From: a virus
IMG/VR virus record: IMGVR_UViG_3300036859_000196
Location: 1 to 48,217 of that record
Reading direction: 5' to 3' (one strand)
DNA length: 48,217 nucleotides
Part shown: positions 1 through 48,217 of the stretch, one piece after another
Position numbering within the stretch: position 1 is the first letter of the stretch
Layout: the number at the start of each line of letters is the position of its first letter
Notes under the pieces: model-generated
Seen by the model: only the letters and a program-made list of their open reading frames with translations
Told to the model about the DNA's origin: nothing
Databases searched by the model: none
Program-made: the position numbers and the translations under genes

Positions 1-125
1 TTACTGTGGATTGGGACCGCGACGTGATGGGCTACTCGCCCGACCGCGTCGACGCCCTGGTGTGGGCGATCACCGAACTGATGCTGGCCAACCGCGCCCG
101 CGGCGGCCTTGTGGGGACGTTCTGA
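1..125 (+). CDS. terL: Terminase large subunit, 3' terminal fragment (window-edge copy of 47403..47527)
   Basis: nt 1..127 identical to 47403..47529 and 48091..48217; stop TGA 123-125 overlaps portal ATG 125-127. Confidence 0.6.
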   Translation, partial: TVDWDRDVMGYSPDRVDALVWAITELMLANRARGGLVGTF

Positions 126-1501
126 TGCGCAAGCATGGCTTCATGTTGCGGTTGCGCACCGCCATCACGGCGTTCTGGCTCGCCAAGGCCTCCGCCGTCG
201 GCCCCCTCATCGCGCGCCTCGTCGTCGGCCGCGCCGTCTATCCCGAGCGAGACTACGCTAAGCTCGCGCAGGAGGCCTACCAGCGCAACAGCGTGGCCTC
301 GTCCGCCATCCGCATGATCGCCGAGTCAGTGGCCCAGATCCCATGGTGCATGTACTCCGGCAAGGGCGACAACCGCACAGAGATCGAGGAGCACCCGTTC
401 CTCGACCTGATGCAGTCGCCCAACCCCACGCAGGACTGGCAGTCGCTGATCACCGCACTGATCAGCAACTACAAGATCAGCGGCAACCTCTACTGCGAGC
501 GGACCGAGGAGGCGAAGATCGAGCGCATGGAGCTCTACGCGCACCGTCCCGACCGCATCACCATCGTGCCGGACGAGACCGGCGTGCCGGCGGCGTACAA
601 GTACCGCTGCGGCGGTGCCGAGCGCGACTTCGAGATCGACATCGACAAGCAGACGCGGCCGCTGCTCCACCTCAAGACGTTCAATCCGCTCAACGACTGG
701 TATGGTCAGAGCCCCCTCGATGCGTGCGCGTGGGCCATCGATCTGCACAACGGCTACTCGTCGCACAATCTGGGCCTGTTGCAGAACAGCGGCAGCCCAT
801 CGGGCGCGCTGGTATTCAGGGGTACCACGCAGGAGCCCGGCTCGCTGGACCCCGACCGGGCCGCGATCCTGCTTGCCCAGATCCGCGGCGAGGAACGCGG
901 CTACGACAAGAACGGCTCGCGAATGCTGCTCGACGGCGGCGAGTGGCAGTGGCTGCAGATGGGCCTCGATGCCGACAAGATGCAGTCGATGGAGGGCAAG
1001 AACCAGGCCGCGCGAGAGATAGCCTTCACGCTCGGCGTCCCCCCGATGCTGCTCGGCATTCCCGGTGACAACACCTATTCCAACTACCAGGAAGCGCGGC
1101 AGGCCTTCTACCAGGAGACCGTCATCCCGCTCGCGAGCATGCTGGTGCGTGCGTTCCAGCAGTGGTTCGCCAAGGCCCTCGGCAAGGGCGTGTATCTGGA
1201 GGCCAACATCGACGATCTCGACGCCCTGGCCGCAGCCCGCGCCGAGCAGTGGGACCGCATCGAGAAGTCCGAGCAGCTCACCACCAACGAGAAGCGCGAC
1301 GCCATGGGCTACGAGCCTGTCGACGGCGGCGACGTGCTGTACGTGAGCGCTGGCAAGATCCCGATCGATCAGGCGGTGGACACCTTCGAGGCCGATCAGG
1401 ACCGCGCCGACGAGGCGCTTGCGGCGAAGAAGCCGCCCAAGGTCAAGTCGGGCGGGCCGGTGTTCAAGTCGCCGCCCGTTGTCCATGAGGCAAGCGAATG
1501 A
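125..1501 (+). CDS. Portal protein (HK97-family-like)
   Basis: 458-aa ORF directly after terL; portal-like size and position; ATG 125 inside longer TTG-initiated ORF 11..1501. Confidence 0.8.
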   Translation: MRKHGFMLRLRTAITAFWLAKASAVGPLIARLVVGRAVYPERDYAKLAQEAYQRNSVASSAIRMIAESVAQIPWCMYSGKGDNRTEIEEHPFLDLMQSPNPTQDWQSLITALISNYKISGNLYCERTEEAKIERMELYAHRPDRITIVPDETGVPAAYKYRCGGAERDFEIDIDKQTRPLLHLKTFNPLNDWYGQSPLDACAWAIDLHNGYSSHNLGLLQNSGSPSGALVFRGTTQEPGSLDPDRAAILLAQIRGEERGYDKNGSRMLLDGGEWQWLQMGLDADKMQSMEGKNQAAREIAFTLGVPPMLLGIPGDNTYSNYQEARQAFYQETVIPLASMLVRAFQQWFAKALGKGVYLEANIDDLDALAAARAEQWDRIEKSEQLTTNEKRDAMGYEPVDGGDVLYVSAGKIPIDQAVDTFEADQDRADEALAAKKPPKVKSGGPVFKSPPVVHEASE

Positions 1502-1875
1502 GCGCCCACGACTACTACAGCGGCAAGGGCCTCCAGCTCCAATCCAAGTATTCCAGCGGGCACGGAACAGTGGTGTTGCAATACGACCGCGATCCAGAAC
1601 TTGACACGATTTGGTACGGTCGCCGGCTCGAAACGGTGCACATCACAATCGCCGAGGATGGCTCGATGTCCGAGACGATTGAGGAGTGGACGGGAGCGCC
1701 GTCGAACGTCAATCACTACTTGGTGCTTGCCGAAGCGCCCCCCGAGTTGCCGACGGATGCACAGATCGATGCCATCCGACAACTCAACCGCGAGGGTCAC
1801 CCCAGTGGTTATGAGGTAATCAAGTGGATCGCCGGCAAAGACGCCGCGGACCGCGCCGGTAGGATGCACGACTAG
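1498..1875 (+). CDS. Hypothetical protein (moron-like, lower GC), starts MSAHDYYS
   Basis: 125-aa ORF, ATGA overlap with portal stop; its first ~26 nt recur at 47968. Confidence 0.5.
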   Translation: MSAHDYYSGKGLQLQSKYSSGHGTVVLQYDRDPELDTIWYGRRLETVHITIAEDGSMSETIEEWTGAPSNVNHYLVLAEAPPELPTDAQIDAIRQLNREGHPSGYEVIKWIAGKDAADRAGRMHD

Positions 1876-1879
1876 CCCC

Positions 1880-3166
1880 ATGGTTCTCCCCCGGCTTGCC
1901 CCCCGCCAGCGCATGGAGCGGGCGGCCTCGGTGCGCCTGGTCGTTGCCCTGGAGACCGCGCTGGAGCGGAACCTCGCCCGCACCATCGTCGCCATCGGCC
2001 GCAACGCCATGTCACGCTACGTCGCCGGCGGCGATCCTGCCGCCGTTGATGCCGTTGATATGTCAACAATCGGCCGCGTGCTCGCCCCATCGCTCCGCAA
2101 CACGGCGCGGGTGTTCGGCCGCGCCCTCGTATCGAAATCGACAGACATCGGCATCGAGACCAAGGCCTTCGAGGATCTCGATGCCGGCGTCGAGGAGTTC
2201 CTTCGCGCGCACACGGCCGACCGCGTGGTTCAGATCTCCGACGCCCTGAAGCGCATCATCACCAACATCATCCGCGACGGGTTGGAGGCCAACCGCGGCG
2301 TCGAGGAGGTGGCCCAGGCCATCGTCGAGGCCACGTCCGGCACCATGGCCATGGCCAGAGCCCGGCGCATCGCCCGCACCGAGACGCACATGGCGGCCAA
2401 TGCCGGCCAGCTCGCCGCCGCCCGCGCATCGCCGCTGCAATGGCGTAAGGAGTGGCTCGCCACCGAGGACCAGCGCACGCGCGAGGACCACGCCGAGGCC
2501 AACGGGCAGACGGTCGACCTTGACGAGCCGTTCATCGTCGGCGGCGAGGAGATGATGATGCCGGGCGATCCGAATGCGCCGCCCGAGCAGACCATAAATT
2601 GTCGGTGTGCAGTTCTTTACAGCCCGATCGCCGCGGTGCAGCGCCCCGATGATGATGAAGCCGGCGGCGTCGAGCTCAACGACCTGCTCACCGATCCCGA
2701 CCTGTGGCGCGCGTTCTTCCAGCAGTTGGAGGAGCGCAACGCCCTGCCGGCCGACGTCGTGCTCTACGCCACCGGCGAGGCGTGCGGCCTGCCGCAATTC
2801 GCGTCCGCCGATGACATCGAGATAGGGAGTGAACTCGTCACCCCGCGCTCAGCGAGCATGAACCCCATCTTGGTCAATGCCGGCGCGGGGCTGCCCGATA
2901 CTTTCCCGCTCTACGGACGCCCGGTGGTCGTGAAGATCGCCGCGCCGGCCGGCACGCCGGCGGAGAGCGGCGCCACGATCGCCATGGAGGTGAAGCTCCG
3001 TGAGGACGTGCGCATCGTCGTCACCGCCGTGACCGAAGAGCGCTGGGGCGAGGCGCAGGACGAGGCCGGCGTCGAACGCGACCGTCCGCGTGCCCGCTAC
3101 CGCCATCAACGCATGCCCGCGAGGCGAGGCATCACATTGGTTGAAGCAGAGGTTCAGACGAAATGA
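1880..3166 (+). CDS. Head morphogenesis protein (Mu gpF / SPP1 gp7-like)
   Basis: Motifs ARTETHMAANAGQ, TEDQRTREDHAEANGQTV, INCRCAV typical of Phage_Mu_F domain. Confidence 0.7.
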   Translation: MVLPRLAPRQRMERAASVRLVVALETALERNLARTIVAIGRNAMSRYVAGGDPAAVDAVDMSTIGRVLAPSLRNTARVFGRALVSKSTDIGIETKAFEDLDAGVEEFLRAHTADRVVQISDALKRIITNIIRDGLEANRGVEEVAQAIVEATSGTMAMARARRIARTETHMAANAGQLAAARASPLQWRKEWLATEDQRTREDHAEANGQTVDLDEPFIVGGEEMMMPGDPNAPPEQTINCRCAVLYSPIAAVQRPDDDEAGGVELNDLLTDPDLWRAFFQQLEERNALPADVVLYATGEACGLPQFASADDIEIGSELVTPRSASMNPILVNAGAGLPDTFPLYGRPVVVKIAAPAGTPAESGATIAMEVKLREDVRIVVTAVTEERWGEAQDEAGVERDRPRARYRHQRMPARRGITLVEAEVQTK

Positions 3167-3867
3167 CCAAGCCGCTCACCCGAGCCGAGCTGGAGCACAA
3201 GGCCGTCAGGCTCGAATTGAAGTCGCTGGACGAGGCCGGCATCTTCGAGGGCTACGCCAGCGTCTTCGGTAACGAGGATCTCGGCGCCGACATTGTCGCC
3301 AAGGGCGCATTCGCCAACTGCCTTCGCCAGCGCGGCGTGCGCGGCGTCAAGATGCTGCACGAGCACGACTGTCAGAAGCCCATCGGGCGCTGGGTCGATC
3401 TCATGGAGGACAGCCACGGACTGCTCGCCAAGGGCAAGCTCAACCTCAATCTCGCGAACGGCCGCGAGGTCTACGAGATGCTCAAGGATGAGATGCTTGA
3501 CGGACTCAGCATCGGCTTCCGGGTTGTCAAGGCAACATCCGCACGCGGAAACGAGTCCGTGCGGACACTCGAAGAGGTCGATCTCAGAGAAATTTCAACA
3601 GTCCTCTTCCCAATGAACGAAATGGCTGTTATAGGCTCGGTCAAGGGTATTCACCCGCCGGACAGCAGCGAATTCGTTCGCGAGTTCGAGCGGTGGCTCA
3701 TGCAGGACGCTGGGCTTACCCGCACGAAAGCCCGCCAAATCCTTGGCGGGTACAAGACCCTCAGAGCCATGCCGGACGCTGGCGACGAGGTGGCAATGCC
3801 ACCTGGCGTCGTTTGGTCGTCCCTTGAGGACGGTCTGCGACGCCTCAGCGACGCAGCTAGCCAATAG
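3163..3867 (+). CDS. Prohead protease (HK97 gp4-like)
   Basis: N-terminal FEGYASVFGNEDLGADIVAKGAF resembles HK97 prohead protease family; sits upstream of capsid gene. Confidence 0.75.
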   Translation: MTKPLTRAELEHKAVRLELKSLDEAGIFEGYASVFGNEDLGADIVAKGAFANCLRQRGVRGVKMLHEHDCQKPIGRWVDLMEDSHGLLAKGKLNLNLANGREVYEMLKDEMLDGLSIGFRVVKATSARGNESVRTLEEVDLREISTVLFPMNEMAVIGSVKGIHPPDSSEFVREFERWLMQDAGLTRTKARQILGGYKTLRAMPDAGDEVAMPPGVVWSSLEDGLRRLSDAASQ

Positions 3868-3879
3868 GGGTGTCCAACA

Positions 3880-5226
3880 ATGCCTGATGGCGCAATCCCA
3901 ACCGAAGTGAAGGCCCTCTTCGACGACCTGCAGAAGACGCTCCTCGCCAACCGCACGAAGGCCGAGGAGTTGGAGAAGCAGGTCAAGAAGACCGGCGAAG
4001 ACGCTGTGACGAAGGCGGAGCTCAAGAAGACCGACGACGCCTTCGAGGCCCTCAAGACGAAGATCACCGACGAGATCAACGCGCTTCACAAGAAGGCGTC
4101 CCGTCCCGTCGTGGCGCAGGTCACCGACGCCAAGTCCGCGGCGCTGGAGACCAAGGCTAATGCCGAGTTCGGCCGCTGGATCACGCCCGCCGGACATGCG
4201 GTGGACGTGACCAAGGCCGGCGCGGCGCGCATTGAGTATTCCAAGGCCTTCGAGACCTACCTCCGCAAGGGCAAGGACGGGCTGAGCGACCTCGAAGCGA
4301 AGGCGCTGTCCGTCGGCAGTGCACCCGACGGCGGCTTCTTCGTCGAGCCGTTCCGCAGCCAGCAGATCATCGACAAGCTCTACGAGACGAGCGCCATGCG
4401 CGCGATCGCCTCGGTGATCTCCATCACCTCGAAGTCGGTGGAGTATCCCATCGACCGCGATGAAGCGACCACCGGCTGGGTCGGCGAGCAGTCCTCGCGC
4501 CCGGAGACCAACACGCCGCAGGTCGGCATGCTGGAGATCCCCGTGCACGAGCTCTACGCGCTGCCCAAAGCGACGCAGAACCTTCTCGACGACGCCGGCT
4601 TCAACGTCCAGTCCTGGCTCGATATGAAGGTGGCTGACGAGATGGGCCGCGAGGAGAACAAGCAGTTCGTCCTCGGCAACGGGGTCAAGCAGCCCAAGGG
4701 CTTCACGACCTACACGACCGCGGCGACGGCCGATGCCTCCCGAGCCTTCGGGACGCTGGAGCGCGTCAACACTGGCCAAAACGGCGCATTCAAGACGCTG
4801 GCCGCCGGCCCGCCTATCGTCAACCCGGCGGACGACCTGCTGGACCTGATCTACAAGTTCAAGTCCGGCTATCGCTCGCGTCTGCGCTGGGGCGGCACCA
4901 AGCTCACCCTGGGCGCGGTCCGCAAGTTCAAGGACCTCCAGGGCAACTACATATATGACGCCCGCCTAGGCGCCAACGGCATCATCGACACGGTGTTCGG
5001 CTATCCGTGGGACGAGCTCGCCGACATGGCGGACTACACCACGACCGGCGCGCTCGGCATCGCGCTCGCCGACTGGAAGCGCGGCTACCAGATCGTCGAC
5101 CGCCAGGGCATCCGCCAACTGCGCGATCCCTACACGTCGAAGGGCTACGTGCTGTTCTACACGACCAAGCGTGTCGGCGGCGGCGTGCTCGACAGCGACG
5201 CGATCAAGTTCATTCAGTTCAGCTGA
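3880..5226 (+). CDS. Major capsid protein (HK97 fold)
   Basis: 448 aa, N-terminal coiled-coil delta-like domain then capsid-like body; follows protease. Confidence 0.8.
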   Translation: MPDGAIPTEVKALFDDLQKTLLANRTKAEELEKQVKKTGEDAVTKAELKKTDDAFEALKTKITDEINALHKKASRPVVAQVTDAKSAALETKANAEFGRWITPAGHAVDVTKAGAARIEYSKAFETYLRKGKDGLSDLEAKALSVGSAPDGGFFVEPFRSQQIIDKLYETSAMRAIASVISITSKSVEYPIDRDEATTGWVGEQSSRPETNTPQVGMLEIPVHELYALPKATQNLLDDAGFNVQSWLDMKVADEMGREENKQFVLGNGVKQPKGFTTYTTAATADASRAFGTLERVNTGQNGAFKTLAAGPPIVNPADDLLDLIYKFKSGYRSRLRWGGTKLTLGAVRKFKDLQGNYIYDARLGANGIIDTVFGYPWDELADMADYTTTGALGIALADWKRGYQIVDRQGIRQLRDPYTSKGYVLFYTTKRVGGGVLDSDAIKFIQFS

Positions 5227-5238
5227 GGGAGGCCGAAC

Positions 5239-5619
5239 ATGGATGCGCTCCAAGTCGCCACACTGACGGTTCTGAATGGCCAGAGCCTGTCGGACGCAGT
5301 GGACCTAAGCGGGTGGGACGTCGTCGCGCTTCGCTCTCCCGCCAGCGTTGAGGCCAGTGCCTTCGGCTTCAAGGCCTCGTTGGATGGATCGAACTTCTTC
5401 GATGTGAACTACGCATGGAAGAACAGCAGCGGCGACTTCGTACGGAAGAAGCTTGAATACCCGTCTTCTTCCTCTGAATACGCCGTTATTTCCAACGAGG
5501 ATGCTCGCGTTGACTGGCGATCCATCCGCTGGCTGAAGCTCGAAATGCGTTCGGGTGGCTCGCCCATCAACGTGGGGGCCAACCGCGTCTTCGAGCTGGT
5601 CCTTCGTCGCTGCAACTAA
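5239..5619 (+). CDS. Hypothetical protein
   Basis: 126-aa ORF with RBS-like context after capsid gene. Confidence 0.45.
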   Translation: MDALQVATLTVLNGQSLSDAVDLSGWDVVALRSPASVEASAFGFKASLDGSNFFDVNYAWKNSSGDFVRKKLEYPSSSSEYAVISNEDARVDWRSIRWLKLEMRSGGSPINVGANRVFELVLRRCN

Positions 5620-5639
5620 TCTCAGGAGACCAGGGACCA

Positions 5640-6061
5640 TGATCCCACACGACCTTCACAACCGGCTGTCGTTCCTGCGCAGCAACGAGCCGGTCACGCT
5701 CACCAACCTCAACACGGCGCAGGTCGGCCAGATCATCGACATGGTCGACCTCATGTCGCTGGAGTACGTCATTGCCGCGGGCGCTCTGACAGACGCTGCC
5801 ATGACGCTGACGCCGCTGGTGGAGCACGGCGACGCATCGAACCTCTCGGATGCCGCAGCGGTGGACGACGTCGACCTCCTCGGCACCGAGGCTGCCGCCA
5901 TCTTCACCCAGGCGGACGACAACGCGGTGAAGACCGTTGGCTACGTCGGCACCAAGCGCTACGTGCGCCTGACGCTGACGCCTGCGGGCAACGACGCCGG
6001 CAGCGCCACTTTTGGAGCCACGGCGGTCGGCATCAAGCGCTTCCGTGGCACTGGCAACTGA
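5640..6061 (+). CDS. Hypothetical protein
   Basis: ATG 5640 inside ORF 5555..6061; co-oriented with late operon. Confidence 0.45.
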
Positions 6062-6133
6062 TGCTGTCGGACTGGCGGTCCTCCGGCCTGGTGCCGAGCA
6101 GGCCCGCCAGCCGACCCCCGCAGGTGGAGAGAA

Positions 6134-6489
6134 TGCGCTACGGCCTACCGCCAGAGCAACCCCCAGAGGCCACGATCCGCGTCCGCATGGTGAAGACCAC
6201 CAAGGCAACGCTGGATGGTGGCCGCACCGCCAAGGTCTACGAGGCCGGGCGGGACTACGATCTCCCGGAGTGGCTGGCGGAAGCGTTCTTCAAAGGTGGG
6301 GAAGGCGACCCCGCCGAGGCGCACGAGGGGCTGGACGCGGCGGGCGAACAGACTCATTCCGAGGCTGCACAAGCAGCAACGGGAGATGGAAATGACGCCA
6401 CAGGCGGCGCTGACCACGATACTGAAGCGTCTCACCCGCCTCGCCAATCGCGGCGACCGCGCGGACCTCGACGCCTTCATGGAGAGTGA
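6134..6489 (+). CDS. Hypothetical protein (frame overlaps next gene)
   Basis: Internal Met MRYGLPPEQ... of ORF 6061..6489; C-terminal half low complexity. Confidence 0.25.
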
Positions 6490-6844
6490 CGAACTTTCCA
6501 GGCTCCGGCAGTTCATTCTGCCGAAGAGCATCCCGGTGGTCGGGGCGGCGTACGACAAGGCGTTGGAGCGGATACAACTGCGCCACCGGCCGCTTGCCCC
6601 CGGAAAGCGGCGCGCGTGCTGGACGGCCGACATGGTGGCGAGGCTCAAGGCGTCCTGGGATCGCCACGGCAACCCGTACCGCGTCGCTCGCGAACTCGGC
6701 ATCACCGAGAAGGCGGCCAAGGTTGCATATCGCAAGTTTATCGAGAATGGCGCCGCGCCGCGCCAGACGCTCCAGGACGGCCGCTCAGTGGCTGGGGGCC
6801 CTACTAGCGGCCCGGTCCTGGACCCCCTGAAGCGCGCGGCGTGA
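6392..6844 (+). CDS. Hypothetical protein with HTH-like segment
   Basis: ATG 6392 with GGAG 6 nt upstream, inside ORF 6215..6844; segment PYRVARELGITEKAAKVAYRKF. Confidence 0.35.
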   Translation: MTPQAALTTILKRLTRLANRGDRADLDAFMESDELSRLRQFILPKSIPVVGAAYDKALERIQLRHRPLAPGKRRACWTADMVARLKASWDRHGNPYRVARELGITEKAAKVAYRKFIENGAAPRQTLQDGRSVAGGPTSGPVLDPLKRAA

Positions 6845-6853
6845 GGCGTTCCC

Positions 6854-7501
6854 ATGGGCCCCTCCCGCGGCAGCCTCGAACTGGTGACCGCCCCGGCAAC
6901 GGAGCCGGCCACGATTGCAGAGGCAAAGGCGCACGCCCGCATCGAGACTTCGGCCGACGATGCGCTGCTCGGCGCCTACATCACGGGGGCGCGCGAGCTG
7001 GTCGAGCGCACCACCGGCCGGGCGCTTATCACGCAGACCTGGAAGCTGACCCTCGACTGCTGGCCCGGATCGCGGGACGACGACTGGTGGGACGGCGTTC
7101 GGGAACTGCCGATCAGCTACGGCGAGGGCACCCACGTCGAGATCCGCAAGGCGCCGTTCCTGGCCATAACGTCGGTCGTGACGCTCGACGAGAGCGACAC
7201 GCCTACCACGTGGGCGTCGAGCAACTACTACGTCGACAAGCGCCACGGCTTCGGCCGGCTGATCAAGAAGCAGGGTGTGGTGTGGCCGACCATCATCGGC
7301 CGGGACTTCGGGGCGATCGTCATCGCCTTCACGGCAGGGTACGGAGCGAACGCGAGCGACGTGCCGATGGCGCTGCGGCAGTCGGTGAAGGATATCGTGG
7401 CCCACTGGTATGAGAACCGCGAGGCGGCCGCAGAGGTGAACTTCAACGAGGCGCCGATGAAGACGCGGGCGCTGCTGCAGCAATACACGGTGGCGAGGTG
7501 A
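6854..7501 (+). CDS. Head-tail connector protein (gp6-like, GTA-type)
   Basis: N-terminal ATIAEAKAHARIETSADDALLGAYITGARELVERTTGRAL typical of phage gp6 connector family. Confidence 0.65.
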   Translation: MGPSRGSLELVTAPATEPATIAEAKAHARIETSADDALLGAYITGARELVERTTGRALITQTWKLTLDCWPGSRDDDWWDGVRELPISYGEGTHVEIRKAPFLAITSVVTLDESDTPTTWASSNYYVDKRHGFGRLIKKQGVVWPTIIGRDFGAIVIAFTAGYGANASDVPMALRQSVKDIVAHWYENREAAAEVNFNEAPMKTRALLQQYTVAR

Positions 7502-7537
7502 GACGGATGAGCACGGAATGGAAGACCGATATGAGCG

Positions 7538-7600
7538 ATGAGGCCGACGGTCTACGCCGTCTCGAAGACCGCACCGGGGGCGCATAGCGCATACCGCTAA
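7538..7600 (+). CDS. 20-codon micro-ORF MRPTVYAVSKTAPGAHSAYR ending in the PGAH-x-[VA]-YR tail
   Basis: Hand translation; stop TAA 7598-7600 overlaps ATG 7600 of next gene; tail matches four larger ORFs. Confidence 0.35.
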   Translation: MRPTVYAVSKTAPGAHSAYR

Positions 7601-7971
7601 TGCCCAAGCACGCCGGCGAGCTCCGCGACCGCATCCGCATCGACCAGGACCTCGGCGCGACGGTGAACGTCATCGGCGACGCGGTGCCGGATTGGCAGCC
7701 GCTGATTACGGGCACCGACGACGGAATGATCTGGGCCAACGTCGCCCCGATGAGCGCGGGCGAGCAGTGGCGGCGTCTACAGATGAATGCGGAGGCGAAC
7801 TGGAAGGTCACGATCCGCCACCGCACGGACATAACCCCCAGGATGCGCGTCGTCTTCGGCCCGCGCGTCATGGAGATACGCGGCATCGTCAACCCCGACA
7901 TGAAGCGCCGGTTCCTCGAATTGGCCTGCGAAGAATTGGTAGCCGCCGATATAGTGGGGGCCGTGCCGTGA
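7600..7971 (+). CDS. Head closure / head-tail joining protein
   Basis: 123 aa; size, position and sequence pattern consistent with Phage_H_T_join family. Confidence 0.65.
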   Translation: MPKHAGELRDRIRIDQDLGATVNVIGDAVPDWQPLITGTDDGMIWANVAPMSAGEQWRRLQMNAEANWKVTIRHRTDITPRMRVVFGPRVMEIRGIVNPDMKRRFLELACEELVAADIVGAVP

Positions 7972-8465
7972 GGATCGCCGTCACCACGCCGCCGGACCTC
8001 GATTTCTCCGCCCTCGAAGCGGAGGCCCGCGCCGCCGTGGACCAGGCGCTCAAGGCCGGCGTGCAGATGATCGCCAACGATGCGAAGCGCGCGGTGGCAA
8101 GCGGCCCCAAGACGGGCAATATCTATACGCACTATTTCCGTACCGGCCCCAACGGCGGCGTGTTCCCGGTCGAGAAGCGCGGCGTGCCGCACCAGGCCTC
8201 CGCCCCGGGCGAGGCGCCGGCAACCGACACGGGGCGGCTGGTCAACTCCATCGTCGCCGATGCGGAGTGGACCGGCGACAGCATCACCGGCTACGTGCGT
8301 GCCGATGTGGAGTACGCGCGCTGGCTCGAATACGGCACGCGCAAGATCCTGCCGCGCCCGTTCCTGATCCCGGCGATCGAGCGCAACCGGCAGCGCATCG
8401 TCGACCTGATCCGGGTCGCATTCGCAACGGCCGCGGGGCAGTTCGCCCGCAAGGTGAGGAGATAG
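7968..8465 (+). CDS. Tail component protein, HK97 gp10 family
   Basis: GTG 7968; C-terminal EYARWLEYGTRKILPRPFLIPAIERN resembles HK97 gp10 family. Confidence 0.65.
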   Translation: MRIAVTTPPDLDFSALEAEARAAVDQALKAGVQMIANDAKRAVASGPKTGNIYTHYFRTGPNGGVFPVEKRGVPHQASAPGEAPATDTGRLVNSIVADAEWTGDSITGYVRADVEYARWLEYGTRKILPRPFLIPAIERNRQRIVDLIRVAFATAAGQFARKVRR

Positions 8466-8470
8466 GCCCC

Positions 8471-8764
8471 ATGGACGAGAAGCGAGCAGCCGACGACGCA
8501 GTCCGGTACCGCGAGGCGCTGTCGATGATCGAGCAGATGCAGCCGATGGCCGACAAGCTCTACGACTGGCGCATCGACCCCAACGGCCGGTTGCGGGACG
8601 CGCTCGACGTATTCCAGCGCACCTGCAGTGACATCATCGAGGCGCTATCCACCGACGCTCTGGCAGAGGGCTTGAACGATTTGTCGCGGGACGGAGGGCG
8701 CATGTTCTCCGACCGCCGCCCGCTCGATGCCAAGGCAAGGGGCGCGCATAGCGTCTACCGCTGA
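8471..8764 (+). CDS. Small acidic helical protein, C-terminal ...ARGAHSVYR tail family
   Basis: ATG 8471 with GAGGAG upstream inside ORF 8267..8764; shared C-terminal motif. Confidence 0.6.
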   Translation: MDEKRAADDAVRYREALSMIEQMQPMADKLYDWRIDPNGRLRDALDVFQRTCSDIIEALSTDALAEGLNDLSRDGGRMFSDRRPLDAKARGAHSVYR

Positions 8765-8767
8765 TTG

Positions 8768-9178
8768 ATGGCCGACCGCTCCGTCGAACTGTTCGCAGCC
8801 CTCCGCACCGCCCTCGCGGGCGACGCGGCGCTGGCGACAGTGCTCGGCGGATCGGGGCGCGTGCACAGCGCCATGACGCCCGCTGGTGCGCCGCCGCCCT
8901 ACGTGGTGATCGGCGATGAGACGGCCGCGGACTATGGCGCCAGCGACGGAGACAGCCAGGAGCACACCGTCACGATGCACGTGTGGACCGAGGAGCCCGG
9001 CAAGCTGCAGTGCCTGCAGGCGATGTCCGCGGTGCGCGCGGCACTGCACGACGTAGATCTGTCCCTCTCCGGCGGGCTGCTGGTCAACCTGCGTTGCGAG
9101 TTCAAGGAGACGTTCCGCGACCCGGACGGCGTTTCCCAGCACGGCGTCATGCGCTTCCGGGCCGTAACGACGGGGTGA
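8768..9178 (+). CDS. Tail completion-like protein (DUF3168-like)
   Basis: 137 aa; segment PPPYVVIGDETAADYG...HTVTMHVWTEEPG; position as in GTA clusters. Confidence 0.55.
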   Translation: MADRSVELFAALRTALAGDAALATVLGGSGRVHSAMTPAGAPPPYVVIGDETAADYGASDGDSQEHTVTMHVWTEEPGKLQCLQAMSAVRAALHDVDLSLSGGLLVNLRCEFKETFRDPDGVSQHGVMRFRAVTTG

Positions 9179-9182
9179 CATC

Positions 9183-9473
9183 ATGGGAAGGCGACACGCT
9201 TACATCGAGGCCATAAGCGAAAAATTGGGCGAGTTGGAGACACAGCTCCATGATCTCGCGGATGCAGCGGCGCGCGTGCGCGATGAGTCAATGCAGATGA
9301 GCGTCGCGCAGAGCATGAATGAGTTCCTTGCTGGGCTGTCGCGCTCTCAGAGCGCGCTACTCAGCGCAAGACGTGCTCTCGACACGATCGAAGATCCGAC
9401 CATATGGGACCCGACGAAGTCTGCACCCGGCGTCGAGGGCAGAATTCCCGGCGCGCACCGCGCCTATCGCTAG
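9183..9473 (+). CDS. Small helical protein, C-terminal ...IPGAHRAYR tail family
   Basis: 96-aa ORF; shared C-terminal motif. Confidence 0.6.
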   Translation: MGRRHAYIEAISEKLGELETQLHDLADAAARVRDESMQMSVAQSMNEFLAGLSRSQSALLSARRALDTIEDPTIWDPTKSAPGVEGRIPGAHRAYR

Positions 9474-9488
9474 CAAGGAGCACTCCCC

Positions 9489-9902
9489 ATGGCCAATCTC
9501 TCCCAGACCGCGGCAAACGTTGCAGCCGCCGCCGGCGCCAAGATCGACACCACGAAGATCGCCGGCGCCACGCTCACCGCGGGCATGCCGGTCTACATCG
9601 ACGCCGCCGACGGCAAGGCCAAGATTGCCGACAACAATGTATCGGCTGCGCTCGCCGCAGTCTACGGCATCGCCCTCAACGGCGCCTCCGATGGGCAGCC
9701 GGTGGCGATCTGCACCGAGGGCGATGTGAACCTCGGCGCCACCCTCGCGATCGGCGAGATCTATGCGCTCTCCGCCACCGCGGGCGCGATCTGCCCGGAC
9801 GCGGATGTCGTGTCCACCAATTTTGTCAGCCACCTCGGCACGGCACGAACGCCGGCGCTCATGCAGCTGAAGATCAACAATACCGGCGTCGCGCACGCCT
9901 GA
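9489..9902 (+). CDS. Hypothetical structural protein (DUF2190-like)
   Basis: AAGGAG RBS 8 nt upstream; Gly/Ala/Val-rich 137-aa pattern. Confidence 0.4.
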   Translation: MANLSQTAANVAAAAGAKIDTTKIAGATLTAGMPVYIDAADGKAKIADNNVSAALAAVYGIALNGASDGQPVAICTEGDVNLGATLAIGEIYALSATAGAICPDADVVSTNFVSHLGTARTPALMQLKINNTGVAHA

Positions 9903-9939
9903 CGTATTGACAACGTATATACGCTGAGGAGCACACGAC

Positions 9940-10347
9940 ATGGCCAGGCAGAAGGGGAGCGACGTACTCCTCAAGCTCGACACTACTGGGTCCAGCAACT
10001 ACGTCACCATCGGAGGCATTCAGAACGCGCGCATCACGCTCGACCGCGGCGACGCCGATGTCACCAACCAGGGCTCACCGTCCAAGCACCGCGAGCTTCT
10101 GGAGGCCGCGGGCATCTTTAAGATGAGCGTGTCCGGCGACGGCGTGTTCGACAGCGCCGCCCCGCAGGACACCCTGCGCTCCATCATGATGCAGGGCCTG
10201 CACCGCAACTGGCAGGTCATCGTGCCGGGCCAGGGCACCTACTCCGGCGCCTTCATGGTGACCAAGCTGGAGTTCGGCGGGCCGCACGAGAAGGAGGTCA
10301 CCATGCAGATCTCCCTCGAAAGCGCCGGGCTGATCAGCTTCGTCTGA
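9940..10347 (+). CDS. Major tail protein (TP901-1/GTA type)
   Basis: 135 aa; GAGGAG RBS; size and position typical of GTA-like major tail protein. Confidence 0.65.
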   Translation: MARQKGSDVLLKLDTTGSSNYVTIGGIQNARITLDRGDADVTNQGSPSKHRELLEAAGIFKMSVSGDGVFDSAAPQDTLRSIMMQGLHRNWQVIVPGQGTYSGAFMVTKLEFGGPHEKEVTMQISLESAGLISFV

Positions 10348-10356
10348 GGGGGAACC

Positions 10357-10710
10357 ATGGACAACGACCTGCGCGGCAGCGCCACCATCACGATCGACGG
10401 GGAGGACTATGAGGTCGGGCAGAGCATCGGCGCGCTCGCCCGCCTCGCCAAGGCCTTCGGGGTCAAGACGTTCGACGACGTGAACCGCCGCGTCAACGAG
10501 ATGAACCTTGAGGACATGCCAGTCGTGCTGCAGTGCCTGCTGCGCGGCAACGGCCATAAGGTCTCCGACGAGGCCATCGAGCGGCTGGCGCCAGGCAGCT
10601 ATTTCGCCATGCTGCGCATGCTGTACGACTCCGCGTTCCCGGCGTCCAAGCCGAACGGCGCCGCGGAGGGCGCCACTGCAAACCCTCCCCAGACATCGCT
10701 GAGTTCCTGA
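10357..10710 (+). CDS. Tail assembly chaperone-like protein
   Basis: 117 aa between major tail and tape measure genes. Confidence 0.5.
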   Translation: MDNDLRGSATITIDGEDYEVGQSIGALARLAKAFGVKTFDDVNRRVNEMNLEDMPVVLQCLLRGNGHKVSDEAIERLAPGSYFAMLRMLYDSAFPASKPNGAAEGATANPPQTSLSS

Positions 10711-10718
10711 CCGAGGCG

Positions 10719-10910
10719 ATGCAGTTCGGATTGGGCATCCTCCACCTTCCCCCCGACGCTTTCTGGCGCATGACGCTCCGCGAGTACGACGCCGCGCTCG
10801 CCGGCCATAACCGATTTCACGGCGGCGACACCAAGCCCGACATCGACGTGCCCGGCATGCGGTCCTTCATTGATGAGATGAAGGCCAAGCATCCCGACAA
10901 CCCGGCCTGA
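10719..10910 (+). CDS. Small tail assembly protein
   Basis: 63-aa ORF immediately upstream of tape measure gene. Confidence 0.4.
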   Translation: MQFGLGILHLPPDAFWRMTLREYDAALAGHNRFHGGDTKPDIDVPGMRSFIDEMKAKHPDNPA

Positions 10911-10918
10911 GCACCCCA

Positions 10919-12778
10919 ATGCCCGACGCCAATCTCAATTTCCAGATCACCGGCGACGCATCGCAGTTCCGCGCGGCGCTGAACCAGGCGCAGACGGCAA
11001 GCCGGCAGACCGCGGAGGGCATGACGACCGCCTTCACGCGCGCGACCGAGAAGGTCGCCACGTCGGTGCGCGATCTCGGCCGCGGCATAGGGGGCGTCTT
11101 CGAGCAGGTCGCCCGCAACATCGGCCAGGCCGCGACGCAGTGGGGCGATCAATGGGCGGGCACGGCGCAGGGCGCTTTCAACTCGGTGTCGTCTGCCGCG
11201 CGCGGAATGATTTCCGCCGTGGCGGGGATCTTCGGCGGCGCTACCGCGCGCATGGCGGACATCGCACTCAACCTGTTTGCGCTGCCGTTCGAGAACGCCC
11301 TGGACCACGCGTCACGCGCCGCTGCGCGGTTCCTGCGAGACATCCCATCGGCATCCACCGCAAGCGCCGGGACGGGCATGAGCTACTTCGAGGCCAACCT
11401 TGCGGTGCTGCGCCGGGCCGTCAGATCGATGATGGGTCTGTCCGGCGGCCTCGGCGACAGGCCCCAAGCGTTCGAATTTGAGCAGGCCATGGCCGGGATC
11501 AATCCCGCGGGCACTAGCCAGTCGCCAATGGAGCGAATGGACCCGCTGCGGATGACGGAACTGGGCCGGACTTTCGGCCCAGCCGTTGCCAACCTCACGG
11601 GCCAGGCGCAGTTGGAGGAGCGCGCTGCCGCAGTGGTCGGCCAGACCGCGGGCGCCATTGCGAGGGCGCGCGCCGAATTGGAGCTGTGGCGCGCGCTGTG
11701 GCTTCAGGGCGACCGGGAGCCGAACGCCGATCAGGTTGCAGCCATGGAGGCAATCCTCAACCGGATCGCCAATGCTGCCGACGCGCGCCAATCGAACCAG
11801 GACAGACAGCAAGTGCTCGCGCAGATCCGGCGCGAGATCGAGATGGAGCGTGAGCGGGCGGACGCGATCAATCTGACCGCAGGCGCTCGTGCGCGGGAAC
11901 GCTCCGAGGCCATAGTCCGCGGCTTCCGCCAAGGCCGGGGCGGCCGAGGCGCGAACCTTCTCGAAGATGACGAGGTGCAGGCTGCGCTCGCGCGCAGGGA
12001 AGCCGCCGCCGACGCCGCCGCGCACACGCGCCTTGCGGCCGAAATGGGCCAGGCGGTGCAATTTCAGACCATGGCATTCGACCGCCAGCGCCAATCGATC
12101 GGGGCCACCGCCGGCGAGATGGCGCGGCTTCTGTTCGTGGAGCAGCAGCACCAGGCGGCGATCCGTGCTGGCGTGCTTCTGTCGGATGATGAAGCAGAGG
12201 CGATCAACCGCAACGCCGAAGCAATCGCTCAAAGGACGCAGGCGCTGACGCTCGCGAACGAGCAGTTCAGGCGGTTGTTGGACACCGGCCGCGTGGTTGC
12301 GAGCAGCCTGGAGAGCGCATTCGCCAAGTTCATGGACGGCACCAAGCAGAGCTGGCGCTCGCTCGTGAACGACCTCTCCAAGGACATGGCCAAGCTCGCC
12401 TTCCGGCAGCTGTTCATCAACACCCTGTTCGGCCAGGGCGCCGGCTCGTCCAACCCGCTGGGGCTATTCGGTCAGGTGTTCGGCGGCTTCCGCGCCGAGG
12501 GCGGCTCGGTGTCGGCCGGCACGTCCTACATGGTCGGCGAGCGCGGCCCGGAACTGTTCCGCCCGCGCCAGTCCGGCACCATCGTGCCCAACAGCGCCAT
12601 GCGCGGCGGCGACCCCGCAGTCATCAACATGCGCATCGACCTCTCCGGCGCGAACGGCGACGAGACCATCGCCCGCATCTCCGGCCAAGCGGCGCGCATG
12701 GCGGCGATGGCGGCGGTGCAGGAGAGCAACGCGGCGTTCCCCGCGCGACAGCGCCGGCTGCAGATGCTGGGGACGTGA
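10919..12778 (+). CDS. Tail tape measure protein
   Basis: 619 aa, Ala/Gln-rich helical; C-terminal FRAEGGSVSAGTSYMVGERGPELFRP typical of tape measure C-terminus. Confidence 0.8.
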   Translation: MPDANLNFQITGDASQFRAALNQAQTASRQTAEGMTTAFTRATEKVATSVRDLGRGIGGVFEQVARNIGQAATQWGDQWAGTAQGAFNSVSSAARGMISAVAGIFGGATARMADIALNLFALPFENALDHASRAAARFLRDIPSASTASAGTGMSYFEANLAVLRRAVRSMMGLSGGLGDRPQAFEFEQAMAGINPAGTSQSPMERMDPLRMTELGRTFGPAVANLTGQAQLEERAAAVVGQTAGAIARARAELELWRALWLQGDREPNADQVAAMEAILNRIANAADARQSNQDRQQVLAQIRREIEMERERADAINLTAGARARERSEAIVRGFRQGRGGRGANLLEDDEVQAALARREAAADAAAHTRLAAEMGQAVQFQTMAFDRQRQSIGATAGEMARLLFVEQQHQAAIRAGVLLSDDEAEAINRNAEAIAQRTQALTLANEQFRRLLDTGRVVASSLESAFAKFMDGTKQSWRSLVNDLSKDMAKLAFRQLFINTLFGQGAGSSNPLGLFGQVFGGFRAEGGSVSAGTSYMVGERGPELFRPRQSGTIVPNSAMRGGDPAVINMRIDLSGANGDETIARISGQAARMAAMAAVQESNAAFPARQRRLQMLGT

Positions 12779-12780
12779 CA

Positions 12781-13212
12781 ATGACCGACGCGTTGCGACT
12801 GGAGCGCAAGACTTGGGTCGAAGCTCTGATGTTGATCGCCGGCGGCGCTGCCATGATCACGGCATATGCTGTCTGGGTTGCCGGTAAAATGGCCGTCACC
12901 GAGTTCGGGAAGCGCAAGATCGTTGAGCTTTTCCTGACGGAGGAGGAGCGCATTGAGCGCGAGATTGCTGAGATCGACCTCGATGTTCGGCGCAATGAGC
13001 GCTACCTGGAACGCGGGGCGGTAGATGCACATAGGGACGACGCGCGCGACATCTTGCTCGAGCGCAACGAAGGGCTTCTTGAGCGGCGTGCCGTGCTTGA
13101 TGACAAGCTCCGCGAGCTCCGTCGCGTCATGAGCGAATTTGACGATGTGCCAACCGCAGGCGAGGACGAGAAGTCCGCCCGTGTCCCCGGCGCGCACATG
13201 GTCTACCGATGA
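12781..13212 (+). CDS. Membrane-anchored coiled-coil protein, C-terminal ...VPGAHMVYR tail family
   Basis: N-terminal hydrophobic segment; stop overlaps next ATG (ATGA); shared C-terminal motif. Confidence 0.6.
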   Translation: MTDALRLERKTWVEALMLIAGGAAMITAYAVWVAGKMAVTEFGKRKIVELFLTEEERIEREIAEIDLDVRRNERYLERGAVDAHRDDARDILLERNEGLLERRAVLDDKLRELRRVMSEFDDVPTAGEDEKSARVPGAHMVYR

Positions 13213-14213
13213 ATTTCTACCCCTCGATCATCTACTGGCCGCGCATTCTGCAGCGCGACCGCCGCTGGACGTGGGAGCTGGCCGCCCGCACGCTCTCCGG
13301 TGGCCGCTCCATGTCCGGCCTGATGCCGGTCGCGCGCCTCGACGGCGGCGGCATGTGGATGGCCTCGCTCGGCGATGTCCAGGTGTCCACCCCGGACCAG
13401 GTCAGGGCGTGGCGGGCCATCGCGGCTCGGCTCGACAGCGGGGCGACGCCGATCGCCGTGGAGGCGCGGGACGAACGCCACTCGCCATGGCCGCTCGTGG
13501 GCGGCGTGCCGCTGGTCGCCGAATACGAGGCCACCAACTCGGACGGCAGCACACCGTCCGATCAGACGAACTACGTCTCCGACGTGATCCAAGCCGAGGT
13601 CAAGACGGCCGCGGCGCTCAGGGCGACAACTCTGGATCTGATCCTGGAGAACGCCCAGGCGCTTCGCGGCGGCGAATACTTCAGCATACAGCACGACACG
13701 TTCAGTCACCGGCTCTACCGCCTCGGCAAGGTGACAAAGATCGACACGAGCGACCACGCAGTCAGCGCGATGACGGTGACCATCGCCTCGCCTGGCGTGT
13801 TCACCGTGACGGCGCACGGCTTCGCGGCCAGGCAGCGGGTCTACTTCCGCACCTCCGGCGCGCTGCCGACGGGGCTGTCGCCGGAAACGCTCTACTTCGT
13901 GTTGTCCACAGATTTGTCGGCCAACACCTTCAAGGCCTCCGCGACCGAGGAAGGGACCGCGATCAACACGTCGGGCAGCCAGTCCGGCACGCACCGCGTG
14001 GTGACTGGTGGCTTCCCGACCGTGACAATCCGCCCGCCGCTGCGCGAGGACACTACCGCCGGCACGCGTGTCGAGTTCGACAACCCCACGTGTATCATGC
14101 GGCTCGCGGCGCCTGATGCCATGGATCTGGTACTCGACCGCCGCATCTACGGCCAAGCCGATGTCAAGTTCGTCGAGGACTTCCCGCCGTTCGATCTGGT
14201 GGAGGACGCATGA
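13209..14213 (+). CDS. Putative distal tail protein
   Basis: 334-aa ORF after tape measure; assignment by position only. Confidence 0.45.
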   Translation: MNFYPSIIYWPRILQRDRRWTWELAARTLSGGRSMSGLMPVARLDGGGMWMASLGDVQVSTPDQVRAWRAIAARLDSGATPIAVEARDERHSPWPLVGGVPLVAEYEATNSDGSTPSDQTNYVSDVIQAEVKTAAALRATTLDLILENAQALRGGEYFSIQHDTFSHRLYRLGKVTKIDTSDHAVSAMTVTIASPGVFTVTAHGFAARQRVYFRTSGALPTGLSPETLYFVLSTDLSANTFKASATEEGTAINTSGSQSGTHRVVTGGFPTVTIRPPLREDTTAGTRVEFDNPTCIMRLAAPDAMDLVLDRRIYGQADVKFVEDFPPFDLVEDA

Positions 14214-14818
14214 CCTCCCCCGCCTTCGACGCCGCGCTTGCATCGGGCAATCCCCGCGTCGGCATCTTCTTCCGCCTCGGCGTCATCATGGAGGACGGCG
14301 AACCGTTCCGCATGTGGCTCGGCATCGGCGATTGCGAGGCGGGCATAGATGCGGAGGACGGAGCCGGCGAGATCTATAGGGGCATGGGCGAGATGCTCAA
14401 CGTCCCCGCATTTCAACAGTTGATCAACGGCGTCGCGGAACGCGTGACGTTCACGCTGTCGGGCGTGCCGCCGCGCGCTGTCGAGCTGGCCACCGGCGAA
14501 GCCGCCGAGGTCAAGGGCGTCGCCCTCAACGTCGGCCTCGGCGTGTTCGATCAGGATTGGCAGCTTGTCGACGAGCCGGTGTGGCTGCGGCGGTACATCG
14601 TCGATTTTCTGACCGTCGCGCGCCAGCAGTCCGGCACCGAGGAGGCGGTCTATACCGTCTCGCTGTCGACGCGATCGATCTTCACGGGCCGCCGCCGGCC
14701 GGGGCTGTCGTTCTTCACCGACGAGGACCAGCAGCGCCGCTCGCCTGGGGATCGGTTCTGCGAGCACGCGCGGCGCTATGCACAGCTGGAGGCCAAGGCG
14801 TGGCCCAAGACCACCTAG
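14210..14818 (+). CDS. Putative tail hub protein (GTA gp13-like)
   Basis: 202 aa; synteny with GTA tail module. Confidence 0.4.
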   Translation: MTSPAFDAALASGNPRVGIFFRLGVIMEDGEPFRMWLGIGDCEAGIDAEDGAGEIYRGMGEMLNVPAFQQLINGVAERVTFTLSGVPPRAVELATGEAAEVKGVALNVGLGVFDQDWQLVDEPVWLRRYIVDFLTVARQQSGTEEAVYTVSLSTRSIFTGRRRPGLSFFTDEDQQRRSPGDRFCEHARRYAQLEAKAWPKTT

Positions 14819-15198
14819 CCGCGTTCCTCTCCCGCGCCGCCTCTCGCGGCTTCGTGTGGGGCGTGCACGACTGCATGCTGTTCGCGGCGGACTGGGCGCT
14901 GGCGCTCACCGGGCGCGATCCGGCGGCGGCATGGCGCGGTACCTACTGCTCCAAAGAGGAGGCCATAGTCATCATCCACGAGGCCGGCGGCATGATGCAC
15001 CTGATGCATCGCGCGCTGGGACTATGCGGTTGGGCCCCGGCCCCCGGCGACGAAGGTGATATCGCTCTCGTGCGGCGCTCGCACCACGCCGATCCGGCTG
15101 CGGCGGTTTGCGTCTCGCGGCAGCGCGTCGCCTTGTTGACACGCCGCGGCCTTGTCGTGAGCCACTGCCCGATCATGGATGCCTGGCGTCATGGCTGA
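14800..15198 (+). CDS. Phage cell-wall peptidase, NlpC/P60 family
   Basis: GTG 14800; motif RGFVWGVHDCMLFAADW with catalytic-like Cys. Confidence 0.6.
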   Translation: MAQDHLAAFLSRAASRGFVWGVHDCMLFAADWALALTGRDPAAAWRGTYCSKEEAIVIIHEAGGMMHLMHRALGLCGWAPAPGDEGDIALVRRSHHADPAAAVCVSRQRVALLTRRGLVVSHCPIMDAWRHG

Positions 15199-17386
15199 GA
15201 CCATCGGCTTCCTGATCCTGGCCGGCGCCGAGGCGGCCGGCGCCGCCGGCGCTGCGGCGGCTGGCGCTACCGTCATTCTGCCCGGCCTCACGGTGGCCAC
15301 GGCCGTGGGCACTGCGGCCATCCTCGGCGCCTCGATCGCGGTGGCGTTCGCCACCCAGCCGGAGGTGCCCAAGGCTTCGGACGGCTCGCAGCCCATCCGC
15401 CAGCCGATCCCGCCGCGTCCCTTCGGCTACGGGCGCACGCGCGTTGCCGGCGCCTACATGCTGTTCGAGGTCGACGACGCCGGGGAGAGCTGGGACGTGC
15501 TCGCCCTGCACCACGGCCGTATCGACAGCATCGTACACGTCTACCTTAACGATGACCTGGTCCAGCTCAGCCCGACCGGGTTCGTGAACGGACTCCTGAA
15601 CCTGCCCGACACCGACACGCGCTACAACCACAACGTCGGCAACCTCGTCCAACTCAAGTTCACCCTGGGGGCGGACTCCGAGACTGCGTTTGCTGATGTC
15701 GTGGCGGTCCTGCCGACGCTGTGGACCAGCAATCACCGCGGTGACGGCGTGGCCTCGCTGATGCTCCACTGCATCGACGTGAGCACAACCAATGTGCTCA
15801 AGAACTACCCTCGCGGCCTGCCGAAGCCCTCCGTGGTGGCGGACCTCTCCCCCATCTGGGACCCGCGCGACGGCGGCCAGGACCCAGACGATCCCGACAC
15901 GTGGGAGGTCTCGTCCAACCCGGTACTGCAGCTGCTCGACTATCTCACCAACGCCGACCGCGGGCCGGCGCTCGACTACGCGGCCCTGATCGAGCCGGTG
16001 ATCGACGAGTGGATGGCCGAGGCCGACATCTGCGACGAGATCGTCGACAAGGCCGACCTGTCAACCGAGCCGCGCTACAGGTCCGACGGCTGGGCGTTTC
16101 TTACCACCGACCCGGCCGAAGTGATCGGTGCCATCCTCAACGCGTGCGACGGATGGCTGGCAGAGAACGGCGACGGCACGCTCTCCCTGAAGGTCGGCCA
16201 GTACCGCGCGCCCGATGTCACCTTCACCGACGACCACATCGTCGGCTTCGCCATCGACAAGGGCGTCGCTGACGAGGAGATCGTCAACGAGGTGCAGTTC
16301 ACGTACACAGCCGCGCAGGCCAATTGGCGCGACGCGCCGGGCGTGTCGTTCCGCGACGAGGCCTCCATCTCCGAACTTGGCGTCTTGCGCTCGACGCGGC
16401 TCAGCCTCAACTGGGTGCAGAGCCATTCGCAGGGCCGCCGCCTCGCCAAGCGTGCGCTAGCCCGCCACACGGCGGCGGCGCGCGGCCAACTCATAACAAC
16501 GCTGTACGGGTTGCGGGCGCTGGGCGAGCGCTGGGTCAACGTGCGCTCGCGCCTGATCGCCGACCTCACCGACGCCGTCATCGAAATCACCAGGGTGCGC
16601 ATTGATCTTGCCAATGCCCGGCTCACCTTCGAGTGGACGCTCGTCAACCCCAACAGCGTCGATGCGTGGGACGAGGAGACCGAGGAAGGCGTCGCGCCGC
16701 ACTACTTCCCGGTGCCCACGAACGTCACTGCCGAGGACCACGGGGCCGGCAACGAGATCCGGGTGGACTTCGACGAGGTCGACCCGGCGCAGCCGTGGCT
16801 CTGGTACGCCATCGACTACCGCCTCGGCACCTCCGGGTCGTGGACGCGCGTGCTGCGCTTTGCCGAGGAAGACCTCACGACGCTCGGCGGCGGGCGCGTC
16901 CGTCTCACCACCGACGCAGTGTCTCCCGGCGCCTACTCGGTGCGCATCGCCGCCACAGGCCGGCAGCTGATCAACAGCAATCCATATTGGCGAGTGGGCG
17001 AGCCTGAGCTGGTTGAAGCCGCCACGACGGTCAACATCACCCTGTCTGGCGAGCAGACCATCGACGGCGTCGCCGTCATCGCGACCAACCGCGTGCTGGT
17101 CAAGGACCAGGCCACGCCGGCGAATAACGGCATCTACACGGTGGCAGTGGGTGCGTGGACTCGCGCCGCCGCCATGGACACCTGGGCCGAGACGGTCGGC
17201 ATCGTCGCCGACGTCGCCGCCGGCACGGTCAACGGCCGCACCAGGTGGGCCTCGACGACAAGCCCATCAGGAACGCTCGGGGTTACGGCCATCGAATTTG
17301 CTCTGATCGGGCCAGACCAGCTGGTCGATCCCGATCTGGTGTGGGCGCCCAGCGTCGACGGCTTCACCAACGTGGTCATCTCATGA
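15191..17386 (+). CDS. Host specificity / central tail fibre protein (GTA gp15-like)
   Basis: ~730 aa; C-terminal RVLVKDQATPANNGIYTV module. Confidence 0.6.
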   Translation: MAETIGFLILAGAEAAGAAGAAAAGATVILPGLTVATAVGTAAILGASIAVAFATQPEVPKASDGSQPIRQPIPPRPFGYGRTRVAGAYMLFEVDDAGESWDVLALHHGRIDSIVHVYLNDDLVQLSPTGFVNGLLNLPDTDTRYNHNVGNLVQLKFTLGADSETAFADVVAVLPTLWTSNHRGDGVASLMLHCIDVSTTNVLKNYPRGLPKPSVVADLSPIWDPRDGGQDPDDPDTWEVSSNPVLQLLDYLTNADRGPALDYAALIEPVIDEWMAEADICDEIVDKADLSTEPRYRSDGWAFLTTDPAEVIGAILNACDGWLAENGDGTLSLKVGQYRAPDVTFTDDHIVGFAIDKGVADEEIVNEVQFTYTAAQANWRDAPGVSFRDEASISELGVLRSTRLSLNWVQSHSQGRRLAKRALARHTAAARGQLITTLYGLRALGERWVNVRSRLIADLTDAVIEITRVRIDLANARLTFEWTLVNPNSVDAWDEETEEGVAPHYFPVPTNVTAEDHGAGNEIRVDFDEVDPAQPWLWYAIDYRLGTSGSWTRVLRFAEEDLTTLGGGRVRLTTDAVSPGAYSVRIAATGRQLINSNPYWRVGEPELVEAATTVNITLSGEQTIDGVAVIATNRVLVKDQATPANNGIYTVAVGAWTRAAAMDTWAETVGIVADVAAGTVNGRTRWASTTSPSGTLGVTAIEFALIGPDQLVDPDLVWAPSVDGFTNVVIS

Positions 17387-17967
17387 GCTACTTCTCCAAG
17401 CTCTTCTCCGAGATCTGGCGCGACTACGTCACGGCCGGCGTGCCCGCGTCGGGCGCGCACGATCCGGTCAAGGGGGATATCCGCAACTGGGGTGCCGTGG
17501 TGGAGGAGCACCTGTGGCAGGTGCTGGCCGCCTCGGCGGTGGCGGTCTCGCACACCGTCAGCACGACCGAGACCGCGCTCGCCACCATCCAGATCCCCGC
17601 GAACACGTTGGGGGCCAACGGCATCTTGCGCGTGACGACGCTGTGGACGATCACCAACAGCGCCAATGACAAGACATTGCGCGCGCGCCTCGCGGGCCTG
17701 GTAGGGACGGCCTACCTCGAAGTCGTGCTGACAACGCAAGCCAGTTACCGCGACCAGCGACAGATCGCCAACCGCAACGCCGCGAATTCTCAGATCGGCG
17801 GCTCGTTCTCAGCGCTGGGCGGCTTTGGGAACTCCGGAAACGCCAACGTCACTTCGGCCGTCGACACCACCGCCAACCAGGACCTCGTCATATCCGGCCA
17901 ACTCGAGACCGGTAGCGAGACGATCACGCTCGAAGCCTACCTCGTCGAAGTGTTGAAGCGCGCCTGA
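17383..17967 (+). CDS. Tail fibre protein 1
   Basis: 194 aa; N-terminal FSKLFSEIWRDYVTAGVPASGAHD shared with next gene. Confidence 0.5.
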   Translation: MSYFSKLFSEIWRDYVTAGVPASGAHDPVKGDIRNWGAVVEEHLWQVLAASAVAVSHTVSTTETALATIQIPANTLGANGILRVTTLWTITNSANDKTLRARLAGLVGTAYLEVVLTTQASYRDQRQIANRNAANSQIGGSFSALGGFGNSGNANVTSAVDTTANQDLVISGQLETGSETITLEAYLVEVLKRA

Positions 17968-17977
17968 GAAAACCGAC

Positions 17978-19642
17978 ATGATCTTCACCAAGCTAGGCGC
18001 CGAGATCTGGCGCGACTTCGTCACGGCCGGCGTGCCCGGTTCGGGCGCGCACGATATCGCCAAGGCCGATGTTCGCCAATGGATGGAAGCCGTCGAGTCC
18101 GCGCTCGGCGCCGGCCTCCTCATGACCACCACGCCGCTCGACACCGATGCGATAAGCGCTTTCTTCGCATCCTATGAATGCCTCGGCGCCACGAAGTTTC
18201 AGCTGATCCAGGCGGAAGATCAATCCGACCTGGATGACAGCGGCATGCGTGACTTGATGTTCGTGGAGCACCAGGACGAGGACCTCGTAGACTACACGTC
18301 GGCGCTCACCGACCCCAGCGATCGCAAAGTCTCGAACGCGCTGCGCGTCTTTATGACGGGCAAGAATACCGCTGGCTCTTACGCGAACGATCAGTTCAAA
18401 GACTTGCATGCCGGCTGGTTTGCCGCCATTGGCCGCACCCGCGGCCTGCGGGGCGTCTCAGGTCTGCTCTCCAACTCGATACAATACAGCGACGGCGTGG
18501 GCGGGAACGAATGCCGCGTCGAGCAGCCGGCCGCGGCCTCTTTGCAGAGCACCCAACTCTTCGGCTGGCTGATCACGTTGAACGCCCGCAAGGGGGATGC
18601 CGACGGTTCACACTTCGTGCGCGCGCTGGAGATCCAGAACGCCGGCAAGCTGGCAACGGCGGCGATGGAGGTCTTCACGCTTAGCGGCTTCGGCGAGGCG
18701 GGGACATGGCAGTACCTCCTCAAGGGCGATCAGGCGACCGTCACGACCGCTGCCATTCGCATGCCGGCTTCGGCGAGCGGCGATGTCGGCACGATCATTG
18801 AGTACGACAGCAACGACTATTCGTACTATGAGCGGGCATCGAACCATTTTCATTGGATCATCGGCGGAGCAGATGCGGCCGAGCTGACGGCGGGCGGCTT
18901 CAACATCTCAGGCGGCTTGCGCGTCGGCTTCGGCGTTGGCACATCGCCGACAGCTGATCGGGTCGAGATTGCCGATGCAAATTTTGCACTGGATATTGCT
19001 GCCGGAGGAGCCGCCGCGCAACCTGGGGTAATTTTCGACAGTGGCGATACTCTTATTTTCATCAGAGCGTCTAATGAGTTCCGCTTCCGCATAGGTGGCA
19101 GCTCAGCATTCGTTCTGCAGTCCGGTGCCATCTTGCCGCCGACTAACGACACCGTTGCCTTGGGGCTTGCGGCAACGTCCTTTTCCGACCTGTTTCTGGC
19201 ATCCGGCGCCGTCATCGGCTATGCCAACGGCGACTACAGCCTCACGCATTCCAGCGGCCTGCTGACCGCGAGCGGCGCGTTCAAATCCGCCCACGCGACG
19301 GGCGGCATTGGTTATGCGACCGGCGCAGGCGGGACCGTCACGCAGACGACGAACAAGGCGACCGGCGTCAGTCTCAACAAGGTGGTCGGGCAGATCACCA
19401 TGGACGCCGCGGCGCTTGCGGCCAACACGACTGTTGCCTTCACGCTCACCAATTCGGCCATCGCAGCAACCGACTTGGTGAGTGTCGCGCATAGCTCCGC
19501 CGGTACTGCGGGGGCCTATCAGGTATGGGTAACGACGCTGGCGGCCGGATCGTGCGTGATCCAGGTGCGCAACATCACGGCGGGTTCACTGAGCGAGGCA
19601 ATCGTCCTGAGCTTCGCCGTGCTCAAGGGCGTTACTTCCTGA
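17978..19642 (+). CDS. Tail fibre protein 2
   Basis: 554 aa; N-terminal FTKLGAEIWRDFVTAGVPGSGAHD; Gly/Ala/Thr-rich C-terminal region. Confidence 0.55.
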   Translation: MIFTKLGAEIWRDFVTAGVPGSGAHDIAKADVRQWMEAVESALGAGLLMTTTPLDTDAISAFFASYECLGATKFQLIQAEDQSDLDDSGMRDLMFVEHQDEDLVDYTSALTDPSDRKVSNALRVFMTGKNTAGSYANDQFKDLHAGWFAAIGRTRGLRGVSGLLSNSIQYSDGVGGNECRVEQPAAASLQSTQLFGWLITLNARKGDADGSHFVRALEIQNAGKLATAAMEVFTLSGFGEAGTWQYLLKGDQATVTTAAIRMPASASGDVGTIIEYDSNDYSYYERASNHFHWIIGGADAAELTAGGFNISGGLRVGFGVGTSPTADRVEIADANFALDIAAGGAAAQPGVIFDSGDTLIFIRASNEFRFRIGGSSAFVLQSGAILPPTNDTVALGLAATSFSDLFLASGAVIGYANGDYSLTHSSGLLTASGAFKSAHATGGIGYATGAGGTVTQTTNKATGVSLNKVVGQITMDAAALAANTTVAFTLTNSAIAATDLVSVAHSSAGTAGAYQVWVTTLAAGSCVIQVRNITAGSLSEAIVLSFAVLKGVTS

Positions 19643-19839
19643 GCAGATAATCCGTAGGTTCATCGCCAGCTATGCGCCGGAACTCTGCTTCAGCCTCACG
19701 AACCGCTTTCCTCTGTTCTCGAGTTCCGTACCACGCCCCTGTCGGTCGGCGCCAAGGCTTACGCCGCAAGAGCGCAGCCGCGCCAACCGAAAGAAACACA
19801 GTCCACACGGTCGCGCCAGACCACCACAAGAACGAGTCA

Positions 19840-20037
19840 ATGACCATGACCCCTGACCTCCAGAAACTCCAGGACATGCTCGGCGCCATGCAGCAGCAGC
19901 GCGACCAGGCGCTGAACTCCGTGGTGCTCGCTTATGCTGAGATCGCGGCGCTGAAGCGCACGGTAGCGGAGCAGGGTTTGCGGATCAAGGAGCTGGAGGC
20001 CACAGCGCTTCCTAAAACGGAAGGCGTCGCTCCATGA
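19840..20037 (+). CDS. Small coiled-coil protein
   Basis: ATG 19840 inside ORF 19672..20037; stop overlaps endolysin ATG. Confidence 0.35.
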   Translation: MTMTPDLQKLQDMLGAMQQQRDQALNSVVLAYAEIAALKRTVAEQGLRIKELEATALPKTEGVAP

Positions 20038-20888
20038 CTGACCGCTTCCCAGCGTGTCTGGCCGAGACCCTGCGCCACGAGGGTGGCTGGAGTGAGGTTC
20101 GTGAGGACCCCGGCGGAGCCACCATGAAGGGCGTCACCATCGCGGTGTACGCCGGCTATATTGGCATCCCGCTCACGCCAGCCACGACGCCGTCTCTCAA
20201 GGCGCGCCTGCGCAACATCACTGACGCCGAGCTCAAGGCGATCTACGGCAAGAACTACTGGGGCGCGGCGCGCTGTGGTGAGATGCCGGTCGGTGTAGAC
20301 CTCGCCGTCTTCGACGTGGCGGTGAACAGCGGCGTCGGCCGCGCCGCGAAGCTCCTGCAGAAGGTGGTCGGCGCCACCCAGGACGGACACATCGGAGCCG
20401 CAACACTGGCCGCGGTCAAGCGCGCAGATCCCCCTTCTGTCGTGCGCAATCTGATGGCGGAGCGGCGTGCGTTCCTGCGCCGCCTGCCCACGTTCTGGCG
20501 CTTCGGCACGGGCTGGATGCGCCGTTGCGATGCCATCGAAGCCGCGGCGATCGCGGCGAGCGGACCGGCAGGTCTCGACGACACCATAACCGTCGTCACC
20601 GCCCCTGCGCCGCTGCCGGATGCTGACGCGCAGTCAGCAACTCAGGGCCGCGCTGTGGCGCCCGACCCGAAGCCGCCGGTCGCCACCGAGGTCACGCTCG
20701 CCGCCACCGGCATCGCCACGAACATCGGCGGGTGGGCCAACGGCTTCGCCAAGGTCTACGGCATGCAGGGCAACCCGAATGTGTGGGCGATCGTTCTGGC
20801 GTTCCTGTCCGAGCCGCTGTTCCTCACCAGCATCGTCACGCTGGTGGGCGCGCTGATGACGTACCTGTGGAGGCGCAAGCACGCATGA
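20034..20888 (+). CDS. Endolysin: GH108 lysozyme + PG_binding_3 domains, C-terminal hydrophobic segment
   Basis: LRHEGGWSEVREDPGGATMKGVT (GH108-like); YWGAARCGEMPVGVDLAVFDVAVNSG (PG-binding); C-terminal VWAIVLAFLSEPLFLTSIVTLVGALMTYLW. Confidence 0.85.
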   Translation: MTDRFPACLAETLRHEGGWSEVREDPGGATMKGVTIAVYAGYIGIPLTPATTPSLKARLRNITDAELKAIYGKNYWGAARCGEMPVGVDLAVFDVAVNSGVGRAAKLLQKVVGATQDGHIGAATLAAVKRADPPSVVRNLMAERRAFLRRLPTFWRFGTGWMRRCDAIEAAAIAASGPAGLDDTITVVTAPAPLPDADAQSATQGRAVAPDPKPPVATEVTLAATGIATNIGGWANGFAKVYGMQGNPNVWAIVLAFLSEPLFLTSIVTLVGALMTYLWRRKHA

Positions 20889-21250
20889 TCGCGCTCCTCT
20901 CCGCCGCCTGGTGGGGGCAGAAGCTCTCCGGCATCGCCGCTCAGGCCGTCGGCATCGCCGTGGCCGTCGCCATCGTCATCGGCGGCGTCTGGTGGCTCCG
21001 GCACGACGCCCGCATGGATGAGCGCGCGACGTGGGAAGCCAGGCTCACGGCTGCGAAGCTCGCCGCCACACTGAAGGCGCGCGCCCGCGAGCGGCAATCC
21101 GAGGCCATCGGCAAGCAGCAAGCCGAGAATTGGGCGGCGTCGCTCGCCGCATCCGAGGCCGCGCGCCGCGACGCGGAGACCAGGCTGGAAGCCATGCGCG
21201 CCCGCATCATCGCGTACCCGAAAGAGATCGTCGAGGCCCTGAACCGATGA
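20885..21250 (+). CDS. Inner-membrane spanin (i-spanin-like)
   Basis: N-terminal transmembrane helix then Ala/Arg-rich coiled coil; ATGA overlaps on both sides. Confidence 0.55.
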   Translation: MIALLSAAWWGQKLSGIAAQAVGIAVAVAIVIGGVWWLRHDARMDERATWEARLTAAKLAATLKARARERQSEAIGKQQAENWAASLAASEAARRDAETRLEAMRARIIAYPKEIVEALNR

Positions 21251-21570
21251 CCCGCAACGCTCACCGCTCGGCACGGCGCCTTGTGCTGGCGATCGGCCTC
21301 GCCATCATGGCGCTGTCCCTCGTGCTCTTTCTGGCCGGCTGCGCCACGACCACGGCGGCCGACGGCCCGGTCTATGTAACGACCGCCGCGCCCGCAATCC
21401 CAGCGGAGTGCTCGGCGCGCTGCCCTGCGGAACCGAAGCTGCCTATCGAGGACATAACCGACATTGCCGCGGCGAAGGACCGCTCGGCCATGAAGACGGC
21501 GCTCCGGTGCGAGGCGCACTACCGCCGGACGTGCGCAGCGCGGCTCAAGGTGCTGCTGCCGCCCCTGTGA
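21247..21570 (+). CDS. Outer-membrane lipoprotein spanin (o-spanin-like)
   Basis: Signal peptide with lipobox LAGC; Pro- and Cys-containing mature region. Confidence 0.6.
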   Translation: MTRNAHRSARRLVLAIGLAIMALSLVLFLAGCATTTAADGPVYVTTAAPAIPAECSARCPAEPKLPIEDITDIAAAKDRSAMKTALRCEAHYRRTCAARLKVLLPPL

Positions 21571-21577
21571 GCAGTCA

Positions 21578-21901
21578 ATGGAGCATCAGGTCATGACCAT
21601 GCACTACCCCGAGAACGGGCGCGCCGGACCCCCGCATTGGCCACCGCCTGCGGCGCCCGACGGCGGCAGAATGCACGACATCAGGAAATTCGGGCTGCCG
21701 ATCGGCGTCCTGTCCGGCGCGGCGTTCGCCGTGTGGGCACTGGTTCAGATCAGCTACGCCGCGGGCGAGAACGTCGGCGCTTATAAGCATACGCTCATCA
21801 CGCTTCAGCGTGATGTCAACGAGCTGAAGGCCGACATGCGCGAGATCAAGGGCGTTCTGGCCCGGTTGGATCAGCGGTGGGCGGTAGAGGTGAGGAAATA
21901 G
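21578..21901 (+). CDS. Membrane protein, possible holin
   Basis: 107 aa, one predicted transmembrane segment, last gene of late operon. Confidence 0.3.
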   Translation: MEHQVMTMHYPENGRAGPPHWPPPAAPDGGRMHDIRKFGLPIGVLSGAAFAVWALVQISYAAGENVGAYKHTLITLQRDVNELKADMREIKGVLARLDQRWAVEVRK

Positions 21902-21904
21902 GCA

Positions 21905-22483
21905 TCACATAGGTGCGACCGAGCCCCGCCGGCCTTCGGGCTGGCGGTCGGGCGGCGCATCTCCAGGTCGCGGGCGGCCTGCATTCGGCCAATCTGCGGG
22001 ACGATGCCCGGCCAGGTACGCTTCTATGAGCTGGCGCTGCGGCGGCCTGATGCGGCGCTGGCCGGATTCCAGAGCGTAGCCGATTTGCCTGGTTGGCTTG
22101 TACCCGAGCACGCCAGCCATCTGGTCAAGGGTGAGGCCGAGCTGGTGCCGGGCCTGCCGGAAATACTCGCGAGCCTCGATCGCGTCTGCCGCGGCAGCAC
22201 CGTGCAATCCGGTCAGTGCGCGCACCTCCGTCAGCGTGGGTCGATCAAACTTGGACGTGCCTAGCACCACAAGGCCACGCTCGGGGAAGGGCCCCTCGCT
22301 GTCCTGATCCATGGCGCGGTGCGAGCCGTCGGCCATCAGCCGGTAGGACACCACGTCGCTATCTCGGTCATGGATGCTGCAGACGCCTATGCCTCTGACG
22401 GTGCACTCATCGGATGTGATGTAGAGGATTGTGCGGCCGTACCTGTCGAGAACCTGGTGCCAGGCGGTTGCTGACCGTGGCAT
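21905..22483 (-). CDS. XRE-family HTH regulator with N-terminal extension
   Basis: C-terminal GLTLDQMAGVLGY...GQRRIRPPQRQLIEAYLAGHRPADWP; paralogue of 25713..26006. Confidence 0.55.
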   Translation of the reverse strand: MPRSATAWHQVLDRYGRTILYITSDECTVRGIGVCSIHDRDSDVVSYRLMADGSHRAMDQDSEGPFPERGLVVLGTSKFDRPTLTEVRALTGLHGAAAADAIEAREYFRQARHQLGLTLDQMAGVLGYKPTRQIGYALESGQRRIRPPQRQLIEAYLAGHRPADWPNAGRPRPGDAPPDRQPEGRRGSVAPM

Positions 22484-22524
22484 GGTTGGGGTATCCTTCT
22501 TGTGTCGCCGCCCCGCACGGGACG

Positions 22525-22609
22525 GTGTTGGGTTGAAACAGAGTTACTGCCCAAACGGGCTCAGACAGTCTCCGCCCCCATGTGAGGGGTGGGTGTTGGG
22601 TTGAAACTC
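22525..22609. promoter_or_regulatory. Two direct copies of GGTGTTGGGTTGAAAC in the upstream region
   Basis: 16-bp exact repeats at 22525-22540 and 22594-22609, upstream of the minus-strand regulator. Confidence 0.35.
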
Positions 22610-22634
22610 ACTCTGATCACATACTGAGCAAAAC

Positions 22635-22662
22635 CCCAGCCTCGTGGTTGGGGTTTTGTGTT
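22635..22662 (-). terminator. Hairpin with T/U-run downstream of the minus-strand gene
   Basis: AAAACCCCAGCC..GGTTGGGGTTTT inverted repeat just after stop of 22664..23062. Confidence 0.3.
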
Positions 22663-22663
22663 G

Positions 22664-23062
22664 TCAGCGCCGGCCGCCGTGAAGCGCGATCTCGTCGTCG
22701 TGCTCGTCGTCGTAAGAGTTGCGGGCGCGCGGCTTGCGGTAGGCACCCTCGCGCTTCAGGCTCTCCTTGATGTGGCGGGACACCTCGGCTTTGTAGCCGT
22801 CCAGCAGCTCACGTACGCCAGCAAGGTGCTCTGCCGGCACGCCGATGCGGATGCCATCGGTGTACAGCTTGAGATGCGGACCGTCGGCATGTTGCTCGAT
22901 GAGGTCAACGCCGCAGCCGTACCGCCTGCCATTGAGTGTGATGCGCAGATCGTGGCAGGGCACCTTGACGTTATGGTCGATATCCAACTCGCGCTCGGTG
23001 ATGATTTGCAGCGACACATCGGCGCCGCGGGCGGTCTTGAAGCTGATCTGTTGCATCGTCAT
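22664..23062 (-). CDS. Hypothetical protein
   Basis: ATG 23062 with AGAGGGA RBS inside ORF 22664..23146. Confidence 0.5.
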   Translation of the reverse strand: MTMQQISFKTARGADVSLQIITERELDIDHNVKVPCHDLRITLNGRRYGCGVDLIEQHADGPHLKLYTDGIRIGVPAEHLAGVRELLDGYKAEVSRHIKESLKREGAYRKPRARNSYDDEHDDEIALHGGRR

Positions 23063-23218
23063 CGTCCCTCTATGTGTCTCGATGAGCTGACTATCGCTGA
23101 TTTGTGCATGTAACACAAGCGTATTACGTGATGCGCGGCATGTCAAGCCTTAAAGCGTACATTTCCGTTCCTTCGGGCTTGGGTTCGATGGTTCATCGGG
23201 GAATGGGGAATTATATAC

Positions 23219-23247
23219 TTGACGTACTGACCTTGAGCGTCTACATT
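23219..23247 (+). promoter_or_regulatory. Sigma70-like promoter inside the left inverted repeat
   Basis: TTGACG, 17-nt spacer, TACATT upstream of transposase start. Confidence 0.4.
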
Positions 23248-23275
23248 GGCGGTCATGAGATCAGGGGATGCCGCC

Positions 23276-24202
23276 ATGAACCTCACCAATTCGATTTTCC
23301 AGGACGCCGAGAAGGCCCGCGAGTTTCTTGAGGCTCAGCGTTGGCCGGATGGTCCCATTTGCCCCCACTGCGGCGTTATCGCTGACGCCACCAAACTCGC
23401 CGGCAAGAGCACGCGAGCTGGCGTCTACAAGTGCAAGTCTTGCGAGAAGCCTTTCACCGTCACGGTCGGCACCGTATTCGAGCGCTCAAAGATCCCACTC
23501 AACAAGTGGTTGCTGGCGACGTTTCTGCTCACGGCTTCCAAGAAGGGAATGAGCAGCCACCAGATCCACCGTAGTCTGGAGGTTACTTACAAGACCGCTT
23601 GGTTCATGACCCATCGCATCCGCGAGGCCATGCGTGACATCAATGCCGGCCCCATCGGTGGCGAGGGCGGCGACCTGGAGAGCGACGAAACTTACATCGG
23701 CGGCAAGGCCAAGAACGCCCACAAGGGCAAGCCCGAGCCGAAGAAGCATGCCGTGCATGCCCTTGTGGAGCGCGGCGGTCGTGTGCGCGCCACCCATGTC
23801 GCCGACGTGACCGCCAGGACGTTGCGCTCGGTCATGGAGAAGCACGCAGACAAGCGTTCTACGCTTCATACGGACGACGGCCTCACGGGCTTGTCCATTG
23901 GCAAGGACTTCGCCGGCAGCACAACCGTCAACCACAGCGCTGGCGAGTATCACCGCTACAAGGACGGCGCCGGCATCCAATCTGCCGAGAGCTTCTTTGC
24001 GATCCTGAAGCGGCAGGTCTACGGAACGCACCACGCGATCAGCGAGGCGCATCTGCAGCGCTATGTGACGGAAGCCACCTTCAAGTGGAACCACCGCATT
24101 GCGCTGGGCGTGGACGACACCGGCCGCGCCAAGGCTGCTCTCAAGTCCATCGGCGGCAAGCGTTTGACCTATGGGACGATTCGTGGAGCCCAGAACGCCT
24201 AA
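23276..24202 (+). CDS. IS1595-family transposase (ISXO2-like DDE)
   Basis: N-terminal zinc ribbon RWPDGPICPHCG...YKCKSCEKPFTVTVGTVFERSKIPLNKWL then LEVTYKTAWFMTHRIREAM. Confidence 0.85.
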   Translation: MNLTNSIFQDAEKAREFLEAQRWPDGPICPHCGVIADATKLAGKSTRAGVYKCKSCEKPFTVTVGTVFERSKIPLNKWLLATFLLTASKKGMSSHQIHRSLEVTYKTAWFMTHRIREAMRDINAGPIGGEGGDLESDETYIGGKAKNAHKGKPEPKKHAVHALVERGGRVRATHVADVTARTLRSVMEKHADKRSTLHTDDGLTGLSIGKDFAGSTTVNHSAGEYHRYKDGAGIQSAESFFAILKRQVYGTHHAISEAHLQRYVTEATFKWNHRIALGVDDTGRAKAALKSIGGKRLTYGTIRGAQNA

Positions 24203-24500
24203 GCAGAAAGATCGGCGGCGACGCTGCCGATAGTCCCGCTTATCGGCTGCCACCGAATCGTGTCATGAGCCCCATTGCGGCGTTTCTGAGCCAAACGACT
24301 GCGGGAACAATGGGGCTGAGCACGACGGGGATCGTAGCTACACGGACACCTAGATAGGACGCAAAGACAAGCCTTGCGAGGCGGTCTTTGGCGTCCTGCT
24401 CGTCGTGGGCGCGGATCTCGAACTGCCAGACCTTGCCACCGTGGTTGTAGCGGAACAGGTGCGTCTGCATATCGTCAACAACACCAAGAGGTGTGAACAC

Positions 24501-24663
24501 CATGTATGCCGAGATATGGAAGAGCGCGCTGAATGGCCTTTGGTACTGGCACATCCGCAGCGGCAACCATGAGATCGTGAGCCAGAGCGAGGGCTACACG
24601 ACTAAGACTGCAGCTCTCCACGGACTGCGGCTGATCTTCGACGGTCCTGCCTACGACCGCTAA
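24501..24663 (+). CDS. DUF1508 (YegP-like) small protein, IS passenger
   Basis: Hand-translated 53 aa MYAEIWKSALNGLWYWHIRSGNHEIVSQSEGYTTKTAALHGL...; AAGAGG RBS. Confidence 0.5.
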
Positions 24664-24701
24664 CCCAGGAGACAGGAGACCAAGGGGCTCGCTGGCGAGC
24701 A

Positions 24702-24920
24702 TCACCCCTTGGCTCCCTTCCCAGACGAACGGGGGTCGCGCTTCGGCGCGGCCCCTTTCGTTTTCTCTGCTTTATCGACCGGCTTATGCGGTTTGTGAGG
24801 CGTACTGAGCATGCGACGAATCGTGCGCTCAAACTGCTGAGCGTCAATCCCGCCTTTCGCCTCAGTATCTGCCGTACCACGCTTCGGCATCAGACTGTGA
24901 ACCACCTTCAATTTCGACAT
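24702..24920 (-). CDS. Small Lys-rich basic protein, IS passenger
   Basis: Internal Met MSKLKVVHSLMPKRG... of ORF 24702..25118. Confidence 0.3.
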   Translation of the reverse strand: MSKLKVVHSLMPKRGTADTEAKGGIDAQQFERTIRRMLSTPHKPHKPVDKAEKTKGAAPKRDPRSSGKGAKG

Positions 24921-25371
24921 CGATGCGCCCCCAAGAATCTGATGAGTCCAGGGGGGCACGGGGCGTGGGGCCGGCGTAGTGCGGCTGCTGGGCTTCCCAT
25001 CCGGGCGGCCGTGGGTGCAAATCCCACCGGCTCCAGCGCCCCGTGTATCGTCAACCGTTGCATGCAGCTCTGCTGCGTGCAAGCGGGCTATTTGTGCTCT
25101 GACTCGGTAAGCAAGCACTTAACGCCGCATGGCCTCAGTGGTTGCATCGCTCGTCCCCTCGCTTGCCAGCCCGCGCTTCGCGCCGGGCGGTCCCTACCAA
25201 GCTACCGGTTAGTCTCTAGAGCTACCGATGGTGCTTGACTGCCACGATTCGCGGTGGAAGCAAGAGCTTGAAAATTTCACGAATCACTTATTCCGCGAAC
25301 GTGGAATCGATTGGCAACAGTACGTCAAGTATATAATTCCCGGGGAATGGCTGGTGCCGGTACAGGCGGCG

Positions 25372-25701
25372 TCAATCTGCCGCTTGCGCCTCTATGGCGG
25401 CAAGAAAGCCGCCGAGCGCGGAGTATAGTGCGTAGCCGGCGGTCGGGCCTCCCGTAGCGAACCCCAGCCGATTATGGAGCGCACGTAGCCGCTCCAAGGC
25501 GTCTCTCGGGTACTCCGCCTCCCATCCGCCGTTGTAGAATGAGCGGACTGTCCGCACGTCGGTCCTAATGGACTTGCCGGTATAGCTCTGGTCGGGAAAC
25601 CCTGATCCCGTTGGTACCGGCGACACGTGGCTCAGCGTCTCTGTCACTGATGCGCACACGACCATGTAGTCGTGGCGCAGATTGTCGAATGTCGTTATCA
25701 T
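25372..25701 (-). CDS. Hypothetical protein
   Basis: 109-aa ORF directly downstream of HTH gene 25713..26006. Confidence 0.45.
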   Translation of the reverse strand: MITTFDNLRHDYMVVCASVTETLSHVSPVPTGSGFPDQSYTGKSIRTDVRTVRSFYNGGWEAEYPRDALERLRALHNRLGFATGGPTAGYALYSALGGFLAAIEAQAAD

Positions 25702-25712
25702 CGGCCTTTCTC

Positions 25713-26006
25713 CTATCTCTTGGCGGGCAACCTATCCCGCATTTTCTCCATGCACTCGGGGGCCGAAGCCGGCCGCAATGCTTTCGGGGTGCAGACAGCG
25801 AGCAGCTCCGGCCAATCCCCCGGGCGATAGCCGGCGAGGTATGCTGCGACTAGGCGGCGCTGTGCTGGTCTGATCCCACGACGGCCATTCTCCATGTGGT
25901 GTACCTGAGACTTGGCCTGCTCGCCCTCGTATCCCAGCATCATCGCCATCTGCTCAAAAGTAAGGCCCAGATCGCGCCGGGCCCGCTTGAATTCGTCGGG
26001 GGTCAT
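25713..26006 (-). CDS. XRE-family HTH regulator
   Basis: GLTFEQMAMMLGY...ENGRRGIRPAQRRLVAAYLAGYRPGDWP. Confidence 0.6.
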   Translation of the reverse strand: MTPDEFKRARRDLGLTFEQMAMMLGYEGEQAKSQVHHMENGRRGIRPAQRRLVAAYLAGYRPGDWPELLAVCTPKALRPASAPECMEKMRDRLPAKR

Positions 26007-26215
26007 GACTCAGCCGTAGCGGCGGGCCAGCGCGTTGCCCACTCCAGGTCGGGCAAGTCGCCGCTGTCGTCGAGCAGGAACGGCTGCATCGCGATTGTCG
26101 CCCGCGCCTTCACGAGGTCGCAGACGTTGTTGCCGTCGGCAAGCTCGTTGAGCACTTGGCACATGGCGTCTGCCAGTGCCTCAACGTGTGCTTCTGTCGG
26201 TCGCTGCATGCTCAT
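26003..26215 (-). CDS. Hypothetical protein
   Basis: 70-aa ORF, ATGA-coupled to neighbour. Confidence 0.4.
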   Translation of the reverse strand: MSMQRPTEAHVEALADAMCQVLNELADGNNVCDLVKARATIAMQPFLLDDSGDLPDLEWATRWPAATAES

Positions 26216-26265
26216 GGGGCGGGCTCCTTCGTGATGTGGGCGCTGATGATATCAAGGATGGTGGG

Positions 26266-26484
26266 TCATTCCGGCCTCCGAGCACTGGCGATAATGGCGT
26301 CAATCGCCCTGTCAAGCTGGTCGGCGAGATCATCGTTCCGCCCATCCGGGTCGTGCTCGGCCCAAGCAGCTACTGCCGACTCTATCTCACGCTCTACCCG
26401 TCGACGCTCGTCGGCGTCGACAATTGCGGCTACGCGGGCCTTGATTGCTTTCTGGTCGAAGCTGTTCAGATGCGAAATGTCCAT
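26266..26484 (-). CDS. Hypothetical acidic protein
   Basis: 72-aa ORF in minus-strand operon. Confidence 0.4.
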   Translation of the reverse strand: MDISHLNSFDQKAIKARVAAIVDADERRRVEREIESAVAAWAEHDPDGRNDDLADQLDRAIDAIIASARRPE

Positions 26485-26539
26485 TCCGGTTCTCCCTGCA
26501 AAAGAAAAATGGCCGCACCCCGAAGGATGCGGCCCGATC

Positions 26540-26800
26540 TCAGTGTGAGAAGCCCGTCTCCCAGCACCGGGAGCCGTCGCCGCGGGTCACATACTCGCCG
26601 CACTCGGGGCATCCGTAGCGGCGGCCCTTGCGGGCATTGCCGCTGGAGTGACTGTGATCCTCGCTGATCGAAACCAGGCTGAGGTCCACCCAGAATTCCT
26701 TGCTCCCGTCCCAGAATTGGAGCTTGGCCTTCTCCCCGAACTTGGTCTTGCCCGACCAAGCCAGCTTGTACTTGCGACCCTTGTAAGTAGCGACTTGCAT
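26540..26800 (-). CDS. Hypothetical protein with C-terminal zinc-ribbon-like CPEC...C motif
   Basis: 86-aa ORF, lower GC. Confidence 0.4.
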   Translation of the reverse strand: MQVATYKGRKYKLAWSGKTKFGEKAKLQFWDGSKEFWVDLSLVSISEDHSHSSGNARKGRRYGCPECGEYVTRGDGSRCWETGFSH

Positions 26801-26894
26801 TTTTGAACCCCTAGGAAGGAGCGGCTGACAATGATCAATATACTTTCGCGGTCACAGAAAGCCAAGGACGACGAACGGAGGGGCGCCGATCACA

Positions 26895-26921
26895 TTGTTG
26901 TGACTTCTGAAGTCACAACAA
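26895..26921. promoter_or_regulatory. Perfect 27-bp palindrome (13-bp arms), operator candidate
   Basis: TTGTTGTGACTTC-T-GAAGTCACAACAA about 20 bp upstream of the RHH gene. Confidence 0.5.
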
Positions 26922-26941
26922 ATCAGCGACGATTTGCAGCG

Positions 26942-27145
26942 ATGGCGACGACCACACGAAAGCGCATGGGGCGGCCCCCGAAGCCGCCGGAGGCCCGGAT
27001 GATCGATGTCGGTCTGCGGCTCGATCCTGGGACGCATGCAACGGTCACCGCCATGGCGGTTGAGCGCGGCATTGAGCGGGCTGCGATGATCCGCGAATTG
27101 TTGGCGGAGGCGCTCGCTGCGCGGGCGAAGAGGGATAAGAGATGA
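26942..27145 (+). CDS. Ribbon-helix-helix (CopG-like) DNA-binding protein
   Basis: RKRMGRPPK...LRLDPGTHATVTAMAVERGIERAAMIRELLAEAL. Confidence 0.5.
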   Translation: MATTTRKRMGRPPKPPEARMIDVGLRLDPGTHATVTAMAVERGIERAAMIRELLAEALAARAKRDKR

Positions 27146-27157
27146 CCAGTCGTCGCC

Positions 27158-27405
27158 ACATCCGCGAGGCCATGCGTGACATCAATGCCGGCCCCATCGG
27201 TGGCGAGGGCGGCGACCTGGAACGCACCACGCGATCAGCGAGGCGCATCTGCAGCGCTATGTGACGGAAGCCACCTTCAAGTGGAACCACCGCATCGCGC
27301 TTGGCGTAGACGATACTGCTCGTGCCAAGGCCGCTCTCAAGTCCATTGGCGGCAAGCGCTTGACGTACGGGACAACTCGTGGAGCCCAGAACGCCTAAGC
27401 AGCGG
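27158..27405 (+). pseudogene. Internally deleted remnant of the IS1595 transposase gene
   Basis: Near-identical to 23618-23691 joined to 24035-24207 (343-bp internal deletion); no inverted repeats nearby. Confidence 0.7.
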
Positions 27406-27437
27406 GCGCGCAAACGCGGTCGCCCGCCGTAGCCTAA

Positions 27438-27908
27438 CTATGCTGCCTTCGACTTAGCTGACTCGAAATCCAGCTCCACTTTGTCGCCTTGCCAAAGGAC
27501 GATTGGAACCTTCTTCCCATCCGCCTTCACCTCAATCGCGACAATCCCCAACCTCTCTAGGCTGCGCAGCGTGCGAGTTAGATTTGACAGGGCGCGATCT
27601 GACTTCTCAGCCAACTCAGTCAATGACTGAGGCTGTGAATTTCGGATGATCTCCAGCAACAACATGTTCTTCTCGGTCAACACCTTGAAGAGCGCATCTA
27701 GCGACGACACCCAAACCCTCGGCTCGTGGGCCGACGGCTTCTCCCCGCGCGCGATCCTTATCATTCGCTCCCGAACGTAACTGGGCGGAGCGATGCCAAC
27801 TCGCAAAGTCTTCGTTACTGCCACGGCACGCCCTCGTCCTCGTCCGCCGCGTCGCACTCCAGCCATATGATGTCTCGTGTGATGGTGCCGCTCAGTTCTA
27901 CGCTCCAT
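27438..27908 (-). CDS. Winged-helix DNA-binding protein
   Basis: LLLEIIRNSQPQSLTELAEKSDRALSNLTRTLRSLERLGIV; start codon uncertain. Confidence 0.45.
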   Translation of the reverse strand: MERRTERHHHTRHHMAGVRRGGRGRGRAVAVTKTLRVGIAPPSYVRERMIRIARGEKPSAHEPRVWVSSLDALFKVLTEKNMLLLEIIRNSQPQSLTELAEKSDRALSNLTRTLRSLERLGIVAIEVKADGKKVPIVLWQGDKVELDFESAKSKAA

Positions 27909-28060
27909 ATCGCCATCGCCGGCCTTCTCCTACTCGTCGTCATCCGTGTAGCCAACAGCCTCTGGCGTCATGCGCCGCAGCCAGCCACGGCATCGCGGCG
28001 CTCGCCCCCCTGGAGTTTCTTGCCGATGGTGTCGAGTGTATGATCGGTCATCGCGGGGCC

Positions 28061-28366
28061 TCAATCTCTCGTTTCCAGGAACCCAGCAGCGCCGACAGTC
28101 CACGTGAAACCGCCGCGCCGCATCATCTCCTCGAACCCGACAACCTCCTCCTGTCTGATGGTGAGGTCGCCGCACTTGCCGCCGTTGATCCAGACACCAT
28201 AGGTGGTGTGGCCCGGAGTGTCATGCAGGACGCGGAACGAAGCGCTGCGGATGTCCACTTGCTTGTCGCTCTTCGGCATCGCGGGGGGGCATCCTTCGTG
28301 GTGAATGAGTTCTGCTTCAAGCTTCGCGAACAACGCGTGCGGCTCCAAGCTCAGCACGCGCGCCAT
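28061..28366 (-). CDS. Hypothetical protein
   Basis: High third-position GC in minus frame; overlaps upstream gene by 16 nt. Confidence 0.5.
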   Translation of the reverse strand: MARVLSLEPHALFAKLEAELIHHEGCPPAMPKSDKQVDIRSASFRVLHDTPGHTTYGVWINGGKCGDLTIRQEEVVGFEEMMRRGGFTWTVGAAGFLETRD

Positions 28367-28599
28367 CGCGAACACGTGGCGCAGTCCAAGGCATCGTCCC
28401 TAGGGCAGGCGCACTTGATGTCCCGGTCGGCGATCAGCTTCATCGTTCGGCGCTCCGCTGCGTCGAGCGCGAGGCGCACAAGACGGTCAGCCTTCTCTCG
28501 CCCAAGTTCTTTGGTGCATGAGGCATGCAGACTGGCGAGGTTCTTCGCCATGTGGGACGCCCACTCCTCGCCGGACAGTTTCAGCGGCATTTGGCTCAT
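28351..28599 (-). CDS. Cys-rich small protein (C-terminal CxC...CxxC)
   Basis: ATG 28599 with AAGGA RBS; codon bias drops upstream of this start. Confidence 0.45.
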   Translation of the reverse strand: MSQMPLKLSGEEWASHMAKNLASLHASCTKELGREKADRLVRLALDAAERRTMKLIADRDIKCACPRDDALDCATCSRWRAC

Positions 28600-28795
28600 C
28601 CTTGCGCAGTTGGCGGCGAGCCGCACCGAGGACACGTCGCCGGCTCCGTCACATAGTTTTCGGAGGCGCCAGAAGAGGGGATGATCGACCTGACGCGATA
28701 GTGCAGAGAATGTAGTACGTAATCGCGTGGCTGTCAAGTCGCCTCACGAGCTGACACAGCTTGACTCTTGCCGTCGTGTCTGCTATGTGTCAGTC

Positions 28796-28969
28796 ATGAG
28801 CACCATGGCGCGACTCAAGAAGCTGTTTACGCTCTACCTTGACCCTAAGCTGCTGGCGCGGCTGGAAGCGTGGCTGTCCAGGCAGGACGTGCCACCCAGC
28901 AGGACGGCCGTAGTCGAGGCGGCCCTGCGCGAGTTCCTGGAGAAGCGCGAGAAGGGGCGGAAAGCGTGA
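28796..28969 (+). CDS. Ribbon-helix-helix (CopG/Arc-like) protein
   Basis: MARLKKLFTLYLDPKLLARLEAWL...SRTAVVEAALREFLE; TTGACT-17-TATGTG promoter-like upstream. Confidence 0.55.
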   Translation: MSTMARLKKLFTLYLDPKLLARLEAWLSRQDVPPSRTAVVEAALREFLEKREKGRKA

Positions 28970-29055
28970 GCTGCGTCTACGTGACGGCGTGAACTGACGA
29001 GAAGGAATAGGAGGCCGCGTGTGGCGCAACGCCTTGGCGTGCTATCCGGAACAAC

Positions 29056-29286
29056 GTGACCGCCCAGGATGACACCATGCCGAAATTCGACGCTGAGCGC
29101 TACCGCCAGCCGCACGCTGAGGCGACCCTTGCGAGGGTCATCTGGGGCGATGAGTACGGCCCTCAGCCACTGTCGGCGATGGCATGGTGGGAGCAGCTGC
29201 CGGAGCGCCGCAAGCGCATCATCCGAGCGGCGCTGGATGAGATCGCCGGGCTTCCGCGTGAGCGGAAACCCGGAACGCTAAAATAA
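29056..29286 (+). CDS. Hypothetical protein
   Basis: 76-aa ORF. Confidence 0.3.
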   Translation: MTAQDDTMPKFDAERYRQPHAEATLARVIWGDEYGPQPLSAMAWWEQLPERRKRIIRAALDEIAGLPRERKPGTLK

Positions 29287-29298
29287 GGGCCGCCCACC

Positions 29299-29682
29299 AT
29301 GACCGAACGCAAGCCGATACTATGCTTGGATTTTGACGGCGTGATCCACAGCTATACCAGCGGTTGGCAAGGCGCAGACAAGGTGCCTGATCGGCCGGTG
29401 CCTGGCGCCATTGAGTTTCTGGCTGAGGCCGTGCAGCACTTCCGCGTCGCGATCTTTTCGAGCCGCAGCAACCAGCCCGGCGGCTACGAGGCCATGCGGG
29501 CTTGGCTTGAGCGGAACGCGATGGAGAAGCTGCCCGGAAACTTCGAATGGCTTCACGAGATCGAGTGGCCGCTTGAGAAGCCGCCAGCGCTGGTGACCAT
29601 CGACGACCGCGCCATCACCTTCAACGGTACGTGGCCCACCATCGAAGCCATCAAGGGGTTCAAGCCATGGAACAAGCGATAA
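29299..29682 (+). CDS. HAD-superfamily phosphatase-like protein
   Basis: N-terminal ILCLDFDGVIH (HAD motif I DxDG) and later LVTIDDRA. Confidence 0.55.
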   Translation: MTERKPILCLDFDGVIHSYTSGWQGADKVPDRPVPGAIEFLAEAVQHFRVAIFSSRSNQPGGYEAMRAWLERNAMEKLPGNFEWLHEIEWPLEKPPALVTIDDRAITFNGTWPTIEAIKGFKPWNKR

Positions 29683-29894
29683 GAGAGACAGAAAGCCATC
29701 AGGACATGAAATACCGCCACTGGCTCGCGTTGCTCGGTGTCCTGCTCATCGCGGGGTCGCCGTCGGCGCCGTTGCTGGCCGCGGACTGGCTGCCGGTGGC
29801 TGGTCTGTTCATTGGCGCCGGCGTCCTATGCCTGAGCGGCGCCGCTATCATCACGCCAGACGGACAACCGAGTAGGATGAGGAGGCCATGGTGA
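29667..29894 (+). CDS. Small membrane protein (two hydrophobic segments)
   Basis: ATG 29667 overlaps previous gene end. Confidence 0.4.
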   Translation: MEQAIRETESHQDMKYRHWLALLGVLLIAGSPSAPLLAADWLPVAGLFIGAGVLCLSGAAIITPDGQPSRMRRPW

Positions 29895-30347
29895 TCACGA
29901 TAGACGGGCCGCAAGGTCAAGGTGCTCAGGCTACAACCCGGACGTTGGCGAGTACGTGAAGATGGTTGAGATCGACGGCAAGCGACAGATGGCGGTCGGC
30001 GGTCCAGGCCGCTGACGGCTATGGACTGCGCGAGACCGCACCGAGCCGTTGCGCGAGGCGGCGACCAAGGGAGGGTGTCCTGTGCCAGCCGAGACCAGGG
30101 AACGTGAAGACTGGATTGCACGCAACCATGCGCAGTACATGCTAGTCGCCCTGCGGGACATCGCACGAGGTGGCGATGACGGCAAACCAATCGCCGCGAA
30201 GGCGGCGCAAGACCGCGCCCGCCGCGCACTGAAGAATATTGGGCTAGGTTGGCCCTTTTGGGCAAAGCCGAAGCGATAAAGGAGAAGCAGGATGAGCGAC
30301 GAAGGAAGTCGCCGCCGCGCTGCTGGAACGCAAAGGATGAGGAGGCC

Positions 30348-30578
30348 ATGACGCTGGCCGAGATGGTGGTTGAGGTGCGCACCGGCGTTGAGATGTCGCA
30401 AAAGGCATTCGCCTCAGCACTCGGTTTCTCGCCGCAGTACCTCTGCGACTTGGAGCACGGTCGGCGTCCGGGCTCTGTCGAATTTGTCAACCGCCTTTGT
30501 GATTGGATGGGGCGTGGCCCGAAGGGTCGCAAGGAATGGCACATGGCCGGTGCGCGGTCGCACGGCTGGGAAGTATAG
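30348..30578 (+). CDS. XRE-family HTH regulator
   Basis: MSQKAFASALGFSPQYLCDLEHGRRPGSVEFVNRL. Confidence 0.5.
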   Translation: MTLAEMVVEVRTGVEMSQKAFASALGFSPQYLCDLEHGRRPGSVEFVNRLCDWMGRGPKGRKEWHMAGARSHGWEV

Positions 30579-30590
30579 GATAGGGAGCCA

Positions 30591-30815
30591 ATGAATCCGG
30601 AAGTCCACTGCGCGACCTGCGGGCGCACCAAAGACCCGATGCAACACATGCGTGCCGACCATCCGCCGACTGCGGCGAAAGCGTGGCTAAAGCGCACGTG
30701 CAAACGCGAGGGCAAGCCGTGTGAGTTTGGCTATCGGGCCGGCGTTGACGTAGAAGGCCTGCGCCGGGCTCTGAAGCGCGGGACAACCGAACAGAGCAAG
30801 GATGAGGAGCGCTGA
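30591..30815 (+). CDS. Hypothetical Cys-containing protein
   Basis: 74-aa ORF. Confidence 0.3.
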   Translation: MNPEVHCATCGRTKDPMQHMRADHPPTAAKAWLKRTCKREGKPCEFGYRAGVDVEGLRRALKRGTTEQSKDEER

Positions 30816-30985
30816 CATGCCGCTGTGCGAGCATAGGCAATGGGTCGGTTCCTGCGATAGGTGCCGCATCCGGGATGGCGAACTTGGTGCTCATCGGGCC
30901 GCCTCCGCACCCGGAGCATCGGCAAAGTCGGTACATCTGTCCCGACCAACATCCGCGCGTCGGTTAATCTTTCCCTTGGAAATCA

Positions 30986-31035
30986 TGGCGGTCCCGGCAG
31001 GGCTTGAACCCGCAACCTCCGCGTTCGAAGCGCGG
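30986..31035 (-). other. attP core: 3' ~50-nt fragment of a tRNA-Arg(UCG)-like gene
   Basis: Minus strand reads anticodon stem-loop CCGCG-CTTCGAA-CGCGG, T-arm GCGGG-TTCAAGC-CCTGC, acceptor 3' strand, CCA; no D-arm or 5' acceptor strand. Confidence 0.55.
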
Positions 31036-31120
31036 CCACACGGCGCCACATGTGTGATTTTGCTGGGGTTTTTCGCGCGCATCGTCGTCCAAATCGCCCG
31101 CTCTTCGCATTTCGTTCTCG

Positions 31121-31936
31121 CTAGGTCGGTTCACATGAACCGACCAACGTCCGCGTATCCGAGAAGCGGGGGGGGGCCGCAGGGGTGCTGGCGAGTTCAC
31201 CCACCATCCACTTCGCGGCATCGGCCTTGATCTGCTCGAACACGACGGGGTGCTGGCTCTTGAAGTCCGGCATGCGCGACGACGCCACGTATCCCTGCGC
31301 GGTCGCGTCGAGCCAAATCTGCGTCCAGCGCGCCGCGTCGAGTCCGAGCAGTTTGAAGTCGCGTCGCGTCACGGGTCTCCGCTCCAGAATGGCAACGATC
31401 TTGAGCGCCTTGATCTTCCACGCCGTCAGTTGGACCGGGGCACTATGGCCGGCGCCGCTGTCGGGGACATAGTCAGGGAGGGCGACCCGCTTCACCGGGC
31501 ACCACTCGTGCCAATGTCGGTCATCGCCCCAGCGCTCGGCGACGTGCGGCAGATCGGGTTCGAACCTGCGGCGGTAGACCCGCTCGGACGGTGGCCATAT
31601 CGTTATCACAGTGAGTCCGAGCCAGTTGCAGATCGTGCCGAGCCCGTTCTGCTTTCCTCCTTCTGGCACCAGCACGGCACGACAATCCGGGCCGATCTCG
31701 GCGGCTCCGTACCAACGTTCGGGCAGCGCCTGCACCGCCACCGTGTTGTTGAGGATGAGCTTGGCCTCGATGCCAATCTGGAAGCCGTCTTCCCTGCGAA
31801 CGAGCAGGATGTCCCAGCCGCCAGTCTCGGCATACGCAACCCAGGCGTCACCCTTTGTGACCTGCGTGATGAACTCGGCGCAGAGCGCGACCTCGCTCTC
31901 GAAACCGGGCTTGCGGGATCGCTTCGTGGCCGTCAT
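31121..31936 (-). CDS. Hypothetical protein with PD-(D/E)xK nuclease-like motif
   Basis: Starts at ATG overlapping integrase stop; motif DILLVRREDGFQIGIEAKL; G9 tract encodes PPP near C-terminus. Confidence 0.45.
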   Translation of the reverse strand: MTATKRSRKPGFESEVALCAEFITQVTKGDAWVAYAETGGWDILLVRREDGFQIGIEAKLILNNTVAVQALPERWYGAAEIGPDCRAVLVPEGGKQNGLGTICNWLGLTVITIWPPSERVYRRRFEPDLPHVAERWGDDRHWHEWCPVKRVALPDYVPDSGAGHSAPVQLTAWKIKALKIVAILERRPVTRRDFKLLGLDAARWTQIWLDATAQGYVASSRMPDFKSQHPVVFEQIKADAAKWMVGELASTPAAPPRFSDTRTLVGSCEPT

Positions 31937-33039
31937 TCCCTGCCCCGCTTGTCCTCGATCGCCTTCGGCTCCCGCAGCGACAGCGCATTCGCCGCGCGCT
32001 GCAGGTAGTCCGGGTGGAAGCGCGCATAGACGCGCTCGGTGATCGCCGTGGAAGTGTGGCCCATGTACTGGCTGATCTCCGCCATTGGCAGCCGGGCCTG
32101 GGCCATCCAGACACCGGCGGTGTGGCGGAGCACGTAGGGTGTGACATCGTCGAGCTTGGCGCGGCGTGCGGCAGCCACGATGGCCTGGCGCACGCCCTGG
32201 CGGCCAGTGATGGGAGCCTCGTTGTACTCGATTACCCACTCGGTCTGAGCCATCTCGCGCGCCAGCTTTAGCGTCTCATAGGCCTCCTCATTGAGCGGCA
32301 CGCGAGCGCGGCCCTTGCGGGTGGCATCGCGCTCCGGGTCGTCGAGGTTCACGTGACCGAAGTAGGTGACCCCGCTCTGGGGGTGCGTCCACTTCTTGAG
32401 CGTGACGCGGTCCCATGTGAGCTGCAGGATGTGGCTCGGCCGGCCGGCGGTGGCGAACGCCAGCTGCAGCCACACCTTGACGTGGAACGCCTTGGCGGCG
32501 TCGATCAGTCGGACGGCCTCAGCCTTGGTCAACCACCGCTCACGCGGCCGGGCTGCCGGCGGGCGCTCGATCTCCGGACGGTCGCCTGAATAGAGCTTCT
32601 TCCGCTTGCCAAAGCCGAGCGCCGCAGAGAGATAAACCAGCTCGGACCGGATGCCGCCGTTCGACACCCCATGACCGCGCCGATGCCTGGCATAGGCCCG
32701 GCAGGTGGTGTCCTCGATCTGGTCCGGCATCAGGTGCCCGAAGTGTGATGCCATCGGTTTCCAGGCCTCGCGCATGCGGCGCGCGTCCTTGCCGACCGCC
32801 TCGCGGTCCTTGACGTACAGGTCGTAGATCGAGGCCATGGCAACCGCCTTCCCGTCTTTCCCCTGGCGCTGTGCCTCGGAGAGGCCGCTGTTCCAGCGCG
32901 CTACCTCGCGGTCAGCATCCGGCCGATTGCCCGTTGTCGCTTTGATGCCGAGCGCATGGCGCTGTTTGCTGCGTCCATGCCCCCAGACGACGCACCAGAC
33001 GCCGCGGTGTCGTCCGCGCCTGTAGACTTGATCCCCCAT
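31933..33039 (-). CDS. int: Tyrosine integrase
   Basis: N-terminal RGVWCVVWGHGRSKQRHALG arm-type region; C-terminal VLRHTAGVWMAQA...YMGHTSTAITERVYARF catalytic region. Confidence 0.85.
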   Translation of the reverse strand: MGDQVYRRGRHRGVWCVVWGHGRSKQRHALGIKATTGNRPDADREVARWNSGLSEAQRQGKDGKAVAMASIYDLYVKDREAVGKDARRMREAWKPMASHFGHLMPDQIEDTTCRAYARHRRGHGVSNGGIRSELVYLSAALGFGKRKKLYSGDRPEIERPPAARPRERWLTKAEAVRLIDAAKAFHVKVWLQLAFATAGRPSHILQLTWDRVTLKKWTHPQSGVTYFGHVNLDDPERDATRKGRARVPLNEEAYETLKLAREMAQTEWVIEYNEAPITGRQGVRQAIVAAARRAKLDDVTPYVLRHTAGVWMAQARLPMAEISQYMGHTSTAITERVYARFHPDYLQRAANALSLREPKAIEDKRGRE

Positions 33040-33233
33040 CGCACCAGCAACGCCTCCAGATCCTCGCGCCTCACGCGCACCATGCCGTCGATCCGAACCA
33101 CGGGTAGGCCCGTGCCGGGTTGATCCTTCTCGCGCTCGATCAGCGCGTAGACCTTGCTCTTCGAGCAATCGAGCTCCCGCGCGACGCTGCGGACCGAGAG
33201 AAGACGCGGCGGCAGAACTGCGGTGTCGGTCAT
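32901..33233 (-). CDS. xis: Excisionase / AlpA-like HTH protein
   Basis: LLSVRSVARELDCSKSKVYALIE...LPVVRIDGMVRVRREDLEALL; 3' end overlaps int start. Confidence 0.5.
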   Translation of the reverse strand: MTDTAVLPPRLLSVRSVARELDCSKSKVYALIEREKDQPGTGLPVVRIDGMVRVRREDLEALLVRWGIKSTGADDTAASGASSGGMDAANSAMRSASKRQRAIGRMLTAR

Positions 33234-33451
33234 GGCCCCGCCCTCTCATAGACCCGCGCCAGCTCGGCCCGCGTATAGGCCCCGTCGTAGCGGTCGCTCG
33301 CGGCGTCGACGACCCGGCAGCCCGCCTCGAATTCACGCATCTCGCGGCGGTGCATCCACCACAGCATCGCAAGGCCGCCAGCGAGACCGACGACGCAGCC
33401 GACGAGGCCGCCAAGGGCGCCGACGGCGAGAAGGATCGGATCGAAAGTCAT
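33230..33451 (-). CDS. Small membrane protein
   Basis: Hydrophobic N-terminus ILLAVGALGGLVGCVVGLAGGLAMLWW. Confidence 0.4.
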   Translation of the reverse strand: MTFDPILLAVGALGGLVGCVVGLAGGLAMLWWMHRREMREFEAGCRVVDAASDRYDGAYTRAELARVYERAGP

Positions 33452-33454
33452 GGC

Positions 33455-33706
33455 TCACTCCCCATCCGACTCGATGATCTGCTTCGCGGGGTCGGTCTCA
33501 TCCGCTGACCACATATCGATGAGCCACGGGTGCTCCATAACGGCTTTGCGGATCGCGCCTGGCGTCGTGTTGAATGCGTTGGTTGCCGCCTCGACCGTCG
33601 GCGGCGCGTCCTGCATGTAAACCCAGATGGCGAGCGCCGAGACGAAGCTGTCCCAATGCACGCCCGGCTGGTCGGGGTCGGTCTCGAAGTCGACAAACGG
33701 CGGCAT
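33455..33706 (-). CDS. Hypothetical protein
   Basis: 83-aa ORF in early minus-strand operon. Confidence 0.4.
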   Translation of the reverse strand: MPPFVDFETDPDQPGVHWDSFVSALAIWVYMQDAPPTVEAATNAFNTTPGAIRKAVMEHPWLIDMWSADETDPAKQIIESDGE

Positions 33707-33707
33707 C

Positions 33708-33926
33708 TCAGCACCTCAGCAGCCAGTGGTTGCGATTGGCGTCGTGGTCGCATTCGCAGGGGTAGGCGATGTGCTGCAGTTCCGCGATCCACCAGAGCCG
33801 CGGCACACAGTCGGGCGACTGCGCTTGGTTCACACGTATCTGCACGACCTCCCGCTGCATGCCGGCCGGCGCACAAACCGCTACGGCGTGTTGGTCGCAG
33901 ACGAAAATGTTGACGCGGTCGCTCAT
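33708..33926 (-). CDS. Hypothetical Cys-rich protein
   Basis: 72-aa ORF. Confidence 0.35.
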   Translation of the reverse strand: MSDRVNIFVCDQHAVAVCAPAGMQREVVQIRVNQAQSPDCVPRLWWIAELQHIAYPCECDHDANRNHWLLRC

Positions 33927-34114
33927 CTCATCACCCGCTTCACTGCATCGACGAGCGTGCGGGCTTCATCCCACTCATGCTTTCGCACGGTGATGAAGCC
34001 AACCTCGTGCAGATCACGGAGAATTGCGCGCGCGACGTTTTCCTCGACGCGCCTAGAGATGACCGCCAGTGCCTTGTGGTTGGTGCCGCAGCTCAGCGTG
34101 TTGATGTCGCTCAT
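33923..34114 (-). CDS. Hypothetical protein
   Basis: Internal Met MSDINTL... of ORF 33923..34252. Confidence 0.35.
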   Translation of the reverse strand: MSDINTLSCGTNHKALAVISRRVEENVARAILRDLHEVGFITVRKHEWDEARTLVDAVKRVMR

Positions 34115-34115
34115 C

Positions 34116-34373
34116 TCACCACCCCTGATCCGGCAGCCGCCGCCCGAGCTTCCACCTGCCCCCGATGAACGAGGCCTTGAAGTAGGCGGCGCGGTCGCCG
34201 TTGAGGGCTCGGACGATCGGCTGCACAAGTGCCTGCCTGCGGATACGCGCATCGTCCTCCCGAGGCACGATCAGCACCATCTCGCGATGCGGACCGGCAT
34301 GGACGACGGTTGCCTTGACGACTTCGACGGTCATGTCCTGCGTGCCCTCCAGGTCTGGCCGATAGTCGGTCAT
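34116..34373 (-). CDS. Hypothetical protein
   Basis: Internal Met MTDYRPDLEG... of ORF 34116..34421. Confidence 0.35.
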   Translation of the reverse strand: MTDYRPDLEGTQDMTVEVVKATVVHAGPHREMVLIVPREDDARIRRQALVQPIVRALNGDRAAYFKASFIGGRWKLGRRLPDQGW

Positions 34374-34831
34374 CACGCGGCCGCCCTCGCCTGCTTGAGG
34401 TGCGCGCGCCGGTCGAGCCACGCCGCGATCTCGGTGGCCCCACGGCTGAAGGCGCGCAGGTCCTCCGAGGTGTAGGTGTCTGCCGCAGCAACGACGGAGC
34501 GGTCGCGCGGCTTGTCGCTTGGTTCGACCGCGCCGATCGCCGCGAGCAGAGACTTGGCGTCATCGGACAGCGCATCCCAGTCGCGATGCTCGGATACGAA
34601 CGTGCCCTTCCCCTGCCTGCGGATCAGCACGCCCTCCGCTTCCAGCGCGTCGAGCGCCTTGCGCATCGTACCGGAGCTGACGCCGTACTCAGCAGCCAGA
34701 GCGCCCTCATTGGGGAGGGGGAAGCCGGGTTTCCATTCGCAGGAACGAATGCGCTCAGTCAGGCGCTCTTGCGCCTGAATGTAGAGCGGCGTGATTTTGA
34801 AACGGTTCTCGCCGTTGATGGTCGTGTGCAT
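34373..34831 (-). CDS. GntR-family winged-helix regulator
   Basis: LPNEGALAAEYGVSSGTMRKALDALEAEGVLIRRQGKGTFV. Confidence 0.55.
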   Translation of the reverse strand: MHTTINGENRFKITPLYIQAQERLTERIRSCEWKPGFPLPNEGALAAEYGVSSGTMRKALDALEAEGVLIRRQGKGTFVSEHRDWDALSDDAKSLLAAIGAVEPSDKPRDRSVVAAADTYTSEDLRAFSRGATEIAAWLDRRAHLKQARAAA

Positions 34832-34835
34832 GGTG

Positions 34836-35573
34836 CTACTCCTTCGCTGCGGTGGCGGCGTGCTTCATCGCGGCCTCGTACACGCGCAGGGCCTTGATGG
34901 CGTGGTCGGCATCGAGGCGGTGCTGAGAGTTCTTGACGTGGGCGTCCCACGCTTCCTTGAGCTCCACAGCGTCCATGCCAGTCCACTCCTCCTCGATATT
35001 CACGAGATAGCCTTCCTGATCGGCGTAGAGGTCATCAACCGCAATCCGCTCAGCGCCGGGGATGGCATCGACCTCGCTCTCATCGCTGAAGCCGAGTCCG
35101 GAAATGGAGAGTGTGACGCGGCGCTTGGCTTTGGTCGTCGCTTTCATCAAAGCGTTGGCTGCCGCTTCGCCCTCAAGGCCGTCGACACGCACCACGCCGA
35201 TGTCCTCGTCCTGCCGGCCGGTGCCATCGCGGGCGCGGGCCGTGACGATGCACAGGCCGTTCGTCACCTTGCGATCGACAATCTCGATCGACACGCCGTT
35301 GAGCTTTCGCAGTTGGTCGGTGCAATCCTTCAGCGCGTAGAGCGTCAGCTTGCCGTTGAGCTTGATGTAGGCGAACGGCTTGGTGAGCGGGTTGAGACCC
35401 AGCGAGGAGCAGACCTTGCCGTAGTACTCCGTGCGCTGCAGCGGGCTGAGCTGGCCGAGGTCGCCATTGATCATCACGGCTTCCATTGCCTTGCCTACGT
35501 CCTGGCCGGCGGCGGCGAGGGCACGGCTCGAATTGCCGTTGGGGTGGGCGACTGCGGTCGATTGAGCTGCCAT
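34836..35573 (-). CDS. RecT/Red-beta-like single-strand annealing protein
   Basis: LGLNPLTKPFAYIKLNGK...ALMKATTKAKRRVTLSISGLGF; strong GAGGAGG RBS; alternative in-frame start near 35707. Confidence 0.5.
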   Translation of the reverse strand: MAAQSTAVAHPNGNSSRALAAAGQDVGKAMEAVMINGDLGQLSPLQRTEYYGKVCSSLGLNPLTKPFAYIKLNGKLTLYALKDCTDQLRKLNGVSIEIVDRKVTNGLCIVTARARDGTGRQDEDIGVVRVDGLEGEAAANALMKATTKAKRRVTLSISGLGFSDESEVDAIPGAERIAVDDLYADQEGYLVNIEEEWTGMDAVELKEAWDAHVKNSQHRLDADHAIKALRVYEAAMKHAATAAKE

Positions 35574-35778
35574 TGTGGTCCTCCTCAGAAAGCGGGTTCG
35601 TCTTGGTCGTCGGCATAGCTGGGAAGCTGCGGCGCGGCGCAGGTGTCCCATCAGTTCCAGAATGGCCCAACTATCGAATGCCTGCGGCGCTGGCGTCTCA
35701 CTCATGGCTCCCTCCTTCAGGTCAGTGTCTGCGCCGCCTGCTCGCGGCGTTTCTGTTTCGGACCTGTCTTGTACGTTC

Positions 35779-36285
35779 TCATCCCAACCTGACCTGCAAT
35801 GTCTGACCACCGTTGCTCAGTTCGGCGCCTGGGATGGCTTTGCCGTCCTTCAGCGCGGCGAGAACGGCGCGCCTGTCGAGCTTCGGTGTTTGCGTGACCT
35901 TGAAATCGTCAGGGATCGCCGCCTCGTCCGTGATCACCAGCGACGGCGGCACGGCCCGGCACGACACGGTGCCGAGCGGCGTCTCCAGCCGCTGCAGGCC
36001 GCCGACCTCCATGGCCGTGAGTAGAGCGGCACGGATGCGCTCCTCCTGATCCTCCAGCCGCTTGCCGCGCTCACCCAGGACGCTGAGCGTCGCGTTGATC
36101 CCGCTGACCAGCGCGCGGATCTCGACGATGCGCGCCAACGCGTGCCGAATGGCGTCGTGCAAGTCGGTGCTGCCCTCAACCATGTCGCGCTGCAGAATGT
36201 CGTCGTTCTCCAGGTCCAGCGCGAACATGGCCAGAAGCGCGCGCGCCGCATCAATCTGGGTACGCAATTCGCCGGCCGCGCTCAT
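35779..36285 (-). CDS. Hypothetical coiled-coil protein (Gp157-like by position next to recombinase)
   Basis: 168-aa ORF upstream of RecT-like gene. Confidence 0.35.
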   Translation of the reverse strand: MSAAGELRTQIDAARALLAMFALDLENDDILQRDMVEGSTDLHDAIRHALARIVEIRALVSGINATLSVLGERGKRLEDQEERIRAALLTAMEVGGLQRLETPLGTVSCRAVPPSLVITDEAAIPDDFKVTQTPKLDRRAVLAALKDGKAIPGAELSNGGQTLQVRLG

Positions 36286-36515
36286 CGCCCGCCCCCGTTC
36301 AGCTCAATGTCGATCGCCGTGATCACCGGGTTGCCCGGCCAGAGCGGAATGCTCTCGCGCGCCACCTTGAGCAGGTGCCGCAGGCGCCTGTTCTCGGCCT
36401 TGAGCTTGCCGACGTGGTAGTTGATGGTGTCGATGCTCCCGAGAGCGCGCAGATATGCGGCGTCTGCCGGCGTCGGGGACGCGGGCGGGTCGGTCCGCAG
36501 CTCACTGATGGTCAT
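36282..36515 (-). CDS. Hypothetical protein
   Basis: Internal Met MTISELRTD... of ORF 36282..36704. Confidence 0.35.
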   Translation of the reverse strand: MTISELRTDPPASPTPADAAYLRALGSIDTINYHVGKLKAENRRLRHLLKVARESIPLWPGNPVITAIDIELNGGGR

Positions 36516-36799
36516 TACACGGTCTCCTTCTCTGCGCGCTGCTTCGCGACGTTCTCGGCCCACTCCGCGCTGATCTCGACGTACTTCGTCTGCTGCAGGT
36601 GCAGAGCGATGCGCGTGTAGAGCGGATCGTCCTGGGCAAGGGCGACCGATGCGTCGCCAGCGCCCTTCTTCCACCCGTACAGGTCGATGCCGGCGATGTG
36701 CCAACCGCTGCCATCGCAGCGATCGATGCGCGCGGTGCCCTCGTAGAGCGCGATCTCCACGTCTCCGCGCGTCTCTGGAAAATCGAAATTATGGAGCAT
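36515..36799 (-). CDS. Hypothetical protein
   Basis: ATG 36799 with GGAGGAAGG RBS. Confidence 0.45.
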   Translation of the reverse strand: MLHNFDFPETRGDVEIALYEGTARIDRCDGSGWHIAGIDLYGWKKGAGDASVALAQDDPLYTRIALHLQQTKYVEISAEWAENVAKQRAEKETV

Positions 36800-36947
36800 G
36801 CCTTCCTCCCGTTCAGATGTGCGGGCGCGGCCCGCCGTCGAAACCGCGCCCGCCTTGGCTCTCGGGTTGCATTGCGGAGCCCCCGAGAACCAACGCCCTG
36901 CCCTCGCCCCGCTGACCGGGGGCACGGGTGAAACTCCGTGCTGGTTG

Positions 36948-37793
36948 CTATGCGGTCTCAATCAACTCGATCACCTTGTCGGCCATTTTTGTCCACGCCG
37001 CGCTCCACGCCGCGCTCCACGCCGCGCTCTCCGCGCTCCACGCCGCGCTCTCCGCGCTCCACGCCGCGCTCTCCGCGCTCCTCGCCGCGCTCTCCGCGCT
37101 CCTCGCCGCGCTCCTCGCCGCGCTCGCCGCGCTCCTCGCCGCGCTCTCCGCGCTCCACGCCGCGCTCCACGCCGCGCTCCACGCCGCGCTCTCCGCGCTC
37201 ATCGCCGCGCTCCACGCCGCGCTCTCCGCGCTCATCGCCGCGCTCCTCGCCGCGCTCGCCGCGCTCCTCGCCGCGCTCCTCGCCGCGCTCCTCGCCGCGC
37301 TCGCCGCGCTCCTCGCCGCGCTCCTCGCCGCGCTCTCCTCTGGACGTGCGCCCTTGCACATCGGCAAGAGAACGTCAGCACACTGACGCACAGCGTCCCG
37401 CACCAGATCATGCTCGATGCCTGGATTGACGCTGCTGTCTGTCAGCAGCCAATGCAGAAAGCGCCAGCCCACGCAGGACAGATCGGCGCCGGGGCGGATC
37501 GCGCGCATGAAACGCTCGGGCCACGCCTGAGCGGCGCCATTCGGCAGGCCTTCAAAGATCGAGTCTTCCAGGTGTGCCAGCATCACCGGGATGCCGAAGC
37601 GCGTCTCGTACTCCACGTGGTTGTCGCTGTAGAGCGTGCAGCCGACCGCGCACCCCTTGCCGTTCTGCCAATACTGGCCCTTGATGATCTCGTCGGCGGC
37701 GCGGTGGCGGGCGAGTTGGGCCAGGATGTCGATCTTGGCCTGGGGGTCGCCGTGGTAGGCCTGCATCGGGGTGCTCTCCTGCAATGGCGGCAT
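36948..37793 (-). CDS. Protein with globular N-terminal domain and ~29 tetrapeptide repeats
   Basis: Repeats SAAR/SAAW/SAES/SAAS/SAAM encoded by 12-nt units; likely start ATG 37766 (AGGAGA RBS). Confidence 0.55.
   Translation of the reverse strand: MPPLQESTPMQAYHGDPQAKIDILAQLARHRAADEIIKGQYWQNGKGCAVGCTLYSDNHVEYETRFGIPVMLAHLEDSIFEGLPNGAAQAWPERFMRAIRPGADLSCVGWRFLHWLLTDSSVNPGIEHDLVRDAVRQCADVLLPMCKGARPEESAARSAARSAASAARSAARSAARSAASAARSAAMSAESAAWSAAMSAESAAWSAAWSAAWSAESAARSAASAARSAARSAESAARSAESAAWSAESAAWSAESAAWSAAWSAAWTKMADKVIELIETA
36990..37340. repeat. Tandem array of ~29 imperfect 12-nt repeats
   Basis: Units like GCGCTCCACGCC / GCGCTCTCCGCC; all six frames open across the array. Confidence 0.85.
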
Positions 37794-38392
37794 GACGCGG
37801 GAACTCCGGGGACGAATGACTGATGTAGGCCAAGCTAAGGGGAAATCTCCCCCATGTCAATTAATATCTGGGAACTTTCCCCCACTCCTTGCTGAGGCGT
37901 GACCATTCTGCCACGATCAGCACGCGGGGCATTTGGCAGTGTGAGGGGTATGCAATGTTGGTGCGCGTTTCGTTGTTGCTGCTATTGTCGACCTGGTGCG
38001 GTCCATCGCTCGCGCAAGACGCCCGCCTCGACGAAGCCATCAAAGCCGAGCGCAGGGCGGTGCACGATGCGATCAATCTGGCCCAGGAACCGCTGCGGCG
38101 CTTCAGGGCGCCAAAGCCAGCCGGATTGCGCGTCAAAGGACCTCAACGACGCGATCGTATTTAGTCAGGGCATCATCTCTGCTCTGGTGCAGAAGCCAGG
38201 CAACTTGGACCCGACGTTATTCCTGGAGCTTGGGGCGTCTGCGCTTGACGTCGGCGATGGGGCGCGCATAGCGGGTTGCCGCGAGGACGCTCGCAAGATG
38301 TACGACTACGTCATCAGGGTGTTTGTCGGGGGCGCCTATGCCGGCCTGCGCCAGCGGGCGCAGATCGGCATCGATGATCTCCGCGCGGCGCG

Positions 38393-38839
38393 CTAACGCC
38401 CGCCGCGTCGGACCCAGGTTATCGGCGCGGCCCAATCGATCAAGACGTTTTCCATGGGCCGCGACAAGGGGTTATAGGACCGCAGCGTGTAGCGATCCGG
38501 CATAGTGCCCTTGTCGAGGATCTTAATCAGCGTCTCGCCGTCGTCGGTCCGCAGCGCGCAGTCGAGCCCGATCAGGTTGTCGAGATACTTGCCGGCCCGT
38601 CTCTGGCAGAACAGCTGATCGCCGTCGCGATACGTGGGCGACATCGAGTCGCCGCGAACCTCGATTGCAAAGGCTCCCGACCCCGCCTCGAAAGCGAAGT
38701 CGGCCACCTCGGGCGGGCGGCCCTTTGTCGGCTCCTGGAAGGGCGTCCAGCGCTCCGCGCCATTTGCAATGCCCACCAGCGGGATCTGGAGCTGGAAGCG
38801 CTCGTCGCCCGACAAGAGCATCATGGGGTGCACGTCCAA
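38393..38839 (-). CDS. S24 (LexA/CI-type) peptidase domain, probable C-terminal part of a frameshifted CI-like repressor
   Basis: VRGDSMSPTYRDGDQLF (Ser) and TLIKIL (Lys); HTH-like sequence continues upstream in this frame and in the neighbouring frame. Confidence 0.65.
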   Translation of the reverse strand: MDVHPMMLLSGDERFQLQIPLVGIANGAERWTPFQEPTKGRPPEVADFAFEAGSGAFAIEVRGDSMSPTYRDGDQLFCQRRAGKYLDNLIGLDCALRTDDGETLIKILDKGTMPDRYTLRSYNPLSRPMENVLIDWAAPITWVRRGGR

Positions 38840-39081
38840 GACGTGGGCCAGCTTGACGAACTTATCGATGCTTGGATCGTGGCCGCGATTGAGCCAGTCA
38901 CGCGCCCCCCAATCTTTAGCGACGCCTCCCGCATGCTCATGCCCTTCTGCTTGAGCAGCCGGAGGGCGCGCCTGCGCCAGTCCAAGTCCATGGCGACGCG
39001 GTAGGGGCTTTTTCCATCGTGCACAATCCTTGAGGGAAATTTGCCCTTGTCATAGGGGTTTTTTCCCCCTATAAGGCGGTC

Positions 39082-39297
39082 ATGAGCGAAGCGCAATCCT
39101 TCCTGGTCGAGATCGAAAAGTTTCTTGTGCGCACGGGCATGACGCCCGCGGCGTTCGGCAAAAGGACGGCCAACGATGGCAAGTTCGTCGATCGGCTGCG
39201 GCGCGGCGGTCAGGTGACCTTGGGCACTGCCGAACGTATCCGCGAGTTTATCGCTGGGTACGAGGTGCCGCGCGAGCGGCGGCGTCGGGTGGCTTAA
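39082..39297 (+). CDS. Cro-like small regulator
   Basis: 71-aa ORF divergent from repressor; GMTPAAFGKRTANDGKFVDRLRRGGQVTLGTAERI. Confidence 0.4.
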   Translation: MSEAQSFLVEIEKFLVRTGMTPAAFGKRTANDGKFVDRLRRGGQVTLGTAERIREFIAGYEVPRERRRRVA

Positions 39298-39623
39298 CCA
39301 TGTGGCGTACTCCGGGCAACCGAGTGCGCCAGTTGCGTTTGTTGCACCAACCTCCAGCTTGGCCCGCACGCGCCAAGCTCCCGAGGTTGACCCTGCAACG
39401 TGTGCGTGCTGCGGCGCAAGTGGGGAATTCCACAGCCCGCCGATAGTCAGTTGCGATGTGTCTGAAATCGCACAGTCCCCGTAGCGTTCCATTGCGTCGG
39501 TGGCGGTCAGCCGGGCCGAAGAGGTCGCCCGCCGCGTGGCGGCGGGCGCGGATTGAAACACGTTGCTGCGCGTTGCTTCACGTTGCGTCCAGAGTCACCT
39601 CAACGCACCGCAAGGGACTGCGC

Positions 39624-41057
39624 ATGCACGGCAATCGCATAATCGGCGGAACGATCGCGGCTCTCACGGTGGGCTGCCTGTTCCTCACCGCCTGGATCAT
39701 GCACCGCAGCGGGGCGCTGCAGGGCGCCACCGAGGATGGACGATGGGCGCTGGGGCTCGCGGCGATCGCGGTGCATCTAGGCCTCGCGGTGTTCGGCCTG
39801 GCCATGTTCGCGTCGCGCAAGCTCGCGGTCACCCTGGTCTGCGGGTTGATGGTGCTCGGCGCCGCGGCGTGTTCGGCCTGGCAGATCGCGACCTTCCTGG
39901 CCACCGAGGTGATCAGCGTCACCAAGGCGCGGGAGGCAATCGAGAAGCGTGAGGATGTTCGCGCGGCCGCGGCGCTCGAAGCGGCCAAGGAGCAGCGCAA
40001 GACGCAGGCCAAGCTCGCCGAGGACGAGCTCAAGTGGAGCCGTGGGACAACGCGCGAGGTCGGCGGCCGGCGCGAACGCAAGGAGATGGCCGACGCGCGA
40101 GCGAAGCTGATTGCCGAGATGGGCAAGGCCGAGATGGCCGCAGCGGCGCCGGCGCCGAAGGCCGAGACGGCGCCGCAGGTACAATCCGGAGCCGTGGCGC
40201 AGTGGGTCGCCGCCCGCATGGGCTGGGACGAGACCGCCATGCAGGCGTCACCCTACCTGATGATCGCGCTCATGCTGCTGGCCATCGAGGTCGTCGGCTG
40301 GCCGATGGCGAGCTTCTATTGGAACCGGCCTGGGCCACAGATCATCACCGTGACTGCGGAGCAGGTGGCGCCTGTGCCGACGCCGCCCCGAACCGAACCC
40401 ATTGCCGCCGCATCTGAGTTGCCCGCTCTACTCCTGCCGGCGCCCGAGCCCGCCAAGGTGCAGCCCGCCAGGCTGCCGCCTCCCCGCACGCGCCAGCCGG
40501 TCTCAGAGCCTGCGCGCGCCGCACTGGATGCCGTGGGCTACCCATGGATCAAGCCGCGCGGGCCGCTGCTGGAGCAGCCACTCACCGCGGAGAAGTTTGC
40601 GGTCTGGCTGCGCGCATTCGGTTTCGACGGCGCACACGATTTCCACAAGATCCAGCGCCTCTACCAGGAGGCCTGCACCGAGTTCCACTGCGAGGCGCTG
40701 AGCTACAAGACGCTCGCCGGCACGCTCGACAACCGCCGTCTCGGCGTCGTCAAGAAGACCGGCGGCCCCGTGACCTGGATCGTCACACCCTTCCGCGCAA
40801 AGAAGGCCGCGCCTGAGGCGGCGGCTGAGCAGCCAGAACAGCGTCTCGACGGCGAGCAAGAGCCGGTCTCGGAGGGCCGGCGAGGGATCATCCCTTTCTC
40901 CGCCGCGGCACGGGCGCCGCATAAGCCAATGGCCCGGATCAACTTCCGCCAGTTCGACCACCCGGCAATCGTGCAAGCGAGGGCGCACGCGCTGCGGCGC
41001 GAGGGGCGCATGGTGCGGCGGCAGCGTGGTGCGCGCGTGAACAGGAGGGCGGCGTGA
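39624..41057 (+). CDS. Large membrane protein of unknown function
   Basis: ATG 39624; about four N-terminal hydrophobic segments, Ala/Glu/Lys coiled coil, Pro-rich linker, C-terminal domain. Confidence 0.5.
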   Translation: MHGNRIIGGTIAALTVGCLFLTAWIMHRSGALQGATEDGRWALGLAAIAVHLGLAVFGLAMFASRKLAVTLVCGLMVLGAAACSAWQIATFLATEVISVTKAREAIEKREDVRAAAALEAAKEQRKTQAKLAEDELKWSRGTTREVGGRRERKEMADARAKLIAEMGKAEMAAAAPAPKAETAPQVQSGAVAQWVAARMGWDETAMQASPYLMIALMLLAIEVVGWPMASFYWNRPGPQIITVTAEQVAPVPTPPRTEPIAAASELPALLLPAPEPAKVQPARLPPPRTRQPVSEPARAALDAVGYPWIKPRGPLLEQPLTAEKFAVWLRAFGFDGAHDFHKIQRLYQEACTEFHCEALSYKTLAGTLDNRRLGVVKKTGGPVTWIVTPFRAKKAAPEAAAEQPEQRLDGEQEPVSEGRRGIIPFSAAARAPHKPMARINFRQFDHPAIVQARAHALRREGRMVRRQRGARVNRRAA

Positions 41058-41074
41058 CTGAGGGGCGCACCGAG

Positions 41075-41338
41075 ATGGCGCTGAGGTTCATCGACCTTGC
41101 GATTGCCAAGGGCGACCTCAAATTCGGCTACGGAGCAATCGCCGCTCATCTGGAGATCATGACCGGCGAGGAACACACGGTCGGCATGGTAGCGGGATTG
41201 CTCGACAGAGAAGGGAAGCGTAGGCCGCATGAAAAGCAGAAGCCCCCGGCTGCTGACCGCCGAGGGCTTCGAGAACTGAGTAACCCGTCCCGGCAAGGAG
41301 GATCACACATGGACACCAAGGAGGCATCCGATGCCTGA
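41075..41338 (+). CDS. Hypothetical protein
   Basis: Internal Met MALRFIDLAIAKGDLKFGYG... of ORF 41054..41338. Confidence 0.3.
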   Translation: MALRFIDLAIAKGDLKFGYGAIAAHLEIMTGEEHTVGMVAGLLDREGKRRPHEKQKPPAADRRGLRELSNPSRQGGSHMDTKEASDA

Positions 41339-42305
41339 TGAAATAGAGGCAAACGGCGGCAAAAGCAAGGCCCCCAAGCGGAAATCCACGCGCGATAGCG
41401 ACCTTTGGTACAAGCGCTACCCGGCTCGGTTCCGCAGAGACACGATGCACGATCATCCGATGCCGTTCGATCTGCGATGCCAGTGGAGCCTGCTGACCGA
41501 TCTGTTCTACGAGCACGGCGGTCCGCTGCTGAATGACGACCGATGGGTCGCTCTCCAGTTCGGCTGCGACGTGCGCAAATGGAAGCATATCCGCGCGCAG
41601 CTTTTCGCTCATGGGAAACTAACCATCGGCCCCGACGGATTGATCCACAACAAGACCGCCGACGAGGTGATCGGCGAGCGCGCCGACAAGCTCGTAAAGA
41701 CTGCCGTTGCGCCAGCAAGACGACGCCTCGGGAAGGGCGCGACCCCTGCCAGTACCCCTGCCACTACCTCGGTCGGTAGTCCCCCCGGTAGTCCCCCCGG
41801 TACTGGCGCCGATCTTTCCGAAAAGCCCAATGATATCAACGAAGGCGCGCAAAAAACGGCCGGAGACACGCGCGCGTCTTTAGATCTTCCTTCGGAAGAG
41901 AGAAGAGAGATAGAGAGAAGAGAGATCCAGACTCGTCCTTTTTCCTCTGTTGCTGCGCGTGAGGAAAAGGACGACGAGCGCAGGGTCGTTTTTGAAAACG
42001 GCAAGATCGAACTGTTCAACGGGATGCGAGCCTATTGGCTCGATCGGTTCGATGGTGACGGCGACCGACTGGAACTTGGTCTGATCCAGGCAGCGGCGTT
42101 CGTGCAGTCCAACTCGTCACGCCCCATCGAAGCGCAGGTCAGCGCGCAGCTCGCCCGGCAGTGCGCCGAGAGGCACGACCGCGACAAGCGGTACGCGGCC
42201 GCAGCTGACCGCAAGGCGGCAACCAACCCCGCGTCGGGTACAGACCCGCTGATGTCACCCAAACGCGCCCGTGCGCTCGCTGCCTACCAGGAGATGTTCG
42301 GATGA
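41331..42305 (+). CDS. Replication initiation protein (DUF1376/YdaU-like N-terminal domain)
   Basis: WYKRYPARFRRDTMHDHPMPFDLRCQWSLLTDLFYEHGGPL; internal repeats and AT-rich patch. Confidence 0.55.
   Translation: MPDEIEANGGKSKAPKRKSTRDSDLWYKRYPARFRRDTMHDHPMPFDLRCQWSLLTDLFYEHGGPLLNDDRWVALQFGCDVRKWKHIRAQLFAHGKLTIGPDGLIHNKTADEVIGERADKLVKTAVAPARRRLGKGATPASTPATTSVGSPPGSPPGTGADLSEKPNDINEGAQKTAGDTRASLDLPSEERREIERREIQTRPFSSVAAREEKDDERRVVFENGKIELFNGMRAYWLDRFDGDGDRLELGLIQAAAFVQSNSSRPIEAQVSAQLARQCAERHDRDKRYAAAADRKAATNPASGTDPLMSPKRARALAAYQEMFG
41895..41930. repeat. Two tandem ~15-bp direct repeats inside the replication gene, iteron-like
   Basis: AGAGAAGAGAGAT-AGAGAGAAGAGAGAT with adjacent CTTCC..GGAAG inverted repeat and T-run. 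Confidence 0.35.
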
Positions 42306-42733
42306 CACCCGACGAGTTCGTGCAGCGCCTGTTGAACCACATCGGTCCGCCCGATCACGCGACCGACCTAAAAACCTTCAAGGCCGACTACGTCGCAGCA
42401 CTCGGCGGTGCCGAGCCCGACATCCTGCGGGAAGCCTCGGAGCGACTGCTGAAGGCCCGCACGTACCGCGCGTGGCCGATGGTCGGCGAGTGCGTCGAAG
42501 CCGTCGGGGCTGTCGCCGGCGAACGCGAGCGGAAGCGCCAGCGCGAGAGCCGTGGCGGCACATCGCCCTACGCGACCAACAACGCGACGCCGGAGATGCG
42601 CCAGCGTGTCGCTGCCTTGGTGAAGGCCACCGTCGCGGAGATGGCCGAGAAAGCCGCGCATCGTGGCAATAAGCCGATCCTCTACGCGCTCTACGAGGAA
42701 ATTCACGGCAGGCCATGGAGGGAGCCGACATGA
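42302..42733 (+). CDS. Hypothetical protein
   Basis: 143-aa ORF coupled to replication gene. Confidence 0.4.
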   Translation: MTPDEFVQRLLNHIGPPDHATDLKTFKADYVAALGGAEPDILREASERLLKARTYRAWPMVGECVEAVGAVAGERERKRQRESRGGTSPYATNNATPEMRQRVAALVKATVAEMAEKAAHRGNKPILYALYEEIHGRPWREPT

Positions 42734-43077
42734 TCCGCCAGGTCCTCGCCAAGGACCCCGACGAGCCGATTTGCGACGCGTGCGCCGGGGCGCTCGGCGC
42801 GCATCCGACAGTGAACGCCATTGCCACCGTCTCGACGCGCGCGTGCTGCCTCTGCGACGAGGAACGCCCATGCGCCGCGATCCGCGACTGGTCGTGGCCG
42901 ACAAATCCCACGGCGGGGCGGGGCGACACGCGCGCGCTGCATCAAGCAATCTCTGCCGACACTGACAGCCAGGCGAGCGCTGCTGCCCCGTCCGTGGGCC
43001 TGACAACACCGCGCCGGCCGCACGACGAGCCGGACGACTACAGCGAACTCGAAACGCTGCTCGGGAGGCGCGCATGA
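42730..43077 (+). CDS. Hypothetical Cys-rich protein
   Basis: ATG 42730 overlaps upstream stop; CDAC...CCLCDEERPC. Confidence 0.4.
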   Translation: MIRQVLAKDPDEPICDACAGALGAHPTVNAIATVSTRACCLCDEERPCAAIRDWSWPTNPTAGRGDTRALHQAISADTDSQASAAAPSVGLTTPRRPHDEPDDYSELETLLGRRA

Positions 43078-43601
43078 CCAGAGCCCACCGCGACGGCCTC
43101 ATCGCCGCCGCCGTCCTGCTCGCGCTCATCGCGCTGCTCGCCGCCAACGCGCGATCGGAGCCCTACCGCGGCGACTACATCGACGAAGAGCAGCGCGCCA
43201 ACCGCCGCGCGCTGCTGGCGCACAATTGCTTCTGGTACGGAACACACTGCCGCGGCTGGCGCCCGCGCGCGCAGCAGCGCCATGCCCAGCCTTCGATCGA
43301 CAGCGACGTGGTGTGCCATCGCCTCACCGAGGCCACCGGCGAGCAGGCGCAATCGAAGGAAGCCGCAGAGGAGCGCGCGCTTCGCGCTTGGCAAGGCCGC
43401 GTGCGGTTCCACTTCGGCGAAAGATTTATCGCCTTCGATAACGCACGCGACGCGCGCATCGCCTGCTCGCCGTCGTCGGTCGCCGATACGGTGGGCGGCA
43501 AGATCCAGGACAAGCTTCTCGGCATCTCGCACTTCCGCTGCGAGATCTCGGCAAGGCCCTGCCGGGCTCCGGCCCGCAAGGTCAATCGCGGCGATGACTG
43601 A
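43074..43601 (+). CDS. Secreted or membrane-anchored protein
   Basis: N-terminal LIAAAVLLALIALLAANA signal-like segment; several Cys. Confidence 0.45.
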   Translation: MTRAHRDGLIAAAVLLALIALLAANARSEPYRGDYIDEEQRANRRALLAHNCFWYGTHCRGWRPRAQQRHAQPSIDSDVVCHRLTEATGEQAQSKEAAEERALRAWQGRVRFHFGERFIAFDNARDARIACSPSSVADTVGGKIQDKLLGISHFRCEISARPCRAPARKVNRGDD

Positions 43602-43653
43602 TCATCGCCGATGCGTTTCCGTTGCGTTGCGTTTGACATGTCAACAACCAAGG

Positions 43654-44322
43654 ATGAAAACCGCAATGGAATGGTTCAACTCAAGCGACAACCGCAAGAC
43701 GGTTTGGAAGGTCGGTCTGATCTGCCTCGGCGTGCTCGCCGCGGTGATGATCTTCAGCGGCCTGCTCAACAGGGCGCGTGCCGACGGCCCGTCGAAGAAG
43801 GGCCAGATCGCAGCCGCTACGCCCGCGCCAGCCCGGCTATGGACGGGCGTCTACGTCGGCGGCTTCGGCAGCTACGCCACCGGCACGCTGGGCGACTCCG
43901 GCCCCATCGACATCTCGTCGACCGGGCCGTTCGCCGGCCTCAACGTCGGCCTCAACGTGCAGACCGGCCAGATCGTGTGGGGCTTCGAGGTCGCGCACGC
44001 CTGGGCGTTCGGCGACCTCAAGGACATCGGCATCGATCGCGAGCTTGAATACACTGGCCGCGTCGGCGTCCTGTGGAACCCGCAGGCACTGCTGTACGTG
44101 CACGGATCGTTCGCGCAGATCGCGACCAAGTTCGGCGACTTCGAGGGCTGGAAGGGCGGCGTGGGCGTCGAGATCCGCACGCCGTCCGAGGGCTGGTCTA
44201 TGGACCTGCGCGGCGGCTATGCAGACTATGACGTTCACCCCTCAGTTGAGGCGAACATGCTGTGGCTGCGCGTCGGCCTCAACAAGCGGTTCGACATGCC
44301 GGCGGGGTGGTTCGGCCAATGA
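43654..44322 (+). CDS. Outer-membrane beta-barrel-like protein
   Basis: Signal peptide then alternating hydrophobic/aromatic strands, Gly/Tyr-rich; ends ...AGWFGQ. Confidence 0.5.
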   Translation: MKTAMEWFNSSDNRKTVWKVGLICLGVLAAVMIFSGLLNRARADGPSKKGQIAAATPAPARLWTGVYVGGFGSYATGTLGDSGPIDISSTGPFAGLNVGLNVQTGQIVWGFEVAHAWAFGDLKDIGIDRELEYTGRVGVLWNPQALLYVHGSFAQIATKFGDFEGWKGGVGVEIRTPSEGWSMDLRGGYADYDVHPSVEANMLWLRVGLNKRFDMPAGWFGQ

Positions 44323-44429
44323 CACGCGCCATCCTGTTCGCGTTCCTACTGCTCGCCGGCTGTGCCGAGGTGCGTGAGGTCATGCATCTCGGACAGCCAG
44401 CGGGCCACACTGAAGGGGAGCGGAAGTGA
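44319..44429 (+). CDS. Small lipoprotein (36 aa)
   Basis: Hand translation MTRAILFAFLLLAGCAEV... with lipobox LLAGC; ATGA overlap with upstream stop. Confidence 0.35.
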   Translation: MTRAILFAFLLLAGCAEVREVMHLGQPAGHTEGERK

Positions 44430-44937
44430 TCTCCGAGACCCATACAGCAATCATCGTTTGGCTGGCCCTGGCGATACTCGCCAGCGGCCTGCCGGGAGGG
44501 TGGTGATGAGCATCGAGCTATCCGTCATAATCCACCACGAGACGGCCGCCGCTTGGCTGGTCTCCGACACGGGCGAGCGCGCCGACGGTGAGGCGCGGGC
44601 ATGACGCGGTACGTCACGGAGATGCGGAAGCCGCCGAAAGCCGACTGGATGGACGCCGTTGTCGTCCCAACGCTCGTTCACCCGGTCGTGAGCGTGGGGC
44701 CCCCTGTTTATACGGGCCTGCTTGATCGGAACGGCCACCGCATCTTGCGCGTGCCCAACGAGGTCGGCTTTGTCCCGAGGCGTGAGAAGCCATGAGCCGC
44801 CCCGTCCACCTCAAGGGCTTCCGCATCGGCAAGGGCGGCCGGGTCGAGAAGGACCCGAAACGGCTCGACGCCTCGGCTCGCGCGCGGCAGCGGCCGGGCG
44901 GGTCGAAGCGGGTGCGCGTCAAACGCAAGGGCGCCTG

Positions 44938-45516
44938 ATGCGCGAGATTGGCCCCGAGCTGACCGGCCGCACCGAGTATGTGCCCCATCGGGCGCTAACG
45001 CTGATCGACATGCTCTACCGCGATCGGGATCCAGAAAAGCGGCTCAGCGACGCGAAATTCCACGCGGGCCGCGATCTGCGCCGGCTGTGGATAGTGCGCC
45101 TCGGCCACAGCGAGGGTGTCGGCGGCTACGGCGATGGATCGCGCGCAACGGACCTACCGAAAGCCGATCGCGCCGGCCTCGCGCAGACCGGTTTCCGGAT
45201 CCAGAATGACGGCTCCGTCACGTTCAAGGCAGGCAAGCGCCGCGGCCGCACCAACGAGCGCCACCTGGAGGACGCCCTTTTCGCCGCCCTGGGCTTGCAC
45301 GACCAGGAGGGCAACAAGGTGCACGCCACCGAGCTTGAGATAGCGCTGTTGATCGGTGCGGTCGACCAAGCCGATCCGCCGTTGACGCTGACCGGCATCA
45401 CGCTTGCGCTCAGCCGGCGCTACAAGGAGACTTCTAAGCAGGCGCCACCCTGGGGCATGGGCTTCCTAGACGTGACGCTGGGGCGGCTCGCCAAGCACTT
45501 CGGCTACATGCGATGA
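44938..45516 (+). CDS. Hypothetical protein
   Basis: ATG 44938 inside ORF 44722..45516; upstream of terS. Confidence 0.4.
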   Translation: MREIGPELTGRTEYVPHRALTLIDMLYRDRDPEKRLSDAKFHAGRDLRRLWIVRLGHSEGVGGYGDGSRATDLPKADRAGLAQTGFRIQNDGSVTFKAGKRRGRTNERHLEDALFAALGLHDQEGNKVHATELEIALLIGAVDQADPPLTLTGITLALSRRYKETSKQAPPWGMGFLDVTLGRLAKHFGYMR

Positions 45517-45654
45517 ACGGTCGCGCGGGATCCAAATTCCGCCCCGCCGGGATCTATGGCAGGTGTGGAAATCACTACAGTGGCGCTTCACGCCCACGCC
45601 CCAAGCCCGCCCGCGCCGAACGTGCCGAGGCGGGCTTTCCATTGCCCCACATCG

Positions 45655-46245
45655 ATGGCCAGCAAGCAGAAGTCCCGCTCGAAGTCCGCACCGAAGGCAA
45701 AGCCCGCGAACAGCTCCAAGCGGAGCCGCGGCAGGCCAAGCGACTTCAAGTCGGAGTTCTGCGATCAGGCCGAGAAGCTGTGCAAGCTCCTCAACGCCGA
45801 CGATCTGGCGCTCGCGGCCTTCTTCGAGAAGGACGTCGCCACCATCAACCGATGGAAGAAGGCGCACGCTGAATTCCGCGCGTCGATAAAAAGGGGGAAG
45901 ATCGCGGCCGACATCGAGGTCGCGCACAGCTTTCATGAACGCGCCCGCGGCTACGAGTGGCAAGAGGCCGTGCCGATCAAGCTGAAGACCGTCGAGTACC
46001 ACGATGGCAAGCGGGTCAAGGAGAGCGAGCGCGTCGAGATCGTCATGGTCACAAAGCGCCAACCTGCGGACGTGACGGCGGGCATCTTCTGGATGAAGAA
46101 CCGACAGCACGAGACGTGGCGCGACAAGCACGATCACGCGCACTCCGGCGCCGTCGATGTGAACCTCACAGAGGTACGCGGTGGAATTGCGGGCAAGCTC
46201 GATCGCATCGCTTCCGCCCTCGAAAAGGCAAGCGTTCCTCGATAG
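45655..46245 (+). CDS. terS: Terminase small subunit
   Basis: Basic N-terminus then RGRPSDFKSEFCDQAEKLCKL..DVATINRWKKAHAEFRASIKRGK HTH-like region. Confidence 0.65.
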   Translation: MASKQKSRSKSAPKAKPANSSKRSRGRPSDFKSEFCDQAEKLCKLLNADDLALAAFFEKDVATINRWKKAHAEFRASIKRGKIAADIEVAHSFHERARGYEWQEAVPIKLKTVEYHDGKRVKESERVEIVMVTKRQPADVTAGIFWMKNRQHETWRDKHDHAHSGAVDVNLTEVRGGIAGKLDRIASALEKASVPR

Positions 46246-47527
46246 CCTGAGCGGCGACGAGCTCGCCCACATCGAGCACGACTGGCGCTTCTGGGCTCGC
46301 GACGAGCAACTCGCACCGCCGGGCCTGTGGCGCATATGGCTGCTGCTGGCCGGACGCGGCTTCGGCAAGACCCGCGTCGGTGCCGAGTGGTGCCACGAAC
46401 GCGCCGCCGAGTCCGTCTGCCGCATCGCCATCGTCGGCGCCACGATGGACGACGCCCGCAAGATCTGCGTCGATGGCGAGTCCGGCATCATGGCGTGCGC
46501 CAAGCCGTGGTTCCGCCCGACCTTCGAGCCGTCGAAGAACGGCGGCACGGTGACGTGGCCCAACGGCTCGCTGGCCGAACTCTACTCGGGCGAGAAGCCG
46601 GACGGCCTGCGCGGGCCGCAGTTCCATGCGGCGTGGCTCGACGAGCTGCTGAAGTGGCGCCGCATGCAGGCGGCCTGGGACATGCTCAGGTTCGCGCTGC
46701 GGCTTGGCACTCACCCGCGCACCGTGATAACCACCACGCCGACGCCAGCGAAGCTGATCAAGGACCTGGTCAATGACAAGCGCACGGGGGCGGACGGTTT
46801 GCCCATGGTGCGCGTAGTGCGCGGCTCGACCTACGCCAACGCCGCCAACCTATCGGCCGACGCCCTCGACGAACTGCGCACCAAGTACGAGGGCACCCGC
46901 CTCGGCCGGCAGGAGCTGTTCGGCGAGATCCTCGAAGACCGCCCCGGCGCGCTCTGGACATATGCCAACATCGACGAGCACCGCATCAATGACCCGGAAC
47001 AGGTCCCCAAGCTTGAGCGCACCATCGTCGCCATCGATCCTCCCGTCACTTCGGGCGAGGATGCCGACGAGTGCGGCATCGTCGCCGCCGGGCGGGGGCC
47101 GCACTCGCACGCCTACGTGCTCGGCGATGCGTCCGAGCGGGGCCTCTCGCCTAAGCAATGGGCTCAGAAGGCGCTTCGGCTTTACCACGACACCGGTGCG
47201 GGCCTGATCGTCGCCGAGGCCAACAACGGCGGCGAGATGATCAAGCACGTGATCAACACCGAGGCGCCGGAGGTCAAGGTCAAACTGGTGCACGCTAGCA
47301 AGGGCAAGGTCACCCGCGCCGAGCCGGTGTCGAGCCTCTACGAGCAAGGCCGAGTGCACCACGTCGGCACCTTCAAGGCGCTCGAAGATCAGCAAACTGA
47401 CTTTACTGTGGATTGGGACCGCGACGTGATGGGCTACTCGCCCGACCGCGTCGACGCCCTGGTGTGGGCGATCACCGAACTGATGCTGGCCAACCGCGCC
47501 CGCGGCGGCCTTGTGGGGACGTTCTGA
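46181..47527 (+). CDS. terL: Terminase large subunit (GTA-like family)
   Basis: N-terminal LSGDELAHIEHDWRFWARDEQLAPPGLWRIWLLLAGRGFGKTR (Walker A-like); GTG start overlapping terS. Confidence 0.85.
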   Translation: MELRASSIASLPPSKRQAFLDSLSGDELAHIEHDWRFWARDEQLAPPGLWRIWLLLAGRGFGKTRVGAEWCHERAAESVCRIAIVGATMDDARKICVDGESGIMACAKPWFRPTFEPSKNGGTVTWPNGSLAELYSGEKPDGLRGPQFHAAWLDELLKWRRMQAAWDMLRFALRLGTHPRTVITTTPTPAKLIKDLVNDKRTGADGLPMVRVVRGSTYANAANLSADALDELRTKYEGTRLGRQELFGEILEDRPGALWTYANIDEHRINDPEQVPKLERTIVAIDPPVTSGEDADECGIVAAGRGPHSHAYVLGDASERGLSPKQWAQKALRLYHDTGAGLIVAEANNGGEMIKHVINTEAPEVKVKLVHASKGKVTRAEPVSSLYEQGRVHHVGTFKALEDQQTDFTVDWDRDVMGYSPDRVDALVWAITELMLANRARGGLVGTF

Positions 47528-47529
47528 TG
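47357..47529 (+). repeat. 173-bp direct repeat, copy B (3' end of terL)
   Basis: Identical to 48045..48217; its last 127 nt equal window 1..127. Confidence 0.85.
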
Positions 47530-47946
47530 GGTGACCTACTGGCAAGAGCGAGAGACCTTGCGCAGCGCGCCAGGAGCATTGAGGCGGATGCGCAGCGCCT
47601 TGACGACGCAATGGCCGGATCTCCGACGAGAAGTGAGGTCGAGCGCGCAGTCGACGAAGCTCAGCGGCTTAAGCCCGCCGTCTCGGCTCTCGCCAGGGGA
47701 CAGCACGCCCTCATCGATGAGGCCGGCCGCCTCGATGACGTCGATGACGCACCCGGCATCGAGGATGCCGTTGGCGCACTATTCGACGATCTGGAGTTCG
47801 ACGCCGAGCGCATCCTCTGGCTCATCAACAGCGTCATCTATGATGGTGGGAAGTACCTATCCACCCATACGCACGACACGTTTAACGATTGGCTAGACGC
47901 GAACAAATCGGCCCCTCGCCCCGGCGCTCACGCCGTCTACCGCTAA
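47527..47946 (+). CDS. Small acidic helical protein, C-terminal ...RPGAHAVYR tail family
   Basis: ATG 47527 overlaps terL stop (TGATG); shared C-terminal motif. Confidence 0.6.
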   Translation: MGDLLARARDLAQRARSIEADAQRLDDAMAGSPTRSEVERAVDEAQRLKPAVSALARGQHALIDEAGRLDDVDDAPGIEDAVGALFDDLEFDAERILWLINSVIYDGGKYLSTHTHDTFNDWLDANKSAPRPGAHAVYR

Positions 47947-47967
47947 CCGCGCCCTGAGGTACATCAT

Positions 47968-48044
47968 ATGAGCGCGCACGACTACTACAGCGACCTGCGC
48001 GGCAAAGGCGAAGTCGTCCATGTGCGCGAAAGGGTCGAGAGCGT
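47968..48044 (+). pseudogene. Truncated 5' copy of the MSAHDYYS gene (homologous to start of 1498..1875)
   Basis: First ~26 nt near-identical to 1498-1523; frame then runs into the terL 3' repeat. Confidence 0.4.
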
Positions 48045-48217
48045 CACCACGTCGGCACCTTCAAGGCGCTCGAAGATCAGCAAACTGACTTTACTGTGGA
48101 TTGGGACCGCGACGTGATGGGCTACTCGCCCGACCGCGTCGACGCCCTGGTGTGGGCGATCACCGAACTGATGCTGGCCAACCGCGCCCGCGGCGGCCTT
48201 GTGGGGACGTTCTGATG
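48045..48217 (+). repeat. 173-bp direct repeat, copy C (terL 3' end remnant)
   Basis: Identical to 47357..47529; continues as window 1..127. Confidence 0.85.

Follow-up and report, generated by a model that had tools for sequence, protein, structure and literature searches.

A predicted orphan TumA-type antitoxin gene in a probably mosaic accessory segment of a temperate phage

Three small genes lie next to each other on the minus strand of a viral contig, between positions 27438 and 28599, and the question they raise is whether they work as one system. An earlier note on this DNA had read them as an operon of overlapping genes for a Cys-rich protein of 82 aa, a protein of 101 aa and a winged-helix protein, and had taken the ribbon-helix-helix (RHH) genes on both sides and a nearby insertion sequence (IS) remnant as typical of a toxin-antitoxin or small defence module. 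We analysed this stretch within the complete contig of 48,217 nt (hereafter the window). Our results favor, with a probability of roughly 0.78, three unrelated cassettes that adjoin one another in a phage accessory arm, plus a decayed toxin-antitoxin module, and not one system. Judged from sequence, only the third gene is derived from a toxin-antitoxin pair: it is predicted to be tumA with its TumE partner deleted.

Gene models and their boundaries

The three co-oriented reading frames are present as described, their homologues are under purifying selection (dN/dS 0.07–0.19), and the coding-strand codon bias that had been noted (GC3 of 0.78, 0.78 and 0.69) is consistent with coding. The first two models had to be redrawn. 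Gene A starts at the ATG at 28590 (MPLKLSGEEW), as in the homologues P0022–P0024, and the supposed 82-aa product is really a protein of 79 aa (gene A', 28351..28590, minus strand; homologues P0021–P0024), a small phage protein built around two helices. The AF2 model (pLDDT 74) places the helices at residues 7–29 and 31–58, followed by a disordered tail. The gene is C-terminally truncated and chimeric: homology to its relatives is limited to 28377–28590, the DNA alignment with locus L006 ends at 'CTGCGCCA' (~28377), and the last residues (TCSRWRAC) are the remnant of an XRE gene read in the wrong frame. Among five members of the A family the only invariant cysteine is C25 (79-aa numbering). The C-terminal cysteines are not conserved and come partly from the out-of-frame XRE DNA, no conserved Cys/His metal-binding pattern is present, and the Cys-rich end is largely a recombination scar. 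Gene A' is a truncated two-helix protein whose reading frame continues, in the wrong phase, into the 3' end left over from an XRE repressor gene. Its pairwise dN/dS is 0.07–0.09.

The stump itself (28283..28376, minus strand) is what is left of an XRE-family HTH repressor gene, its final ~29 codons (~95 nt), and is 94–97% identical in nucleotides to P0020 and L001 over ~105 nt; L001 is 94% identical across 28271–28377 of the window, and the flanks diverge on either side. P0020 (110 aa, HTH_3/HTH_31) matches only residues 1–28 of the 104-aa reading frame, on which we found no Pfam match; the stump lies downstream of the HTH, and HTH_3/HTH_31 is absent. These few codons are read twice: out of frame they form the end of A', and in frame they give the 101/104-aa reading frame its spurious N-terminus. 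The extra 28–32 N-terminal residues of the 101-aa model are the last codons of the XRE gene, and all 18 homologues of that model (18/18) align only to a 72-aa part, gene B (28061..28279, minus strand), which encodes a small phage protein with a beta-beta-beta-alpha fold. With the closest relative, L038, homology is restricted to 28048–28279. Because the extra N-terminus of the 101-aa model is the XRE stump, the overlap between A and B is an artefact, and tumA, at a distance of 236 nt from gene B, does not overlap it either. Overlap and Cys-richness, which together with a wHTH neighbor had suggested a novel toxin-antitoxin or defence module, are recombination scars, which is a lesson for annotation.

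Gene B has a pairwise dN/dS of 0.18. Its homologues are scarce (none in 185,579 GTDB species genomes, one in IMG/VR), and its relatives lie in arrays of small phage genes and, in one viral contig, within a DNA-metabolism module. It defines a family of ~70-aa phage proteins that is rare and conserved and has no known fold relative. The statement that no family could be assigned holds for A and B, neither of which matched Pfam, NCBIfam or PADLOC or drew a useful hit from PHROGs, but not for the winged-helix protein, which belongs to HVO_A0114.

Between gene B and tumA lies a spacer of 222 nt (27839..28060, minus strand) with two small reading frames in the same frame, separated by one TGA: one of 27 aa (27968-28051) and one of 33 aa (27815-27916), the latter ending in what is left of tumE. 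The spacer had no relative in metagenome contigs, scanned with a stop-repaired translation, or in any fetched locus, and the small reading frames gave no Pfam match, including with the stop-repaired translation of 27815-28051.

The winged-helix gene and its deleted partner

The third gene, tumA (27438..27824, minus strand), is an intact orphan winged-helix antitoxin gene. It starts at the GTG at 27824 and encodes 128 aa, within the 125–130 aa of its 48 homologues. The product matches Pfam HVO_A0114 (PF25212; 6.9e-19, 67.9 bits against a cut-off of 27.6), Pfam MarR (2e-8) and phrog_11214 (1.2e-19, residues 33–151 of the long reading frame). A match to phrog_10699 (E 1.4e-3) was set aside, as it lies in the N-terminal extension of the 128-aa reading frame, which is spurious. 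TumA shares 90% of its amino acids with P0025, which is encoded in overlap with an intact TumE gene, and 90–93% with TumE-paired copies; identity is likewise 90–93% to the copies found in MAG contigs of Hyphomicrobiaceae, of which two also carry TruA or CN-hydrolase genes. A hairpin, considered as a possible intrinsic terminator, lies 3' of the gene (−27 kcal/mol, z −1.3, no U-tract).

Experiments have validated TumE-TumA (DUF6516/PF20126 toxin plus antitoxin) as a toxin-antitoxin family (Durairaj et al., 2023; PMC10584680). By its domain match and its paired relatives, the winged-helix protein is predicted to be the TumA-type antitoxin of this two-gene family, and probably the autorepressor of a type II TumE-TumA pair. 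The HVO_A0114 partner protein, the stop/start overlap and the ribosome-binding site are common to those systems and our locus, while the toxin gene, the toxin promoter and the palindromic operator are missing here. The gene order also differs, since the toxin comes first in this subfamily and the toxin gene is predominantly downstream of its partner in the published systems (PMC10584680). Of 29 relative loci that we scanned with a TumE HMM built here, 23 had TumE upstream of tumA, and members of the HVO_A0114 family directly follow and overlap TumE in near and remote relatives alike. In L008 and L009 the reading frame that precedes and overlaps tumA matches Pfam TumE (5e-10 and 4e-8), as it also does in L014/L015; L014 has an intact TumE of 97 aa with the same 10-nt overlap with tumA, and on three plasmids the upstream partner is annotated as a "DUF6516 family protein".

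In the window, alignments with L014, L011, L008 and L009 reveal only the last codons of the deleted tumE (EGVPWQ*; 27815..27838, minus strand), that is, about six codons or the last ~15–20 nt. Homology upstream of tumA detected by blastn stops at 27838 in seven loci (L011, L014, L015, L020, L021, L022 and L024) and at 27841 in three further ones. A six-frame search of the whole 48-kb window with the TumE HMM (hmmsearch --max) found no TumE (best E 0.76), and Pfam recovered none from any reading frame. We also considered the spacer as a frameshifted TumE and rejected it: the alignment covers only about the last six codons, and further upstream, past 27838, the DNA shows no homology to five tumE genes. 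The ancestral overlap of stop and start, 10 nt long (GTGGCAGTAA), is kept, now shared with the chimeric 33-aa reading frame, and so is the GAGGG Shine-Dalgarno sequence of tumA. The 33-aa reading frame, translationally coupled to tumA, could be a genuine small gene.

A palindrome, TTATCA-N5-TGATAA, lies at the start of tumE, 377–401 nt upstream of tumA, in 11 loci. It is likely to be the TumA operator, conserved across Alpha- and Gammaproteobacteria, and it is absent from the window, even at three mismatches. The locus in the window is not an autoregulated, coupled bicistron: the overlap is kept, but the toxin partner and the operator palindrome are missing. Since the toxin is missing, neither addiction nor abortive infection can be a function of this locus. 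Were tumA translated, its product could plausibly act only in trans, with TumE toxins and the TTATCA-N5-TGATAA operators of host tumEA loci as its targets.

The accessory arm and its IS1595 copies

The window is apparently a complete, circular temperate phage genome of ~48 kb. It encodes portal, major head, tape-measure and tail-fibre proteins, an integrase, a GH108 endolysin and an IS1595 transposase, and the ends of the contig share an exact terminal repeat of 127 nt. An integrated prophage with host flank at 33–48 kb was rejected, given that TerL, a CI-like S24 repressor and DUF1376 are encoded on that side and that the 127-nt ends are identical. A tRNA-like fragment (30989-31047) adjoins int. 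The three-gene stretch would occupy a non-essential accessory arm, with lysis genes on one side and attP-int on the other, analogous in position to the lambda b region. Temperate phages have mosaic accessory segments of the "moron" or lambda b-region type. As in such segments, homology ends here within a few bases of gene boundaries, neighbors vary with each relative, short stumps of replaced genes are seen and GC is lower (61% in the 23–31 kb segment vs ~66% in the remaining window). Megablast of 22–34 kb against deposited phages and plasmids gave no matches.

What sets this arm apart from other mosaic segments is that it holds an apparently intact and a decayed IS1595 copy. IS elements are, in our impression, uncommon inside phage genomes. 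The apparently intact transposase gene (23246..24202, plus strand) has the Zn-ribbon and DDE domains of IS1595-family elements (Pfam DDE_Tnp_IS1595 1.1e-28; Zn_ribbon_IS1595 7.4e-12), and this copy, in the same accessory segment, is 83% identical in nucleotides to the IS beside tumA in L021. We looked for IS1595 terminal inverted repeats and found none. The IS remnant that had been noted beside the genes is indeed there (27159..27402, plus strand), 36 nt from the tumA stop and abutting the stop of the first RHH gene. It is a clear derivative of the full copy, 5'-truncated and internally deleted: 27159-27221 matches 23617-23679 at 100% identity, and 27219-27402 matches 24023-24206 at 91.8%. It spans roughly transposase residues 123–145 and 266–318, without a complete Zn ribbon and DDE transposase; lacking its 5' part and an internal ~340 nt, it is unable to transpose. 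In L008, L011, L020, L021 and L022 this IS end likewise adjoins tumA, and homology downstream of tumA runs on into it. This tumE-tumA-IS1595 linkage is recurrent, with chromosomal examples in Hyphomicrobiaceae, and is one of the by-products of the analysis together with the likely TumA operator and the small conserved family of gene B.

We propose that tumA may have reached the phage within a tumE-tumA-IS1595 block like those of Hyphomicrobiaceae chromosomes. Later deletions would have stripped away tumE with its promoter and operator, as well as the greater part of the IS, leaving a fragment of 680 nt (27159-27838) in which tumA is the only intact gene. The breakpoints, located at base level, suggest how an IS-linked TumE-TumA module inside a phage lost its toxin first with the antitoxin intact. 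The rearrangements, which would include those of the two IS copies and of a segment "X" (24675-25341), may have come in more than one order; X lies beside the intact IS here and beside tumE in L021 and L008.

The RHH genes stand only in part. RHH-like reading frames are found on both sides, but their Pfam RHH_1 matches are weak and below the gathering score. RHH1 (26942..27145, plus strand; RHH_1 E 0.023, phrog_4738 transcriptional repressor 6e-4) is convergent with tumA and preceded by a perfect 13-bp palindrome (26895-26921). RHH2 (28796..28969, plus strand; RHH_1 E 6e-4, 20.1 bits vs a cut-off of 20.5) is divergent from gene A. In the divergent intergenic region between gene A and RHH2 there is a sigma-70-like promoter candidate (28709..28737, minus strand; TTGACA-17-TACATT, a consensus match at 10/12 positions). 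It is the top promoter-like match within 25000-31500; such matches numbered three, vs 1.5 expected in shuffles. Judged from this consensus match, A', B and tumA, being co-oriented, probably share a transcript starting from 28737-28709.

Alternative readings and the fate of the antitoxin

A plausible common promoter, a single strand and tight spacing are what one would expect if the three genes formed a working toxin-antitoxin or small defence operon, with the winged-helix regulator acting jointly with the Cys-rich and 101-aa products; the winged-helix protein does come from an antitoxin family, and phage accessory regions are a frequent site of defence genes. We nevertheless consider such an operon very improbable. 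Its overlapping gene models are products of the XRE stump and A' is a truncated chimera, no two of A, B and tumA occur in the same locus among 41 related loci, and the A and B families, independent cassettes of phage early regions, are found among arrayed small phage genes where TumA is absent. The search against defence profiles that had been suggested gave nothing in PADLOC for A, B or the small reading frames, and for TumA only the generic wHTH part of Csa3/CARF/CasR models (PADLOC-DB v2, best E 1.4e-6). With TumE, the natural partner of the wHTH protein, deleted, A and B never co-occurring with TumA and PADLOC empty for both, there is no evidence of a three-gene module, and what survives of the proposal is the antitoxin ancestry of tumA. 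Equally hard to credit is a chimeric contig, joined at IS1595 repeats, in which tumA and the phage genes would be unlinked in reality. This is a metagenome contig with two IS1595-derived segments 3 kb apart that share an exact 63-nt repeat, and exact terminal and internal repeats of 127–173 nt lie close to its ends. But the toxin-side breakpoint of tumA (27838) is outside any repeat, and the IS remnant is 92%, not 100%, identical along the 184 nt of its main part and has an internal deletion of its own, so that it represents a separate copy in decay, not a repeat that was collapsed. The 63-nt repeat also falls short of the 127-nt terminal overlap, a length that we take to suggest the assembler k-mer.

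Within the mosaic reading, the orphan antitoxin may be either decaying or kept. We regard it as unlikely that tumA is under selection as a counter-measure or anti-addiction factor that, in an infected or lysogenic cell of a Hyphomicrobiaceae host, would bind TumE and repress the tumEA operator and so avert growth arrest by TumE. Doubtful to a slightly greater degree is the fuller scenario, in which a temperate Hyphomicrobiaceae phage captured the antitoxin half of a host IS1595-linked tumE-tumA and keeps TumA to disarm TumE. If it were true, TumE-TumA would be an anti-phage or anti-mobile-element system and the orphan TumA, a candidate anti-TumE factor, its first known counter-defence. There is precedent in phage orphan antitoxin-like enzymes that counter the toxin-antitoxin defence system DarTG1 (PMC11825919), where the antitoxin is enzymatic, vs a toxin-binding wHTH protein here. 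The window likewise has an intact phage-borne antitoxin without its toxin, near-identical to paired antitoxins of the probable host lineage. Anti-addiction modules are another comparable kind of system. The deletion spared the antitoxin frame together with its Shine-Dalgarno sequence and stop/start coupling, and TumA retains all invariant columns of the family. An intact gene with its ribosome-binding site is not required of a purely neutral relic and leaves room for selection, and the absence of the putative operator from the phage would place any DNA target of TumA in the host. On the other hand, TumE-TumA is not known as an anti-phage system, and neutral decay of a toxin-antitoxin pair is expected to pass through an orphan antitoxin. 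TumE is broken or absent in about one third of the related loci, most of these outside phages. Three of the four IMG/VR contigs with a TumA homologue still have TumE, and tblastn of TumA against 50,697 deposited phage genomes found no homologue. The pairwise dN/dS of tumA is low (0.07–0.19) but mostly records the time before toxin loss. In the window lineage itself, tumA has three synonymous and no non-synonymous unique changes, too few to inform a lineage-specific dN/dS.

Gene models and co-occurrence of the three genes

The earlier note had read the three minus-strand genes between the two ribbon-helix-helix-like genes as a toxin-antitoxin or small defence operon. When we judged the co-occurrence of gene A, gene B and the winged-helix gene tumA across the 41 relative loci fetched for comparison, none carried two of them: gene A is confined to L004-L006, gene B to L002, L003, L007 and L038-L041, and tumA to L008-L037. 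The homology of each cassette stops at, or a few bases from, the ends of its ORF, and PADLOC matched no defence model. The three genes are thus not a unit; the region combines ordinary phage mosaicism with an orphan antitoxin from a family already known.

The observation in the note is partly confirmed. All three are real genes, as had been proposed. The GC content of the region is 61-62%, compared with ~66% for most of the window, the GC3 values of the refined genes A, B and tumA are 0.78, 0.78 and 0.69, and their homologues are under purifying selection (pairwise dN/dS 0.07-0.09 in gene A, 0.18 in gene B and 0.07-0.19 in tumA). What did not survive alignment with the homologues were the models of genes A and B.

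Gene A (ORF listed at 28351-28737, minus strand) had been described as a Cys-rich protein of 82 aa. Its homologues form four protein clusters (P0021-P0024) with a common core of ~55 residues (MPLKLSGEEW...AERRTMKLI), unrelated C-termini and a single invariant Cys; since the core begins with MPLKLSGEEW, we placed the start at ATG 28590, which gives a protein of 79 aa. The DNA alignment with L006, its closest relative, opens at the start codon, runs at 85% identity and breaks off after 'CTGCGCCA' (~28377). Between ~28377 and ~28271 the window matches, with 94-97% identity, the 3' end of an XRE-family repressor gene (protein P0020) of L001, a phage-like contig unrelated otherwise; the match covers the last ~29 codons and the stop region of that gene, and both flanks diverge. 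Because the XRE homology takes over at ~28377, the gene A ending TCSRWRAC* is XRE DNA read out of frame, and by these alignments gene A is a truncated chimera. AF2 modeled it (pLDDT 74) as a hairpin of two helices followed by a disordered tail, and no match was found in Pfam, NCBIfam or PADLOC.

The same stump accounts for the supposed 101-aa protein overlapping gene A. The ORF of gene B, listed at 28061-28375 (minus strand), has 18 homologues of 60-99 aa, all of which match only the C-terminal 72 residues, from MPKSDKQ, while residues 1 to 28-32 are the XRE stump, here in frame. As judged from this comparison, the true gene B is 28061-28279 (72 aa), and since its start lies after the stump, genes A and B only seemed to overlap. 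Homology with its closest relative spans 28048-28279 only. The family is rare, with 52 clusters at E <=1e-3 among 1.84 billion representatives, one match in IMG/VR and none among 185,579 reference species genomes. AF2 modeled gene B confidently as a beta-beta-beta-alpha fold (pLDDT 84). Its neighbors in L002 and L038-L041 are small phage genes in long same-strand arrays; in the viral contig L007 it is flanked by genes for a Zn-finger protein and an ATPase, and a nuclease-like gene adjoins.

The tumA gene and the fate of tumE

The winged-helix protein (ORF listed at 27438-27908, minus strand) matches Pfam HVO_A0114 (PF25212, 6.9e-19) as well as Pfam MarR, and residues 33-151 of the long ORF match phrog_11214. 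All 48 homologues measure 125-130 aa, which sets the start at GTG 27824 and the length at 128 aa. In relatives, a TumE/DUF6516 toxin ORF lies directly upstream with an overlap of ~10 nt: it matches Pfam TumE at 5e-10 in L008 and 4e-8 in L009, is assigned to PF20126 (precomputed) in L014 and L015, whose TumA is 90% identical to that of the window, and is annotated as 'DUF6516 family protein' on three plasmids. According to the TumE paper (PMC10584680), TumE-TumA pairs form a type II toxin-antitoxin family that targets translation and has been validated by experiment. The winged-helix gene of the window is a tumA whose tumE is missing; the toxin-antitoxin reading is partly supported, for this one member of the TumA antitoxin family, and fails for genes A and B.

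We built a TumE HMM from L008, L009, L014, L015 and plasmid seeds and scanned 29 relative loci. TumE was found upstream of the winged-helix gene in 23 of them, intact in ~17 and interrupted by the end of the contig in one (L024); in five (L011, L020, L022, L016 and L033) the gene has been frameshifted, fused or truncated. It was absent from L028, L029, L031, L037 and L012/L013, the last two with tumA itself truncated. In L020 (1829-2878) and L011 (1678-2349) the TumE frame shifts near 'EDFWT' into the TumA frame, forming a single long fusion ORF that could stem from an error in sequencing, from decay or from a true variant fused in cis; a subcluster of that kind, its antitoxin fused in cis, is mentioned in PMC10584680.

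In the window no TumE was detected in any frame across the 48 kb (best E 0.76). Homology to other tumA loci ends at 27838-27841 (at 27838 in seven), inside the last ~6 tumE codons (EGVPWQ*), and tumA retains its GAGGG ribosome-binding site and, with GTGGCAGTAA, the stop/start overlap. The ORF now overlapping tumA is a 33-aa chimera, and the 222-nt spacer separating gene B from the tumE stump has no relative in any fetched locus or in the metagenome scan.

In 11 diverged loci a palindrome, (n)TTATCA-N5-TGATAA(n), is found where tumE starts, 377-401 nt ahead of tumA. These loci come from Alpha- and Gammaproteobacteria, from plasmids and from viral contigs, and include L008 (3609-3627), L014 (135-153), L020 (2098-2116), L021 (2608), L017 (1108), L018 (1118), L025, L026, L030 and L034. 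This element is probably the TumA operator; no mention of it was found in the passages of PMC10584680 that were consulted. It is absent from the window, even allowing three mismatches.

The window locus thus lacks the toxin gene and keeps an intact tumA with every invariant family residue. If read-through and coupled translation lead to expression of the phage TumA, the protein could work only in trans, its targets being the TumE or the operators of the host. TumE is broken or missing in about one third of related loci, and in decay the loss of the toxin is tolerated while that of the antitoxin is not. A toxin-antitoxin insertion in decay would for these reasons be the default expectation. Selection of the orphan tumA for an anti-TumE role would have a precedent in the phage orphan antitoxins that act against DarTG1 (PMC11825919), but we consider it unlikely.

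The IS1595 element and the origin of the block

The IS remnant noted beside the three genes was confirmed as a decayed IS1595 copy (27159-27402) located 36 nt past the tumA stop. Its first 63 nt (27159-27221) are identical to 23617-23679 of the tnp gene, and the 184 nt fused to them match the 3' end of tnp at 92% identity. This apparently intact IS1595-family transposase gene (23246-24202; Zn ribbon and DDE domains) lies 3 kb from the remnant. The same IS1595 end adjoins tumA in L008, L011, L020, L021 and L022, 0-45 nt past the tumA stop; the element is full-length in L008 (4442-5374), cut by the contig end in L021 (3422-4026) and a stump in L020 (2912-2971) and L011 (2344-2401), as in the window. 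This common end indicates that tumE-tumA-IS1595 is an ancestral block in the clade and suggests that the toxin-antitoxin pair and IS1595 travel together.

The closest TumA copies (90-93% aa identity) are found in Hyphomicrobiaceae MAG contigs, two of which also carry chromosomal genes (TruA or CN-hydrolase), suggesting that the phage has its host in this family and that the block came from there. Segment X of the window (24675-25341) matches the tumE-flanking DNA of L021, a Hyphomicrobiaceae contig, at 80% identity and, over its first 85 nt, that of L008 at 85%. In the phage, segment X adjoins the intact IS1595 with no tumEA between, so a host-like locus appears split into two partial copies. 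Further rearrangement occurred around segment X and the IS copies, and several orders of events are possible.

Phage genome context

The window encodes portal, head, tape-measure and tail-fibre proteins, an integrase, a GH108 endolysin, TerL, an S24 CI-like repressor and DUF1376. Positions 1-127 are exactly repeated at 48091-48217 and at 47403-47529, the latter two within a 173-nt direct repeat (47357-47529 and 48045-48217, 688 nt apart) that covers the 3' end of TerL and the 5' region of the portal gene; these exact repeats could also be an assembly quirk. Between the accessory genes and the integrase region is a tRNA-like sequence (30989-31047, minus strand) that scores 30.8 bits with Rfam RF00005, whose gathering score is 29; ARAGORN makes no call there, and it is probably the tRNA-derived core of attP. 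From the phage genes, the contig-end repeat and this fragment we infer a temperate phage genome of ~48 kb that is complete and either circular or terminally redundant, with the three genes placed in an accessory arm bounded by the lysis genes and attP-int.

The best sigma-70-like match in 25-31.5 kb (TTGACA-17-TACATT, 28737-28709) lies upstream of gene A, and no terminator-like site was predicted on the minus strand from gene A to tumA; co-transcription from this predicted promoter is plausible.

In the same arm, a perfect inverted repeat of 13 bp (TTGTTGTGACTTC G GAAGTCACAACAA, 26895-26921; spacer of 1 nt), a probable operator, precedes by ~20 nt the likely start codon (ATG 26942) of RHH1, one of the flanking ribbon-helix-helix-like genes. 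An 86-aa Zn-ribbon-like gene (26540-26800) has its own promoter-like site (26865-26837) and is directly followed by a strong hairpin resembling an intrinsic terminator (26511-26534, minus strand; 10-bp stem, 8 GC pairs, then ATTTTTCTTT), which gives it the look of a self-contained moron. A 127-aa HAD-like phosphatase gene (29299-29682, plus strand; phrog_23773 at 1e-21, Pfam HAD_SAK_2 weakly) belongs to the rightward accessory operon headed by RHH2. Downstream, a 70-aa gene (26003-26215, minus strand) shows 87% DNA identity to part of a gene in L004 (4922-5063), which also has a gene A homologue in the same relative order and is the sole relative sharing two cassettes with the window.

What the first reader, a model, noticed from the sequence alone, without database searches (positions are those of the whole stretch)
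30940..31160. attP built on a tRNA-Arg(UCG) 3' fragment, flanked by direct repeats and a palindrome
The minus strand at 30986..31035 reads as the 3' part of a tRNA (anticodon loop CUUCGAA, T-loop TTCAAGC, CCA) with no 5' half, as expected for a phage att core that rebuilds the tRNA on integration. Two copies of CCGACCAAC(A/G)TCCGCG (30942-30957, 31139-31154) flank it. A 20-bp palindrome GTCGGTTCA-CA-TGAACCGAC (31125-31144) lies next to the stop of the gene downstream of int. These are candidate integrase arm or core binding sites.
Basis: partly seen in the sequence, partly recalled or inferred. Interest (0 to 1): 0.45.

Follow-up and report, generated by a model that had tools for sequence, protein, structure and literature searches.

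The report
Phage attP at tRNA-Arg(UCG)
This is the attachment site of a temperate phage: it carries the last 51 bases of its host's arginine tRNA gene so that the gene is rebuilt when the phage inserts into it, which is a well-known and ordinary arrangement.

Summary

- **Core.** Window 30986-31036 (minus strand) is an exact copy of the last 51 nt of a 77-nt tRNA-Arg(UCG) gene. This covers position 26, the anticodon arm, variable loop, T arm, 3' acceptor strand and CCA. The same 51 nt occur in 19 Hyphomicrobiaceae/Alphaproteobacteria genomes. The 5' half is absent.
- **Setting.** The fragment lies in a 305-bp non-coding gap downstream of xis-like, int and a cargo ORF. The contig is a complete, circularly assembled 48-kb phage genome.
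- **Arms.** The repeats and the palindrome are one element. It is a ~36-40 bp unit holding an inverted pair of GTCGGKWC octamers, present once on each side of the core.
- **Conservation.** Three related phages (integrase 73-87% identical) keep the core and both arm units, while the spacers and the cargo gene diverge. More distant relatives (56-63%) keep the int-proximal arm and spacer layout, and one also keeps the distal arm, but they carry a tRNA-Thr(CGU) fragment. Two of these are integrated prophages that abut host genes right after the fragment.
- **Junction.** A contig from run SRR11829739 joins this phage's DNA through the core to the tRNA's 5' half, as attL would. It comes from a k=31 assembly, so it could be chimeric.

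Verdict: an ordinary anticodon-centred tRNA attP and a new member of a known kind. Interest is low.

The parts
32901..33233 (-). Excisionase-like HTH gene (xis/RDF candidate). The ORF is given as listed; its 3' part overlaps the start of int.
   Evidence: Pfam HTH_17 PF12728, E=1.5e-6 on residues 11-63. PHROG 66 'excisionase and transcriptional regulator', E=7.5e-6.
31933..33039 (-). Tyrosine integrase, 368 aa. It has three domains: an N-terminal arm-binding-like domain, a core-binding domain and a catalytic domain.
   Evidence: Pfam Phage_integrase PF00589, E=2.7e-18. AlphaFold model with pLDDT 90.3 shows three N-terminal strands plus a helix at residues 7-50. The best PDB matches are full-length lambda Int 1z1g/1z1b over 353-358 columns. 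A 367-aa homologue, P0001, is 87% identical over 99% of the query.
31121..31936 (-). Cargo ORF between int and attP (271 aa, function unknown). Its last codons run into the arm site.
   Evidence: PHROG 15779 (unknown function), E=1.5e-43, covering residues 6-242 only. No Pfam or PADLOC hit. A different gene occupies this position in L003, L004, L024 and L027.
31120..31155 (-). Int-proximal arm unit. It is a 36-nt repeat copy containing the palindrome GGTCGGTTCA-CA-TGAACCGACC (31124-31145), which is an inverted pair of GTCGGTTC octamers.
   Evidence: In the four Arg-class attP sites, 77% of columns are invariant, against 0% immediately upstream. The unit is recognisable in Thr-class relatives.
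31037..31119 (-). Spacer between the proximal arm and the core. It holds a conserved GAGAACGAAA box (31119..31110) and two phased A-tracts (31073..31069 and 31061..31058, about 11.5 bp apart). This is a candidate bending or accessory-factor region.
   Evidence: Alignments A1 and A2: GAACGAAA and the AAAA...AAAA tracts are kept in all six relatives, while only 41% of spacer columns are invariant overall. The function is inferred.
30986..31036 (-). attP core, identical to the 3' 51 nt of host tRNA-Arg(UCG) (position 26 through CCA).
   Evidence: Exact match inside a full 77-nt tRNA-Arg(tcg) in 19 of 19 genome loci. It is identical in L003 and L004, and identical in L024 except for one compensatory anticodon-stem pair.
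31019..31035 (-). Inferred crossover region. The 7-nt anticodon loop CTTCGAA (31030..31024) is flanked by the inverted 5-bp anticodon-stem strands CCGCG/CGCGG. These are taken as the core-type Int sites and the overlap.
   Evidence: Inference from where identity begins, exactly at the 5' edge of the anticodon arm, and from the 'anticodon-centred attP' class described in PMC4383910. The crossover has not been mapped.
30922..30957 (-). Int-distal arm unit. It is the second 36-nt repeat copy, with the degenerate palindrome GTCGGTAC-ATCT-GTCCCGAC (30927-30946).
   Evidence: In Arg-class relatives 66% of columns are invariant, against 7% in the adjacent 26-nt spacer. The unit is absent after the fragment in the integrated relatives L001 and L027.
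30844..30851 (+). An extra single GTCGGTTC octamer about 75 bp beyond the distal arm. It may be an additional half-site or chance.
   Evidence: It is not conserved in L003 or L004.

Best explanation
The 305-bp non-coding gap at 30816-31120 holds the core, the distal arm and the spacers. Together with the int-proximal arm at 31120-31155, which overlaps the end of the cargo ORF, it forms the attP site of a complete temperate phage of Hyphomicrobiaceae-type Alphaproteobacteria.

The core is a 51-bp copy of the 3' part of the host tRNA-Arg(UCG) gene. The phage's lambda-type tyrosine integrase (31933-33039) recombines this core with the identical stretch of the chromosomal gene. The crossover is most likely in the 7-bp anticodon loop, which is flanked by the two inverted anticodon-stem strands. 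Because the phage copy runs from the anticodon arm to CCA, insertion regenerates an intact tRNA gene at one prophage end: host 5' half + core + distal arm. It leaves the displaced 3' fragment next to int at the other end: int - cargo ORF - proximal arm - core - host flank.

The two ~36-40-bp units at 31120-31155 and 30922-30957 each contain an inverted pair of GTCGGKWC octamers. They are the arm-type sites that assemble the intasome, probably through the integrase's N-terminal domain and/or the HTH_17 Xis-like protein. The A-tract spacer may provide bending.

Shown here: the core's identity to host tRNA genes, the absence of a 5' half, conservation of the arms, the integrase fold, and integrated relatives. 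Inferred: the crossover position, which protein binds the arms, and bending.
For: 1. **Exact host match.** The 51 nt match full-length tRNA-Arg(tcg) genes exactly in 19 genomes. Identity stops exactly at the 5' edge of the anticodon arm and at CCA.
2. **No tRNA gene in the window.** ARAGORN finds none. The 5' flank is not conserved in relatives.
3. **Gene context.** The order xis-like, int, cargo ORF, att is established. The integrase model has lambda Int's three-domain architecture, including an N-terminal beta-sheet plus helix domain.
4. **Free form.** The contig has a 127-bp exact terminal overlap and carries portal, capsid, tape-measure and terminase genes. It is therefore a complete circular phage genome, so this is the free attP form with both arms.
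5. **Comparative pattern in L003, L004 and L024 (int 73-87%).** The proportion of invariant columns is 96% in the core, 77% in the proximal arm and 66% in the distal arm. It is 41% and 7% in the two spacers and 0% upstream.
6. **A host-tracking variant.** The L024 core differs by one compensatory anticodon-stem pair (CTGCG/CGCAG). This is what is expected if the core tracks a different host's tRNA.
7. **Thr-class relatives.** L001 (a 166-kb contig) and L027 show int, an ORF, the proximal arm, the spacer and a tRNA-Thr(CGU) 3' fragment, followed directly by host genes with no distal arm and no full tRNA. This is the predicted attR. L029 has both arms, as expected for attP.
8. **A junction contig for this phage.** L031 (run SRR11829739) is identical to window 29844-31036. 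It then continues into the tRNA 5' half, and ARAGORN calls a complete tRNA-Arg(tcg) there.
9. **Motif clustering.** GTCGGKWC octamers are clustered at the site.
10. **Literature.** Anticodon-centred attP sites and displaced 3' tDNA fragments are the commonest pattern of island integration (PMC4383910).
Against: - **No unambiguous lysogen of this phage.** None of the 19 host loci (8 kb or less each) holds an int homologue or an arm site.
- **Uninformative collection scans.** Pattern scans of metagenome contigs for attL and for core plus arm found nothing. However, that collection did not return the window, L003 or L004 either.
- **The junction contig may be chimeric.** L031 comes from a k=31 de Bruijn assembly. 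The 51-bp core is shared with host tRNA genes, so the path could be a graph chimera.
- **Weak sequence-level support for the arm-binding domain.** No Pfam arm-binding family hits the integrase N-terminus. That domain rests on a predicted fold.
- **An unusual arm layout.** Each arm has one composite palindromic unit rather than an array of short asymmetric sites. The binding protein is therefore uncertain.
Confidence: 0.9

Rival explanations
1. The fragment is a functional phage-encoded RNA. It would be a D-armless tRNA-like molecule or tRNA-half decoy transcribed downstream of int and the cargo ORF, not a recombination site.
For: Rfam's tRNA model scores 30.8 bits, just above its gathering score of 29. 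The alignment runs end to end through the model and uses GGCGCCG as a 5' acceptor strand.
Against: - The D arm is deleted (2 nt in place of 15), and 2 of the 7 acceptor pairs are non-standard.
- ARAGORN finds nothing.
- The supposed 5' strand differs in L003, L004 and L024, while the 51-nt block is invariant.
- Rfam finds no tRNA in those relatives.
- The region does not fold better than shuffles (z = -0.58).
- No promoter-like site is found.
- Such fragments are known to be mis-called as tRNA genes (PMC9897764).
Confidence: 0.03
2. The fragment is a scar. It would be host DNA picked up by an imprecise excision or recombination event and no longer used, with the real attachment site elsewhere or the phage no longer integrating.
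For: No unambiguous lysogen junction of this exact phage was recovered from long contigs.
Against: - A scar would decay. Instead the 51 nt are identical to present-day host genes and are invariant in phages whose integrases differ by 13-27%, while the flanks diverge.
- The block ends exactly at the anticodon arm and at CCA.
- Both conserved arm units bracket it.
- Integrated relatives show the homologous fragment exactly at the prophage/host boundary.
- An attL-type contig exists for this phage.
Confidence: 0.04
3. The site is attP, but the 36-bp palindromic units are not integrase arm sites. They would bind a dimeric accessory or regulatory protein (the HTH_17 Xis-like protein, a repressor or a host factor), or the proximal one would act as a transcription stop for int and the cargo ORF.
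For: - A 20-22-bp palindrome suggests a symmetric dimer. Known lambda-type arm sites, as recalled from memory, are short asymmetric repeats in arrays.
- The integrase N-terminus has no Pfam arm-domain hit.
- The proximal unit lies at the 3' end of the int operon.
Against: - The integrase model has an N-terminal three-strand plus helix domain, and its best matches are full-length lambda Int.
- The unit occurs on both sides of the core in the same orientation, as arm sites do.
- No U-run follows the hairpin, and the terminator scan finds nothing there.
- The unit stays in place although the upstream gene changes in every relative.
Confidence: 0.25

Closest known systems
Anticodon-centred ('A' class) tRNA-gene attachment sites of tyrosine-integrase prophages and genomic islands (Williams 2002 classification, as summarised in Islander, PMC4383910, and in bioRxiv 10.1101/2020.11.02.365908)
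   Same: - The element carries the 3' part of a tRNA gene from the anticodon arm to the 3' end.
- Integration regenerates the gene and displaces a 3' fragment.
- The symmetric anticodon stem-loop is the presumed crossover site.
- Related integrases use different tRNA genes at the same sublocation, here Arg(UCG) and Thr(CGU).
   Different: Nothing differs in principle. The host clade (uncultured Hyphomicrobiaceae), the target gene and this integrase clade are not represented among isolate phages, where the best match is 36% identical.
Bacteriophage lambda attP / Int / Xis
   Same: - The gene order runs xis, int, then attP.
- The integrase has three domains, and its predicted fold best matches full-length lambda Int.
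- The core is flanked by two arms carrying repeated sites.
- An A/T-tract region lies between arm and core and could bend DNA.
   Different: - Lambda's core is 15 bp in an intergenic site, not a tRNA gene.
- Lambda's arms carry five asymmetric Int arm sites plus IHF, Xis and Fis sites (from memory). Here each arm has one ~36-40-bp composite unit with an inverted octamer pair.
- Here a variable cargo gene sits between int and attP.
- Integrase sequence identity to lambda Int in the structural alignment is about 16%.
Rhizobium phage 16-3 attP (tRNA-Pro) and Haemophilus phage HP1 attP (tRNA-Leu). Both are recalled from memory and were not tested here.
   Same: They are temperate phages whose att core is a roughly 50-bp or longer identity with the 3' part of a host tRNA gene. 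16-3 infects an alphaproteobacterium.
   Different: The target tRNAs are different. No detectable close relationship appeared in the phage collection search. The Rhizobium phage hits (RHph and RHEph phages, not 16-3) were 26-28% identical. The arm-site layouts were not compared.

Membership tests
tRNA-gene attP of a tyrosine-integrase temperate phage (anticodon-centred class) | A tyrosine recombinase gene lies adjacent to the site. | tested here: met
   PF00589, E=2.7e-18. The structure model matches lambda Int, XerA and Tn1549 Int. The int stop is 897 bp from the core, with one cargo ORF between them.
tRNA-gene attP of a tyrosine-integrase temperate phage (anticodon-centred class) | The core is identical to the 3' part of a host tRNA gene and runs through to the gene's 3' end. 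| tested here: met
   The 51 nt match exactly inside a 77-nt tRNA-Arg(tcg) in 19 of 19 genome loci.
tRNA-gene attP of a tyrosine-integrase temperate phage (anticodon-centred class) | The element carries only a fragment and lacks the 5' half, so it is not an autonomous tRNA gene. | tested here: met
   ARAGORN finds 0 genes. The Rfam hit requires deleting the D arm. The 5' flank is unconserved. Relatives give no Rfam hit.
tRNA-gene attP of a tyrosine-integrase temperate phage (anticodon-centred class) | The identity block begins at the anticodon arm, with the crossover in the anticodon loop. | tested here: inconclusive
   The block boundary is met: identity starts at position 26, immediately 5' of the anticodon stem. 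In Thr-class relatives it starts 3 bp before the loop. The actual strand-exchange positions cannot be mapped from sequence.
tRNA-gene attP of a tyrosine-integrase temperate phage (anticodon-centred class) | Hybrid junctions exist: attL is the full tRNA plus the phage arm, and attR is the phage arm plus the fragment plus the host flank. | tested here: inconclusive
   For this phage, contig L031 has exactly the attL structure. It comes from a k=31 assembly across a 51-bp shared core, so chimerism is not excluded. For relatives, attR-type junctions are clear in a 166-kb contig and a 47-kb contig (L001, L027).
Lambda-type (heterobivalent) integrase system with arm sites | The integrase has an N-terminal arm-binding domain. 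| tested here: met
   The predicted fold has strands at 7-11, 14-19 and 26-33 plus a helix at 36-50, with pLDDT of about 80-95. The top PDB hits are full-length lambda Int over 353-358 columns. No Pfam arm-domain hit was found, so this rests on fold and not on family membership.
Lambda-type (heterobivalent) integrase system with arm sites | Repeated sites lie on both sides of the core and are conserved among related elements. | tested here: met
   The two 36-nt units are established. They are conserved in L003, L004 and L024 against diverged spacers. The octamers are clustered.
Lambda-type (heterobivalent) integrase system with arm sites | Int, and Xis or host factors, bind those sites. | not testable with these tools
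   This needs EMSA or footprinting.
Lambda-type (heterobivalent) integrase system with arm sites | A recombination directionality factor gene is nearby. | tested here: met
   An HTH_17 ORF lies immediately upstream of int. PHROG 66 'excisionase' hits it at E=7.5e-6. This is similarity only.
Functional phage-encoded tRNA gene | A complete cloverleaf is present (acceptor, D, anticodon and T arms). | tested here: not met
   ARAGORN finds none. Rfam's alignment leaves 2 nt where the D arm should be and has 2 non-standard acceptor pairs.
Intrinsic terminator (for the palindrome) | A G+C-rich hairpin is followed by a U-run on the transcribed strand. | tested here: not met
   The terminator scan finds nothing at 31124-31145 on either strand. 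The minus-strand sequence after the hairpin is UAGCGAGAACG.

The most novel reading that the evidence does not exclude
This integrase clade uses a pared-down attP. Each arm has a single ~36-40-bp composite unit built on a 20-bp inverted octamer pair, instead of arrays of short asymmetric arm sites. The clade has kept this arm and spacer scaffold unchanged while swapping the core between tRNA-Thr(CGU) and tRNA-Arg(UCG). If the palindromic units are read by a dimer (Int N-domains or the Xis-like protein), this would be a minimal, naturally retargetable intasome design. It could be useful as a template for engineering integrase specificity.
Probability: 0.25. Interest if true: 0.4.

Novelty: new member of a known kind. 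Interest (0 to 1): 0.2.

Why it matters
**What it gives.** It assigns a host (Hyphomicrobiaceae-type Alphaproteobacteria with this tRNA-Arg(UCG) gene) and a lifestyle (temperate, site-specific integration) to an uncultivated 48-kb phage. It also defines the attP, attB and expected attL/attR sequences needed to find its lysogens in metagenomes.

**Comparative result.** The same arm and spacer layout appears on two different tRNA cores. This is a tidy natural example of integrase retargeting, but the phenomenon itself is textbook.

**Practical lesson.** The site scores just above Rfam's tRNA threshold, so annotation pipelines could report a spurious tRNA gene here.

Tried and rejected
- **Phage collection, DNA search.** Megablast of the att/int region and of the first 24 kb found no match. 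There is no close cultured relative.
- **Core in viral contigs.** 0 hits.
- **Arm unit in viral contigs.** 0 hits.
- **Integrase in viral contigs.** One relative only, L029.
- **Metagenome-contig scans.** The attL pattern (tRNA D-arm end + core + gap + arm) and the core + arm pattern both gave 0 hits. These negatives are weak, because the collection did not return the window, L003 or L004, which do contain the second pattern.
- **The 19 host loci.** tblastn for int or the cargo ORF found none. A search for arm sites found none. No lysogen exists among these species representatives within the 8 kb held.
- **Rfam on the Thr-class fragment in L001.** No tRNA call was made. The Thr(CGU) assignment rests on reading the anticodon loop TTCGTAA, the T arm and the CCA directly.
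- **Structured RNA.** An RNA fold of the 276-nt att region gave z = -0.58, so a structured RNA was rejected.
- **Terminator reading of the palindrome.** Rejected. The only terminator-like hit, on the + strand at 31037-31056, is at chance level and is not conserved in relatives.
- **Cargo ORFs.** PADLOC and Pfam gave nothing, except an Arm-DNA-bind_3 domain in L003's cargo ORF.
- **Williams 2002 (PMC100330).** The paper is not held. It is cited only through PMC4383910 and the 2020 bioRxiv preprint.
- **One call failed.** exceeded the size limit and was rerun.
Full report
**1. What is in the sequence**

Read on the minus strand, 31036..30986 is GCCGCGCTTCGAACGCGGAGGTTGCGGGTTCAAGCCCTGCCGGGACCGCCA. 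The parts are as follows:

- position 26
- a 5-bp anticodon stem, CCGCG/CGCGG, around the loop CTTCGAA (anticodon UCG)
- a 5-nt variable loop
- the T arm, GCGGG-TTCAAGC-CCTGC
- the 3' acceptor strand, the discriminator and CCA

ARAGORN finds no tRNA or tmRNA anywhere in the 48,217-bp window.

Copies lie at 30942-30957 and 31140-31155, so the second copy was one base off. These are the only two matches in the window even with two mismatches allowed, against 0.22 expected. The repeat finder shows that the repeat is really 36 nt long at 78% identity, 30922-30957 and 31120-31155. It also shows that the palindrome GGTCGGTTCA-CA-TGAACCGACC (31124-31145) lies inside the second copy. The first copy has a degenerate version, GTCGGTAC-ATCT-GTCCCGAC. 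So 'repeats' and 'palindrome' are one composite unit, present once on each side of the tRNA fragment in the same orientation.

The octamer GTCGGKWC occurs nine times in the window, as chance predicts. But five of the nine lie in 30844-31144. None of 200,000 random placements gave such a cluster.

**2. Context**

The genes on the minus strand run in this order:

- An HTH_17 excisionase-like ORF at 33233..32901 (PF12728; PHROG 66).
- A tyrosine integrase at 33039..31933 (PF00589, E=2.7e-18).
- A 271-aa ORF of unknown function at 31936..31121. PHROG 15779 covers residues 6-242 only.

Third-position GC content shows that coding stops at about 31120 on the minus strand and at 30815 on the plus strand. 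The core, the distal arm and the spacers therefore lie in a 305-bp non-coding gap between convergent genes, and the proximal arm overlaps the tail of the 271-aa ORF.

The contig has an exact 127-bp terminal direct repeat. It encodes a portal protein, a head-morphogenesis protein, the major capsid protein, a tape measure, a tail fibre and the large terminase. It is therefore a complete, circularly assembled phage genome, and the site is seen in its free (attP) form with phage DNA on both sides.

An AlphaFold model of the integrase has mean pLDDT 90.3. It shows an N-terminal three-stranded sheet plus helix at residues 7-50, ahead of the core-binding and catalytic domains. Its best PDB matches are the full-length lambda integrase chains 1z1g and 1z1b, over 353-358 columns. 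So it is a lambda-type integrase of the kind that uses arm sites, although no Pfam arm-domain model hits its N-terminus.

**3. The host gene**

An exact search for the 51-mer in one genome per species returned 19 loci. All are Hyphomicrobiaceae, Rhizobiales or 'uncultured Alphaproteobacteria' MAGs. In every one the match is the 3' end of a 77-nt tRNA-Arg(tcg) called by ARAGORN.

Fifteen of the genes read GGTCCCGTAGCTCAACTGGATAGAGT followed by the 51-mer. In the phage the preceding bases are ...GGCGCCGTGTG, which is unrelated, and the bases after CCA are unrelated too. Phage-host identity thus begins immediately 5' of the anticodon stem and ends at the end of the gene.

None of the 19 loci (8 kb or less each) contains an integrase homologue or an arm unit. 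They are unoccupied attB sites.

**4. Relatives**

The integrase has 745 homologues at E<=1e-10 in the protein collection. Contigs were fetched for several of them.

*Arg class.* These are L003 (86% identical), L024 (87%) and L004 (73-77%). All carry the same fragment at the same place downstream of int. In the four-way alignment, the proportion of invariant columns is:

| Region | Invariant columns |
|---|---|
| Core | 96% |
| Proximal arm | 77% |
| Distal arm | 66% |
| Arm-to-core spacer | 41% |
| Core-to-distal-arm spacer | 7% |
| Upstream of the proximal arm | 0% |

The only core differences are in L024, where CCGCG/CGCGG becomes CTGCG/CGCAG. This is a compensatory change in the anticodon stem, as expected if that phage copies a different host's tRNA-Arg. 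The gene between int and attP differs in every phage: 271, 196, 94 and 205 aa, all unrelated.

*Thr class.* These are L001 and L027 (59%), L026 (63%) and L029 (56%). L001, L027 and L029 keep the proximal arm unit, the GAACGAAA box and the A-tracts. In L026 only the tRNA fragment was found, about 2 kb downstream of int, and the GAACGAAA box is absent. All four carry GCATTCGTAATGCGTGGG(T/C)CGGGGGTTC(A/G)A(A/T)TCCCTCCTGCGGCACCA, which reads as the 3' part of a tRNA-Thr(CGU).

- L029 has both arms, so it is an attP.
- L001 (a 166-kb contig) and L027 (a 47-kb MAG contig) have the fragment followed directly by host genes. These include a solute-binding protein, a metallo-beta-lactamase/rhodanese, AhpC and RsmB. 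There is no distal arm and no full tRNA.

That is exactly the predicted int-side prophage junction. Within one integrase clade the same arm and spacer layout therefore serves two different tRNA cores. This agrees with the general rule that integrase subfamilies keep the sublocation but change the tRNA (bioRxiv 10.1101/2020.11.02.365908, citing Williams 2002).

**5. A junction for this phage**

An exact-sequence look-up of the 74-aa protein encoded at 30591-30815 found a 1,220-bp Logan contig from run SRR11829739, L031. It is identical to window 29844-31036. It diverges at the first base beyond the core into ACTCTATCCAGTTGAGCTACGGGACCG, which is the reverse complement of the host tRNA's 5' half. 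ARAGORN calls a complete tRNA-Arg(tcg) at L031 1143-1219. The three-way alignment of attP, L031 and attB is the textbook picture.

There is a caveat. Logan assemblies use k=31 and the shared core is 51 bp, so a path from the phage arm through the core into the tRNA could be a graph artefact. In another run, the Logan contig of the L001-type prophage (L002) stops about 30 nt into its core, as an unresolved branch would. That shows such contigs often break there, but it does not prove L031 is genuine. I count L031 as supporting evidence, not decisive evidence.

**6. The covariance-model objection**

Rfam's tRNA model hits 30989-31047 on the minus strand at 30.8 bits, against a gathering score of 29. 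The alignment leaves 2 nt where 15 D-arm positions belong and has two non-standard pairs among the seven acceptor pairs.

The 5' bases it uses (GGCGCCG) are replaced by unrelated sequence in L003, L004 and L024. A scan of those loci gives no tRNA hit at E<=0.1. The region does not fold better than shuffled sequence (z = -0.58).

This is a fragment that happens to be preceded by a partly complementary heptamer. Fragments created by integration are a documented source of false tRNA calls (PMC9897764).

**7. Mechanism**

*Shown.*

- The core is identical to the host tRNA gene from position 26 to CCA.
- There are two conserved flanking units.
- A lambda-type integrase and a Xis-like gene are adjacent.
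- Relatives are integrated, with the fragment at the boundary.

*Inferred.*

- Strand exchange occurs in the 7-bp anticodon loop (31030..31024) between the inverted stem strands. This is the 'anticodon-centred' class, which accounts for 2,083 of 3,919 islands in Islander. Of those islands, 3,760 carry 3' fragments (PMC4383910).
- Integration yields host 5' half + core + distal arm, giving an intact tRNA at one end. At the other end it yields int - cargo ORF - proximal arm - core fragment - host flank.
- The GTCGGKWC pairs are bound by the Int N-domain and/or the Xis-like protein.
- The phased A-tracts (31073..31069 and 31061..31058) help bending.

The palindrome is not a terminator. No U-run follows it, and the scan finds nothing there.

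**8. Comparison and verdict**

This works like lambda attP in its architecture, and like the large class of tRNA-anticodon-loop attachment sites in its target choice. Every membership feature that can be tested from sequence is met. Protein binding and the crossover position cannot be tested here, and the attL evidence for this exact phage needs read-level confirmation.

No cultured phage has a close integrase; the best match is 36% identical. No DNA match was found either. The phage and its integrase clade are therefore new members, but the kind of system is thoroughly known.

The finding is ordinary and of low interest beyond host assignment for an uncultivated phage. The Arg/Thr core swap on a constant arm scaffold is a modest comparative point.

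Noticed in passing
window 1-127 and 48091-48217: The contig has an exact 127-bp terminal direct repeat, the signature of a circular assembly. With terminase at 46181-47527 and portal at 11-1501, the window is a complete ~48.1-kb temperate phage genome.
   Followed up: yes
window 31121-31936 (-); L003 5415-6005; L004 1701-1985; L024 2109-2726; L027 10921-11436: The slot between int and attP holds a different, unrelated ORF in every related phage, like a cargo or 'moron' position. The window's ORF belongs to PHROG 15779 (unknown function) and contains a D..E.K-like stretch (GWDILLV...IGIEAKL). None of these ORFs hits PADLOC.
   Followed up: partly
L003 5415-6005: The cargo ORF of L003 (196 aa) carries an Arm-DNA-bind_3 domain (PF13356, E=8e-8) but no catalytic domain. 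It is either a stand-alone arm-binding protein or an integrase remnant, and it sits right next to attP.
   Followed up: no
window 31168-31176: A run of nine G (C9 on the coding strand) lies in the non-conserved tail of the cargo ORF, just before the arm site. The independent Logan contig L030 ends nearby, at 31204. The run could be a slippage-prone tract or an assembly weak point. The ORF's last ~29 residues, which read into the arm unit, may not be a genuine protein tail.
   Followed up: no
window 31933-33039 (-): The public gene call for the integrase (P0002, 301 aa) starts 67 codons too late and omits the N-terminal arm-binding-like domain. Homologues such as P0001 (367 aa) and the confident structure model support the ATG at 33039. 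That start overlaps the end of the xis-like reading frame.
   Followed up: partly
L001 11203-11250; L027 ~11560-11610; L026 ~13200-13260; L029 ~11150-11200: Integrases 56-63% identical use a tRNA-Thr(CGU) 3' fragment as core. L001, L027 and L029 keep the same proximal arm, GAACGAAA box and A-tract layout; in L026 only the fragment was identified. L001 and L027 are integrated prophages (attR-type junctions), and L029 is an attP with both arms.
   Followed up: partly
L024 ~2852-2902: The core of this 87%-identical integrase's attP differs from the window's by one compensatory anticodon-stem base pair (CTGCG/CGCAG). This implies a host with a slightly different tRNA-Arg(UCG).
   Followed up: no
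window 30860-30900 (-) versus L003 6250-6290: A GGAG...ATGAGC.CCAAG start region just beyond the distal arm is conserved with L003, where it opens a real 120-aa gene. In the window the corresponding minus-strand ORF has low GC3 (0.58) and overlaps a better plus-strand ORF (30591-30815). It is probably a vestigial gene start left by mosaic recombination.
   Followed up: no
window 31037-31056 (+): A terminator-like hairpin plus T-run (CACACGGCGCCACATGTGTG ATTTTG) lies on the plus strand directly abutting the core. It is at chance level in the scan and is not conserved in relatives.
   Followed up: partly

What the first reader, a model, noticed from the sequence alone, without database searches (positions are those of the whole stretch)
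31121..31936. Nuclease-like cargo gene between int and attP containing a G9/C9 homopolymer
The gene translationally coupled to int (ATGA overlap) carries a PD-(D/E)xK-like motif (D...EAK in DILLVRREDGFQIGIEAKL). A run of nine G (31168-31176) encodes PPP near its C-terminus. Tracts this long are slippage-prone, so the C-terminus could be phase-variable. The att-proximal position is a typical hotspot for defence or anti-defence cargo.
Basis: partly seen in the sequence, partly recalled or inferred. Interest (0 to 1): 0.5.

Follow-up and report, generated by a model that had tools for sequence, protein, structure and literature searches.

The report
Phage early nuclease parked beside attP
The gene between the integrase and the attachment site very probably encodes a real DNA-cutting enzyme. 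It belongs to a widespread, uncharacterised family of phage early-operon genes, so it is not special att-site cargo, and its run of nine G looks incidental rather than a genetic switch.

Summary
The sequence facts hold. A 271-aa gene lies at 31936..31121 on the minus strand. Its ATG overlaps the integrase stop codon (ATGA). It sits about 75 nt from a truncated tRNA that marks the att core, and it carries G9 at 31168-31176. The tract encodes Pro-Pro, not PPP.

The nuclease reading is supported:
- AlphaFold gives pLDDT 85, with an N-terminal alpha-beta-beta-beta-alpha-beta core.
- E15, E37, D42 and K59 are at least 98% conserved in 250 relatives. Position 57 is E or Q.
- The C-terminal domain is a winged helix.

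The "att cargo" and "phase-variable" readings are not supported:
- The family (PHROG 15779, about 900 clusters at 50% identity, no Pfam model) normally sits inside phage early operons among helicases, primases, DNA methylases and beta-clamps. It is rarely near an integrase.
- A G9 run is expected by chance (37 of 100 shuffles have one). None of 71 relatives has such a tract.
- The tract lies in a disordered, non-conserved tail that overlaps an att-arm repeat. Slippage changes only the last 15 residues.

New lead: 26-30% of relatives end in Q-x-x-L-L/F, a beta-clamp-binding-like motif. The window protein lacks it.

The parts
31121..31936 (-). Nuclease-like gene, 271 aa plus stop. Member of PHROG 15779 (function unknown).
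   Evidence: phrog_15779, 1.5e-43, aa 6-242; 887 homologues, all named hypothetical.
31598..31936 (-). N-terminal PD-(D/E)xK nuclease domain (aa 1-113). Helix 15-26, strands 32-36, 43-47 and 53-58, helix 64-70, strand 85-91, helix 99-105, strand 109-113.
31760..31894 (-). Codons of the putative catalytic residues: E15 (31892-31894), E37, D42 (31811-31813), E57 and K59 (31760-31762).
   Evidence: Conservation in 250 family members: E15 98%, E37 99%, D42 99%, position 57 E 66% / Q 32%, K59 100%, Q69 100%. Their placement on helix 1, strand 2 and strand 3 is seen in the model.
31427..31597 (-). Conserved Pro/Trp-rich linker (aa 114-170), with motifs WHEWCP and LPxYVPDVxAG. It has little regular secondary structure.
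31208..31426 (-). C-terminal winged-helix domain (aa 171-243): three helices plus a beta-hairpin wing. R203, W204, W173 and K174 are conserved.
31124..31207 (-). Non-conserved, predicted-disordered tail (aa 244-271). Its composition is not coding-like, and its last ~11 codons overlap an att-arm repeat.
   Evidence: pLDDT about 52. No conservation after W243. GC at codon positions 1/2/3 is 0.61/0.68/0.71 in the tail against 0.65/0.48/0.82 in the core. DNA homology to the closest relative ends near aa 249.
31168..31176 (+). G9 homopolymer (C9 on the coding strand). It covers the last base of the Ala254 codon, Pro255, Pro256 and the first base of the Arg257 codon.
31933..31936 (-). ATGA overlap of the int stop codon and the gene's start codon.
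31933..33039 (-). Tyrosine integrase. Start taken as ATG 33039; an alternative ATG lies at 32838.
   Evidence: Pfam Phage_integrase 1.5e-18. Start candidates.
32901..33233 (-). Excisionase-like HTH_17 gene upstream of int.
   Evidence: PF12728, 6.4e-6.
30989..31047 (-). Truncated tRNA: anticodon arm, T-arm and acceptor 3' strand. By eye the anticodon is UCG (Arg). Putative att core.
   Evidence: Rfam RF00005 at 30.8 bits with the D-arm absent. ARAGORN finds no complete tRNA.
30922..30957 (+). Copy 1 of a 36-nt direct repeat flanking the att core. Putative arm site.
   Evidence: repeat D1.
31120..31155 (+). Copy 2 of the 36-nt repeat (28 of 36 identical). It contains a perfect 10-bp palindrome (31124-31133 / 31136-31145) and overlaps the gene's last codons and its stop.
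   Evidence: D1, I1. RNA fold -22.8 kcal/mol, z -2.68, no U-run follows.

Best explanation
The gene encodes a two-domain DNA enzyme. The N-terminal domain is a metal-dependent PD-(D/E)xK endonuclease with catalytic residues E15, D42, E57 and K59. The C-terminal domain is a winged helix that binds DNA.

The protein belongs to a large, uncharacterised family (PHROG 15779) of early-operon genes in temperate phages of Proteobacteria. That family is normally embedded among replication and DNA-modification genes.

In this phage the gene has ended up as the last gene of the leftward early operon. It is translated by coupling to int, so it is made whenever int is made. Its native C-terminal tail has been replaced by read-through into attP-arm DNA.

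The most likely job is cutting or processing DNA during phage replication or recombination. This is inferred, not shown. In many relatives the enzyme is probably tethered to the sliding clamp through a C-terminal Q-x-x-L-L/F motif, which this copy lacks.

The G9 tract is an incidental feature of the tail and att-arm DNA, not a functional switch.

Shown here: fold, residue conservation, gene order, family contexts, tract statistics. Inferred: catalytic activity, substrate, clamp tethering, and the relocation history.
For: Fold:
- The AF2 model has pLDDT 85.4 and pTM 0.72, with the canonical alpha-beta-beta-beta-alpha-beta order.
- Foldseek against viral structures finds MmcB-like phage proteins.
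- 3dnx is DUF1052/PF06319. MmcB is described as a PD-(D/E)xK endonuclease.

Active site: E15, E37, D42, K59 and Q69 are 98-100% conserved, and position 57 is E or Q, in 250 members.

Winged helix.

Family context:
- About 900 clusters at 50% identity, with a constant architecture of about 250 aa.
- Co-directional operons with 4-nt overlaps on both sides.
- Neighbours are DnaB, GcrA, Toprim/DUF7146, N6_N4, C5 and MT-A70 methylases, AAA_25 helicase, Pol III beta, DUF1376 and ParB_N.

Coupling to int. No promoter-like site was found in 30500-33600.

Tail:
- It is unconserved and disordered.
- Its composition is not coding-like.
- It overlaps the 36-nt att-flanking repeat.
- DNA homology to the closest relative ends at about aa 249.

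Clamp-motif lead:
- 26% of 230 family tails end in Q..[LM][LF] or Q..L.L, against 0.7% of shuffled tails and 0.5% of neighbouring proteins.
- 21 of 70 in species-representative genomes do so. F116-like Pseudomonas phages end in AQPTLFT.
- The published consensus is QL(S/D)LF.
- NucS is a precedent for a clamp-activated PD-(D/E)xK nuclease.

Tract.
Against: - No biochemical data exist for any family member, and no Pfam, NCBIfam or PDB sequence match was found.
- One third of members have Q instead of E at position 57. That is known in some active PD-(D/E)xK enzymes (my own knowledge, for example TnsA), but it could signal altered chemistry.
- No single neighbour is conserved (at most 22 of 71 loci), so the pathway is not pinned down.
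- The clamp motif is a short linear motif. Related sequences inflate its count, and the window protein does not have it.
- Neighbour genes were called with a crude ORF picker.
- My integrase HMM missed at least one known int (in L006), so the figure for how rarely int is nearby is approximate.
Confidence: 0.55

Rival explanations
1. First reader's reading. The gene is att-proximal defence or anti-defence cargo: a nuclease that restricts superinfecting phages or plasmids. Slippage at the C9 tract makes its C-terminus phase-variable.
For: - It has a nuclease fold.
- It sits between int and att in this phage.
- A 9-nt homopolymer is mechanistically slippage-prone (general knowledge).
- Lar and orphan methylases, which counter restriction, are common neighbours in relatives.
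Against: - No PADLOC hit.
- The family normally lies inside early operons and is rarely next to int or att.
- No promoter of its own was found, and the gene is coupled to int.
- Its composition matches its neighbours.
- The tract is within chance expectation, absent in 71 relatives, and outside the conserved fold.
- Slippage only changes the tail.
Confidence: 0.12
2. A restriction-like nuclease that works with phage-encoded DNA methylases. It cuts unmodified host or competitor DNA while the phage's own methylated DNA is protected.
For: - 29 of 71 related loci carry a methylase cluster within 6 kb, in several cases directly upstream.
- The winged helix could give sequence specificity.
Against: - More than half of the loci have no methylase nearby.
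- The methylases are of four different types, with no fixed partner.
- No methylase was found among the window ORFs scanned.
- Orphan methylases are common in phage early regions anyway (general knowledge).
Confidence: 0.13
3. An accessory factor for integration or excision, in the manner of XisH. It would bind the att arm and steer or assist the integrase, or process att DNA.
For: - It is translationally coupled to int.
- Its 3' end overlaps an att-flanking repeat.
- In the closest relative, and in at least five other loci, the gene lies within about 350 bp of an int.
Against: - In most related loci no integrase was found within 6 kb. It was absent in all 71 IMG/VR loci with a called family gene by phmmer. 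The iterative HMM search found integrase-like ORFs in only 14 of the 161 loci fetched by then.
- A conventional HTH_17 excisionase is already present upstream of int.
- Conserved catalytic residues argue for a working nuclease, which a directionality factor does not need.
Confidence: 0.1
4. A catalytically inert DNA-binding regulator that has kept a nuclease-like fold.
For: - A winged-helix domain is present.
- Q replaces E57 in 32% of members.
- Neighbours include regulators such as GcrA and Trans_reg_C.
Against: E15, E37, D42 and K59 are 98-100% conserved over about 900 clusters. That degree of conservation is hard to explain without catalysis or metal binding.
Confidence: 0.05

Closest known systems
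DUF1052 / MmcB family (Pfam PF06319; structure 3DNX, SPO1766)
   Same: - Foldseek against viral models finds phage proteins named MmcB-like.
- It has the PD-(D/E)xK fold and occurs mostly in Alphaproteobacteria.
- MmcB is reported as an endonuclease involved in crosslink repair (PMC9578287).
   Different: - No match to the PF06319 model for the window protein or for 27 relatives, even at E up to 5.
- The PDB chain is a single domain of 146 residues. This family has an added conserved linker and a winged helix.
- MmcB is a chromosomal SOS gene. This family is encoded in phage early operons.
NucS / EndoMS (2VLD)
   Same: - It is a PD-(D/E)xK nuclease joined to a separate DNA-binding domain.
- NucS is activated and recruited by the sliding clamp (PMC11109965). 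That parallels the Q-x-x-L-L/F tails of many family members.
   Different: - The domain order is reversed, and the DNA-binding domain is a beta-barrel rather than a winged helix (my own knowledge of NucS).
- No sequence similarity was detected.
- The window protein lacks the terminal motif.
- Mismatch specificity is untested.
XisH-like excision controlling factor (2OKF)
   Different: The family is usually not next to a recombinase. XisH has no winged-helix domain. There is no detectable sequence relationship.
Simple-sequence contingency (phase-variable) genes
   Same: A 9-nt homopolymer lies inside a coding region.
   Different: The tract lies at the far 3' end, beyond the folded domains. Slippage does not switch the protein off. 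The tract is not conserved and not over-represented.

Membership tests
PD-(D/E)xK phosphodiesterase superfamily | Core fold alpha-beta-beta-beta-alpha-beta | tested here: met
   [not shown]
PD-(D/E)xK phosphodiesterase superfamily | Acidic residue at the start of strand 2 and (D/E)xK on strand 3, often with a Glu on helix 1 | tested here: met
   D42 is 99% conserved, position 57 is E 66% / Q 32%, K59 is 100% and E15 is 98% in 250 members. Their positions match the model's elements.
PD-(D/E)xK phosphodiesterase superfamily | Metal-dependent phosphodiester cleavage | not testable with these tools
   Needs biochemistry.
DUF1052 / MmcB (PF06319) | Significant match to the family's profile HMM | tested here: not met
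   No Pfam hit at E up to 1 for the window protein. None of 28 members hits PF06319 at E up to 5.
DUF1052 / MmcB (PF06319) | Close structural similarity to 3DNX | tested here: inconclusive
   [not shown]
NucS / EndoMS | N-terminal DNA-binding domain followed by a C-terminal nuclease domain | tested here: not met
   Here the nuclease domain is N-terminal and a winged helix is C-terminal.
Beta-clamp-binding proteins | QL(S/D)LF-type motif in a flexible terminal region | tested here: not met
   The window tail ...PPRFSDTRTLVGSCEPT has no such motif. The motif is present in 26-30% of relatives. Binding itself is not testable here.
Phase-variable contingency gene | Homopolymer tract in the coding sequence, in excess of chance | tested here: not met
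   The tract is present, but 37 of 100 shuffles contain a G9/C9.
Phase-variable contingency gene | A length change switches the protein on/off or alters a functional domain | tested here: not met
   C7/C10 give 267/268 aa and C8/C11 give 295/296 aa. All are identical through residue 256. The conserved fold ends at W243.
Phase-variable contingency gene | Tract length varies between reads or strains | not testable with these tools
   No other copy of this locus was found. No relative carries a tract.
Moron / att-site cargo | Own promoter or terminator, atypical composition, sporadic presence at the att end | tested here: not met
   - No promoter-like site in the consensus scan.
- GC3 is 0.81 against 0.83 for int.
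- Relatives lie inside early operons.
Recombination directionality / XisH-like factor | Consistent co-occurrence with a site-specific recombinase | tested here: not met
   Integrase-like ORFs were found within 6 kb in only 14 of the 161 loci fetched by then, and in none of the 71 IMG/VR loci with a called family gene by phmmer. The sensitivity of this search is limited.
PHROG 15779 | Significant full-length match to the family profile | tested here: met
   1.5e-43 over aa 6-242 of the protein and positions 3-245 of 253 in the profile. The PHROG has no assigned function.

The most novel reading that the evidence does not exclude
PHROG 15779 is a previously unrecognised class of phage-encoded nucleases tethered to the sliding clamp. 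The enzyme (PD-(D/E)xK domain, winged helix, flexible linker, C-terminal Q-x-x-L-L/F) would be recruited to host or phage replication forks.

In this phage the gene was transplanted next to attP and lost that tail. The slippery C9 tract in the junction DNA lets the population sample alternative C-termini.
Probability: 0.15. Interest if true: 0.55.

Novelty: new member of a known kind. Interest (0 to 1): 0.3.

Why it matters
For this window the result is mostly a correction. The gene is a standard early-operon component that sits in an unusual place. The homopolymer should not be read as a switch.

At the family level it gives a first structural and contextual annotation to about 900 clusters of "hypothetical" phage proteins: a nuclease domain, a winged helix, and often a clamp-binding-like tail. 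Members occur in tractable Pseudomonas phages such as F116 and JBD90.

If the clamp tethering is real, it would add a phage-encoded enzyme to the short list of clamp-directed nucleases. It would also point to a way in which temperate phages act on replication forks.

Tried and rejected
- Megablast of the region against GenBank phages found no match.
- An exact-protein lookup for the window protein found nothing on record.
- PDB sequence and profile searches gave only noise.
- NCBIfam and PADLOC gave no hits.
- The AFDB Foldseek library was unavailable.
- Pattern searches with the tract's flanks, allowing 6-13 nt between them, found no other copy of the locus in metagenome or viral contigs. Tract-length variation could therefore not be examined.
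- A 19-mer from the conserved 3' region returned 120 loci. Only one (L209, identical to P0002) encodes a family member.
- I tried to fetch the "MmcB-like" protein of Acidovorax phage ACP17 for a profile-profile test. The GenBank record does not carry that name, and I dropped the attempt.
- I considered the TLVG / TLFG similarity between the window tail and the tail of P0002 as a relic of the terminal motif. DNA homology stops before it, so it may be chance.
- I considered the family as the exonuclease partner of the RecT-like gene. No RecT or Erf cluster recurs next to the family in relatives.

Full report
**Observation**

The gene runs from 31936 to 31124 on the minus strand, with its stop at 31121-31123, and encodes 271 residues. 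Its ATG overlaps the TGA of the upstream ORF as ATGA. That upstream ORF is a tyrosine integrase (Pfam Phage_integrase, 1.5e-18), and an HTH_17 excisionase-like gene lies upstream of it.

G9 lies exactly at 31168-31176. On the coding strand it reads gcC CCC CCC Cgc, which is Ala-Pro-Pro-Arg. One such run in 48 kb of 65% GC DNA is what chance gives: 0.60 are expected, and 37 of 100 dinucleotide shuffles contain at least one.

**Setting**

- The window has a 127-bp terminal direct repeat, so it is a complete, circularly assembled phage genome.
- Just beyond the gene, Rfam finds a tRNA lacking its D-arm at 30989-31047 on the minus strand (30.8 bits). ARAGORN finds no full tRNA. This is the usual signature of an attP core that rebuilds a tRNA 3' end.
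- A 36-nt direct repeat flanks this core, at 30922-30957 and 31120-31155 (28 of 36 identical). The second copy holds a perfect 10-bp palindrome and overlaps the last ~11 codons and the stop of the gene.
The gene's 3' end in fact runs into the att arm.

**The protein**

- Pfam, NCBIfam, PADLOC and PDB sequence searches give nothing.
- PHROGs places the protein in phrog_15779, function unknown (1.5e-43, residues 6-242).
- There are 887 homologues at E up to 0.001 in the 90% clusters and 897 clusters at 50% identity. Nearly all are 240-270 aa and are named hypothetical.
- An AlphaFold model built on 28 sequences has pLDDT 85.4 and pTM 0.72. Residues 15-113 form helix-strand-strand-strand-helix-strand-helix-strand. 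Residues 114-170 are a conserved Pro/Trp-rich linker. Residues 172-243 form three helices plus a beta-hairpin. Residues 245-271 have low confidence (about 52).
- Foldseek against viral models also finds "MmcB-like" phage proteins.
- In 250 family members E15, E37, D42, K59 and Q69 are 98-100% conserved, and position 57 is E (66%) or Q (32%). These residues sit on helix 1, strand 2 and strand 3, as in canonical enzymes.
- The nuclease reading is therefore well supported at the level of fold and active site. Activity itself is inferred.

**Is it att cargo?**

I looked at seven individual contexts, 80 IMG/VR loci and 73 species-representative genomes.

- In 71 IMG/VR loci where my ORF picker recovered the gene, it lies in co-directional operons. 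The commonest spacing to both neighbours is a 4-nt overlap.
- The recurrent neighbours, annotated by Pfam, are:
  - DnaB (22 loci)
  - GcrA (19)
  - Toprim/DUF7146 (18)
  - two N6_N4 methylase clusters (found in 11 and 12 loci)
  - AAA_25 helicase (16)
  - C5 methylase (10)
  - MT-A70 (10)
  - Pol III beta clamp (10)
  - DUF1376, ParB_N and Trans_reg_C
- 48 of 71 loci have a replication or methylase cluster within 6 kb. No single partner is conserved.
- An integrase was found within 6 kb in only 14 of the 161 loci fetched by then. This search is imperfect, because it missed the int in L006.
- Where int is adjacent (L006/L209, L012, L017, L132, L151) it lies downstream of the gene. The int-then-gene order of the window was not seen elsewhere.
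- The gene's codon-position GC matches int: GC3 0.81 against 0.83. No promoter-like site was found.
- The hosts are mainly Hyphomicrobiales, with some Pseudomonas, Xanthomonadaceae and Burkholderiales. Cultured phages with a homologue include F116, JBD90 and phiC725A.
- The lower-GC stretch on the other side of att (about 22-30.8 kb) holds an IS1595 transposase and several small regulators. It looks more like cargo.

**Is it phase-variable?**

- The tract lies 10 residues past the last conserved position (W243).
- Changing C9 to C7/C10 or C8/C11 gives proteins of 267/268 or 295/296 aa, identical through residue 256.
- None of 71 relatives has a C or G run of 7 or more in the gene.
- The tail's codon-position GC (0.61/0.68/0.71) is flat compared with the core (0.65/0.48/0.82).
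- DNA similarity to the closest relative (64% protein identity) stops at about residue 249.
- The simplest account is that the native tail was lost when the gene came to lie next to attP. The present tail, G9 included, would then be read-through into att-arm DNA. This history is inferred.
- Read-level heterogeneity could not be checked, because no other copy of the locus exists in the searchable collections.

**A lead from the tails**

After W243 the relatives carry variable, Pro-rich linkers. These often end in Q-[G/E]-x-[L/M]-L or Q-x-x-L-x-L.

- 26% of 230 tails end this way, against 0.7% of shuffled tails and 0.5% of the C-termini of neighbouring proteins.
- 21 of 70 do so in the genome set. 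F116-like Pseudomonas phages end in AQPTLFT, and Xanthomonadaceae members end in Q-x-V-A-A.
- This resembles the bacterial clamp-binding motif QL(S/D)LF, which usually sits in flexible termini (PMC6511837).
- A clamp-activated PD-(D/E)xK nuclease is already known in NucS (PMC11109965).
- Several of these phages encode their own beta clamp.
- Shared ancestry inflates the counts. The motif is short, and the window protein lacks it. This remains a hypothesis about the family.

**Verdict**

The nuclease interpretation is supported. The cargo and phase-variation interpretations are not.

The gene is a new member of a known kind of enzyme, in an uncharacterised but widespread family of phage early genes, displaced here to the int-att junction. 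The mechanism I commit to is a metal-dependent endonuclease, guided by a winged helix, acting on DNA during phage replication or recombination and co-expressed with int. My confidence is about 0.55 for the general statement, and much lower for any particular substrate.

Noticed in passing
window 30922-30957 and 31120-31155; also 30947-30958, 31013-31024, 31145-31156: A 36-nt direct repeat (28 of 36 identical) flanks the truncated-tRNA att core. Each copy has a GTCGG..CCGAC palindrome followed by CAAC[A/G]TCCGCG. A third copy of that 12-mer lies inside the tRNA part, at spacings of 66 and 132 nt. These are probably integrase or accessory-protein binding sites. Together they would make attP about 235 bp long.
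   Followed up: partly
window 1-127 and 48091-48217: A 127-bp exact terminal direct repeat. The contig is a circularly assembled, complete phage genome of about 48.1 kb.
   Followed up: yes
relatives P0002-P0269; loci L007, L008, L089-L161: Many family members end in Q-x-x-L-L/F (for example RQGALSL, KQEALL, AQPTLFT) after a variable Pro-rich linker. This is a beta-clamp-binding-like motif and is strongly enriched over shuffled tails and over neighbouring proteins. Xanthomonadaceae members end in Q-x-V-A-A instead.
   Followed up: partly
window 32901-33039: The HTH_17 excisionase-like ORF (33233..32901) overlaps the long form of int (ATG 33039) by 139 nt in another frame. If int starts at ATG 32838 instead, there is no overlap, but the arm-binding-like N-terminus would be lost.
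   Followed up: no
window 23246-24199, within about 22000-30800: An IS1595-family transposase (DDE_Tnp_IS1595, 1.1e-28) lies in a lower-GC stretch (0.61 against 0.65-0.68). The stretch also holds a MarR/HVO_A0114 winged-helix protein, an RHH protein, an HTH_31 protein and a HAD-like protein. This side of att looks like the accessory or cargo region.
   Followed up: partly
window 31182-31192 and 31247-31257: An exact 11-nt repeat, GGGGTGCTGGC, occurs twice inside the gene, 65 nt apart. That is close to the 66-nt spacing of the att-arm 12-mers. It may be chance, or further arm-type sites.
   Followed up: no
window 34836-36285: The leftward operon carries a RecT-like ORF (no significant Pfam hit; recognised by eye only) next to a Sipho_Gp157 gene and a GntR regulator. 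No partner exonuclease was recognised among the ORFs scanned.
   Followed up: no
window 28283-28289: This is the only other homopolymer of 7 or more in the window (G7).
   Followed up: no
loci L009-L088: Relatives' early operons often encode GcrA-like regulators (19 loci), several kinds of DNA methylase, and their own Pol III beta clamp (10 loci).
   Followed up: partly

Follow-up and report, generated by a model that had tools for sequence, protein, structure and literature searches.

The minus-strand gene at positions 36,948–37,793 of the window (the whole 48,217-nt stretch of viral DNA that was analyzed) is a genuine, translated phage gene; its product, an accessory protein, probably joins a conserved helical head of ~145 aa to a homogenized, fast-turnover helical array closed by a docked C-terminal helix, and may present an evolvable surface. 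An array design of this type recurs in thousands of uncharacterized phage proteins and is hence real and selected; its interest lies in built-in evolvability and in unit arithmetic that is matched to the α-helix. A first-pass annotation, made from the sequence, had called the function unknown, and this still holds: the function of the head-array protein is given by no family, fold or conserved neighbor.

The repeat gene, its frame and its setting

The window is the genome of a temperate siphovirus-like phage. Its genes were labeled from PHROGs and Pfam scans of the open reading frames (ORFs), which were not exhaustive; the landmarks are as follows.

11–1501: portal gene
3880–5226: major head protein gene
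10919–12778: tape measure gene
15179–17386: J-like tail protein gene
31933–33414, minus strand: integrase gene
35779–36285, minus strand: Sipho_Gp157/Mu-Gam-like gene
36948–37793, minus strand: repeat-protein ORF, 281 aa, from the ORF list
38393–38839, minus strand: CI-like Peptidase_S24 repressor gene
46181–47527: large terminase gene

The repeat gene and the nearby control regions contain the following elements.

36948–36992, minus strand: C-terminal amphipathic helix TKMADKVIELIETA and stop codon; family motif conserved
36993–37334, minus strand: repeat array of 342 nt, 114 aa and 31 in-frame units, parsed codon by codon
37335–37766, minus strand: N-terminal head domain, residues 10–153, predicted all-helical
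37766, minus strand: second ATG, the probable true start, giving 272 aa
37832–37860, minus strand: promoter-like TTGACA-17 nt-TAGCTT, 39 nt 5′ of the first ATG; a weak call
37839–37852: palindrome GGGGAAATCTCCCC, overlapping or flanking the promoter-like site; candidate operator
37869–37882: palindrome TGGGAACTTTCCCC, related to GGGGAAATCTCCCC and likewise overlapping or flanking the promoter-like site; candidate operator
39055–39068: palindrome GGGGTTTTTTCCCC in the intergenic region between the repressor gene and the rightward genes; candidate operator

The minus-strand ORF with its array of 12-nt repeats is present as the first-pass annotation described it, both in the ORF list and in the output of Tandem Repeats Finder (TRF). 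The coding frame given there also stands: 857 head relatives and the tail motif support it, and head, 114-codon array and tail TKMADKVIELIETA share one frame in the window. Since a conserved head and a conserved C-terminal helix are read in a single frame, sequence comparison establishes that the gene is real and that its array is translated as SAAx/SAx. Translation probably starts at the second ATG rather than the first, as homologs begin with MxAYH, which aligns with M10 of the window ORF, and an AGGAGAG ribosome-binding site (37,774–37,780, read from the sequence) lies 7 nt 5′ of the second ATG. The N-terminal domain, put at ~130 aa in the first pass, is indeed non-repetitive but is larger, measuring 153 aa from the first ATG and probably 144 aa from the second. 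Inspection of the translation reveals neither a signal peptide nor a transmembrane segment.

The array had also been said to leave every frame open on both strands and so to generate artefactual ORFs, which is accurate for five of the six frames; the sixth (minus strand, +1) has two TGA codons, which are due to the two SAAM units. Because five frames are open across the array, the overlapping ORFs at 36,798–37,823 (plus), 36,928–37,386 (plus), 36,938–37,429 (plus) and 36,958–37,359 (minus) are by-products of it.

Expression of the repeat gene is presumably early, as had been proposed, judging by its position: it has the CI-like repressor gene on one side and the Sipho_Gp157/Gam-like and integrase genes on the other, and all of these lie on the minus strand. 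A 600-bp region downstream of the CI-like gene separates the two, and the repeat gene heads a leftward run that continues with a small ORF, the Sipho_Gp157/Gam-like gene, genes of no known identity, a GntR-like gene and the integrase gene. A scan with the σ70 consensus returned no promoter at threshold, the −10 hexamer of TTGACA-17-TAGCTT matching at three of six positions. The palindromes are regarded as candidate operators because they cluster at two divergent control regions; a search with their pattern gave four matches in the window, three of them in these regions, against a chance expectation of 2.0, so that the count alone is not significant. Together these sites are weakly suggestive of an operator-controlled early promoter upstream of the repeat gene. 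An Rfam search over 36,000–39,500 found nothing.

Relatives of the gene lie in early regions of phages and prophages, near genes for RecT, exonuclease, RNase_T, methylases, DNA polymerase A, AAA_24, DUF669 and Sipho_Gp157, and at two loci (L072 and L073) the family gene is the first one divergent from an HTH_3 gene. When the ORFs of 46 loci were compared all against all, no non-family gene proved common to more than three of them.

The head, the C-terminal helix and their family

The head is a new, undescribed family that carries a known-looking but uncharacterized array module. It has 857 relatives at E ≤ 1e-3 (60–75% identity; best 74%), and when representatives of clusters at 50% identity were searched exhaustively, 3,195 clusters were recovered, 2,091 of them at E ≤ 1e-10. 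Members share one architecture: a head with ..QCADVLxPLTKGxPxD at its end, then an Ala-rich array whose length varies, and a terminal ..SAAYVxMADKLIELIEAA. The short C-terminal tail noticed in the first pass is the window's version of this ending, as TKMADKVIELIETA matches the conserved C-terminal helix of the family (..AYVxMADKLIELIEAA) in the same frame. Structure prediction, which had been suggested for the N-terminal domain, returns an all-helical head with pLDDT mostly >90. In an alignment of 121 sequences, head residues H30, C48 and C52 never vary (GKGCAVGC … H), H59 and C138 hardly do, and the acidic LEDxIFEGLP motif is likewise nearly invariant; H30, C48, C52 and H59 may form a metal (Zn) site.

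Array length ranges from ~0 to 151 aa in 168 complete members (median 58.5), 79% of which keep at least 30 aa; the Ala-rich stretch of the window protein is the second longest among them. Long members have longer, degenerate or frameshifted arrays, and no domain fusions were found in them. Genome bins that bear the gene are assigned to Alpha- and Gammaproteobacteria, Planctomycetota, Acidobacteriota, Actinomycetota, Bacteroidota, Chloroflexota and Patescibacteria, and homologs occur in cultured Xanthomonas phages (phiXaf18 gp37, KPhi1 K1pha_60 and XapPhi/NEB7).

Searches of Pfam, NCBIfam, PHROGs and PADLOC with the window protein, the head alone, the short homolog P0082, phiXaf18 gp37 and seven diverse members gave only low-complexity noise, such as CDC27 (E 0.059) and phrog_8780 "minor tail protein," the latter on the array only. 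The window protein has no match in Pfam even at E ≤ 1, nor do the seven diverse members match a Pfam family, and no PADLOC-DB defense profile matches the gene or seven of its neighbors at E ≤ 0.01. Sequence and profile searches of solved structures (PDB) found no relative, and a fold search found no match. No exact copy of the window protein is on record; a search for close relatives of the gene found no match in IMG/VR and at best 73% identity in metagenomes, and there is no DNA match to INPHARED phages.

Units, turnover and helical geometry of the array

The array had been described as ~29 imperfect tetrapeptide units. An array it is, but one of 31 units, 21 of them tetrapeptides (12 nt) and 10 tripeptides (9 nt), because the supposed units SAES and SAAS are SAE and SAA tripeptides read with the next Ser. 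Nor are the units imperfect in the usual sense: there are five types, and the copies of each do not differ by a single nucleotide, synonymous changes included.

SAAR, 12 nt, 10 copies: AGCGCGGCGAGG
SAAW, 12 nt, 9 copies: AGCGCGGCGTGG
SAAM, 12 nt, 2 copies: AGCGCGGCGATG
SAE, 9 nt, 7 copies: AGCGCGGAG
SAA, 9 nt, 3 copies: AGCGCGGCG

TRF identifies a single outstanding array at 36,992–37,338, which scores 401 at period 12, 276 at period 21 and 429 (the top score) at period 33; the second-best array anywhere in the 48-kb window scores 73. Within the array, Ala is encoded by GCG at 55 of 57 positions and Ser by AGC at all 31, unlike the head of the same gene, where Ala and Ser codons are mixed. In the manner of a coding variable-number tandem repeat (VNTR), the 31 units stand head to tail, are multiples of 3 nt and are nearly identical in DNA. 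Two neighboring genes of the window contain apparent frameshifts; the quality of the window sequence is uncertain, and the unit count is that of the assembly.

The expansion, contraction and shuffling that the first-pass annotation suspected are displayed by relatives of the gene (the window's own best relative is only 73–74% identical), in which number and order of units differ between near-identical genomes. Four pairs of proteins with 100% identical heads (last 125 residues) have arrays that differ by 4, 13, 42, and 44 residues, and in the locus pairs L070/L071 and L072/L073, whose flanking DNA is 97–99% identical, the arrays differ by 126 and 132 nt and are built of AGC-GCG-GCG-NNG as in the window. 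Turnover does not occur everywhere: among cultured Xanthomonas phages, arrays are identical throughout the phiXaf18/KPhi1/MYK3 group (284 aa) and again throughout the XapPhi/NEB7 group (327 aa), and those of one group are entirely different from those of the other. In the pairs above, comparison establishes that array length and unit order change much faster than the flanks mutate. Such turnover bears the mark of slipped-strand mispairing, or of unequal recombination, among identical 9- and 12-nt units, and with units of these sizes each gain or loss keeps the frame.

Could the array, or its exact unit count and order, have been produced by assembly, or by mutagenic diversification of the kind carried out by diversity-generating retroelements (DGRs)? 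Repeats of this kind do disturb assemblies: the records of XapPhi1 and XapPhi2 stop within it, L033 contains an N-run, the arrays of L035, L048, P0143, and P0247 contain frame shifts, and the apparent frameshifts beside the array gene of the window point the same way. Yet hundreds of assemblies, made independently, have this architecture, as do complete genomes of cultured phages, and the window array is in frame with both of its flanks; as for a DGR, the window holds no reverse transcriptase among the ORFs scanned with PHROGs or Pfam (a scan that was not exhaustive) and no second copy of the repeat that might serve as template. An origin of either sort is very improbable.

Other lineages write the array in other codons. 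Ser and Ala are encoded by TCG/GCG in L001 and L049, TCT/GCT in L024 and TCA/GCA in L047, and L028 uses GCC; within arrays, uniformity at the third codon base reaches 96%. The variable residues follow this codon dialect: G-type arrays draw on W, R, E, and M, T/C-type arrays on Y, D, and V. Trp makes up 5% of array residues. Arrays occur in genomes of 38–45% GC, with highly uniform G-rich arrays in genomes of 43% GC and T-type arrays in others. By these comparisons, array DNA is homogenized within lineages by repeated amplification from few units, while independent lineages converge on one design, in which Ala recurring at the helix period forms a scaffold for aromatic, basic and acidic residues; as this peptide design is written in different codons in each lineage, selection acts on the peptide.

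The dialects also bear on a role of the repeat at the DNA level (as iterons or an origin, a protein-binding array or a recombination hotspot), with coding secondary. The array does hold 31 identical copies of a 7-nt core, CCGCGCT on the plus strand, its region has a strong GC skew, and it lies in an early region near recombination genes. Against this, the units differ completely between lineages (AGCGCGGCG, TCGGCGGCG, TCTGCTGCT, and TCAGCAGCA), whereas the peptide pattern and the helical period are kept; the neighboring genes are not conserved; and an iteron-like cluster inside the window's DUF1376/primosomal-like gene is a better origin candidate than the array. We therefore give a DNA-level role hardly any credence.

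The mixture of unit lengths has a geometric consequence. Ser-Ser spacing in the window array runs 4,4,3,4,4,4,3,… with a mean of 3.67 (11/3), and its spectrum peaks at 3.65 residues; this hendecad-like periodicity explains the preference of TRF for a 33-nt (11-codon) period. Because 4- and 3-residue units are mixed at ~2:1, Ser and the variable residue recur every 3.67 residues, near the period of an α-helix; sequence periodicity thus places Ser and the variable residue (Trp, Arg, Glu, or Met) on one near-straight stripe of such a helix and the two Ala on the opposite face. Three-residue units are never adjacent in the window and runs of 4-residue units do not exceed three (P ~0.001 given the composition); even interleaving of the two sizes is not significant across the family (P = 0.14). 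The periodicity itself is general: that of Ala in 64 family arrays is 3.59 ± 0.18, 64% of them falling within 3.5–3.8 as against 5% of shuffles, and 40 Ser-type arrays average 3.59 ± 0.13 in their 3/4 spacing (400:264 pooled).

AlphaFold2, run on the window protein with 121 aligned sequences, predicts a helical head followed by an antiparallel helical hairpin (mean pLDDT 88.5), with helices at residues 153–210 and 217–280 and a turn at about 211–216. The pLDDT is 87–96 in the array arms, <50 at the turn (low confidence at residues 211–214) and 94–98 at the C terminus. The hairpin, of ~58 + 64 residues and ~9 nm in length, would be among the longest of the family. In the model of P0082 (166 aa), which is almost without array, the C-terminal helix is also confident (pLDDT 93–95). 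An antiparallel, Ala-packed hairpin is thus the best structural reading of the array as predicted, with the C-terminal helix expected to clamp the base of the hairpin by packing onto the head; a family-level sequence test for complementary charges between the two arms lent the hairpin no support.

The same periodicity would suit a long 11/3 amphipathic helix that forms no hairpin and lies on a membrane interface or a filament, or that bundles between molecules. Surface-lying amphipathic helices such as those of apolipoproteins, α-synuclein and LEA proteins typically have 11/3 periodicity, and Trp, Tyr and Arg favor membrane interfaces; the Trp/Tyr/Arg content of the arrays and the low-confidence turn of the AlphaFold2 model would fit. 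However, the non-polar face consists of Ala only, the protein has neither signal peptide nor transmembrane segment, and the conserved C-terminal helix is docked confidently on the head in two independent models, which would force the array to loop back. We consider the surface helix improbable and prefer the hairpin.

The main rival to a functional hairpin is neutral expansion, in which the array would be a slippage-prone, poly-Ala-derived microsatellite in a linker between a functional head and a functional C-terminal helix, a place where any helical, Ala-rich spacer would do and the surface residues would play no specific part. The range of array lengths and the near absence of an array from P0082 are what a spacer would lead one to expect, and at the family level a sequence test found no charge complementarity between the arms. 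The near-uniform third codon base suggests a GCN trinucleotide origin, and residues at the variable positions are largely those reachable by single-base steps within each dialect. A tolerated spacer accounts poorly, however, for arrays of at least 30 aa in 79% of members, including phages of low-GC hosts in which GCN-rich DNA is unfavored, and for the maintenance of α-helical periodicity, the recurrence of aromatic, basic and acidic residues in independent dialects (W/E vs. Y/D) and the recruitment of this type of array behind at least three unrelated heads. On balance, neutral expansion appears unlikely, though it deserves serious weight.

Possible role, other heads and known counterparts

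On the preferred account, the C-terminal helix would dock on the head, so that the array folds back as the antiparallel, Ala-packed hairpin of the AlphaFold2 model. Units could then be added or lost without disturbing the base of the hairpin, which would leave its length free to vary, and the hairpin would display ridges of aromatic and charged residues. Such a hairpin could act as a rapidly evolvable surface for interaction or oligomerization, and its carrier would be an early, stand-alone, host-directed protein that, for example, binds or neutralizes a host factor or defense effector.

Searches with the array and tail recovered like arrays behind other heads, namely Imm5_like (PF21805), Imm5 (PF14423), DUF6931 (PF22011) and DUF7666 (PF24703). 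These proteins, like that of the window, are phage-encoded and have a SAAW/SAAR/SAE(S) array, whose helical period also agrees (Ser spacing 3.66, pooled over 78 array proteins with other heads), and a short amphipathic C-terminal helix; at 170–230 aa they are similar in size. They are encoded on phage-sized contigs in early or replication regions, and in one phage (L070) an Imm5_like array gene occurs together with a member of the window family. No experimental characterization of array proteins with any of these four heads was found in the literature searched. Imm5 was defined by comparative genomics as a mostly α-helical, predicted immunity protein of polymorphic toxin systems, directed against DYW-deaminase and CdiA-CT toxins, and has been suggested to be a scaffold that binds structurally different toxins (PMC3239186, PMC3482391).

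The window protein is not itself a member of Imm5_like, with which, as judged by sequence, it has only the array module in common. It does have an Ala-rich SAAx array closed by a short amphipathic helix, a low-complexity likeness. It does not match PF21805 or PF14423 at E ≤ 1, and positive controls (P0274, P0288, and P0292) do match. Homology of the heads is rejected as well: alignment of 120 GKGC-type with 28 Imm5_like heads in hhalign gives a probability of 0.1% (E 0.59). The window head has GKGCAVGC and LEDxIFEGLP motifs, whereas Imm5-type heads have a YPxDxRPRKAIEAA motif, whose conserved R and D are absent, with the rest of the motif, from the window sequence. No polymorphic toxin genes or polyimmunity loci (cf. 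PMC3482391) lie near the window gene or at 46 related loci. The two families may owe their array module to common descent or to convergence.

The role proposed for Imm5-type proteins, coupled with the same arrays, leads us to infer a parallel, host-directed binding role: with low confidence and by analogy, the array may be a stalk for binding that can evolve rapidly, borne by an accessory protein that is early and host-directed. A wider version of this idea, speculative and rather doubtful, is that SAAX arrays are a self-expanding "evolvability cassette" in unrelated phage early proteins (GKGC-head, Imm5_like, DUF6931, and DUF7666), which would diversify a helical binding surface against host defense or toxin effectors and act as a counter-defense contingency locus, the 9- and 12-nt unit sizes being selected for the helix period.

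If this inference holds, phage early proteins in great number, and of broad taxonomic range, have in common a simple, fast-mutating helical module: the 3,195 clusters counted at 50% identity for this head, together with the Imm5_like, DUF6931 and DUF7666 sets. Variability would be built into the DNA as identical, in-frame 9- and 12-nt units, and geometry would be kept by the ratio of 4- to 3-residue units. The array would then be a new and easily recognized marker of phage genes under rapid, host-driven diversification, and would help to find out what the Imm5-like "predicted immunity" families do. For annotation, SAAx arrays hold five or six reading frames open, break assemblies and shift frames in metagenome proteins, so that spurious ORFs and truncated genes are to be expected. 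Homologs in cultured Xanthomonas phages make the question of function directly testable.

Several known systems bear some resemblance to the repeat protein. DksA- and GreA-like secondary-channel factors combine a globular domain (Zn-binding in DksA) with a coiled-coil hairpin of fixed length; a reading of this kind was dropped, as hairpin length in the family varies more than 5-fold. A DNA-mimic reading was dropped as well, since the net charge of arrays ranges from acidic (D-rich in L031) to basic (R-rich in the window). The iterons of the λ origin lie inside gene O, and here, too, a tandem DNA repeat is found inside an early phage gene between two protein domains; in contrast to λ, it is the peptide that is conserved and not the DNA, and the window gene is no replication initiator.

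Alanine-rich antiparallel helical hairpins are known from Alacoil packing and from the 11-residue-periodic flounder antifreeze protein Maxi. The window array (~48% Ala) is like these in its 11/3 periodicity and in its predicted long, antiparallel two-helix hairpin. It differs from Maxi in having a Trp/Arg/Glu stripe in place of Thr and ice-binding motifs, and the likeness, with no match in sequence or fold, is a structural analogy only.

Streptococcal M proteins and phage tape-measure proteins are helical or coiled-coil proteins with in-frame coding repeats or periodic repeats. The window-type array is like VNTR-type coding repeats in that its units are multiples of 3 nt and nearly identical in DNA, its product is predicted to be elongated and helical, and the number and order of units vary between close relatives while the flanks are constant. 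Unlike M proteins and tape measures, the window protein is small, cytoplasmic and presumably early-expressed rather than a surface or virion component, and its repeats are built from far shorter units (9 and 12 nt) of two sizes, mixed in a way that matches the α-helix period.

Candidate elements around the lysogeny switch

The CI-like repressor gene (38393-39010, minus strand) is apparently split by a frameshift at approximately 38905-38910, where there is a C6/G6 run. The HTH-like N-terminus of the repressor (MDLDWRRRALRLLKQKGMSMREASLKIGG) lies in one frame; the other frame holds the continuation (..DWLNRGHDPSIDKFVKLAHVLDVHPMM..), followed by the Peptidase_S24 domain. Either the homopolymer was misread in sequencing, or the repressor is inactivated. 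Two further features of this region are as follows.

37953-38396, plus strand: ORF with a signal-peptide-like start (MLVRVSLLLLLSTWCGPSLAQ..), flanked by the repressor and repeat genes, both of which run on the other strand

37839-37852, 37869-37882 and 39055-39068, as well as approximately 39033-39047: a set of related palindromes with the pattern GGGGA-N4-TCCCC

The plus-strand ORF has an apparent continuation in a second frame (..FLELGASALDVGDGARIAGCREDARKMYDYVIRVFVGGAYAGLRQRAQIGIDDLRAAR) and found no match in PHROG or PADLOC; it may be a further frameshifted gene, one encoding a secreted "moron" protein. The palindromes, found 5' of the repeat gene as well as in the intergenic region between the repressor gene and the rightward gene, are candidate operator sites for the lysogeny switch; genome-wide, four are observed versus 2.0 expected, a count not above chance.

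Repeat cluster within an initiator-like gene

A second set of repeats lies inside the ORF at 41331-42305 (plus strand), the product of which matches DUF1376 and, weakly, a primosomal-protein PHROG.

41742-41807 and 41897-41926: clustered short direct repeats (ACCCCTGCCAGT/ACCCCTGCCACT), an imperfect inverted repeat 21 nt long, and then two copies of purine-rich AGAGAGAAGAGAGAT

This cluster may act as an origin of replication within the initiator-like gene.

Integrity and variation of the array in homologues

In several metagenome-derived homologues of the repeat gene (at loci L033, L035 and L048, and proteins P0143 and P0247), the array contains a frame shift or a run of Ns. The shifted homologues continue as RRG.. 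or ERGVERG.., since every frame of the array is open. Such shifts and N-runs, whether true frameshift variants or errors of sequencing or assembly, inflate apparent protein lengths. The deposited linear genomes of Xanthomonas phages XapPhi1 (L055; PP391659.1) and XapPhi2 (L059; PP391660.1) stop within the Ala-rich array of the homologue, which leaves the gene incomplete and without annotation in both; XapPhi4 and XapPhi6 have the intact gene, but it is not annotated in them either.

The marine TARA phage contig L070 encodes an Imm5_like array protein as well as a member of the window's family (205-843 and 2501-3121), their genes lying in one early gene block. In an alphaproteobacterial subgroup of homologues (L010, L011, L012, L015 and L016), the place of the array is taken by an Ala/Ser-rich segment that is non-repetitive and contains explicit loops (e.g., ..SGIDVLPDAVAWSAESAALAAESAALSGIDPAASAERAV..), which may represent the ancestral, non-expanded state.

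What the first reader, a model, noticed from the sequence alone, without database searches (positions are those of the whole stretch)
38393..38991. CI-like repressor split by a frameshift at a G6/C6 tract
The S24 peptidase domain (GDSM Ser, later Lys) is open from 38839 down, but its frame has no start codon upstream. The same frame upstream encodes HTH-like sequence (WLNRGHDPSIDKFVKLAHVLDV), and an adjacent frame encodes MDLDWRRRALRLLKQKGMSMREASLKIGG from ATG 38991. The frames meet at the C6 run 38905-38910 (G6 on the coding strand). One extra G, or a -1 ribosomal or transcriptional slip, would fuse them into a ~200-aa HTH-S24 repressor. So the repressor is either inactivated (clear-plaque-type mutant), slippage-regulated, or mis-called at a homopolymer.
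Basis: partly seen in the sequence, partly recalled or inferred. Interest (0 to 1): 0.65.

Follow-up and report, generated by a model that had tools for sequence, protein, structure and literature searches.

The report
Phage repressor gene broken by deletion
The lysogeny repressor gene of this uncultured temperate phage is broken by a 31-base out-of-frame deletion (not a one-base slip at the G run), so the phage probably cannot lie dormant; this is an ordinary, well-known kind of mutant.

Summary
On the minus strand, ATG 38991 opens 29 codons of repressor sequence. The S24 peptidase domain continues in the -1 frame to the stop at 38393.

The lesion is not a one-base slip at the G6 tract. The two nearest relatives (L117 and L119, about 86% nucleotide identity) carry exactly 31 more bases here. 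The next two carry 13 more. All ~38 homologues read HTH plus S24 in one frame.

Adding one G would give a protein 10 residues shorter than the nearest intact allele and 4 shorter than any homologue. The missing residues are the helix 2-3 connection and the first half of the DNA-recognition helix.

No feature of programmed frameshifting is present: no canonical slippery heptamer, no downstream RNA structure, no conservation of the shift.

The window is a circularly assembled, otherwise complete temperate tailed-phage genome with integrase, Gam, a divergent cro-like gene and a full structural module. The best reading is a recent null allele of a lambda CI/LexA-like repressor, a natural clear-plaque-type variant.

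A sister contig (L117) carries an independent amber stop in the same gene.

This is a known kind of event and of low interest.

The parts
38393..38991 (-). Whole disrupted repressor gene (CI/LexA-like: XRE-type HTH + S24 peptidase), 599 nt. The intact nearest allele is 630 nt (209 aa + stop).
   Evidence: phrog_4 transcriptional repressor, 5.5e-22
38905..38991 (-). Codons 1-29 (helix 1, helix 2, Gly-Gly) that still match the intact relatives in the ATG frame.
38821..38904 (-). Out-of-frame tail of the 56-aa N-terminal ORF, ending at TGA 38823-38821.
38897..38910 (-). Interval that contains the deletion junction; it includes the G6 tract 38905-38910. The window is 31 nt shorter here than L117 and L119, and 13 nt shorter than L001 and L120. 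The exact breakpoint is ambiguous.
38393..38902 (-). Remainder of the gene in the -1 frame: second half of helix 3 (RDWLN), helices 4-5, linker and S24 domain, open to the TAG stop.
38645..38647 (-). Codon of the catalytic Ser (GDSM), residue 116 of the frame-corrected protein.
   Evidence: In the 24-sequence alignment R113, G114 and M117 are invariant and D115 nearly so, but the Ser column is not: several close relatives (P0002-P0006, P0022) read GDAM, P0023 reads GDNM and P0008 reads GDGM.
38522..38524 (-). Codon of the catalytic Lys (IKIL), residue 157, invariant in the family alignment.
38819..38824 (-). ATGATG: two Met codons of the S24 frame that overlap the TGA stop of the 56-aa ORF. 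This is a possible termination-reinitiation site giving the 143-aa orphan C-terminal fragment that JGI called as a gene.
   Evidence: (P0001); expression is inferred only
38992..39081 (.). Divergent control region between the repressor and the cro-like gene. It holds two copies of TAGGGG(C/T)TTTTTCC (39002-39015 and 39053-39066) and the block TATAGGGGGAAA, which is conserved in relatives.
   Evidence: 2 matches found, 0.13 expected
39082..39297 (+). Divergent 71-aa cro-position gene, conserved next to the repressor in all related contigs.

Best explanation
The locus is the immunity repressor gene of a temperate tailed phage: an XRE-type helix-turn-helix domain joined to a LexA/lambda-CI-type S24 domain, transcribed divergently from a cro-position gene. 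In this genome it carries a recent loss-of-function allele. A 31-nt (3x10+1) deletion removed the helix 2-3 connection and the first half of the recognition helix, and threw the S24 domain out of frame. Translation from ATG 38991 therefore gives only a 56-aa peptide with no complete HTH. No full-length repressor can be made. The phage is expected to be unable to establish or maintain lysogeny on its own, making it a natural clear-plaque/virulent-type derivative. Shown: the split, the size of the deletion, what it removes, the intact state in relatives, and the absence of recoding signals. Inferred: that the allele is biologically real rather than an assembly variant, the deletion mechanism (possibly slipped mispairing at a short GCGTG repeat), and the lytic phenotype.
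For: **The gene is a CI/LexA-like repressor**
- 36 homologues of about 200 aa all carry HTH and S24 in one frame. The one apparent 'S24-only' call (P0037) is a mis-set start.
- The family N-domain profile matches solved XRE HTH domains: 3bs3, SinR, P22 c2.
- The AF2 model of relative P0003 (pLDDT 85) best matches lambda repressor 3bdn and LexA 3k2z by Foldseek.

**The deletion and what it removes**
- The nearest intact allele, P0038 (L119, 209 aa), reads ...KIGGRVAGRKADTQVRDWLNRG....
- DNA alignments show the window exactly 31 nt shorter than L117 and L119, and 13 nt shorter than L001 and L120.
- The AF2 model places helix 3 at AKADTQVRDWLN. The window keeps only RDWLN.

**The lesion is recent and specific**
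- dN/dS between window and L117 is 0.07 for the N part and 0.11 for the S24 part, and neither half carries a further stop or indel.
- No other gene shows split-frame matches to the proteins of relative L003.

**Genome context**
- The window is an otherwise complete phage: terminases, portal, capsid, tape measure, tyrosine integrase, Gam.
- The contig ends overlap by 127 nt, so it assembled as a circle without host flanks.

**Independent support and precedent**
- A sister contig (L117) has an independent CAG-to-TAG stop at codon 77 of the same gene.
- Spontaneous cI frameshifts give clear-plaque TP901-1 mutants (PMC4892519). Isca_cpm is a naturally occurring lytic derivative with a defective repressor (PMC8263002).
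Against: - No reads are available, so the allele could be a minority variant or an assembly product.
- The exact breakpoint is ambiguous.
- The proposed GCGTG microhomology rests on the window's own left flank (CGC GTG). The relatives have CGG GTA or CGG GTT there, so the repeat is not shown.
- The clade varies naturally in length at exactly this loop, from +0 to +10 residues. A two-step history (in-frame shortening, then a 1-nt loss) cannot be strictly excluded.
- Other regulators are encoded in the genome: GntR-type at 34373-34831, MarR-like at 27438-27908 and RHH at 28727-28969. One of these could conceivably contribute to immunity.
- The phenotype is untested.
Confidence: 0.8

Rival explanations
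1. One-base event at the homopolymer. The true or ancestral allele is an unusually short but in-frame repressor (KIGGARDWLNRG) with G7. The window shows G6 either through a sequencing miscall or through a real 1-nt deletion.
For: - Adding one G restores a single 199-aa frame that scores on S24 and weakly on HTH_3.
- The helix 2-3 loop is length-variable in the nearest clade.
Against: - The corrected protein would be 10 aa shorter than the nearest alleles and 4 aa shorter than every one of ~38 homologues. It would lack the conserved x-x-x-x-V start of the recognition helix.
- The conserved Val before RDW would become Ala.
- The 127-nt end overlap suggests a k-mer, short-read type of assembly, where G6 miscalls are uncommon (inference).
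- Other homopolymers in the window of 6-9 nt show no split genes in the region that could be compared.
Confidence: 0.07
2. Programmed recoding. A -1 ribosomal frameshift or transcriptional slippage at the G6 tract makes a regulated amount of full-length repressor.
For: The frames are related by -1, and a G run lies at the junction.
Against: - The zero-frame context is ATT GGG GGG CGC, that is U GGG GGG. This is not an X XXY YYZ heptamer, because the P-site tRNA would re-pair on UGG.
- The 86 nt downstream fold no better than shuffles: z = +0.64, with 144 of 200 shuffles folding as well.
- G6 is far shorter than the long A/T runs known for transcriptional slippage (established knowledge).
- No relative shares the shift.
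- The product would lack half the recognition helix.
- The same genome does contain a textbook -1 site (A AAC CCT) in its tail chaperone gene, which shows what a real one looks like here.
Confidence: 0.02
3. Artefact or minority variant. The 31-nt deletion exists only in the assembly (a collapsed variant or chimeric path) or in a small fraction of genomes, and the dominant phage has an intact repressor.
For: - The contig shows an odd 173-nt direct repeat at its ends (47357-47529 = 48045-48217), so its assembly graph was not trivial.
- Metagenomic populations are mixed.
Against: - A 31-nt deletion with only 1-5 nt of flanking homology is not a product of k=127 graph collapse or of typical read errors (inference).
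- An independent null allele in a sister contig shows that such variants occur in nature.
Confidence: 0.08
4. The half-gene is used. The S24 fragment (143 aa from ATG 38824) is expressed by termination-reinitiation at the ATGA overlap. It acts on its own, for example by forming mixed dimers that poison the repressor of a homoimmune prophage.
For: - The stop of the 56-aa ORF overlaps ATGATG in the S24 frame.
- The S24 frame is intact.
- The Ser/Lys dyad is present.
Against: - The ATGATG is ancestral (HPMM is present in intact alleles), so the overlap is incidental.
- There is no Shine-Dalgarno sequence.
- The low dN/dS is explained by recency.
- No relative has this arrangement.
Confidence: 0.04

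Closest known systems
Lambda CI / P22 C2 / 434 cI repressors and LexA (HTH + S24 Ser-Lys autopeptidase)
   Same: - Same two-domain architecture in intact relatives.
- The XRE-type five-helix N-domain matches P22 c2, SinR and 434.
- The whole-protein model best matches lambda repressor 3bdn and LexA 3k2z.
- The gene is divergent from a cro-position gene, across a short control region with repeated sites.
   Different: - In this genome the gene is split, so no HTH-S24 protein is encoded.
- In the nearest clade the Ala-Gly scissile pair of LexA/CI (family consensus VSAGEGW) reads NGAE, SGAE or TAAE.
- The turn between helices 2 and 3 carries a 4-10 residue basic insertion not seen in the classical repressors.
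Clear-plaque / naturally lytic repressor-defective derivatives of temperate phages (lambda cI-, TP901-1 cI frameshift mutants, mycobacteriophage Isca_cpm, Bacillus phage B450C)
   Same: A temperate genome with an integrase and a complete switch region, but with a disrupted or defective repressor gene. Frameshifts in cI are a documented cause (PMC4892519). Natural repressor-defective lytic derivatives are documented (PMC8263002, PMC12786184).
   Different: Here the variant is known only from a metagenome assembly. Plaque type, lysogeny and host are not observed.
Programmed -1 frameshift sites such as tail assembly chaperone G/GT
   Same: Two overlapping frames related by -1.
   Different: No canonical heptamer, no stimulatory structure, no conservation. 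The genuine G/GT-type site of this phage lies at 10680-10686.

Membership tests
CI/LexA-like S24 repressor | C-terminal S24 domain with Ser-Lys catalytic dyad | tested here: met
   Pfam PF00717 at 2.6e-10. Ser of GDSM at 38645-38647 and Lys at 38522-38524. The Lys column is invariant in 24 sequences. The relative's model matches lambda CI and LexA C-domains.
CI/LexA-like S24 repressor | N-terminal DNA-binding HTH fused in the same polypeptide | tested here: not met
   HTH and S24 lie in different frames. Even after frame correction, half of helix 3 is missing. The feature is met in all relatives.
CI/LexA-like S24 repressor | Ala-Gly (or Cys-Gly) scissile bond in the linker | tested here: not met
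   Family consensus is PLVGxVSAGEGW. The window reads PLVGIANGAERW, and the near relatives read SGAE, TAAE or TGAE. Whether these are cleaved is unknown.
CI/LexA-like S24 repressor | RecA-stimulated self-cleavage and operator binding | not testable with these tools
   Needs biochemistry.
Lambdoid-type genetic switch | Repressor divergent from a small cro-position gene, with repeated sites in between | tested here: met
   The 71-aa gene at 39082-39297 is conserved beside the repressor in L001, L003-L006, L117, L119 and L120. A 14-nt site occurs twice in the 90-nt spacer, with 0.13 expected.
Programmed -1 ribosomal frameshift | X XXY YYZ slippery heptamer in the zero frame | tested here: not met
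   The zero-frame context is ATT GGG GGG CGC.
Programmed -1 ribosomal frameshift | Downstream stimulatory RNA structure | tested here: not met
   MFE -26 kcal/mol against a shuffle mean of -28.3, z = +0.64.
Programmed -1 ribosomal frameshift | Frameshift conserved among homologues | tested here: not met
   All ~38 homologous genes are in a single frame.
Stand-alone UmuD-like S24 protein | Homologues encode S24 without an HTH at this position | tested here: not met
   Homologues are HTH+S24. The only 143-aa call (P0037) is a mis-set start.

The most novel reading that the evidence does not exclude
Repressor knock-outs are recurrent, and perhaps selected, in this uncultured alphaproteobacterial phage lineage. 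Two of the three closest alleles are null by independent lesions. The window's 31-nt deletion leaves an expressible S24 half, and L117's amber stop leaves an HTH half. If the halves are functional rather than dead, the C-terminal fragment could be made by reinitiation at the ATGA overlap and could poison resident homoimmune repressors, giving a virulent phage a way past immunity.
Probability: 0.05. Interest if true: 0.5.

Novelty: new member of a known kind. Interest (0 to 1): 0.2.

Why it matters
- **Annotation.** The JGI name for the 143-aa call ('phage repressor protein C with HTH and peptidase S24 domain') overstates what is encoded. This genome should be scored as a repressor-defective, probably obligately lytic derivative of a temperate phage, even though it has an integrase.
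- **Scanning.** A frame break next to a homopolymer need not be a homopolymer event. Comparison with close relatives changed the diagnosis from a 1-nt slip to a 31-nt deletion that removes the recognition helix.
- **Ecology.** Two independent null alleles among three close relatives hint that metagenome assemblies may preferentially capture virulent derivatives of temperate phages. That would need read-level data to establish.

Tried and rejected
- **Phage records.** Distant blastn of the locus against GenBank phage records gave no match.
- **Collection scans.** Scans of IMG/VR and JGI metagenome contigs with the S24 fragment gave only relatives of 58% identity or less. Neither collection holds the window, so no same-strain contig could be compared.
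- **GTDB genomes.** Relatives were at most 43% identical, nearly all in Alphaproteobacteria and the closest mostly in Hyphomicrobiales. This gives only a host guess.
It was reached indirectly through the neighbouring 71-aa protein.
- **Exact look-up of the window's 71-aa protein** found nothing on record.
- **P0037**, a possible second 'S24-only' allele, was rejected as a mis-set start.
- **Promoter scan** of the switch region found no sigma-70 consensus match.
- **The GCGTG direct-repeat model.** I first favoured a clean 11-nt direct-repeat slippage model for the deletion, inferred from the P0038 protein sequence. The relatives' DNA (CGG GTA / CGG GTT) does not show that repeat, so I keep it only as an inference.
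- **IS1595-type transposase ORF.** A search for terminal inverted repeats around it gave nothing convincing.

Full report
**1. The observation**

All coordinates here are on the minus strand.
- ATG 38991 opens MDLDWRRRALRLLKQKGMSMREASLKIGG. The frame then leaves homology and stops at TGA 38823-38821, giving 56 aa.
- The frame one base back reads ...GARDWLNRGHDPSIDKFVKLAHVLDVHPMMLLSGDERF...EVRGDSMSP...LIKILDKG...WVRRGGR and ends at 38393.
- The first possible start in that frame is TTG 38839.
- The C6 run is at 38905-38910.
- A one-G-corrected translation hits Pfam Peptidase_S24 (2.6e-10). It also hits HTH_3 across the junction (residues 12-56, E 2.3e-4, 21.6 bits against a 23-bit cutoff). The 56-aa ORF alone hits nothing.

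The described split is real and not a chance pattern.

**2. What the gene is**

- The window is a whole 48,217-nt JGI contig. JGI called only a 143-aa S24 protein here, P0001.
- Thirty-six homologues of about 180-260 aa all carry the N-terminal domain and S24 in one frame.
- The one other 143-aa call (P0037, a Hyphomicrobium MAG) turned out to be a mis-set start on an intact single-frame gene.
- Related contigs share the neighbourhood: the repressor, a divergent 71-aa gene and a ~534-aa gene.
- The family profile matches solved XRE-type HTH domains: 3bs3, SinR, P22 c2.
- An AlphaFold model of relative P0003 (pLDDT 85) has five N-terminal helices plus a beta-rich C-domain. Its best Foldseek matches are full-length lambda repressor 3bdn and LexA 3k2z, and its N-domain matches P22 c2 and 434.
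- PHROGs assigns the corrected protein and P0038 to 'transcriptional repressor / CI-like repressor'.

**3. What the lesion is**

The protein alignment showed that the corrected window protein has a gap between KIGG and RDWLNRG that no homologue has.

DNA alignment shows how much shorter the window is than each relative:

| Relative | Window shorter by |
|---|---|
| L001 | 13 nt |
| L002 | 37 nt |
| L117 | 31 nt |
| L119 | 31 nt |
| L120 | 13 nt |

The 90% cluster of P0001 holds a 209-aa intact member, P0038...SLKIGGRVAGRKADTQVRDWLNRGHEPG....
- tblastn of P0038 on the window gives residues 1-33 in the ATG frame and residues 41-209 in the S24 frame, at 85% identity.
- I reached its DNA (L119) and that of a sister contig (L117) through the neighbouring genes.
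- The position of CGTGACTGGCTC relative to the ATG is 89 in the window and 120 in L117, confirming the 31-nt offset.

The difference is therefore 3n+1 with n of at least 4, not one base.

The breakpoint can be placed anywhere within 38897-38910.
- The G6 run is either the Gly28-Gly29 codons (GGY GGC in relatives) or is partly created by the junction.
- If the ancestor had the CGC GTG codons that the window now shows, the deletion was flanked by a GCGTG direct repeat, as in slipped-mispairing deletions.
- The relatives have CGG GTA or CGG GTT, so this step is inference only.

**4. What is lost**

In the P0003 model, helix 2 is residues 20-27, the loop is 28-35 and helix 3 is 36-47, AKADTQVRDWLN.
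- The window retains only RDWLN of helix 3.
- By alignment with 3bs3, P22 c2 and 434, the missing S/D-E/T-T/S-Q/A-V positions are the N-terminal end of the recognition helix.
- In the classical repressors that end carries the base-contacting residues (established knowledge of the 434 and P22 c2 complexes).

A G7 allele, a -1 ribosomal slip or a transcript with an extra G would therefore still not give a canonical DNA-binding domain.

**5. Recoding is not supported**

- The zero-frame context ATT GGG GGG CGC is not an X XXY YYZ heptamer.
- The 86 nt downstream fold no better than shuffles, z = +0.64.
- No relative shares the shift.
- For contrast, the same genome has a textbook A AAC CCT heptamer, in frame, 22 nt before the stop of the gene upstream of the tape measure. 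Its -1 frame is open for 76 codons.

**6. Context**

| Feature | Coordinates (strand) |
|---|---|
| Small terminase | 45556-46245 |
| Large terminase | 46181-47527 |
| Portal | 11-1501 |
| Major head protein | 3880-5226 |
| Tape measure | 10919-12778 |
| Tyrosine integrase | 31933-33414 (-) |
| Gam-like protein | 35779-36285 (-) |
| DUF1376 replication-type protein | 41331-42305 |

- The first 127 nt equal the last 127 nt, so the contig closed on itself and has no host flanks.
- Against the proteins of relative L003, only the repressor gives split-frame matches.
- dN/dS between window and L117 is 0.07 for the N part and 0.11 for the S24 part. Neither half has further stops or indels. The lesion is therefore recent.

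**7. A second null allele**

L117 (Logan SRR14194070) has the same gene in one frame but with TAG in place of CAG at codon 77, right after the HTH domain. The S24 part continues intact behind the stop. L119, from a neighbouring run, is intact. Two of the three closest alleles are thus disrupted by independent events.

**8. Interpretation**

The best-supported reading (0.8) is a recent loss-of-function allele of a CI/LexA-like immunity repressor in an otherwise complete temperate phage, that is, a natural clear-plaque-type variant.

Precedents:
- Spontaneous cI frameshifts in clear-plaque TP901-1 mutants (PMC4892519).
- Isca_cpm, a naturally occurring repressor-defective lytic derivative (PMC8263002).
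- The B450T/B450C turbid/clear pair, which differs only in the repressor HTH (PMC12786184).

Rivals:

| Rival | Confidence |
|---|---|
| Short in-frame allele plus a 1-nt homopolymer event | 0.07 |
| Assembly or minority variant | 0.08 |
| Functional orphan S24 fragment made by reinitiation at the ATGA overlap 38821-38824 | 0.04 |
| Programmed recoding | 0.02 |

Limits:
- No reads were available.
- The breakpoint is ambiguous.
- The phenotype is untested.
- Other regulators are present (GntR-type, MarR-like, RHH).

**9. Novelty**

This is a new, uncultured member of a well-known kind. The scientific interest is low. The practical value lies in correct annotation and in the lesson that a frame break beside a homopolymer should be checked against close relatives before it is called a slip.

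Noticed in passing
window 10680-10686 (gene 10357-10710, -1 frame open to 10910): A canonical -1 slippery heptamer A AAC CCT lies in frame, 22 nt before the stop of the gene just upstream of the tape measure gene (10919-12778). The -1 frame continues for 76 codons. It looks like the conserved tail-assembly-chaperone G/GT-type programmed frameshift.
   Followed up: partly
window 47357-47529 and 48045-48217 (the latter overlaps 1-127): A 173-nt exact direct repeat of the 3' end of the large terminase gene flanks a 515-nt unique segment that holds a 121-aa ORF (47531-47896) with no PHROG hit. The last 127 nt of the contig equal the first 127. This is either a real duplication around an inserted gene or an assembly-graph loop.
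   Followed up: partly
L117 887-889 (Logan SRR14194070 contig): The sister phage carries an independent in-frame TAG (CAG in the window and in P0038) at codon 77 of the same repressor gene. This leaves a 76-aa HTH-only product, with the S24 part intact behind the stop.
   Followed up: yes
window 38770-38790 region (IPLVGIANGAERW); alignment A1 columns 90-103: In the window and its nearest clade, the LexA/CI-type Ala-Gly scissile pair (family consensus VSAGEGW) is replaced by NGAE, SGAE, TAAE or TGAE. The catalytic Lys stays invariant, and the window keeps the Ser (GDSM), but several close relatives read GDAM at the Ser position. These repressors may not self-cleave in the usual way.
   Followed up: no
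relatives P0003-P0007 and P0038 (alignment A1 columns 38-50); L002, L003, L119: The nearest clade carries a 4-10 residue, Arg/Lys/Gly/Pro-rich insertion of variable length in the normally tight turn between HTH helices 2 and 3. It is modelled as a low-confidence loop (pLDDT about 66). This is an indel hotspot and an unusual feature for an XRE HTH.
   Followed up: partly
window 36992-37338, inside ORF 36948-37793 (-): A GC-rich tandem array (periods 12, 21 and 33; about 10-31 copies; 76-84% matches) encodes a long SAARSAA/SAESAAW-type repeat protein, about 600 nt downstream of the repressor gene. It has only a weak PHROG hit to a minor tail protein.
   Followed up: no
window 23246-24202 (+): An ORF with IS1595/ISXO2-like DDE transposase and zinc-ribbon domains (1e-28, 7e-12) sits in the lower-GC (~61%) part of the phage genome. 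It may be an insertion sequence inside the phage. No clear terminal inverted repeats were found.
   Followed up: partly
window 31168-31176 and 28283-28289: G9 is the longest homopolymer in the window. It lies near the 3' end of ORF 31121-32239 (-; phrog_15779), next to the integrase gene. G7 lies at 28283-28289. Either could be a slippage-prone tract.
   Followed up: no
window 39002-39015 and 39053-39066: Two copies of TAGGGG(C/T)TTTTTCC lie 51 nt apart in the 90-nt repressor/cro spacer; these are the only two in the window, against 0.13 expected. One copy forms the palindrome TAGGGG-N7-CCCCTA. The block TATAGGGGGAAA is conserved in relatives. These are candidate operators.
   Followed up: partly
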